Origin: an uncultured Pirellulaceae bacterium
GTDB taxonomy: Bacteria; Planctomycetota; Planctomycetia; Pirellulales; Pirellulaceae
DNA length: 32,000 nt
Direction: 5' to 3'
Assembly (NCBI GenBank): GCA_964434955.1
Contig: CAYSXI010000016.1
Coordinates: 14,808 to 46,807 of the forward strand
Shown: positions 1-32,000 of the stretch, one piece after another
Numbering within the stretch: the first letter of the stretch is position 1
Layout: each line of letters opens with the position of its first letter
Translations under genes and position numbers: made by a program
The notes under the pieces: generated by a model
The model's database searches: none
What the model saw: only the letters and a program-made list of their open reading frames with translations
What the model was told of the DNA's origin: nothing

Positions 1-1312
1 GTGGCATGGCCGGCGTCTTGAAGTTCGGATCGAGCCCGCCCCAGGGTGACCAGCACCAACCGCCTTTTTTGCCAACACTTCCGACCACCGCATTCAACAT
101 TTGAACGGCACGGTCATTGTAAAAACCATTGAGGTGGGCCGACGAACCCCGGTTGCACATGGTCGTGGCCGCCGGCGCCGCTTTGGCAAACTCAAGTGCG
201 ATTCGTCGAATGTCTTTGGCGGGAATCCCGCTCACGTTTTCGGCCCATTCCGGTGTGTGGGGCGCGAGATGGGACTTGAGATCCTCGACCGATATGTTCG
301 TCCAGTTCTCGATGAACTCTTTATCGTGAAGATCGGCGGCGAGAATCGCCTGGCTCATTGCCAAGGCAACCGCGCCATCGGTTCCCGGGAATGGCGAGAA
401 CCATTCGTCACTTGCACCCGCCGTATTTGAAAGACGAACATCAAACGTAACCAGCTTGGCGCCGTTTTCGAATCGCCCATTTTGAATCCGATTCGCAAAC
501 GGGATGTGGCCCTGGTGGGCTTCGAAAGCATTGGAGCCAAAATTAAGAATGTACTTGCTGTTTTCGACATCGTTCAGATCCCAATCGCTTTCCCAAAGGT
601 AGGTCAGATTGGCAGCCCGACGGTTGCCGGAGCAAAGGGAACGGTGACTCAACTGCGTGCTGGTTCCGAACGCATTCAAGAATCGTTTCAAAGCATCTTT
701 GCTGCGTTGCCGACCCTGGTGGAATGCAAACTCCTCGAGTCGCCCGGAGTCGCGCACAGCTTTCAGCTTCTGGGCGATTTCATCCAGCGCTTCGTCCCAT
801 GAAATTCGCTTCCATTTGCCTTCGCCGCGTTCGCCAACACGCTTCAACGGGTAGAGCAAACGTTCCGGGTGATAAAGATGATTCAGACCGGCGTGCCCAC
901 GCGCACAGACCTTCCCTCGACTGTTGGGGTCGTTGGGGTTGCCTTCAATTTTAAGAAGGCGTCCTTCCTTCACGTGTCCGACAATGCCACAAACGGTACT
1001 GCAAAGCTGGCACATGCCAGGAATCTTTTTGGTGCCTTGATACTTGTCTTTGGGCGGCCAGTTCTTCTTTTTCTGAGGGCCCGGCAACATGCAGACTCCG
1101 GGCATCGGATGATCGCCCGATTCGTAAGGCTTGCCGCGATTGCGTTCCCATTTTTCAAGATCCACACCCAGGGTCAGGTCCTTGTCTTTGGAATCCTGAT
1201 CTTGCGTGGCCTTGTTCTTATTGCCGCAACCTGGGATGCCGGCAGCTGATATTCCGCTCGCACCCAGGAGGGCGCCGAGTCGTAGAAAATCTCTTCTTGA
1301 GCGTTTGGTCAC
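1..1312 (-). CDS. Molybdopterin (bis-MGD, DMSO-reductase family) oxidoreductase catalytic subunit. N-terminal part only; the gene runs off the window start.
   Basis: Manual minus-strand translation from GTG at 1312-1310 stays open to position 1. The ORF is absent from the track because no stop lies in the window. The N-terminus 'VTKRSRRDFLRLGALLGASG' is a twin-arginine signal. 'CQLCSTVCGIVGHV...(27 aa)...CARG' is the MopB N-terminal 4Fe-4S Cys motif, followed by 'RISWDEALDEIAQKL'. The GTG start overlaps the TGA stop of the upstream FeS gene (GTGA at 1309-1312). Confidence 0.85.
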   Translation of the reverse strand, partial: MTKRSRRDFLRLGALLGASGISAAGIPGCGNKNKATQDQDSKDKDLTLGVDLEKWERNRGKPYESGDHPMPGVCMLPGPQKKKNWPPKDKYQGTKKIPGMCQLCSTVCGIVGHVKEGRLLKIEGNPNDPNSRGKVCARGHAGLNHLYHPERLLYPLKRVGERGEGKWKRISWDEALDEIAQKLKAVRDSGRLEEFAFHQGRQRSKDALKRFLNAFGTSTQLSHRSLCSGNRRAANLTYLWESDWDLNDVENSKYILNFGSNAFEAHQGHIPFANRIQNGRFENGAKLVTFDVRLSNTAGASDEWFSPFPGTDGAVALAMSQAILAADLHDKEFIENWTNISVEDLKSHLAPHTPEWAENVSGIPAKDIRRIALEFAKAAPAATTMCNRGSSAHLNGFYNDRAVQMLNAVVGSVGKKGGWCWSPWGGLDPNFKTPAMP

Positions 1313-2301
1313 TTTGACGGCTCCTGTTTCTTCTCTCGTTCGACCCGGGATTTAGATTCGACAACCGGTTTTTCTTTCCAGTTGTAAATGCTGTAGGCCT
1401 CGGGGCCGTACGAACTACCTTCTCGCGGAACGCGTTCCTCTATCTCTTGAGTTGCGGGCCCGCTAAACCACATTCGCGGCTTGGTGTTTTTCTCTTCACG
1501 AAGTTGCGAAACTTCGACGCCTTCCTTTTCCATTTTTTCGATGGCTTTCGAAACTTTGGATTCGGGGTCGTTCAGGTCGCCAAAGTAAATTGCGTCCGCT
1601 GGACAGGTGTCAGTACAGGCGGGTTCCATTCCTTCATCCACCCGGTGCACGCAGTTGTGACACTTGACGGCCTGGTTGGCGACCGGATCCATGTAAATCG
1701 CGCCATAGGGGCAAACGTCCACACAGGTTCCGTGCCCGCAACAAATTTCATAGTCGACCAACACGCTTCCACCGGTCCCTTTTTTCAACGCGCCGCAAGG
1801 ACAGGCTTTGATGCAGGGGGCGTCTTCGCAGTGTTGGCAAGCCATCGGCAAGAACATTCGCGCAACCTTCGGGTATTCACCCACATCCTTGTAAAAGGTC
1901 TGCCGAATATAGTTGCCGAGCGGAACATCGTTTTCCGCCTTGCAAGAGACTTCGCATCCGTGGCAACCAAAACACCTTCGAGTGTCCACGAACCAAGCCA
2001 GCTTTTTGCCATCGTCGGGAGCCTGCATCCGCTCCTTCCAATAACTTTCCGGTTTGAAAAGTTCTTCTGGCTCTTGGGCAGCGCTTTCATCGCCGGCTAA
2101 AGAAATCGCGCCAGTAGCGACCAAGGCAGTCGATGCGTCTTTGAGAAATTCACGCCGCGAAGAGGCATTGGCGTCAGGCGATTGAGTCTGTTTATCCAGA
2201 TCAGGCGGGGTTGGGTCGACAGGGGCTGACTTGTTCTCGTCGTGGTAGCCTGATTCGTTTGATACAGTTGGTTCGTTTGATTCAGATCGATTGCCGCGCA
2301 T
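1309..2301 (-). CDS. 4Fe-4S dicluster iron-sulfur subunit (DmsB/PsrB/NrfC-like) with its own Tat signal
   Basis: 330-aa ORF. It contains 'SRREFLKDASTALVATGAISLAG' (Tat motif) and four ferredoxin-type Cys clusters: 'CFGCHGCEVSC', 'CQHCEDAPCIKACP', 'CCGHGTCVDVCP' and 'CHNCVHR...CTDTCP'. It is translationally coupled to the Mo subunit. Confidence 0.9.
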   Translation of the reverse strand: MRGNRSESNEPTVSNESGYHDENKSAPVDPTPPDLDKQTQSPDANASSRREFLKDASTALVATGAISLAGDESAAQEPEELFKPESYWKERMQAPDDGKKLAWFVDTRRCFGCHGCEVSCKAENDVPLGNYIRQTFYKDVGEYPKVARMFLPMACQHCEDAPCIKACPCGALKKGTGGSVLVDYEICCGHGTCVDVCPYGAIYMDPVANQAVKCHNCVHRVDEGMEPACTDTCPADAIYFGDLNDPESKVSKAIEKMEKEGVEVSQLREEKNTKPRMWFSGPATQEIEERVPREGSSYGPEAYSIYNWKEKPVVESKSRVEREKKQEPSK

Positions 2302-2533
2302 GGATCGTTTCCACCTGACCCGGGCCGCCGACCGACGACCTAGCTAGGTGTTACTCAGTTTCGGTTAATGAATGAAAAATACGTATGCATGATCGTAAGG
2401 AAGCATGGTAAGCCGCATATCTTAGGGGACCCAAGCTTGAGACGCAATCAAAGTTTTGGCGCGTTTGTGCTTTGGGAACGGACAATCCGTGTCTTCTTTT
2501 ACACACGACTGTTATTGGCCGGGTCAAATACAA

Positions 2534-3343
2534 TCAGTCAGGTTCTGAAAATTGAAAATCCAGAATCCGGTGTCGGCTAACGAATCCCGCTTTCTCGATT
2601 GCTCTTCGCGCCGGTCGGTTTCCAAACTCGGTTGAACAGATCGCACTGCGTCCCGAGTCACGGCAGCGATTGCGCAGCGTCATCAAGATGGAGGTTGCAA
2701 GCCCCTGGCCGCGAAAGTCGTTGCCGACGATCATTCCTAGATCGGCAAATGACTTCTGTGATCGGCTAGGCCGATACTCGCCCGTTGCGATCAGCCGTTT
2801 TTCTTTCCAGAGGCCAAAAAGTTCTTCGCCCTGGATTCGCTCGGTCAAGTATTGTGTCAACCAATTTCGATCCGCTCCAAGCGTCGTTTCGCAAAACCCA
2901 ACCGCCGCATCAAGTTGATTGCTGTGCAGCACTTGGAATTCACAACCCGTCGGCCAATCAACGGGTTCGATCGAGTCTTCGTTGGGTTCGTAATACATCA
3001 ACGCGTTGACCTGGACGCCTCTCTGTACATCGTGGCACAAAGAAAGCGTGTTTGAATCGGAGGTTGGCACGACCGCGGCAATGATTTCCTTTTCTGCAAG
3101 CAGCTGTTCGAACGCATTCCGGCTGTGGATGGTGCTGGAAGTGAAAAACTGAAGAAGCTTTCCCTCTTGGTTGATCGCCGCATACCCAAGGCACTCGTTA
3201 CCATCGAAGAATCCGAAATGATTCGCCATGTTGGCAAACGATTCCCACATCCCATCCAAGGGAGCGGTCAAGCTTTCGAGGTAGGCAGACTTGAGGAGCT
3301 CCACCTCAGCCAAATCGACTTGTTTGATCTCAAATTTGTTCAT
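2534..3343 (-). CDS. GNAT family N-acetyltransferase
   Basis: 269-aa ORF. The C-terminal half carries the acetyl-CoA motif A 'GNDFRGQGLATSIL' and 'ARRAIEKAGF'. It starts 12 nt after the upstream gene's stop. Confidence 0.8.
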   Translation of the reverse strand: MNKFEIKQVDLAEVELLKSAYLESLTAPLDGMWESFANMANHFGFFDGNECLGYAAINQEGKLLQFFTSSTIHSRNAFEQLLAEKEIIAAVVPTSDSNTLSLCHDVQRGVQVNALMYYEPNEDSIEPVDWPTGCEFQVLHSNQLDAAVGFCETTLGADRNWLTQYLTERIQGEELFGLWKEKRLIATGEYRPSRSQKSFADLGMIVGNDFRGQGLATSILMTLRNRCRDSGRSAICSTEFGNRPARRAIEKAGFVSRHRILDFQFSEPD

Positions 3344-3355
3344 GTTTTCGTCGGA

Positions 3356-3697
3356 TCAAAGATCGGCATCCATCCGTTTTTGCCGTCGTTCCTCGTAGCG
3401 TTCCAATGCAAGAGCGTAGCGTCTGACCCGTTGGTGTACAAACAGTCCGTAACCATTCGCGATGAAGAACAAGGGAATCGAGGCAAGCAGGAATATTGAT
3501 TTTTCAAAGAACAGGCCGTAAGTCAACAAAGACACGGCGAGGGTCGTTCCGATTCCCGAAGCAAGCCAGGCGATTTCTCCTCGCGGCTCATGACGACTGC
3601 CGTTTTGCCCTTCGATCATGTAAGCCTTGCGTTCGACTTCCCATTCGTCGTCGAGCTGTTTCAAATCCGCAATCAGTTTTGTATCAACGTTCATCAT
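3356..3697 (-). CDS. Small hypothetical membrane protein with two predicted TM helices
   Basis: Hydrophobic stretches 'IAWLASGIGTTLAVSLLTYGLFF' and 'IFLLASIPLFFIANGYGLFV'. The ATG at 3697-3695 overlaps the kinase stop as ATGA. The longest ORF would instead start at 3742. No family recognised. Confidence 0.5.
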   Translation of the reverse strand: MMNVDTKLIADLKQLDDEWEVERKAYMIEGQNGSRHEPRGEIAWLASGIGTTLAVSLLTYGLFFEKSIFLLASIPLFFIANGYGLFVHQRVRRYALALERYEERRQKRMDADL

Positions 3698-6600
3698 TCT
3701 GGCCTTTCTGATTTTCGGGCCTTGATGGCCTCCAAGCTCCAAACGCGACAGGAGTGAATCAGTCGAGAGCTTCCTGAAGCAAGCCAGCGGGAATCATGGC
3801 TAAACTGCAGGTCATTGATGGGGCGGCGATGTCCTTGGAGCGTGTAACGCTTCTCACGACTCTCGAGTTCAAATACCTCGATCGCGAATTTGAGCTGCGA
3901 ACCGGTCGAAGCCGCAACGTAGTGGCCGTCACGCGAAAAGCAGGCCGTCCTTCCTCCCGAACCCATCTTGAGAATCGGCTGGTAGCCATTCCGCAGGTCG
4001 AATACCGTGGTACCCCGAGCTGATACGCTGGCAAGCAGGTAGCGATCGTCGCGAGAAAACTCAATCTTGCTCAGAACTGGTTTTCGCCAGTCGGTTGAAC
4101 TCAAGTCCAACGCATGTTTTGTTTCGCCGGTTGCGGCGTCGAAAAGAACGACGGTTCCATTGGTGTAACCGGCCGCGACCGTCTGGCCATCATTGGAAAC
4201 GCCAACACTGCTACAAATTGTTTCGTTTGGCCCCAGTTCATCTTGGCCTGGGAATTTCATCGCTTTTCGTGCACCTAGTTGGCCATCGGACGCGATATCA
4301 AAATAAATCATCCCGCCGCGATCGCAGGCGTAAATCCGGTTGCGATTTGGATCAAAAAGAACATTCCAGAATTCTGGAATCGTCGAGTCAAGATTCTTCA
4401 GGTTGGAAATACGTTCGGAAACATCGGCGATCTCGCCGTCCAACTGCACGTGTCCCGTGTCGGTTGGTTTTAGAAACTGAGCGCGTTCACAACTTAAGTC
4501 AAAAAGCAGAAACCTGGGAATCGAGAATGCATTTGACTCGACCGATTCGTTGATACGGATTTGAACTAGACGAGATTCCTGGTCCGACCGAGTTCCTTCG
4601 CAGACCGCCCAAAGATTGGTGCCATTGGTCGCGAACTCGACTTTTTTCGTAGCGCCGGAGGTTGGAATCACCGCGTGGGGATAGGCGTTTTTGTAGTCAA
4701 AAAATTTGATCTTATCACCGGTTACCGCAATCAATGTTTTGGATTCATCATCGAAAAACAGGTCAACCAAAGGCCCGCCCAAATTGATGTCCAGGCACAT
4801 TTGTTGGCCATTCGAATCCCAAAAACGGAGGTCACCGCGATCGGTAAAGCTATAAATTCGATTGGGCGACGGCGTGGAGCGCGTAAGGGCTGTGTGATTA
4901 TGAGCGACGCCGTCGGATAACAATTTTCCCGTGTGGATATCGACTTGGGCAATCGAACGATCCGAGTGAGCCAGTAAAATTCTTGCCCGCTTCGGCAGAA
5001 AACAGATCGACTGTGGGTAGTCGAAATTTGTTTCAAAAACTTTCTCAACGGATGGATAGTTGAAAAGGACAAGGCGGGAAGTGTCAGTAATTGCCAGCTG
5101 CTTCCCGTCGTCGCTTAACTTGAAATCCGTCAACGGAGACGAGGAACGAAACAGGATTTCTTCTTCGGTTTTCTGAGCGAAGTTCCAGGATACCAAGGTT
5201 GAGTTCGCGGTTGCGCGTTCGGCGATTAACAGATGCGGTTCGGTGGCAGGAAACGCCAAATGAGCAATGGGCCATTGGCCTGTTCGTTTTGCAACTTGCC
5301 GTCCGGACGGATCGTGAATGATTATCGTGCCTTGATGATCATGAACGGCGATTTGTTTGCCATCGGAACGTACCACAATTCCTGCAATCTTCGGAATCGA
5401 GTCAAATTCGCTTGTCTGGATTCGGGAGGTGATATCAAGACATCGAATTTTCGAACCAACGGCGATGTAGATCTTCTGATTCGATGGCGAAAATGCGCAA
5501 CAGGATACGCGCCCGGATCCAACCTCAACCGAGTCGACACCGTGCTTTGTGATGCTGTACACCAAGTCGTGTTCCAGGTCGCGATAGGATAGCGGGCTCG
5601 TTTCGAGAATCTCCATCGCGGAGATGGGTAGTCCTTTGAGCGATAAATTGAAAGCCGCGGAAACCTGTAAGGCATAATTGGTGCGCCGCGCTCGAGAGAG
5701 AAGTGTTTCGACTTTTCTCTTTTGACGTTTCAACCGACCTTCACTTTCGGCCAGTTGTTTCGCTTCCTGTTTCCAGCGAGATTCATTGGATTTTGCAATC
5801 GCCGCATTGCCCGAAGAGCGAAACGCGAAAAAAGTTGTGCCGATGAGCCCGATTAGCAAACTTGCGGCAAGCGCTATCGACAAGGTGCCAATACGTGGAT
5901 TCCGCTGAAACCACTTTTGCAACTGTTCATGCCAAGTAGGTGTGCGGGCCGAAATGGTTTCGCCATTTAAAAAACGTTGCAGGTCTTCGGCCAGATGCTG
6001 GGCGGTTTGATACCGGGCGTCCGGCTTTTTTTCGAGACATTTCAAGCAGATGGCTTTGAGGTCTTTCGGGATGTTTGACGCGGCGGCAGTCCAGGAAACG
6101 GGTTCCGTTTCGATTGCCATCAATGTCAGGATCGGATTGTCTTTTCGAAACGGCGGTTGCCCCGTTAGCAACTCAAAGAGAATTGAGCCCAACGAGTAAA
6201 TGTCCGAGCGCTCATCGGAGATTGAAGAATCTCCTTTCGCCTGCTCGGGAGACATGTAAGCGGGTGTGCCCAAAATATCGCCCGTGTTCGTCAGGGTCGG
6301 ATTGTGATCGGAAAACTTTGCCAAGCCAAAATCGGCGATACAGATTCGTGAAACGAACTCTTGTTCGTTGACGTCCGAAATCGGCTTTGAAAACAAAAGG
6401 TTTGCCGGCTTCAAGTCGCGATGCACGACCCCTCGAGAATGCGCGTATTGGATTGCTTCGGCGAGCACGCGCGCAATCTTCGCCGCCAAATTTGGATTGG
6501 GCGGTTGAGTGGGCGAAGCAAGCCACTCGGAAAGTGACGGTCCTTCGGCAAATCCGTAGGCCAGAAAAACTTCGGATTCGGTCGCCGAGCTCTGATAGAG

Positions 6601-7086
6601 AGGGATAATGTTTGGATGCGAAAGCATGGCCGCTGCTTTTGCTTCGCGCTGAAAACGTTTTCGTTGCCCTGCGTCATTTAAATGCAGGCCATGAGGAACC
6701 TTGATCGCGACGTGACGTTCCAGCTGTTTGTCGAATCCAAGAAAAACCTGCCCATAGCCCCCCTGCCCCAGCAGTCGATCGATCCGGTAATCACCAATGT
6801 ATCTGGCGTTCTCCGGTTCGGCCGGCGGGAAGCTTTTAAGTGTCGACGCTTCACGTTGATTGGCTTCAGCCCGCGTCTTGTTCGTTGCCTGTGTCGTCTC
6901 CAGCCCCTTCGGCCGAGCGGCATCCAGGAGGTTCAGGCAACTCAGGCGACGATTGAGTTCCAGCATTTCCTGATCGGACAGGCGTTCAATTTCAGTTGAG
7001 TCGATTGAACTGGAATGCGAGTCAAGCAGAAGGTCAAAATCCTCGACCAGCTTTTCGACATTCACATTGTTTTCAGGAGGACTCAT
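3694..7086 (-). CDS. Ser/Thr protein kinase with one TM helix and a large C-terminal WD40/beta-propeller region
   Basis: 1130-aa ORF. Hanks motifs: 'LGQGGYGQVF', 'VAIKV', 'HRDLKPANLL', 'DFGLAK' and 'GTPAYMSPEQ'. TM segment 'IGTLSIALAASLLIGLIGTTFFAF'. The C-terminus has WD-like repeats, for example 'GHRRPINDLQFSHDSRWLASGS...RVWSLE'. The start overlaps the sigma gene by 14 nt. Confidence 0.95.
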   Translation of the reverse strand: MSPPENNVNVEKLVEDFDLLLDSHSSSIDSTEIERLSDQEMLELNRRLSCLNLLDAARPKGLETTQATNKTRAEANQREASTLKSFPPAEPENARYIGDYRIDRLLGQGGYGQVFLGFDKQLERHVAIKVPHGLHLNDAGQRKRFQREAKAAAMLSHPNIIPLYQSSATESEVFLAYGFAEGPSLSEWLASPTQPPNPNLAAKIARVLAEAIQYAHSRGVVHRDLKPANLLFSKPISDVNEQEFVSRICIADFGLAKFSDHNPTLTNTGDILGTPAYMSPEQAKGDSSISDERSDIYSLGSILFELLTGQPPFRKDNPILTLMAIETEPVSWTAAASNIPKDLKAICLKCLEKKPDARYQTAQHLAEDLQRFLNGETISARTPTWHEQLQKWFQRNPRIGTLSIALAASLLIGLIGTTFFAFRSSGNAAIAKSNESRWKQEAKQLAESEGRLKRQKRKVETLLSRARRTNYALQVSAAFNLSLKGLPISAMEILETSPLSYRDLEHDLVYSITKHGVDSVEVGSGRVSCCAFSPSNQKIYIAVGSKIRCLDITSRIQTSEFDSIPKIAGIVVRSDGKQIAVHDHQGTIIIHDPSGRQVAKRTGQWPIAHLAFPATEPHLLIAERATANSTLVSWNFAQKTEEEILFRSSSPLTDFKLSDDGKQLAITDTSRLVLFNYPSVEKVFETNFDYPQSICFLPKRARILLAHSDRSIAQVDIHTGKLLSDGVAHNHTALTRSTPSPNRIYSFTDRGDLRFWDSNGQQMCLDINLGGPLVDLFFDDESKTLIAVTGDKIKFFDYKNAYPHAVIPTSGATKKVEFATNGTNLWAVCEGTRSDQESRLVQIRINESVESNAFSIPRFLLFDLSCERAQFLKPTDTGHVQLDGEIADVSERISNLKNLDSTIPEFWNVLFDPNRNRIYACDRGGMIYFDIASDGQLGARKAMKFPGQDELGPNETICSSVGVSNDGQTVAAGYTNGTVVLFDAATGETKHALDLSSTDWRKPVLSKIEFSRDDRYLLASVSARGTTVFDLRNGYQPILKMGSGGRTACFSRDGHYVAASTGSQLKFAIEVFELESREKRYTLQGHRRPINDLQFSHDSRWLASGSSRLIHSCRVWSLEAIKARKSERPE

Positions 7087-7690
7087 GGCTTCTCATCAAT
7101 TGATCAAGCTTAACAATTGCTCTTTGCCAGGTTTTTTTGACGGCTTCTTCATTCTTGTTCAAGTGCTCGGCAATCTTCGCAAAAGGCCAACGCTCCCAGT
7201 TTCGTAACTTGATCACTTGCTGATCGAATTCGGGCAACTTGAGGACCGCTTGGCGAACCAATTGAATTTGTTCCTCGCGAAGCGCCGTCGATTGAGGCGT
7301 CAAATCTGCGTTTTCAGGATCGCCGACTCCATGATTCTTTGAATCACCATCAATGCTTCGTTCTCGAGCGGCATCCCGGGATTGCCTTTTGAACGCACGA
7401 CGCGCCTGGTTGATTTCGTTGATCAAGATCGTACGCAGCCAACCTCGAAATTCCTTGCTGTTGTTTCCACGAAAATCGTCCAGTGCCGCCGCCGCTTTGG
7501 CAAACGCCATTTGAACCGCGTCGGACTCGCCAAACTTCTGTCGCAAGCCCGCATCCAATTCGTAATTGGAAATCAGCATCAAGTACTCTTCGTGCTGTTT
7601 GAAGAGCTCGTTGGTTGACTTTTTGCAACCGTCCTTTGCGGCTTTCAACAAAAGCGTGACATCGCGGTCTGCGGGGTCTCGTTCGTTCAA
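7073..7690 (-). CDS. ECF-type RNA polymerase sigma-70 factor
   Basis: 205-aa ORF. Sigma-2-like 'FRGWLRTILINEINQARR' and sigma-4 HTH 'LPEFDQQVIKLRNWERWPFAKIAEHLNKNEEAVKKTWQRAIVKL'. It apparently starts at TTG (7690), and the first in-frame ATG would truncate region 2. It is coupled to the kinase. Confidence 0.85.
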   Translation of the reverse strand: MNERDPADRDVTLLLKAAKDGCKKSTNELFKQHEEYLMLISNYELDAGLRQKFGESDAVQMAFAKAAAALDDFRGNNSKEFRGWLRTILINEINQARRAFKRQSRDAARERSIDGDSKNHGVGDPENADLTPQSTALREEQIQLVRQAVLKLPEFDQQVIKLRNWERWPFAKIAEHLNKNEEAVKKTWQRAIVKLDQLMRSHESS

Positions 7691-7867
7691 GGATCTGGAT
7701 GCCTTTGGCAGTTCTGGGGGACAAATGTTTTTGAGATTTTCGATTTATTTTAGCCGCCCCCGCTTCAATTAAGAAACTCTTTCTTTTTTTGGTCCATTTT
7801 GTCCCCCGCCCGGTCAGCCGTCATCCATTTGATTGACTGATATTACAAAAACCAAGGAGACAAAACC

Positions 7868-8698
7868 ATGAAGAAAAAAATGAAGTTGATGTATGCACTG
7901 GCAGCTTTGATCGTTCTGACCGGATGCGGCACGACCGCGACCGTGGATCCTGGAAGTCCTGCCGAACCAAATCCAGAACCGGCCGCCATGTCGAGCCAGC
8001 CATCGGAGAACCAGTTGGAGGGGTTTGTCGGAGTTTGGATAGGAAAATATTCCGGGATTGATGACCAGATCACGATTCAGAAAACCAATGTGAGAGGTGA
8101 GTATCAAGTCGATCTGCACCAAAAATTCTCCAATCCCGACTCGGTCATCGCGCATAGCAACGCAGAAAATCAACTGGAAATCCGCAACCAAAACCTGGGC
8201 GGAGCTGCCGGGACGGCAACGCTAACATTCAAAGACGGGAAATTGATGCTCGAACAAAAGGGACTTGGTATGACCGTACGAGGGACTTACACGCGAGCAA
8301 GTGAATCGAAAGGCCACGCAAAGGATTCGATAGGCCAAGCGAATACAAATAACCATGCATCCGAAACCTCCCAACAAAAGGCGGTGACATCAACCAGCCT
8401 TCCCGACGATATTCCCGTGTTCCCAGAATCCGAAGAAACCATGAGCTTCGGCAAAAGAATTAAGAGCGTTCGTTTCAAGACCTTCAAATCGGCAAAAGAT
8501 ATTCACGATTTTTACATCAACCAGTTGACGCAAAATGACTGGGAAATTGGCAACGACGGAACCCTGACGATTCAAGCGTCGAAGGGAATCGCGAAAACCA
8601 AGGGTTTCAGGAAGCGGACCGTTACGATTTCAGTTTTGACACCGCGAGATCCCCGGGCGATTCAAGCCACCGAGTTTGTCATTCAATACAACGACTAA
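7868..8698 (+). CDS. Hypothetical lipoprotein
   Basis: Signal peptide plus lipobox 'MKKKMKLMYALAALIVLTGC'. AAGGAGA lies 8 nt upstream of the ATG. No family recognised. Confidence 0.7.
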   Translation: MKKKMKLMYALAALIVLTGCGTTATVDPGSPAEPNPEPAAMSSQPSENQLEGFVGVWIGKYSGIDDQITIQKTNVRGEYQVDLHQKFSNPDSVIAHSNAENQLEIRNQNLGGAAGTATLTFKDGKLMLEQKGLGMTVRGTYTRASESKGHAKDSIGQANTNNHASETSQQKAVTSTSLPDDIPVFPESEETMSFGKRIKSVRFKTFKSAKDIHDFYINQLTQNDWEIGNDGTLTIQASKGIAKTKGFRKRTVTISVLTPRDPRAIQATEFVIQYND

Positions 8699-8712
8699 GT
8701 GAGCTCCCAGAA

Positions 8713-8735
8713 AGCCGGAAACAATCCGGCTTTTT
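8713..8735. terminator. Rho-independent terminator hairpin shared by convergent genes
   Basis: AGCCGGA-aacaa-TCCGGCT followed by TTTTT on the + strand and preceded by AAA. It sits between the 8698 (+) stop and the 8736 (-) stop. Confidence 0.6.
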
Positions 8736-9125
8736 CTATTTATCGCTTCGTCCCGGATACAAAGGAAAATCCGAGATGATGATTTCGTTTACCCGACGGG
8801 TGTCGTCCAGTTTCAGCAAAACATATTTGCCTTCGCAGCGGTAAAGCATCTCTCCCGACACCCAGTTCTTATGCTCGCCATATTTCATTGACTTGGCATG
8901 CAGCGGATAAGAGAAAAGGGATTTTGCGGGATACCCGAAATTTGCTTCGATCTCTTCGAGTGTCATTCCCTTACGGTAGGAGTCAAGCTTGTTCGCCGTG
9001 GTATTCTCGGGCGGGTTCGCGTTTTTTCCACGGGAAGGCGACTCGGCATCACACCCGATCAGGGAGAAAGAGAAAAGCAGGCTCAGCAGAAAAACAAATC
9101 GACAAGGTAAGTTTGGCAGATGCAT
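8736..9125 (-). CDS. Small hypothetical lipoprotein with a BamE/SmpA-OmlA-like motif
   Basis: Lipobox 'LLFSFSLIGC'. 'GMTLEEIEANFGYP' resembles the SmpA/OmlA signature. This family assignment is tentative. Confidence 0.6.
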   Translation of the reverse strand: MHLPNLPCRFVFLLSLLFSFSLIGCDAESPSRGKNANPPENTTANKLDSYRKGMTLEEIEANFGYPAKSLFSYPLHAKSMKYGEHKNWVSGEMLYRCEGKYVLLKLDDTRRVNEIIISDFPLYPGRSDK

Positions 9126-9652
9126 CGTCGTTACCTGGCAAAAAAGTTAAAAACGGTTTCCAGGATTCCAGATTTCCTCCTCCACCGACGGGGACAATTT
9201 TTTTACCAAAGCAGGATTTGTTTTGAATGAACGGGAGTGAAAACAAAGGGAAGGGAGTCGCTCAAGGACATCTTCTGAGGTAGGAAAACCGGGAGCTGGA
9301 TTCCAAGTTCCTCAGAAAGCAGACGGGCTGTTAAACCTTTCGGATTGCTTAACTTTTGCCGCGATTGACAGTTTTGCCGGGAACGAAGTCAACGAATTCA
9401 AGGGCTGTCAAACTTTGACGCCGGTAACGAATATGCCCGGCTGGTATCACACTTTTGGGTGAAAAACCGTTCTTGAGATCAGCAATATCTCCGTTTGGAT
9501 CGATCATTTTTTCTATACGACGCTCAGGTTCGGCATGATCGAACCAATGCGAACGAACCGAAGCATCGTTTCAACCCCACTCACCCGTGGTCCTGTCCGA
9601 CGGAACAACGATGGAAACTGCATACACAAATCGCGATCAACGCATTTTGTTC

Positions 9653-10396
9653 ATGAAGCTTGGAGTTTTTTGCATTGCATGTTCCCTGCTACTGGCCGCG
9701 CTCGGCTGCAACTCCATAAGGACGACCGTACTCGACCGAAGTGAAGACGATCGATTGCAGAAGAATCGACCCACGACAAGCCTCAAGGGAATTCCCGTCA
9801 TGCTCAAGGTTCCGACGCATATGGAAATCACCGTTTACGAAAGAAGCTTCTTCTATCAGACGAAGCAAAGCAATCGCCTCGTTGCCGTTGATTGCAACGA
9901 GATGCCGACGAGGTTCGTCAAAACCAACGTGGCAAAAACCGAAAAAATGTTTTTGGTTGACCCCAAGCGGGCTGCTGCCGGAATCACCGAATATGGATTC
10001 AAGTTCCAGGGTGGCGAAGAAGGGAAATCGGCTGCGGGTCACGGATATCTTTCGCAAGCCAATTACAAAGTCCAAGACGAGACGTTGACTCAAGCCGCCA
10101 GTCTTGTGAACTCGGTTGCCGCGGCTCTGCTCACATCGCCGGGAACGCCCGGTGCCGATCCAAAAAGTGTCATGGAGGCCGAGAATGGTGATGCGGTACC
10201 CGTGCATGAGATTGATCGAGTGGTCGCCTTCTGCCGGTTCGATATCAACTCACCAACGTACGACGAAGACGTTCGACAGTTTCTCAACCAGTATTTGAAT
10301 CACTGCCAAAGCTGCCAGAACCTTCCGCAGTACGGTACACCCAAGGCAGACTGCAAGCCCAAGGCAAATGCCGATTCAAAAAGTAAGAAAGGATGA
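9653..10396 (+). CDS. Hypothetical lipoprotein, paralog A of a tandem pair
   Basis: 'MKLGVFCIACSLLLAALGC' is a signal peptide plus lipobox. The track ORF starts at 9587, but the ATG at 9653 gives a canonical signal. It shares 'G[IV]PV.LKVPTH.E[IV]T' and 'RVVAF.RFDI' blocks with the next ORF. Confidence 0.7.
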   Translation: MKLGVFCIACSLLLAALGCNSIRTTVLDRSEDDRLQKNRPTTSLKGIPVMLKVPTHMEITVYERSFFYQTKQSNRLVAVDCNEMPTRFVKTNVAKTEKMFLVDPKRAAAGITEYGFKFQGGEEGKSAAGHGYLSQANYKVQDETLTQAASLVNSVAAALLTSPGTPGADPKSVMEAENGDAVPVHEIDRVVAFCRFDINSPTYDEDVRQFLNQYLNHCQSCQNLPQYGTPKADCKPKANADSKSKKG

Positions 10397-11223
10397 TTCA
10401 GGTGAAACTCTTTCGACTTCAATTGGTAATGGCTTTGCTGGTCCTGGTGAGCTGCGGTTGTACCACGTTCCGATCAACAATCATGGAGCGTGACGAGCAT
10501 GATCGGATCTATCCTCAATCAAGACCGCGAACGTCAGCCGGTGTTCCGGTCAAACTCAAGGTGCCGACACACCTGGAAGTAACCATCAAGGAAAAGTACC
10601 AGATCATCGATGGTGTGGTAAAAGATGGCCATGTCGTTCCACCGGAAATCGTAAACCTTGGTTCGAATGGGCGACGGTTTCTGAACGTTGAAACCGCAAT
10701 TGGATATACCGACAAGGTATTCACCGTGGATTTCCCAAGACCTTTTTCCGGAGATCTGACGCTTGGGAGTGCTTCGTCCGGCGGCTTGCAGTTCGACGGA
10801 GAACAGTTCTTTAGCCAGGTGCATGGGACGATTGATGATCAAACGATCGAGGACATCAACTCCGTAATCAAAAGCGAGTTGCCCACCCTGCAAAACACGC
10901 TTGCCAAAGCGGCTCCCAAGTCGGTGGAGGCCGAATTGGATGCCGCAAAAGTTGGTTCCAACATCAAACTGGGTGAACGAGTCGTCGCGTTTCAACGATT
11001 TGATATTTCTGAATGCGATTGGGAAGCAAAAGTACAGAACTTCATCAATTTCCATCTAAACTGCAATCGAGCCTGTCCCGATCGATCGTTTGACGAAGCT
11101 TGCGCGGTCGGCTGCCAGGGATCCGCCAAACAAGTTACCGAGGTGATGCAGGCCAACGCACCCCAAGGCGTGATTGAACCGATGATTCCAGAGGGGCTCA
11201 AAGAGAAGGCAATTTCAAAGTAG
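10393..11223 (+). CDS. Hypothetical lipoprotein, paralog B of a tandem pair
   Basis: 'LQLVMALLVLVSCGC' lipobox. The ATG overlaps the paralog A stop (ATGA at 10393-10396). An alternative GTG start lies at 10402. The C-terminus is Cys-rich: 'LNCNRACPDRSFDEACAVGC'. Confidence 0.7.
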   Translation: MIQVKLFRLQLVMALLVLVSCGCTTFRSTIMERDEHDRIYPQSRPRTSAGVPVKLKVPTHLEVTIKEKYQIIDGVVKDGHVVPPEIVNLGSNGRRFLNVETAIGYTDKVFTVDFPRPFSGDLTLGSASSGGLQFDGEQFFSQVHGTIDDQTIEDINSVIKSELPTLQNTLAKAAPKSVEAELDAAKVGSNIKLGERVVAFQRFDISECDWEAKVQNFINFHLNCNRACPDRSFDEACAVGCQGSAKQVTEVMQANAPQGVIEPMIPEGLKEKAISK

Positions 11224-11280
11224 GCGTTTGGCATCGACGCTCCGATCACGGCGAGACTCGCCTCCAACTCAGGACTAAGC

Positions 11281-12846
11281 ATGGCAAAAAAGAAAAAATC
11301 GGCCGCAGTGCGAGGGAACGAGTCCCGATCAACCAAATCGAAAGCGACAAAGAAGCGCGCAACGAAGAAGTCTACTTCAAAAAAGGAAGCTCCATCCCGG
11401 AAGAAATCTTCGCGGAAGAAGTCATCGCGCAAAAAAACCAGCAAGAAGAAAACCAGCAAGAAGAAAGTCGTCACAAAGAAGAAAAAGGTGGTGACCAAGA
11501 AGCCGAGTCGCAAACGAACCGCCAAGAAAAAAGTTACCAAAAGAGTGGCGAGAAAGAAAACGACTTCCACTGCCAAAAAGAAGCTCAGCCTGGCCCATCA
11601 GCTTTTTTATGGTGTCGACGAAAATGGCAAACCGACCGGCAAGAAAATCGATGAAGTCGCCGTGGTTGCCGAAAAGGCGAAAGGCGGCGTCATCCTTTCG
11701 TCCGACGGCATCCGAAACGAATTTCGGCGCCGCCGATCCGAGTTGGAACCTCAGCGCAAAAAAGCTCAGGCAGTGCTCGATGAGATTCTGATTCCGCGGA
11801 TTCAAAAAGGGATGTACGGGCCCATCTCGAGCTACTCGATCGGGTTCCGAGTGAAACACGGCAAACCCCTTTCGCCGCTCAAATACGTCATTCAAGTCGG
11901 CGTGCCCGAGAAGTATACCGAGGAGATGCTCAAGCGGAAGAAGATCCGACGGCTTCCGAAAAAAATTGAGGGCGTCGAAATCAAAGTCATCGAATCCCAG
12001 CCATCGATGACCCGCGACGCATTTGAAGCGAGCGCAACGGAAGATTCGGAGTTTTCGGCCATCGTCATGCCGAGTGGGAAAACGAAACTGACGGACTTGG
12101 TTGACATCACTGAGTCCTCCATCGAGATCTCTGACACCGACCTTTGGGGCGGTCTGCCGGCAGCCGATACCACGGAGCTCAAGAACTGGGGGACCTTTGG
12201 CGTCTCGTTTAAAAAATCAAATCAACATTTCGCGCTAGTCAATCAACACTTTGCGAAACAAGTTGGTGTGACGATGGCGCAGCCCGCTTCGAAACCCGGT
12301 GGCAATCTGACGGGTTGGGAAATTGGCAAGGTCGAAAAGGTATTCATCGGTCAGCAAACCCAGGAACGCGGATACGTTGACGCGGCATTGATCAAGCTTC
12401 AGCTCGATGGCAACCGCAAGTCGGTTCACCGAATCCTGAGTTTCGAATCGGAGGAGTTACTGTTCGCTTCGAGGCGACTTAACGATTCGGACGATATGTT
12501 CGCCAAAGTGTTTAAATACGGAGCCCGTTCGAAAGAAAAACTCGAAGCGGACATCGTCAATACGGCGAAGACCATCAGCATTTCGGGCGGGGATGCGGAT
12601 AAAGTTATCGCGATCGAGGGCACGTCTTCCGGAACGCGATTCATCAAGGGTGGCGACAGCGGAAGCGCCGTGGTCGCCCCGGTCCTGGTCAACGGGACGC
12701 CAAGGTTGCTGGTCGTTGGATTGTTCTTCGCCGGGGACAAACAGAACAAGGCACTTGCATACGCCTGTCATTTTCAGGACGTGATTGACGCGCTCACCCT
12801 CGACCTCCCCGATCGCTTGCTTTGCGACAATTGGACTTACGAATAA
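11281..12846 (+). CDS. Chymotrypsin-fold (S1-like) serine peptidase with a ~100-aa Lys/Arg-rich N-terminal tail
   Basis: 521-aa ORF. Triad-like motifs in the canonical order are 'GTFGVSF..ALVNQHF' (His), 'YVDAALIKL' (Asp) and 'KGGDSGSAVV' (Ser). Residues 1-100 are about half K/R. I see no signal peptide or TM segment. Confidence 0.8.
   Translation: MAKKKKSAAVRGNESRSTKSKATKKRATKKSTSKKEAPSRKKSSRKKSSRKKTSKKKTSKKKVVTKKKKVVTKKPSRKRTAKKKVTKRVARKKTTSTAKKKLSLAHQLFYGVDENGKPTGKKIDEVAVVAEKAKGGVILSSDGIRNEFRRRRSELEPQRKKAQAVLDEILIPRIQKGMYGPISSYSIGFRVKHGKPLSPLKYVIQVGVPEKYTEEMLKRKKIRRLPKKIEGVEIKVIESQPSMTRDAFEASATEDSEFSAIVMPSGKTKLTDLVDITESSIEISDTDLWGGLPAADTTELKNWGTFGVSFKKSNQHFALVNQHFAKQVGVTMAQPASKPGGNLTGWEIGKVEKVFIGQQTQERGYVDAALIKLQLDGNRKSVHRILSFESEELLFASRRLNDSDDMFAKVFKYGARSKEKLEADIVNTAKTISISGGDADKVIAIEGTSSGTRFIKGGDSGSAVVAPVLVNGTPRLLVVGLFFAGDKQNKALAYACHFQDVIDALTLDLPDRLLCDNWTYE
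11435..11464 (+). repeat. Perfect 15-bp tandem duplication inside the Lys-rich coding tract
   Basis: aaaaccagcaagaag occurs twice, encoding KTSKK KTSKK. It sits within a wider degenerate AAG/AAA-rich tract (about 11284-11585). Confidence 0.8.
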
Positions 12847-12860
12847 CGGATTGCCTGACG

Positions 12861-13727
12861 ATGGAATGGCCCATGATTCGAATCGGATTTGTAACCCAAA
12901 GCGGCCTGCTGTTGCTGTTGTTTTCTTTGGTAGGATGCAACGCCATCAAGACCCGGCTTCAAGGTTTGGACGTCTCAACCGCGAATCATCAGAACATACC
13001 TTCGGACGTGGCGGATGCGAAATCCAAAATCGGAACGGTTCGTGTTCAGCGCTGGCTTGGCAACGCACAGGCAATCGAAATTCGAAAAGATGATCGGCAG
13101 CTTCAGTCAGTTTTGTCGAAGGTGTTGACGGAAGCGGACAACTCCGACCGTCGGCGACTAAAGCAACTGGTCGGTGACTACAACCTGAAAGCGAAAAATG
13201 CAAAAGCGCCAGGTTTGCGGCTGAAGGCTTCCGAGCTGGATGACAACGTCGTTGTAATCCGACGAGGGGGCGAATACTGGTACCTGATTCAGCCCTGGAT
13301 GTCGCGCCCCGAACTTGCCAACTTGCCTTTGAAAAACGGGGACTTCGTGACGACGATTCCGCTTTCACGACTTCCCTTTCAAAGCCGCTTGCCCGAGAAG
13401 AAAACAGCCGAAGTGCGAATGGCCGGGCCTTGGAGCAAGCAGCAAGGGCTTGTCGAGCTTGAAAGAAGGAAGATTCCCTTTTCTCAATTGATTCAGGCGA
13501 CCGCGGCCAAATCGCTGTTCAAGGAAAACGCATCGGTTTGCATTGTGACACGCGTGAAGGATGGAAAGGTTCGCCACCTGGTCATGCCACTCGATGTCGA
13601 GAACGGAATCTTTTCTCAATGGTTCCTCAATGCTCATCACCGTTTCTACAACGCAACACTTGGGCTTGCAGACGGGGATCTTGTCCGAGCAACCGAGCTC
13701 TCTGTCTTTTTAGCATTGTTAAAATGA
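12861..13727 (+). CDS. Hypothetical lipoprotein with two beta-grasp (SLBB-like) looking segments
   Basis: 'MEWPMIRIGFVTQSGLLLLLFSLVGC' lipobox. The track ORF starts at 12822 inside the previous gene, and the ATG at 12861 is more plausible. 'LPLKNGDFVTTIP' and 'LGLADGDLVRATE' resemble SLBB 'L..GD.v.v' motifs, but this match is tentative. Confidence 0.65.
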   Translation: MEWPMIRIGFVTQSGLLLLLFSLVGCNAIKTRLQGLDVSTANHQNIPSDVADAKSKIGTVRVQRWLGNAQAIEIRKDDRQLQSVLSKVLTEADNSDRRRLKQLVGDYNLKAKNAKAPGLRLKASELDDNVVVIRRGGEYWYLIQPWMSRPELANLPLKNGDFVTTIPLSRLPFQSRLPEKKTAEVRMAGPWSKQQGLVELERRKIPFSQLIQATAAKSLFKENASVCIVTRVKDGKVRHLVMPLDVENGIFSQWFLNAHHRFYNATLGLADGDLVRATELSVFLALLK

Positions 13728-13763
13728 CGTTGGCGCGTGGTAGTAGCTTTTGGGAGCAAGGGT

Positions 13764-14234
13764 ATGCGTATCACTTCTGAAATTGCCAACCAATTACGGC
13801 AGGTTCATCGTGGGGGAAATTGGACCGCCGTCAATTTGAAGGATACGTTGGAGGCGGTTCGTTGGCAGGAGGCAACCCAATCGATCGAGAACGGCCATTC
13901 GATTGCGGGGCTGGTTTTTCATATGAACTACTTTGTGGCAGCCGTGTTAGGCGTACTGAGGAACGGGGTCCTCGATGCCTCGGATAAACTCAGTTTTGAC
14001 TGTCCGCCTATTGTCAGCGAAGAACAATGGCAAGCGTTGATCCTCAAAACTTTGAGCGACGCTGACGAGCTTGCCGGCATGATCGAAGGACTTCCCGAAG
14101 CCAAGTTGTCAGAGACATTCGCTGACGAGAAATACGGAAGTTACCTTCGGAATCTGCAAGGCGTCATCGAGCACTGCCACTACCATCTTGGCCAAATCAC
14201 GATGATTCGGAAGTTGGCTCGATCGTTGGATTGA
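13764..14234 (+). CDS. DinB-fold (DinB_2/DUF1572-like) protein
   Basis: 'GLVFHMNYF' and the C-terminal 'IEHCHYHLGQITMIRK' match His-rich DinB four-helix-bundle motifs. The ATG at 13764 is preceded by GGAGCAAGGGT. Confidence 0.72.
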   Translation: MRITSEIANQLRQVHRGGNWTAVNLKDTLEAVRWQEATQSIENGHSIAGLVFHMNYFVAAVLGVLRNGVLDASDKLSFDCPPIVSEEQWQALILKTLSDADELAGMIEGLPEAKLSETFADEKYGSYLRNLQGVIEHCHYHLGQITMIRKLARSLD

Positions 14235-14522
14235 GCGACGACTTCGAGCTGGAACCTCTCAATACGGGCCGGTAATCTGCCCGATTCCGACCGGTTCATT
14301 CAGCCTTCGTTCTGCTTTAAGGTCAAAATCCCTCTCCCATGGGCCGCTTCTGGACCCTTGTTTTTAAGGGTTTCTCGATTTTGTGTCCGGTTGAAGTCGG
14401 AATTTGCAATCTCTTGTTGACGAGACATTGGTCGAGTCAGGGAAGGCAAAGAGGAAAAGGAATTTCATCGGTCGGTGTTTCCCAAACCAAAAACAGCCAA
14501 CAAAAAATACAAGGGAAGCAAG

Positions 14523-16628
14523 ATGAAAAACACCACTCTCCGAAAACGATTGGCGGCCACTCTGGTAGCCAGCGTTCTGATGCTAGGAATTGGAACAGAT
14601 CTTGGTCAAGCGGCCAGCCCTCAGTTTCCAGCCGAGCTAACCGGCAAAGTTCAAAAACGGGAGCAAGAGCGCGAGGAACTCAAGCCGAAGCAGGTCTATC
14701 AGAAGATGTTGAAAGGAACGGTATGGATTCACCAATTTGCCAATCAAATGGCCGGCCACGGTACCGGCTGGATTGTCGATGCCGACAAAGGCCTGGTGAT
14801 GACCAATCATCACGTTGTTGATCGTGGCGAAGACGTCATCATGTTCTTGCCAAAATTTGATCAGGGAAAACTGGTCACCGACCCCGAAGAATACACCAAG
14901 TACACCCGTCCCATCAAAGGAAAAGTCATCGACAGTGATCGAACGCGAGATTTGGCCCTGATCCGAATCGAAGGCAAGTTACCAAGTTCCGCGGAATCGC
15001 TTCCGATGGCAAAGGAAAGTGCCAGTCCCGCAGACATGCTTCATGTCGTCGGTGGTTTGCCAAGCGGTTCCAATGGTGTGTTCAGTTACACCAACGGCTA
15101 CGTCCGGGAAGTTTCGCATGGCAAAGGAGTCAATGGCGGGCGAGACATCTGGTTGATTCGCCACAATATCGCAACCAATCGTGGCAACAGCGGCGGTGCA
15201 CTCGTCAACAGTCACGGAGAAGTTGTGGGCGTCCACAACATGGGCATGTATGACGTAGCCATCAAAGGAACGTCAGGAGGGATCGATCTAAAGGAAGTCA
15301 AATCGTTTATCAAAGAGGTCGAGTCTCTTTACCCAGCCACGACTGCCAAGGCAGCTTACGAGGCAGGAAAACGACATTATCGAGCCGGTCGCTACGACTC
15401 GGCCATCGACTATTTCTCTTCGGCGATCCGCAAGGATTCGAAGCACGCCGAGGCTTACCGGATGCGAGGCTGGAGTTTTACGGTCAAGAAAGATCTTGAT
15501 TCCGCCAAGCGAGACTTCACTTCCGCGATCGAGCACGATTCGACCAATTGGAATGCCTTTTACGGTCGTGGAAAAGTCCTCGGAATGCAAGGAAATTCGA
15601 AAGCCGCAATCGCGGACCAAAACGAAGCAATTCGCCTGAACCCAAAAGCAAAATTCGCATACCTTCAAAGAGGTGACTTGTATCGGGCAAATCGTCAGTA
15701 CGAAAACGCCGTCAAGGATTATTCCCGAGCAATCGAGACGGACAAGTCATATATCAGCGCAATCAACCAGCGAGGACGAACGTACCTGAACCTGGGCCTG
15801 TACACCAAAGCCCTTGCGGATTTCGAGGAAGCTTATCGCCTCCGGCCACATCCGATCTACTGCAACAATGTTGCCGTCGCTTTGGAGCGAATGGGCAAAA
15901 AACAAGAAGCGGTTCAGCTGTACCAAAGAGCGACCCAGATGGATCCCAACTACACTTTGCCACGGAAAAATCTGGCCCTGGTTTACATGGAAGCAAAAAA
16001 TTATGACGCTGCCGTTTATCACCTGAACTTTGCGATTCAGTCAGATCCAAAGTCAAGCCAGTTCTTCTACCTGCGTGCCAAAAGTTTCGATGCACTCAAG
16101 CAACTCAAGTTGGCTTTGACGGACATCAACATGGCAATCCAACTTTATAAGAAGGACGCGGACTACTTTGCGGTTCGATCAGCGATTCTCAGCGATCTCG
16201 GATACGAAGCCGACGCTGTTAAAGACATTCGCTATGCCGCCAAGCTAAATCCAAAAAAGTATGGTAGCTACTCAAATGCCAAACACATCACGGCAAAACC
16301 ACGAGTTGAGTCGCCGAAGAAACAAAAGTCGCAGTCGGTTGGCGGTACCTGGAGCTTCAAACAGACCGTTCACGGTGTTCGCTACGATTGCCTGATCGCA
16401 TTCAACGCCACGCATTTCGAATACCACCTGACTTGGGTTGATGCGGCAGGCAAGCCAGGCCAGGTCCGACGCAAAGGCACTTATGAAATCACCGACGGTG
16501 GATGGCAAGTGGTACTGCGAAGCAGTGGTGGCCACGCAACCAAGACCGATATTGGATTCAAGGATGGGCTCCTGGTCATTCAGATTCCTGAAATGAACCA
16601 GTTCTTTTCTTTCAAGCGAGTGAAATAG
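14523..16628 (+). CDS. Secreted trypsin-like serine peptidase (Trypsin_2/S1C-like) fused to TPR repeats and a C-terminal domain
   Basis: Signal peptide 'MKNTTLRKRLAATLVASVLMLGIGTDLGQA'. Triad motifs 'GTGWIV..LVMTNHHVV', 'DLALIRI' and 'TNRGNSGGALV'. At least 8 TPR-like units follow, for example 'AEAYRMRGWSF...', 'WNAFYGRGKV...' and 'AKFAYLQRGDLY...'. The track ORF starts at 14475. Confidence 0.85.
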   Translation: MKNTTLRKRLAATLVASVLMLGIGTDLGQAASPQFPAELTGKVQKREQEREELKPKQVYQKMLKGTVWIHQFANQMAGHGTGWIVDADKGLVMTNHHVVDRGEDVIMFLPKFDQGKLVTDPEEYTKYTRPIKGKVIDSDRTRDLALIRIEGKLPSSAESLPMAKESASPADMLHVVGGLPSGSNGVFSYTNGYVREVSHGKGVNGGRDIWLIRHNIATNRGNSGGALVNSHGEVVGVHNMGMYDVAIKGTSGGIDLKEVKSFIKEVESLYPATTAKAAYEAGKRHYRAGRYDSAIDYFSSAIRKDSKHAEAYRMRGWSFTVKKDLDSAKRDFTSAIEHDSTNWNAFYGRGKVLGMQGNSKAAIADQNEAIRLNPKAKFAYLQRGDLYRANRQYENAVKDYSRAIETDKSYISAINQRGRTYLNLGLYTKALADFEEAYRLRPHPIYCNNVAVALERMGKKQEAVQLYQRATQMDPNYTLPRKNLALVYMEAKNYDAAVYHLNFAIQSDPKSSQFFYLRAKSFDALKQLKLALTDINMAIQLYKKDADYFAVRSAILSDLGYEADAVKDIRYAAKLNPKKYGSYSNAKHITAKPRVESPKKQKSQSVGGTWSFKQTVHGVRYDCLIAFNATHFEYHLTWVDAAGKPGQVRRKGTYEITDGGWQVVLRSSGGHATKTDIGFKDGLLVIQIPEMNQFFSFKRVK

Positions 16629-16655
16629 GATTCTCGTCTCTTCATTTCAGGGCAG

Positions 16656-16690
16656 AACCGCGGCGATCAAGTTCGTCGCGGTTTCTTTTT
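16656..16690 (+). terminator. Rho-independent terminator
   Basis: An 11-bp stem, AACCGCGGCGA / TCGTCGCGGTT, with one G-U pair and loop tcaagt, followed by TCTTTTT. It lies 28 nt after the stop at 16628. Confidence 0.7.
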
Positions 16691-16871
16691 GCGCAAAAGC
16701 CTGGCTGGAAAATGGTCGGCCGCGTGAGTTTGGATTAGAATCGCCAAGTTGAGCAAGCGATCTGTTTTCCTGGCAATCCCTTTCCGGGTAACTATCGGTT
16801 CGCGAACACAGTTCTCAAAGTATCAACTTCAAATCCAAATTCCATCAAACCCAATAAGCGTCGAGATTTCA

Positions 16872-17600
16872 ATGCGACTTACTTACTTGTTTACCATTCT
16901 GGTCTTGATCACATTCGCCCAGGCGGCAAATGCACAAGAGTGCAAGCATCTTTTTATCCTCTCCGGTCAATCCAACATGGCAGGCCTTAAGCCAGCCGAG
17001 TCATTCATACCGACGGTCGAGAAAGAGTTCGGCAAAGAAAGCGTCACTGTCGTTTTCGATGCTCAAGGCGGCCAGCCTATTCGACGTTGGTACAAGAAAT
17101 GGAAGCCGGCCGAAGGGGATGTTCCGCAGAATGCCAAGATTGGTGATCTCTATGACCGGCTGATGAAAAAGGTCGCGACTGCAATCAAAGACAAAGAAAT
17201 CATGTCAGTAACCTTTATCTGGATGCAAGGTGAGCGAGACGCCCGGGAAAAACATGGAGATGTCTATGCCGAAAGCCTGGCCGGTTTAAGGAAGCAGATC
17301 CAAGAGGATCTGAAACAAGATCATATTCACTTTGTGATTGGTCGATTAAGTGACTTCGATATGGACAATAAGCGTTACGGTCATTGGACAAAGATTCGTG
17401 ACGTCCAAGTTGAGTATGCCAAGTCAACTGAGGCAACCGAGTGGGTGGATACCGACGACCTCAATGATGGGCTCAACCGCCGGGGAAAAGAAATCAAGAA
17501 CGATTTGCACTACTCGGCAGAGGGCTACAAAACTTTGGGCGAACGATTTGCCAAAAAGGCCATCGGTTTGATCAAGCCTTCCGAAGAGAAGAAGAAGTAG
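16872..17600 (+). CDS. SASA/DUF303-type (sialate O-acetylesterase-like, SGNH-related) esterase, secreted
   Basis: 'MRLTYLFTILVLITFAQAANA' is a signal peptide. The 'LFILSGQSNMAGL' catalytic block and a late 'DLHYSAEGY' motif are present. The track ORF begins at TTG 16749. Confidence 0.75.
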   Translation: MRLTYLFTILVLITFAQAANAQECKHLFILSGQSNMAGLKPAESFIPTVEKEFGKESVTVVFDAQGGQPIRRWYKKWKPAEGDVPQNAKIGDLYDRLMKKVATAIKDKEIMSVTFIWMQGERDAREKHGDVYAESLAGLRKQIQEDLKQDHIHFVIGRLSDFDMDNKRYGHWTKIRDVQVEYAKSTEATEWVDTDDLNDGLNRRGKEIKNDLHYSAEGYKTLGERFAKKAIGLIKPSEEKKK

Positions 17601-17661
17601 TTCGTTCGATTGAATTCAGTTATTGGCTCCTCGCACCGAGTTGCTCTTAGCCTCAGGCAAT

Positions 17662-18033
17662 ATGATCAAAGAATTCATCCGCGGTTTCCGCTTTGCAATC
17701 AATGGGATCGCCCACGCAGCGGCAACCGAGATGAATTTTCGCTTGCATCTGTTGGTAGCGGTGATCGTCATTGGGTGCGGGATTTTCTTTCAGATTGAAA
17801 TGACTGAATGGTCGATGATTGCCATATGTTTCGGAATGGTATTTGGCGCCGAGTGCTTCAACACAGCCATTGAGCGGCTTGCCGATCGAGTCAGCAAAGA
17901 GAACGATCCCTTGATCGGCCACGCGAAGGACTTGGCGGCGGGCGCTGTTTTGGTCGTGGCTTTCTCGGCAGCGGCCGTTGGTTTGATCATTTTCTTGCCA
18001 AAAGTCTATGCGTTGTTGCTCGGCGATGCTTGA
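17662..18033 (+). CDS. dgkA: Diacylglycerol kinase (prokaryotic DagK family)
   Basis: 'GFRFAINGIAHA', 'EMNFRLH', 'GAECFNTAIERLADRV' and 'HAKDLAAGAVLV' align with E. coli DgkA motifs (E..NSAIE..vDR, aKDmGSAAV). Three TM helices are predicted. Confidence 0.85.
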   Translation: MIKEFIRGFRFAINGIAHAAATEMNFRLHLLVAVIVIGCGIFFQIEMTEWSMIAICFGMVFGAECFNTAIERLADRVSKENDPLIGHAKDLAAGAVLVVAFSAAAVGLIIFLPKVYALLLGDA

Positions 18034-18047
18034 GCGTTCCAGGCCGG

Positions 18048-18881
18048 TTACCGGAGAAAATCCTTCAGCTTGCGAAACTCTTTTACCTTCGCTTCACCGC
18101 CAAGAGGAATTAGCCGAACGCTCAAGATGACATCGCCCCAGAGTTGGACGGTGACCCGCCCCCCATCAAAGTAATAGTGGTCCGTGCCATAGGCGCTGCC
18201 CTGTCGAATACTCAAAGGGGGACCTGCAATCTCGCAGATTTGACGGGAGAGTTCTGTTCCATTGGTTGAGCTTTCAATGAGTCGAAGAATCCTCTCCGAG
18301 GTTGAATTGCTTTGAACCCAAGTCGCCTCCGATTCCAGAAATTTCTGGCGGGCTTTGTCTTTGTCAGGCATGGATCGCGAAAACTGTTCGAATTGGTCGG
18401 AATCCAGGACAGTTCTGACAACGCAAGATTTCTGGCTGATTGGAACGTGCAAGCGAACTTTTTTTTGCTTGGGGCCAATCAGGAGGACTGTCTCGACATC
18501 GGCTTTGTATTTCCGGGCCGCGAGATAATGCGGGCTCACTTTCTGAAAAACGTTTTCGTCGAGCGTGCATTCAACGAAATAAAGAAGTCGGCTTGGCGTC
18601 TGTTCGCTGTCTTTGGCTTGGACCGTTCGAACGACGCGAATTTCCTTGACGCGGTTTCTGAGCGAAATCGAATCTTCATCCAGGAGGCGACGAATCGTGG
18701 CCTGCTGCTTTGGCTCAGGAGGTCCCCAAAGCTTGATCCTCAATGTGATTTCGTCGTCCGTGATTTCGCCGTCCGTGGTTTCTAAAACAGAAGTCACGGC
18801 TTTGGCTTCCGTCGCGGCGCAAAAAAAAGACGCAACAAGCAACGTCGAAAGGGCGAGTCTTGAGCAAATCGGAACGACCAT
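18048..18881 (-). CDS. Hypothetical secreted protein
   Basis: 277-aa ORF with signal peptide 'MVVPICSRLALSTLLVASFFCAATEAKA'. No family recognised. Confidence 0.55.
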   Translation of the reverse strand: MVVPICSRLALSTLLVASFFCAATEAKAVTSVLETTDGEITDDEITLRIKLWGPPEPKQQATIRRLLDEDSISLRNRVKEIRVVRTVQAKDSEQTPSRLLYFVECTLDENVFQKVSPHYLAARKYKADVETVLLIGPKQKKVRLHVPISQKSCVVRTVLDSDQFEQFSRSMPDKDKARQKFLESEATWVQSNSTSERILRLIESSTNGTELSRQICEIAGPPLSIRQGSAYGTDHYYFDGGRVTVQLWGDVILSVRLIPLGGEAKVKEFRKLKDFLR

Positions 18882-18979
18882 GATTCTCTCCGAGATCGAT
18901 GAGGATACTCTTTGGACGAAGGAATCGCAGACGAGTTCCGGATTTCGTTGTGAATTCAGGCAGCTGACTCGTGAAATGC

Positions 18980-19399
18980 CTAGCGCTCGTTTTTCATATC
19001 AGCAGGAAGCTGCTCCACCTGTTCCAGGACCATGCCATCTTTATCAAACAAGATCCAGGCTTCTTTGGATTCATCCTCATTCGAGAAAAGTAACGCGTAG
19101 GCAACGGTCACATCTTCAAAGGGCCCCGGGTTTTTCTCCTCAGGATCTCCCAGCATGATGCGAACATCTTCATCGCTCATGCTTTTTTTTACTTGACCGA
19201 AAACCGGAGCATTGGCTGGTTCCGTTTGAAGCTGCGGTTGGGTTGGCACCGGGCCCGAAACGGCAACCGTGGTCGAGCTCGACGATACGCCAAAAAACAG
19301 AAACGATACGGCGCCAAGTCCAACGCAGGCAATCAAGGCGAGCAGTGCCACGGCGGCAAACGTAAAAACAATCGTGGCTGTATTGTTGGACTGGTTCAA
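18980..19399 (-). CDS. Hypothetical membrane-anchored protein
   Basis: 139-aa ORF with an N-terminal TM segment 'IVFTFAAVALLALIACVGLGAVSFLFFGV'. A Pro/Gln linker is followed by a small domain containing 'MSDEDVRIMLGDPE'. Confidence 0.5.
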   Translation of the reverse strand: MNQSNNTATIVFTFAAVALLALIACVGLGAVSFLFFGVSSSSTTVAVSGPVPTQPQLQTEPANAPVFGQVKKSMSDEDVRIMLGDPEEKNPGPFEDVTVAYALLFSNEDESKEAWILFDKDGMVLEQVEQLPADMKNER

Positions 19400-19596
19400 A
19401 GTCGTTCTCCGTATTCGTTGAACTCAAAAATCGGCAACGTTTTGCTTGATTCATTCTAAAGAAATGTTGCCGCGTTTTCCCACAGCAACTTGCTCAATCG
19501 AACATTCTATCGATCGAAGGACCATCGAGCAAAACGAGCCGGGGGCTCATTTGCAAGCAGCCGAAAAGGAACAACAACGTCCGAGGTTTGTAACCG

Positions 19597-21015
19597 TTAT
19601 CCAAGACTCTTGAACGCCGCCAAAACCTTCTCTCGGCTTGCCGAATAGTCGATGACGAAAGAAGGGTAATCGGCGTTATGCTGCTTGATCGCCGCGGTAA
19701 GTTTTTTTGCATCATGGAGCGCGGCACTGGGGACGGGCTCCAACTCCGGACACATTTTTTTGATGAAACTTCCTTCCGGATCAAATCGTTTGCTCTGACT
19801 GAAAGGATTGAAAATTCGAAAATAGGGTACCGCGTCGGTTCCTGTTGATGCCGACCATTGCCACCCACCATTGTTTGCCGCGAGGTCTCCATCGATCAGG
19901 TTTTGCATGAAGTAGCGTTCTCCCCAACGCCAGTCAATCAGAAGGTTCTTGCTGAGAAACATTGCGGTGACCATGCGAAGTCGATTGTGCATCCAGCCGG
20001 TACGGTTGAGTTGCCGCATTCCAGCGTCCACCAAAGGAAAGCCGGTTCTTCCTTCTTTCCATGCGTCGAATAAACCCTGGTCGTGGCTCCAATTGATTCC
20101 GTCCGTTGCAAGTTTGAACGGACGGTGCATGCAAACCCGAGGACAGTGAACCATCACCTGATGATAAAAGTCGCGCCAGCAGAGTTCCGAGATCCAAACC
20201 GCGGCCCCGTTGTCGCCGCCAATCTTACCCCGGTTTGCGGTAATCGCTGCCGACAAACATTGCCGAGGCGATATCACGCCAGCTGCCAGGTAGGGCGACA
20301 AAAGGCTCGTCCCGTTTTCACTGGGAATGTCACGTGCTGTCCCGTACGCGGCAATGGCATTGGTGAAATTCTTGATGCGCTTCTGTGCCTCGGATTCACC
20401 GGCCGGCCATAGGTCCTTTCGGTACGTGGACAAGTCGAAACCGGGAACACGATCGGGAACTTGCGAAGATTCCGTTCCCTCTGGACGTTTCTGTTTCCTC
20501 GGCCGAGGCAGCACCTCGATCAAACCGTTGACCACCGGCTCCCAGGATCGCCGATAGGGCGTAAAGACCGAATAGAAACCGCCTGTCTTTGTCTTTACCC
20601 GGTCGGCAGGCACCAGGATGCGATCGTCAAAGGCGTGAATCGCCAAGGATTTTTTCGCGGCGGCTTCTTCTACCGCTTGATCTCTTCGACGCTCGTTGAC
20701 TTCGTATTCGGCATTGAAAAAAATGGCCGACGAATCTGTCTCGCTGGCAAACTTGACAAGCTGGCTTGGGATCTTGGAATAGTCGTCGCAACGGACAACT
20801 CGAAGTGGGATGCCCAGAGATTCAAGGTCTTCGGCGAGAAGGAGTAGATTTTCAATCCAGAAGGCGACTTTGCAAGCTGCTTCATCATGAGCTTGCCATT
20901 GCTTCGGTGTAATGAAATAAATTGCGAAGGTCGAACCGGGACGCTTCGAAGCATGGTGCAGGGCCATGTTGTCGCGTGTCCTCAAATCGCGACGAAACCA
21001 AACAATTGTGTTCAT
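19597..21015 (-). CDS. phrB: Deoxyribodipyrimidine (CPD) photolyase, class I
   Basis: 'IVWFRRDLRTRDNMAL' at the N-terminus. FAD-binding block 'TGFPLVDAGMRQLNRTGWMHNRLRMVTAMFLSKNLLIDWRWGERYFMQNLIDGDLAANNGGWQW'. Confidence 0.92.
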   Translation of the reverse strand: MNTIVWFRRDLRTRDNMALHHASKRPGSTFAIYFITPKQWQAHDEAACKVAFWIENLLLLAEDLESLGIPLRVVRCDDYSKIPSQLVKFASETDSSAIFFNAEYEVNERRRDQAVEEAAAKKSLAIHAFDDRILVPADRVKTKTGGFYSVFTPYRRSWEPVVNGLIEVLPRPRKQKRPEGTESSQVPDRVPGFDLSTYRKDLWPAGESEAQKRIKNFTNAIAAYGTARDIPSENGTSLLSPYLAAGVISPRQCLSAAITANRGKIGGDNGAAVWISELCWRDFYHQVMVHCPRVCMHRPFKLATDGINWSHDQGLFDAWKEGRTGFPLVDAGMRQLNRTGWMHNRLRMVTAMFLSKNLLIDWRWGERYFMQNLIDGDLAANNGGWQWSASTGTDAVPYFRIFNPFSQSKRFDPEGSFIKKMCPELEPVPSAALHDAKKLTAAIKQHNADYPSFVIDYSASREKVLAAFKSLG

Positions 21016-21053
21016 AAATTCAATCGCAACCCGGATCTAAACCAAGATCGAAG

Positions 21054-21065
21054 TTAACCGGTTAA
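21054..21065. promoter_or_regulatory. Perfect 12-bp palindrome TTAACCGGTTAA in the divergent photolyase promoter region (candidate operator)
   Basis: The only perfect palindrome of this length I found in the 110-bp spacer between the starts at 21015 (-) and 21126 (+). Its function is unproven. Confidence 0.3.
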
Positions 21066-21125
21066 AAACGACCAGCATAACTCGGTTTTCCCTAGGGACT
21101 CATCGATTTAGGCCAGCGAATTCCC

Positions 21126-22631
21126 ATGGTAGATCTGCTCATTTTTCCCCACCAGCTGTTTGAATACCATCCGGGGTTTCAGCAATCGATCGACCGGGTT
21201 TTGTTGATTGAAGACAGCCTCTTTTTTGGTGACTCCCGATATCCACTCCGCTTTCACCTACAGAAACTCTGGTTTCACCGCGCGACCATGAAGCGCTATG
21301 AGCGTTTGGTTCGTGAGCGGGGTTATGCGGTTGAATATCTGGAGTTTCAGCCGGGCCGGGACCTGGTCGACACCCTGGTTTCGTTTTACGAAAGCCAAGA
21401 CCAGACCACCAGTTCCTTCGTCTACTGCGAGCCCGTCGATTTTGTCCTCGAAAAGCGACTCGAGCGATTGGAGTCCAAGCTCGATATCGAACCCGTGCGT
21501 TTGCCGACGCCTGGATTCATCAATCGGTCCGAAGAAAACGTCAAATATCGCGCCGGTCGGAAACGTTGGTTTATGGCCGATTTTTACAAATGGCAGCGCA
21601 AGCGTCTGGATATCTTGATGGAGGATGGGCAACCGGTTGGCGGCAAATGGAGCTTTGATGGAGACAATCGAAAGAAGGTGCCAAAGAACCGTTTGGATTC
21701 TGTTCCACAGTTGCCATCGATTGAGCGTGATTCGATCGATCACGAAGCCCGTGAATATGTTCAACGGCGATTTCCGGAGAACCCGGGGTCGCTTTCGAAT
21801 TTGATTTATCCAACCTCGCACTTGGATTCGGATTCGTGGCTTGCGAAGTTTCTCGAAGAACGCTTTGCGCTTTTCGGAGACTACGAGGATGCAATCGTCG
21901 CCAAAGAGTCTTTCCTTTGGCACAGTGTTCTAACGCCGATGCTGAATGTCGGGTTGGTGACGCCAAACCAAGTGCTGGATGCAACGCTTGAGTTTTCCCT
22001 ACGAGCCGATGTGCCAATCAATGCGCTCGAGGGATTCATCCGACAAGTCATTGGTTGGCGCGAGTTCATGCGCGCGACCTACCAGGATCTTGGAGTGGCC
22101 ATGCGGAATTCAAATCATTGGTCCCATTCGAGATCCATTCCGAGTTCGTTCTACGACGGCACGACCGGGATTGAGCCGGTCGATACGACGATCTCGCGCA
22201 TCATCGAGACCGGCTATTGCCATCACATCGAACGTTTAATGGTTCTGGGCGGATTCATGTTTCTTTGTGAATTCCATCCCAAGCAAATCTATCAATGGTT
22301 CATGGAAATGTTCATCGATAGTTACGACTGGGTGATGGTTCCCAATGTTTTTGCGATGAGTCAGCATGCGGACGGGGGGCTAATCACGACCAAGCCCTAC
22401 TTCTCAGGATCGGCCTACATCAAAAAAATGAGTCACTACTCGAAAGGTCCCTGGTGCGAAATCTGGGATGGGCTCTATTGGCGATGGATCGACAAGAATC
22501 TTGAAAGTCTTTCACACAACCCACGCTGGGCAATGATGTGTCGGATGGCCGAAAAGATGGACCCGGAGAAAATGGCCAAGCATAAGAAGGTTGCCAGCGC
22601 GTTTCTCAAGCGCGTTTCTCAAGACACTTGA
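21126..22631 (+). CDS. Cryptochrome/photolyase-family protein of the COG3046 (CryPro / FeS-BCP / bacterial 6-4 photolyase-related) type
   Basis: 501-aa ORF. The N-terminus 'LLIFPHQLFEYHP' is typical of COG3046. Also present are 'GFIRQVIGWREFMR', 'ETGYCHHIERLMVLGGF', 'FIDSYDWVMVPNVFAMSQHADGG' and 'KPYFSGSAYIKKMS'. Confidence 0.85.
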   Translation: MVDLLIFPHQLFEYHPGFQQSIDRVLLIEDSLFFGDSRYPLRFHLQKLWFHRATMKRYERLVRERGYAVEYLEFQPGRDLVDTLVSFYESQDQTTSSFVYCEPVDFVLEKRLERLESKLDIEPVRLPTPGFINRSEENVKYRAGRKRWFMADFYKWQRKRLDILMEDGQPVGGKWSFDGDNRKKVPKNRLDSVPQLPSIERDSIDHEAREYVQRRFPENPGSLSNLIYPTSHLDSDSWLAKFLEERFALFGDYEDAIVAKESFLWHSVLTPMLNVGLVTPNQVLDATLEFSLRADVPINALEGFIRQVIGWREFMRATYQDLGVAMRNSNHWSHSRSIPSSFYDGTTGIEPVDTTISRIIETGYCHHIERLMVLGGFMFLCEFHPKQIYQWFMEMFIDSYDWVMVPNVFAMSQHADGGLITTKPYFSGSAYIKKMSHYSKGPWCEIWDGLYWRWIDKNLESLSHNPRWAMMCRMAEKMDPEKMAKHKKVASAFLKRVSQDT

Positions 22632-22651
22632 TTAATGGGAATTCAACGCAT

Positions 22652-23410
22652 TTACCCAAGGGTCAATTCCACCGGACAATGATCCGAACCGGTGATTTCC
22701 TGCCGGATCCCGGCATGTTTTACGCTGGACCAGAATTTTTTGGCTACAAAAAAATAATCCAGTCGCCAGCCAATGTTCCGTTCGCGCGCGTTGCTTCGAA
22801 CCGTCCACCAGCTGTATTGTTCGGGCCTTTCATCGAACTCACGAAACGAGTCAATGAATCCTGAATCGATCATGCGATCAATGGCTCCTCGTTCTTCATC
22901 CGTGAAACCCGCATTTCGCCGATTGGCTTTTGGGTTCGCCAGGTCGATCTCCTTGTGCGCGACATTCAGGTCGCCACAGAAGATGACAGGCTTTTTTCGG
23001 TTTCGCTTTTTGACAAAATCAAGAAACGCGAGATCCCATTCCTGACGATAGTCCAATCGTGTTAATCCCCGCTTTGAATTCGGCGTGTAAACCGTAACGA
23101 CCTGGAAGTCGTCAAAGCTTGCAGTGACGATTCGTCCCTCTTTGTCGTGTTCGGCGGCATTCATTCCCAGTTCAACGGATTTGGGTTTTTGTTTGGACCA
23201 AATCGTTGTCCCGCTATATCCTTTTTTCTCGGCGCAATTCCAGGTGTGGTGGTAACCCATTTCATCGACCCACCCCAAATCGACTTGTTCCGGCTCGGCC
23301 TTGGTTTCCTGCAAACAGAGTATGTCCGGGTTTTCGGCTTCAATGAATTCGCGAAAGCCCTTCCGGCATGCTGCTCGAATTCCATTGACATTCCAGGAGA
23401 TCATTTTCAT
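22652..23410 (-). CDS. xthA: Exodeoxyribonuclease III (AP endonuclease)
   Basis: 'MKMISWNVNGIRA...ENPDILCLQETK', 'GDLNVAH', 'WRLDYF' and 'GSDHCPV' are EEP-family catalytic motifs. The track ORF starts 15 nt upstream, at TTG 23425. Confidence 0.92.
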   Translation of the reverse strand: MKMISWNVNGIRAACRKGFREFIEAENPDILCLQETKAEPEQVDLGWVDEMGYHHTWNCAEKKGYSGTTIWSKQKPKSVELGMNAAEHDKEGRIVTASFDDFQVVTVYTPNSKRGLTRLDYRQEWDLAFLDFVKKRNRKKPVIFCGDLNVAHKEIDLANPKANRRNAGFTDEERGAIDRMIDSGFIDSFREFDERPEQYSWWTVRSNARERNIGWRLDYFFVAKKFWSSVKHAGIRQEITGSDHCPVELTLG

Positions 23411-23428
23411 TGGGGGCACCCACAAAAG

Positions 23429-24442
23429 TTACATCAAGATGTCGTCGACCGGTTTGAGAGGTTCGGGAACGTCTTTCTCGCCAAGCATTTCCCGCAGGTC
23501 GATTTCAATGGTCCGGCACAAAGCCGTCATGGGAACGTCATTGATAAAGTTCTCAAACGGATCTTCACTTGAATCACCGACGGTCTCCATGGTCAAGAAA
23601 ATCCAGGAAACCAGCAACGATAATGGGACGGTTAACCAAATCATCCAACCGTGTTGAGCAAGTTCGCCAACGATTCCAAACGGAAGAAGCGTAACAAAAA
23701 TCCAGGTAAAGACGGCGCTGAAATAGGCGTATTGTCGCGGGAAGGGAGTGTTCTTGATCCGTTCGCACTTGCCTTGCAACGAGTACATCTCGGTAATCAA
23801 TTCCATCATGGCCATATGACGAAAGTCTTCGGACAGATTCAACTCCTCGACGACCTTGCGAAGCTTCTCACCTTGGTTTCTGAGAATCTGCGTGGCTGAA
23901 TTCGTTCGGCTGCAAATCACAAACAGCTCTTCTTCCGGGAGTAGCTCGCAAAGCTGTTTCTTGAGCGCCTCAATATCGGTTTGCTGCATGAATTTCTTCT
24001 GTGCGCCACGCGGTCGATAGGCAAATGGCGTTTTTCGACGTAGCTGAAACCTCAAGGAATTGATCCAGGCGAGATGCCGATAGATGAGGTCCCTTTGCAC
24101 CTCCCGGACGGTAGATTCGTCAACTGGCGCATCCGAGTAATGGGCCGAAACGAAGCTGAGAACCTGGTTGCCCCAGCTACGACTGACGTTGACGATCCCA
24201 CCCCAAATTTTCCGCGCTTCCCAATTGCGGTCGTAGCTTTGGTTGTTTTTGAACCCGACATACAAAGCGACGGCAACACCAATCGTACCCAGAGGCGCAA
24301 TCGGTAAACTGCAATTGATGCCCTGGTCCTGCAGGACGAGATAGATCGTGGTGACGATCGCAGCCCAACTCGCAAAGACCAGGACTTTTTTCCAGGCGAA
24401 TCGGAGAATGACACCCCAACGGATGTTGCGTCTTGTGTACAT
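23429..24442 (-). CDS. Bestrophin-family (UPF0187/YneE-like) anion channel
   Basis: 'GFKNNQSYDRNWEARKIWGGIVN' matches the bestrophin/YneE signature (F.N..Y.R.WE.R..WG). About 4 TM helices are predicted. The likely start is the ATG at 24442, and the track ORF starts at 24478. Confidence 0.75.
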   Translation of the reverse strand: MYTRRNIRWGVILRFAWKKVLVFASWAAIVTTIYLVLQDQGINCSLPIAPLGTIGVAVALYVGFKNNQSYDRNWEARKIWGGIVNVSRSWGNQVLSFVSAHYSDAPVDESTVREVQRDLIYRHLAWINSLRFQLRRKTPFAYRPRGAQKKFMQQTDIEALKKQLCELLPEEELFVICSRTNSATQILRNQGEKLRKVVEELNLSEDFRHMAMMELITEMYSLQGKCERIKNTPFPRQYAYFSAVFTWIFVTLLPFGIVGELAQHGWMIWLTVPLSLLVSWIFLTMETVGDSSEDPFENFINDVPMTALCRTIEIDLREMLGEKDVPEPLKPVDDILM

Positions 24443-24514
24443 GAAAATTGCCCGCAAGTGGAAACGAACGATGATCAATTGTTGTTCCGCTGCGGTTCAT
24501 CATCAATCGGGGAT

Positions 24515-24547
24515 CAAAAAAGGCCGAATCGATGTCCGATTCGGCCT
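24515..24547 (-). terminator. Rho-independent terminator (minus strand)
   Basis: Perfect 12-bp stem AAGGCCGAATCG / CGATTCGGCCTT with a 5-nt loop. On the minus strand it is followed by a T-run (the complement of the A6 at 24515-24520). It lies about 110 nt downstream of the 24657 stop. Confidence 0.7.
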
Positions 24548-24656
24548 TGGCTCTCGCCCAAATTGCTTGCAACCGTTTTAATTTCGTTGGGGCATGTTTG
24601 AAATCGTGTCCCGCTGTTTTCGTCTACCTTGGTTTAATGGAGGATGACGATTGCGA

Positions 24657-25403
24657 CTATCGATACTCGGGGTTCACAAAATCGCTTCGACAACCGGCGT
24701 CCCAAGCGGCTCGCTGGTTTCCATGAGCTGGGATTCCGCCCGCATCTTTGATCATTCGGGCAAGGTGCATCAGGTTCCAGGTCATAAAAGTCGTGTTTCG
24801 ATTGGTAAAGTCATTTTCAGGACCGCCCGATCCTGGATCGAGGTACGAAGGGCCCGGTCCGGCTTCACCCAACCATGCGGCATCCGCTTGAGGAGGAATC
24901 ACGTATCCCAGATGCTGAAGTGAATACAGCAAGTTCATCGCACAATGTTTGGCGCCATCCTCGTTGCCGGTAATCAGGCAACCTCCAACCCGGCCGTAGT
25001 AGGCATACTGGCCATGTTCATTGAGGTGTCCACTGGAAGAGTAAAGTCGCTCAATTACCTTGGTCGCGACGGACGTTTTTTCGCCGAGCCAAATCGAGGT
25101 GCCTATCACGAGAATGTCGGCCGCCATAACTCGCTGTTCGATTTCCGGCCATTGATCTTGGTCCCAGCCATGCTCGGTCATGTCAGGCCAGACCCCGTAG
25201 GCGATTTCAAAATCGACCGGTCGCAACTCATCAACCGCGACCCCGTTTTTTTCCATGATCGCTTTCGAGATGTCGATCAAACCCTGGGTATGTGATTGCT
25301 CGGGGGATTTTTTTAATGTGCAATTGAGAAAGATCGCTTTCAGGTCCGAAAAATCCCAGCGGTTATCTGAACATAGTTTTTCTTGTTTCTCGTTTAATCC
25401 CAT
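24657..25403 (-). CDS. Flavodoxin-like fold NAD(P)H-dependent FMN reductase family protein
   Basis: 'IFLNCTLKKSPEQSHTQGL', 'ADILVIGTSIWLGEKTSVATKVIERL' and 'GCLITGNEDGAKH' are typical FMN_red/multimeric flavodoxin blocks. The ATG at 25403 is preceded by GGAG. The track ORF starts at 25442. Confidence 0.75.
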   Translation of the reverse strand: MGLNEKQEKLCSDNRWDFSDLKAIFLNCTLKKSPEQSHTQGLIDISKAIMEKNGVAVDELRPVDFEIAYGVWPDMTEHGWDQDQWPEIEQRVMAADILVIGTSIWLGEKTSVATKVIERLYSSSGHLNEHGQYAYYGRVGGCLITGNEDGAKHCAMNLLYSLQHLGYVIPPQADAAWLGEAGPGPSYLDPGSGGPENDFTNRNTTFMTWNLMHLARMIKDAGGIPAHGNQRAAWDAGCRSDFVNPEYR

Positions 25404-25838
25404 TCCACATCTCCAATTACCCACGACTAAAGAATTCGTCAATTAGAACAGGTGACAGACGTTTGTTGTTTTCCTTACAGCGGTTTCAGGAAAACGAGAA
25501 CGGTATGACCGTCCATGGAATTTTGCAGTCATGCGAGAATCTGTTAGAATCAGCTTCTGCCATAATTTCACAAGAACAAACTACAACTTACAGCTCAAAC
25601 TACAATTGTGTGGCTTTTTCCGGGCAGCGACTTTCTTTGAAACTGCGACAGCTTGTCGTTTCGCAACCGTTCCAGGTAACGAAGTGATCAATGCGACCTG
25701 GCACGGTCATGAACGGTGGTTCCGTTTTGGTATCGATTTCCGAATTTCAAATTTATTGCCCGTTTTTATGTGTAATGAATCGAACGAAGTTCTGTCTTCC
25801 GGCTCAAACGGCAAGAGCAAACCGGGAAGAAAAAAAGG

Positions 25839-26834
25839 ATGAATTCGCCAAATTTTGATTCATGTGTTTCTGACTCCAGCGATTCGGTTTCGGAAGATTT
25901 TTTGCGGGACGTGATCGACGGACTGTCCAAAGAGAAAAAAACGCTGTCTTGCAAGTATTTCTATGACGAACGAGGTTCCGGCCTGTTTGACGAAATATGC
26001 GAGTTGGACGAGTACTATGTGACACGGACCGAGATTGGCATCATGCGCGATCATGCGGCTGCCATGGCGGATCGAATCGGTCCGAATGCAACCGTGATTG
26101 AATTGGGGAGTGGAAGCAGCATCAAAACGACTTGGCTGCTTGAGCGTTTGATCGATCCGGCTGCCTATTACCCGGTCGATATTTCGACTGAGCATTTGAA
26201 TCGGTCCGCAGCCAGACTTGCGGAGCAGTTTCCCGATATTCGAGTTCAGGCAATTAGCGCAGATTTCACGGAGCCGATATCGATACCTGAGGAAAACGAG
26301 AATTCAGGAAAACGTGTCGTCTATTTTCCAGGTTCCACCATAGGAAACTTCGAGCCGGATGCGGCAAGGCAACTGTTGGAACAGCTTTCAGATTTGGCCG
26401 GGGAATCGGGCGGACTACTCATCGGTATCGATTTGCAAAAGGATCCATCCATCATTGAGGCCGCCTACAACGATTCGAAAGGAACCACGGGACAGTTCAA
26501 CCTGAATATCCTGGAACGGATGAAACGCGAATTGAACGCCAATGTTCAAACCGAACAGTTTGTTCACCGCGCGACCTACAACTCAGAGTTGGGTCGTGTC
26601 GAGCTGGACTTGGTCAGTTCGTGCTCGCAGGCGATTGAGATCGCCGGACATCGGTTTGAATTTGAATCCGGCGAAGCGATTCGAACCGAACACTCTCACA
26701 AGTACGCAATTGACGGCTTCGCTCAATTGGCCGCTTCGGTTCAGTTCGAGCTGGATTCGGCCTGGACGGATTCAAACAACTATTTTGCGATCTTGTACTT
26801 TCAAGCCAGGCACCAATCGAACAACGGAAATTAG
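25839..26834 (+). CDS. egtD: L-histidine N-alpha-methyltransferase (ergothioneine biosynthesis)
   Basis: 'KTLSCKYFYDERGSGLFDEICELDEYYVTRTEIGIM' and 'VIELGSGSSIKTTWLL' match EgtD (Methyltransf_33) signature blocks. 'IRTEHSHKY' lies near the C-terminus. Confidence 0.88.
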   Translation: MNSPNFDSCVSDSSDSVSEDFLRDVIDGLSKEKKTLSCKYFYDERGSGLFDEICELDEYYVTRTEIGIMRDHAAAMADRIGPNATVIELGSGSSIKTTWLLERLIDPAAYYPVDISTEHLNRSAARLAEQFPDIRVQAISADFTEPISIPEENENSGKRVVYFPGSTIGNFEPDAARQLLEQLSDLAGESGGLLIGIDLQKDPSIIEAAYNDSKGTTGQFNLNILERMKRELNANVQTEQFVHRATYNSELGRVELDLVSSCSQAIEIAGHRFEFESGEAIRTEHSHKYAIDGFAQLAASVQFELDSAWTDSNNYFAILYFQARHQSNNGN

Positions 26835-26839
26835 TCGTT

Positions 26840-27124
26840 ATGCCGAAAGCAATTTGGAACGGTCAAATTATCGCCGAGAGTGATCAGACAGAAATCGTCG
26901 ATGGGAATCATTACTTTCCCGCGGAAAAAATCCACTCCGAGTATTTCAAGAACAGTGCGGCGGAAACGGTTTGCGGCTGGAAGGGCACGGCAAATTATTA
27001 CGACGTCGTTGTCGATGGAAAAGTGAATGAGCAGGCGGCTTGGTATTATTCGGAACCTAAGGAAGCAGCTGCAAATATCAAGGGAATGGTCGCGTTCTGG
27101 AAAGGTGTCGAAGTTCAGGGTTAG
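26840..27124 (+). CDS. DUF427 domain protein
   Basis: 94 aa. 'AIWNGQIIAESDQTEIVDGNHYFP', 'TVCGWKGTANYYDV' and 'AAWYYSEPKEAAANIKGMVAFW' fit the DUF427 pattern. It lies 5 nt after the egtD stop and ends 6 nt before the egtB start. Confidence 0.8.
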   Translation: MPKAIWNGQIIAESDQTEIVDGNHYFPAEKIHSEYFKNSAAETVCGWKGTANYYDVVVDGKVNEQAAWYYSEPKEAAANIKGMVAFWKGVEVQG

Positions 27125-27130
27125 CTCGCG

Positions 27131-28420
<1,290 letters not shown>

Positions 28421-28500
28421 GCGGAAATTTGTTGGGCGAATTGCGTTGAGTTATATTGTTGAGATCGATTTTTCGTCTTCTCAACCTGAAGCTGTGTAAC

Positions 28501-31500
28501 ATGGTCGCGAGAAAACATTGCGCCCTGATTCCATTTATCTTTGTCCTGAACCTTGCTTGGGTCAGTTGGACAAATGCCCAGGCTTCCGACATCGATTTCC
28601 GCAGTCAGATCGCGCCAATCTTTGCGCGTCACTGTCTCGGTTGCCACGGCAAGGACGAATCCAAAGGCGGAGTTTCGCTTCATACAAAAGCCGAATTCCT
28701 GGCCGCGGAAATGGTCGTTCCCGGGGAGCCTGACTCGAGCCAGCTATTGGAGTTGATAACGCCCGAGGACGGCGAAGCATCCATGCCAAAAGACGGCAAA
28801 CCCCTTTCCGAGGACGAGATAAAAACCATTCGGACGTGGATTCTTCAAGGAGCCAAGTGGCCCGAAAAACTCGAATTGAGCGAGCCCTTGGCGGACTTTG
28901 ATTGGTGGTCGTATCAACCGCTGAAACGGCCAGAGGTTCCCAAGTCGTCATCGAATCGTTCCAAACGACGCCGGCTCAAGATCCGAAATCCGATCGACGC
29001 ATTTGTTCAGCGAAAACTGGATCAACAATCGCTTGAGGCTTCCCCGGAGGCGAGTCGAGCAACCTTGATTCGGCGGCTCTATTTCGATTTGATCGGGCTG
29101 CCGCCGACCCCCAAAGAAACTGCTGCCTTCGTCAAGAGTTCGGATCCAAAGGCGTACGAAAACCTGGTCGACCAACTATTGGCTTCGCCTCGTTACGGCG
29201 AGCGGTGGGCAAGACATTGGTTGGATGTTGTCCACTATGCCGACACGCACGGGTACGACAAAGACAAGCCGCGACCATTTGCTTTTCCCTATCGCGACTA
29301 CGTCATCCGCTCCTTCAACCAGGATAAACCTTACTCACGGTTTGTTCGCGAACAAATCGCCGGCGACGCGCTCTGGCCGAACACAACCGACGGGGTGGTT
29401 GCCACTGGGTTTATTGCTGCCGGGCCTTGGGATTTTATTGGCCATGCTGAGGTCCCGGAATCCAAGATCGACGGCAAGATTGCAAGACATCTTGACCGAG
29501 ACGACATGGTAAAGTCGACGCTCAACACGTTCTGCAGTGTTACCATTCAGTGTGCGCGCTGTCATCAACACAAGTTCGACCCGATTTCGCAGGAGCATTA
29601 CTACAGTCTCCAGGCAGTGTTCGCGGCGCTCGATCGTGCAGATCGCCGATACGATGCCGATTCCAAGCTTGCGGCAAGGCGGTACGAACTCGAGCAGAAG
29701 CTCGCAGGTCTCTACCAGAAACGAAACATCATGCGGGCAAGAGTTCGCGAATTGGGTGGCGATACGCTGGCAGCGATTGATCGAGAACTCGAACGACTGC
29801 GTTCGGCCGGATTGGCTTCACCAAAGAAAAACCGTTTTGGTTATCACAGCAGTATCAGCAAAGTTCCGGACGCGACGCGCTGGGTTCAGATTGACCTCGG
29901 CAAGTCGCAGACGATTGATGCGATTACCTTGATTGGAGCCCACGATAACTTCAATCGGATCGGGCATGGTTTTGGATTTCCGGTTCGTTACCGAATCGAG
30001 GCAAGTAATGACGCCGAGTTCCGTAAAGGTGTAAAGGTCATTGCGGACAATTCGAAACGGGATCAGCCGAATCCGGGAACCAAGCCTCAACGTTTCAAGC
30101 TGGCGAATCAGGTTGAAGCCAGATACGTTCGGATCACCGCCACGCGCCTCGCAAGTCGAAAAAACGACTACATTTTTTCGCTGGGCGAGGTTTTTGTGGA
30201 AGATGCCAAAGGTCATCAGTTGGCTTTGGGGAAAAAGGTAACGGCAAAGGATTCGATCGAGGCGCCGGTTCGGTGGCAGAAATCCAACTTGGTGGACGGT
30301 TATTATTTTGGAGTCAGTGAGACCGTCAAAGGCAAAACGACACTCGATCAACTGGAATCCAAACGCGAAAGCGCCCTGAAGAAAGTGCTTCCTGAGGATT
30401 TGCAATCAGCCAGGCAAAAAGTCAACGAGGATATCAAGCGGTACCTGGCTCTTCAAAACAAACTGCCACCTCAGCAGATGGTTTATGCCGGAACCATTCA
30501 CACGGGAACTGGAACCTTTGTTGGAACCGGCCGAACAGGAGGCGCTCCTCGCCCGATCCATGTTCTGGCCCGCGGTGATATTCAGAAACCGGGGAAGCAA
30601 GTCGGCCCCGGAACTTTGCCCTTGCCAAACATGCCCGCTTGGCAGTTTCGTTTGCCGAAAGAACACGAGGAAAGTCAGCGAAGAATCGCCTTGGCAAACT
30701 GGTTGGTTGATAAGAATCATCCGCTGACTTGGCGATCAATCGTCAATCGAATCTGGCTCTACCATTTCGGAAACGGAATTGTCGAAACTCCGAATGACTT
30801 TGGCCGCATGGGAAAACGGCCAACCCATCCGGAACTCCTCGATTGGCTTGCGGTCGAGTTTCGCGATGGCGGACAGTCGATGAAAAAGATGCATCGCCTG
30901 ATCGTGTTGAGTTCAACTTATCGCCAGGAATCGAAAAGCCATGCAGAGAACGAGAAATCGGATCAAGAAAACCGGTACCTTTGGCGAATGAACCGCCGGC
31001 GATTATCGGCGGAAGAAATCAGAGATGCGGTTCTTTTTGTGAGTGGAAAACTGAACGACAAAATGTATGGTCCCGGCTTTCAGGCGTTTGTCATTGAACG
31101 GCCCGAACATTCCCCTCACTACGAATATGAAAAATATGATCCCGGTGACCCGGAAACCCATCGCCGCAGTGTTTATCGATTCATTGTCCGGAGCCAGCCG
31201 GACCCTTTCATGACAACCCTGGATTGCGCGGATTCTTCGCAAAGTGTCCCCAAAAGAGATGAGACCATTACCGCATTGCAGGCGTTGTCGTTGTTGAACA
31301 ACAAGTTCATGTTAGCGATGTCCGAGCATTTTGCGGAACGAATCGAGAAGGAAGAATCGGCCCTGGATCAGCAAGTGAGCCGGGCCTTTGAGTTGGTGAC
31401 CGGACACGCACCTGATCGAGCGAACCTCGAACTGCTTGAGAGCTATGCCAAGCAACATGGGACCCAAAACCTTTGTCGTTTGCTATTGAACCTGAACGAG

Positions 31501-31518
31501 TTTGTTTTTGTTGACTAG
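28501..31518 (+). CDS. PSCyt1 (planctomycete cytochrome c) / DUF1549 (PSCyt2) / F5-8 type C discoidin / DUF1553 (PSD1) multidomain protein
   Basis: Signal peptide 'MVARKHCALIPFIFVLNLAWVSWTNAQA'. Heme motif 'CLGCHG'. DUF1549 blocks 'NPIDAFVQRKL...LIRRLYFDLIGLPPTPKE' and 'HYADTHGYDKD'. Discoidin-like 'RWVQIDLGKSQTIDAITLIG...ARYVRITATRL'. DUF1553 block 'IVNRIWLYHFGNGIVETPNDFGRMGKRPTHPELLDWLA'. The track ORF starts at TTG 28456. Confidence 0.9.
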   Translation: MVARKHCALIPFIFVLNLAWVSWTNAQASDIDFRSQIAPIFARHCLGCHGKDESKGGVSLHTKAEFLAAEMVVPGEPDSSQLLELITPEDGEASMPKDGKPLSEDEIKTIRTWILQGAKWPEKLELSEPLADFDWWSYQPLKRPEVPKSSSNRSKRRRLKIRNPIDAFVQRKLDQQSLEASPEASRATLIRRLYFDLIGLPPTPKETAAFVKSSDPKAYENLVDQLLASPRYGERWARHWLDVVHYADTHGYDKDKPRPFAFPYRDYVIRSFNQDKPYSRFVREQIAGDALWPNTTDGVVATGFIAAGPWDFIGHAEVPESKIDGKIARHLDRDDMVKSTLNTFCSVTIQCARCHQHKFDPISQEHYYSLQAVFAALDRADRRYDADSKLAARRYELEQKLAGLYQKRNIMRARVRELGGDTLAAIDRELERLRSAGLASPKKNRFGYHSSISKVPDATRWVQIDLGKSQTIDAITLIGAHDNFNRIGHGFGFPVRYRIEASNDAEFRKGVKVIADNSKRDQPNPGTKPQRFKLANQVEARYVRITATRLASRKNDYIFSLGEVFVEDAKGHQLALGKKVTAKDSIEAPVRWQKSNLVDGYYFGVSETVKGKTTLDQLESKRESALKKVLPEDLQSARQKVNEDIKRYLALQNKLPPQQMVYAGTIHTGTGTFVGTGRTGGAPRPIHVLARGDIQKPGKQVGPGTLPLPNMPAWQFRLPKEHEESQRRIALANWLVDKNHPLTWRSIVNRIWLYHFGNGIVETPNDFGRMGKRPTHPELLDWLAVEFRDGGQSMKKMHRLIVLSSTYRQESKSHAENEKSDQENRYLWRMNRRRLSAEEIRDAVLFVSGKLNDKMYGPGFQAFVIERPEHSPHYEYEKYDPGDPETHRRSVYRFIVRSQPDPFMTTLDCADSSQSVPKRDETITALQALSLLNNKFMLAMSEHFAERIEKEESALDQQVSRAFELVTGHAPDRANLELLESYAKQHGTQNLCRLLLNLNEFVFVD

Positions 31519-31526
31519 GAAAGTGG

Positions 31527-32000
31527 ATGTTTAATCGGCGCGAATTTTTGAATGCCAGCGGTGCAGGCTTTGGCAGCCTGGCACTGGCAATGATGTTGCG
31601 CCAGGAAGCGTCAGCGGACGAATCGGGAGTGGTCAAAGTTTTGCATCACCCGCCAAAAGCCAAACGGGTGGTCCAGCTTTTCATGGCCGGTGCAGCAAGC
31701 CACATCGACTTGTTCGACCACAAGCCAATGCTCGAAAAGCATCACGGCGAAAAGTCGGATTTTGGTGAGCACGTTGAGGCGTTTCAGAACGGCCTTGGGC
31801 CATGGATGAAATCGCCCTTCAAGTTCGAACGGTATGGCGAATCGGGAAAGGCACTTAGTGAAGTGGTAAAGCCATTGGGTGGCGTGGTCGACGAGTTGGC
31901 TTTTATTCATAACCTCGTTGGAAAAACGGGTGTCCACAGCCAGGCGACCTATTTGCAAGCCACGGGTTTCGATCGCCCCGGCTTTCCAGGGATGGGGTGT
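31527..32000 (+). CDS. DUF1501 (sulfatase-fold) protein with Tat signal. N-terminal part only; the gene runs off the window end.
   Basis: Manual translation from the ATG at 31527 (AGGAAAG upstream) gives 'MFNRREFLNASGAGFGSLALAMML...VVQLFMAGAASHIDLFDHKP...'. The frame stays open to 32000. It is not in the track because no stop lies in the window. It starts 8 nt after the DUF1553 gene stop, which is the canonical pairing. Confidence 0.85.
   Translation, partial: MFNRREFLNASGAGFGSLALAMMLRQEASADESGVVKVLHHPPKAKRVVQLFMAGAASHIDLFDHKPMLEKHHGEKSDFGEHVEAFQNGLGPWMKSPFKFERYGESGKALSEVVKPLGGVVDELAFIHNLVGKTGVHSQATYLQATGFDRPGFPGMGC

Follow-up and report, generated by a model that had tools for sequence, protein, structure and literature searches.

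NARROW LEAF 1 (NAL1) is a plant protein that is known as a rice yield protein and is of major agronomic interest. It is an intracellular protease that degrades transcription regulators, and its hexameric cage, built from two stacked trimers, is required for activity (PMC12012508). An ATP-binding domain at residues 89-172 contacts ATP and Mg through R120, R122, K123, K139 and D166 (PMC12012508). The cage architecture was solved between 2023 and 2025, and the structures used for comparison here were PDB 7Y77, 8HAS/8HAT/8HAU and 8PME-8PN2. A second point of reference is ComEA, in which a membrane anchor, an SLBB domain and a helix-hairpin-helix (HHH) domain are combined in one exported protein.

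We describe a locus from an uncultured Pirellulaceae bacterium in which what profile and model comparisons identify as a divergent bacterial relative of NAL1 is encoded between lipoprotein genes. The window, meaning the whole 32,000-nt stretch of DNA that was analysed, corresponds to positions 14,808-46,807 (forward strand) of contig CAYSXI010000016.1 in assembly GCA_964434955.1. A preliminary description had placed five ORFs on the plus strand, and a check of the ORFs upheld their existence and every coordinate. The features are as follows.

8736-9125, minus strand: divergent lipoprotein gene, which shares the 527-nt intergenic region with A
9126-9652: upstream non-coding region of 527 nt, between A and the divergent lipoprotein gene
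9653-10396, plus strand: lipoprotein A, 247 aa from the ATG at 9653, lipobox Cys19, A-type member of a new lipoprotein family
10393-11223, plus strand: lipoprotein B, 276 aa, lipobox Cys23, B-type member of the new lipoprotein family
11281-12846, plus strand: protease C, whole, 521 aa
11281-11595, plus strand: C residues 1-105, disordered, lysine-rich, histone-H1-like tail (by composition; pLDDT <55)
11590-12135, plus strand: C residues ~104-285, strands, helix and beta domain (AF2 model; NAL1 profile alignment)
12136-12846, plus strand: C residues ~286-521, chymotrypsin-fold serine protease domain (invariant triad; NAL1 matches)
12247-12249, 12379-12381 and 12658-12660, plus strand: catalytic codons of C for His323, Asp367 and Ser460
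12861-13727, plus strand: lipoprotein D, 288 aa with lipobox Cys26, divergent within a family that carries two SLBB-type beta-grasp repeats
13764-14234, plus strand: DinB-like gene E, 156 aa, adjoining the cassette and outside the conserved unit

The A and B genes overlap as ATGA, and the gaps that follow measure 57 nt (B to C), 14 nt (C to D) and 36 nt (D to E). The longest ORF for A begins at GTG 9587, and the start of the ENA gene call is equivalent to 9611.

The first four genes form a cassette, A-B-C-D, whose order is kept in about 50 independent Planctomycetota loci. The arrangement of A/B, C and D is present in Gimesia, Mariniblastus and one Logan contig and recurs in 33 GTDB genome loci and 26 metagenome loci, and the same genes flank a distant C homologue that was found independently. 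In 25 of the 26 genome loci where sequence continues for 1300 nt or more beyond A/B, a polybasic protease directly follows the A/B gene or genes. Pirellulales, Planctomycetales and one Isosphaeraceae contig all maintain this order, at protein identities of 25-45% and with every flanking gene different, and no conserved neighbour other than A/B, C and D was found among the loci compared. Recurrence of this order at dozens of independent loci puts the arrangement far beyond what chance would produce, and the A/B-protease-lipoprotein quartet of the preliminary description stands as a conserved, co-oriented unit whose synteny extends well past this genome. Some lineages have a single A/B gene, and in one Pirellula-like clade (L007, L008, L010 and L012) D either is absent or has diverged strongly. 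The cassette appears to be vertically inherited within Planctomycetia and is probably transcribed as one operon. The literature searched contained no description of such a four-gene cassette, and PADLOC returned 0 matches for all five proteins (A-E).

Lipoproteins A and B are paralogous (BLASTP 35% identity, E=1e-28). Inspection of sequence and hydropathy places a lipobox after a hydrophobic N-terminus in each of the three lipoproteins (AALGC19 in A, VSCGC23 in B and SLVGC26 in D), and the lipobox cysteine is invariant in the alignment of 29/29 A/B proteins. The search with B found 29 homologues, among which C23, G50, P52, P58, H60, E67, K108, D113, R116 and R202-F203-D204 are invariant; the conserved motifs are GVPVKLKVPTH and RVVAFQRFDI. 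A-type and B-type proteins fall into separate clades that match gene position, with A-type orthologues first in order. The two clades mirror each other and seem to group by taxon. By these sequence comparisons, A and B are an ancient paralogue pair in fixed order.

The AF2 model of B, which is of moderate confidence (pLDDT 70), predicts a long beta-hairpin with a tip that varies among relatives. Coiled-coil insertions at this tip are absent from some lineages and reach ~130 aa in others. By analogy only, B resembles AcrA, a periplasmic adaptor (membrane-fusion) lipoprotein with a coiled-coil hairpin, in having a lipid anchor, a beta-rich body and a coiled-coil hairpin of variable length at a beta-hairpin tip. 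Unlike AcrA, B has no sequence or fold match to HlyD/MFP families, and no pump or outer-membrane factor gene lies nearby. No match to A was found in Pfam or NCBIfam, none to the A/B family in Pfam, NCBIfam or PDB sequences, and none to the fold of the B model in PDB or BFVD. As had been suspected at the outset for both proteins, A and B belong to no characterised family, and on the evidence of these sequence and model searches they are a new lipoprotein family without detectable structural relatives.

Lipoprotein D could be placed through its family. At 17 loci, jackhmmer connected it with the gene that follows C (E=5e-11 to the L038 protein), and 7/21 members of the D family match Pfam SLBB or SLBB_2, with L038, L033, L027 and L032 above the 27-bit cut-off. 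The D protein of the window has no direct match to either Pfam model, and its tie to them is through the family profile only. In searches of the PDB, the D profile matched Wza, PslD and other polysaccharide-export proteins and nothing else; the Wza match is marginal (E=0.002) and covers an SLBB segment only. The lipobox cysteine is found in most D proteins; in a few, an ordinary signal peptide takes its place. These profile relationships indicate that D is a lipoprotein whose diverged sequence contains tandem beta-grasp domains of the SLBB type, which also occur in Wza, GfcC and ComEA. The beta-grasp assignment of the preliminary description is thereby borne out. Its view that D lacked a characterised family must be abandoned, since the D family carries Pfam SLBB domains. 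None of the lipoproteins gave a confident match to a characterised family of unrelated function.

The resemblance of D to Wza and other OPX proteins, GfcC, PslD and ComEA consists of a lipid anchor and tandem SLBB-type repeats, which in D, as in ComEA, directly follow the membrane anchor. Unlike Wza/OPX proteins, every D examined lacks the Poly_export (PES) domain, and D of the window has no evident outer-membrane-spanning C-terminal helix; polysaccharide and competence genes are likewise absent nearby. Assignment of D as an OPX polysaccharide export protein of the Wza type was therefore rejected, given that there is neither Poly_export nor conserved polysaccharide assembly neighbours. Assignment as ComEA was also rejected because SLBB is found in D and HHH in 8/41 signal-less C relatives, rather than in one exported protein.

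Protease C carries the motifs NQH323, VD367AALI and GDS460GS in canonical order, and the triad H323/D367/S460 is invariant in an alignment of 41/41 relatives. The family comprises 116 cluster representatives at 50% identity, and its invariant triad suggests a conserved, active protease. The C profile finds NAL1 in the PDB at E=4e-16, and Foldseek also ranks NAL1 best (E=9e-13 over ~390 columns), followed by alpha-lytic-type S1E proteases. In the profile alignment, the triad corresponds to NAL1 H234, D291 and S385 (PMC12012508). The preliminary assignment of a chymotrypsin-fold protease with ordered His, Asp and Ser motifs thus agrees with both the relatives and Foldseek.

Like NAL1, C has a small beta domain followed by a chymotrypsin-fold protease domain with a His-Asp-Ser triad, and neither protein has a signal peptide. 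The profile alignment begins at NAL1 G114, inside the ATP-binding domain, and the part of C that matches this domain includes FR190-V-K192, K211 and K235. Of the four basic residues that contact phosphate in NAL1, three have counterparts in C (R190, K192 and the invariant K211 for R120, R122 and K139), and K123 and the Mg-coordinating D166 are replaced by H193 and K235. The beta domain is a putative anion-binding site that, given this change at the Mg-coordinating position, may or may not bind ATP. The differences from NAL1 are substantial. Identity is only ~18%, the region beyond NAL1 residue 458 has no counterpart in C, and the hexamer-mediating N-terminal domain of NAL1 (residues 1-88) is not conserved, being replaced by an H1-like lysine tail or HHH plus a long helix (residues 141-175 in the AF2 model of C). 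Moreover, C is bacterial and its gene is placed between lipoprotein genes.

More distant comparisons are also informative. C shares its protease fold with S1E proteases (alpha-lytic protease, Lysobacter L1/L5, streptogrisins) and yeast Ssy5 (Peptidase_S64), and S1E-type folds are found by Foldseek at E about 1e-8 to 1e-7 with TM ~0.7 on the target. Those proteins have signal peptides, pro-regions and disulfides, whereas C has none of these. By Pfam, C of the window does not match Nal1_C (PF25819), and 5/41 relatives do so weakly (best E=1.7e-4); 4/41 relatives have weak Peptidase_S64 matches. Neither Trypsin nor Trypsin_2 matches C at E<=1, and 1/41 relatives does so at E=0.07. Membership in the classical S1 family (Pfam Trypsin or Trypsin_2) was rejected, as the gathering threshold is not reached.

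The N-terminus of C is polybasic, with 49 Lys/Arg and 2 Asp/Glu among the first 100 residues and a net charge of about +48 over residues 1-139. Tails of its relatives have a median net charge of +19.5. At this same place, 7/41 relatives match Pfam HC2, 8/41 HHH_5 and 6/41 DUF4332, such that an HHH domain replaces or joins the lysine tail in some of them. A polybasic nucleic-acid-binding arm fused to a chymotrypsin-fold protease is also seen in the alphavirus capsid protein, which oligomerises into a shell. This likeness is one of analogy only, as there is no detectable specific relationship, NAL1 is the specific relative, and the A/B family is absent from the viral contigs searched.

Hydropathy reveals no hydrophobic N-terminal segment in C or in 41/41 aligned relatives. 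This agrees with the earlier reading of C as a protease that lacks a signal peptide, and no cryptic one emerged. Since no C relative has a signal peptide and the four-gene order is conserved, the mismatch of compartments first noticed here, between exported lipoproteins and a signal-less protease, is a conserved feature of the cassette. C is probably a cytoplasmic protease that is tethered to DNA, judging from its N-terminal sequences and from the conservation of just one Cys among its relatives. The earlier term "envelope system" consequently fits just three of the four proteins, A, B and D; with its DNA-binding-type N-terminus (H1-like tail or HHH), C most likely acts at the nucleoid.

Our preferred explanation, held tentatively and at somewhat less than even confidence, is that the cassette is a two-compartment module that pairs an envelope lipoprotein assembly with a nucleoid-bound regulatory protease. 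A, B and D would be exported and lipid-anchored on the periplasm-facing leaflet of a membrane. There A and B, which are translationally coupled in this genome, most likely form a hetero-oligomer, possibly in complex with D. The A/B assembly would be built on the long beta-hairpin, whose tip tolerates lineage-specific coiled-coil projections, and D would contribute two SLBB domains, of a kind that in Wza, GfcC and ComEA builds rings in the periplasm or serves as a module for ligand binding. C would remain in the cytoplasm, held on DNA by its lysine tail or, in some relatives, by HHH. By analogy with NAL1, its core would probably oligomerise into a cage that cleaves one or more nucleoid-bound proteins. 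DNA-bound C may then control, or be coupled to, the production or function of this Planctomycetia-specific A/B/D assembly, and for this regulatory link we offer a guess. The cassette lacks a membrane-spanning protein, which leaves cytoplasmic C without a visible link to the exported lipoproteins, and it encodes no DNA-binding substrate or regulator; both observations count against the two-compartment explanation. Lys235 in place of the Mg-coordinating Asp, the moderate confidence of the B model, the clade with an absent or strongly diverged D and the lineages with one A/B gene weigh against it as well.

A machine built around a shared polyanion is a rival explanation that we regard as unlikely. 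A/B and D would make up a conduit or receptor in the periplasm or outer membrane that takes an acidic glycan or DNA and resembles composite OPX translocons or ComEA. C would attach to that polymer from the cytoplasm by its polybasic or HHH N-terminus and would process a protein associated with it. The SLBB domains of D and the exclusively polysaccharide-export PDB matches of its profile are consistent with this proposal, as are the strongly cationic C tails and the adaptor-like projections of B. Furthermore, the anchor plus SLBB of D and the HHH of 8/41 C relatives amount to the two halves of the ComEA architecture, except that the HHH half sits in a signal-less protein. The lack of a PES domain in any D speaks against it, as does the absence of conserved neighbouring genes for a glycosyltransferase, Wzx/Wzy/Wzc, an ABC transporter, ComEC or pili. 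The cassette has no inner-membrane component, and it is not obvious what a protease would do in the transport of a polymer.

Rather improbable, in our estimation, is that C is itself the cargo of a non-classical secretion route, with A/B/D as a dedicated envelope translocon or surface anchor and C acting outside as a polycationic bacteriolytic or nutritional protease. Its nearest folds after NAL1 are indeed secreted bacteriolytic S1E enzymes (Lysobacter L1/L5 and alpha-lytic protease), one signal-less protein is strictly linked to three exported ones, and at many loci the C and D genes overlap or lie close together. Signal-less secreted proteases also have a precedent in Myxococcus PopC. This proposal must contend with a cassette that has no inner-membrane transporter or ATPase, with interchangeable N-terminal modules of DNA-binding types (H1-like, HHH), and with a C family that conserves basic residues at the NAL1 nucleotide site and a single cysteine, leaving no conserved disulfide pairs. 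NAL1, too, is intracellular (PMC12012508). Equally doubtful is the broader proposition that A/B and D are a Planctomycetia-specific envelope apparatus that physically handles a cage protease C, either exporting it by a new secretion route or acting jointly with C on DNA or an acidic glycan as the polyanion that crosses the envelope. If this were true, a new trans-envelope machine would count NAL1-like proteases of bacteria among its components.

Far less credible is a conflict system, in which C would be a toxin that lacks a signal peptide and leaves the cell by T6SS-like delivery or colicin-like release, with the lipoproteins providing immunity or release in the periplasm. A mismatch like that seen here does exist in effector-immunity pairs and colicin operons, where the toxin has no signal peptide and the immunity or lysis proteins are lipoproteins, and the phage protease family phrog_20754 is a distant relative of C (E=6e-11). 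The fixed gene order and the mirrored A/B clades, apparently arranged by taxon, are the reverse of what is seen in conflict loci, which occur sporadically and evolve fast. Both the large size of the lipoproteins and their good conservation also speak against it, vgrG, PAAR, hcp and mobility genes are not conserved nearby, and neither the PADLOC result nor the viral contigs favour this role. We give almost no credence to the genes being mere neighbours inherited together, because they overlap or are closely spaced and keep their order at low protein identity amid changing flanks.

Planctomycetes have an unusual cell plan that includes an enlarged periplasm, crateriform pits and FtsZ-less budding, and a large share of their genomes is still annotated as hypothetical. 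A cassette of mostly unannotated proteins that is found across at least three families or orders is a testable candidate for a lineage-specific envelope function, and A/B adds a new lipoprotein family to databases. Likewise, NAL1 gains a sizeable bacterial sister family whose conserved genomic context and DNA-binding-type N-termini could offer a bacterial model for the fold. These N-termini hint that tethering to DNA-bound substrates is ancestral.

The upstream region at 9126-9652 is presumed to hold the cassette promoter. It contains no ORF of at least 60 aa with coding support, no Rfam family match and no sigma-70 consensus, the last being uninformative for this phylum. At the other end, gene E had been counted as part of the unit, and no homologue was found at any of ~55 other cassette loci. 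Its match to DinB_2 (E=0.0018, 19.1 bits) falls under the gathering cut-off of 24.8, and E was therefore rejected as an established member of the DinB superfamily. The 288-nt gap reported downstream of E holds if the next gene starts at the ENA-called position.

A gene cassette of the Planctomycetota is firmly established: it unites a pair of new lipoproteins with an SLBB lipoprotein and with a NAL1-type protease that lacks a signal peptide and has an N-terminus of DNA-binding type. NAL1 is the plant serine protease NARROW LEAF 1, and SLBB is the beta-grasp domain found in Wza, GfcC and ComEA. The copy in the window had been described, together with a fifth gene, as the following plus-strand block, and all five open reading frames are present:

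9653-10396, plus strand: lipoprotein A
10393-11223, plus strand: lipoprotein B
11281-12846, plus strand: protease C, 521 aa
12861-13727, plus strand: lipoprotein D
13764-14234, plus strand: DinB-like protein E

The reported spacings of 57, 14 and 36 nt were confirmed, and the start codon of B shares an ATGA with the stop codon of A at 10393-10396. A and B are indeed paralogs (35% identity, E=1e-28), and the hydrophobic N-termini of A, B and D end at lipobox residues Cys19, Cys23 and Cys26, respectively. The first 100 residues of C contain 49 Lys/Arg versus 2 Asp/Glu and lack a hydrophobic N-terminal stretch, and the expected protease motifs follow (NQH323, VD367AALI and GDS460GS). None of the proteins A to D directly matches a Pfam or NCBIfam model, and single-protein searches with A, B and D also found nothing in PADLOC or PHROGs.

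A word-index search recovered 29 relatives of B, including Gimesia proteins annotated as "Lipoprotein" or hypothetical, and returned only self-hits for C and D. On the contigs of three B relatives, the genes follow one size pattern: two lipoproteins (~215-245 aa, then ~255-300 aa), a polybasic protein (~530-550 aa) and a third lipoprotein (~305-375 aa). That the last two are homologs of C and D was confirmed by BLAST at two cassette loci in other genomes or metagenome contigs (L004 and L005), and by HMM and jackhmmer searches in Gimesia panareensis (CP036277, 5556-11683). In the latter species the A-B pair is doubled in tandem to give A-B-A-B-C-D, as also occurs at the Gimesia-like loci L042 and L043.

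When one genome per GTDB species was scanned with the A/B alignment, 33 loci emerged, nearly all labelled Planctomycetota (Pirellulaceae, Planctomycetaceae, Schlesneria, Gimesia-like, Rubripirellula, Allorhodopirellula, Mariniblastus and Isosphaeraceae). The few metagenome-assembled genomes (MAGs) with other labels are probably mis-binned. HMM mapping placed C after one or two A/B genes in every locus of sufficient length. Among 26 independent genome loci whose sequence extends 1300 nt or more past the last A/B gene, 24 carry a C-family gene by HMM, and one further locus (L022) encodes a polybasic, divergent protein in which the motifs TAGHV, DVAFI and GDSGG occur. The protease is missing only at L018. 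This locus (also L050), on a contig labelled as an Actinomycetota MAG, a label that is probably due to a binning error, is the sole case of two A/B genes followed directly by a D-like protein without the protease, and an apparent integrase gene lies nearby.

D could be detected by jackhmmer directly 3' of C at 17 loci, and most others have a more divergent lipoprotein or SLBB protein in this position. The same order holds at 26 additional metagenome loci wherever the contig is long enough, and A, B and D also flank a distant C homolog (E=4e-6) in another complete planctomycete genome. In a Pirellula-like clade (L007, L008, L010 and L012), A-B-C occurs and no D can be recognized immediately 3' of C; the only candidate at L008 is a signal-peptide protein with weak similarity to D (E=0.035), and at L008 and L010 mutS comes next on the opposite strand.

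Clustering of all flanking open reading frames revealed no other conserved neighbor, and a homolog of E is absent from every other locus. The conserved unit is therefore A/B-C-D rather than the five genes first proposed. E itself, which was rejected as a member, retains a weak similarity to DinB-fold proteins (19.1 bits, against a cut-off of 24.8). The cassette appears to be vertically inherited. In its main lineage the A-type proteins group apart from the B-type proteins, in line with first and second gene position, which points to an ancient duplication; some other lineages have a single A/B copy or an independent duplication.

Four genes upstream of the cassette in the window were also considered:

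3694-7086, minus strand: 1130-aa Ser/Thr kinase with WD40 repeats, divergent from the cassette
7073-7690, minus strand: ECF-type sigma factor, divergent from the cassette
7868-8698, plus strand: predicted lipoprotein of unassigned family, 276 aa, LTGC, just upstream of the cassette
8736-9125, minus strand: predicted lipoprotein of unassigned family, 129 aa, LIGC, just upstream of the cassette

The two lipoproteins are not conserved at other cassette loci. The sigma factor and kinase were rejected as members, given that only 4 loci have a kinase homolog close to the cassette and that an ECF sigma factor was seen at L004, where it stands upstream with a kinase/nSTAND/FGE-sulfatase protein. Such sigma-kinase pairs are common in planctomycetes, so their proximity to the cassette may be due to chance. 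No Rfam family was found anywhere in the window, and promoter and terminator scans gave sites no more numerous than in shuffled controls.

Word-index searching was insufficient to collect the C family. An exhaustive HMMER search with residues 101-521 yielded 116 cluster representatives, 71 of them with E below 1e-10. In an alignment of 41 sequences, His323, Asp367 and Gly-Asp-Ser458-460 are invariant. All 41 open with basic residues (M-[AKP]-K-K-K type), in a few cases after a short leader that is probably mis-called, and none has a hydrophobic N-terminal segment. The pairing of exported lipoproteins with a signal-less protease, originally noted as a compartment mismatch, is thus a conserved property of the cassette and not an annotation artifact. 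Net charge of the tail has a family median of +19.5 and reaches about +48 in the window protein. A Pfam scan of the 41 members found HHH_5 in 8, the histone-H1-like HC2 in 7, DUF4332 in 6, Nal1_C in 5 and Peptidase_S64 in 4.

A single C sequence found no match among PDB sequences. The family profile matched rice NAL1 structures (E=4e-16) in an alignment that begins at NAL1 Gly114 and spans the protease domain. An AF2 model of C (pLDDT 82, pTM 0.78), in which the first 100 residues are disordered and a long helix covers 141-175, placed NAL1 chains first in Foldseek (E=9e-13, probability 1.0, ~390 columns), followed by alpha-lytic, L1/L5 and streptogrisin proteases. In NAL1, residues 1-88 make up the N-terminal domain, 89-172 the ATP-binding domain and 184-458 the protease domain, whose triad is H234/D291/S385; NAL1 forms a hexameric cage and degrades transcription regulators (PMC12012508). 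By profile alignment, its phosphate contacts R120, R122 and K139 correspond in C to R190 (near-invariant), K192 and K211 (invariant), whereas K123 and the Mg ligand D166 become H193 and K235. The only PHROG match for C (phrog_20754, "protease"; residues 184-491, E=6e-11) indicates that NAL1-like proteases occur in phages too.

The A/B family, in keeping with the initial impression, has no relative in Pfam, NCBIfam, PADLOC or PDB sequences. Its profiles gave only a weak match to DUF6772 among PDB and Pfam entries (4/29, E ~1e-3), which was not reproduced on ten members. The lipobox Cys is invariant and is followed directly by an unusually conserved segment (C-T-S-F-R-S-T..R...D); further motifs are GVPVKLKVPTH, RVVAFQRFDI and, toward the C-terminus, a C..PC pair. 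B was modeled by AF2 at pLDDT 70 (near 90 in the core strands), and the model shows helices packed against very long strands (51-72, 97-112 and 191-204). Foldseek found nothing significant for this model in PDB or BFVD; secretin, alpha-hemolysin and AAV capsids were among the highest-ranked noise. Insertions concentrate at the tip of the first hairpin, reaching ~50 aa in some lineages and absent from others. In Schlesneria-like lineages, B-type proteins carry a coiled-coil tip insertion of 110-130 aa, reminiscent of the variable hairpins in periplasmic adaptors:

L020, 6989-8158: B with coiled-coil insertion
L026, 6902-8020: B with coiled-coil insertion
L055, 1526-2620: B with coiled-coil insertion
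L062, 1144-2325: B with coiled-coil insertion

Given these insertions, the tip appears to project into open space.

Lipoprotein D, also first thought to lack a characterized family, belongs to a highly divergent one (16% mean column identity) that carries SLBB. Two beta-grasp pattern repeats are visible (V.V.G.V...tL..al, then v.v.R....P..l.....L..GD.v), and Pfam SLBB or SLBB_2 is found in 7/21 members. Four are above the gathering threshold, including the L038 protein, which jackhmmer ties to the window D. The family profile matches only Wza, PslD and other polysaccharide-export proteins in the PDB, with marginal E-values and over an SLBB segment; no Poly_export domain was found in the family. 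In a few D proteins the signal peptide is plain and lacks a lipobox. A relationship between A/B and D was rejected because their hhalign similarity is confined to the signal peptide.

The occurrence of two DNA-binding-type modules (H1-like repeats and HHH) at the N-terminus across C relatives suggests that this region anchors the enzyme on nucleic acid and not on membrane or envelope polymers. The missing signal peptide, the one conserved Cys and the conserved anion-binding residues point the same way, and C most likely resides in the cytoplasm in association with the nucleoid. We tentatively favor a two-compartment module, in which A, B and D would assemble in the periplasm, anchored by lipid, and C, tethered to the nucleoid and probably forming a cage, would be a protease that regulates this assembly or is coupled to it in some other way. 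It seems unlikely that the cassette is instead a conduit for a polyanion shared by its proteins, and quite doubtful that A/B/D serve in non-classical export of C. A toxin-immunity or release locus is highly improbable: the distribution is conserved and taxon-congruent, no delivery genes are conserved nearby, PADLOC gives no match, and a scan of viral contigs found no A/B. A defense or toxin locus was rejected, and chance linkage is scarcely credible.

Full-text literature searches found no paper on bacterial NAL1 homologs or on the A/B-C-D cassette, and nothing relevant on planctomycete H1-like proteins. Protease C and the SLBB protein D are new members of known fold families, and the A/B family and the four-gene combination have a counterpart in no known system.

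Elsewhere in the window, directly downstream of the block (14475-16628, plus strand), lies an unrelated second trypsin-like protease, a secreted protein of 717 aa with Trypsin_2 and a long TPR array, which is not conserved beside the cassette at other loci. A divergent pair at 19597-22631 encodes a DNA photolyase (19597-21015, minus strand) and a photolyase-related DPRP protein (21126-22631, plus strand). At 25839-28420 (plus strand), genes for a histidine-specific methyltransferase (Methyltransf_33, E=4e-106) and, after it, a protein with FGE-sulfatase and DinB_2 domains look like an EgtD/EgtB pair for ergothioneine biosynthesis.
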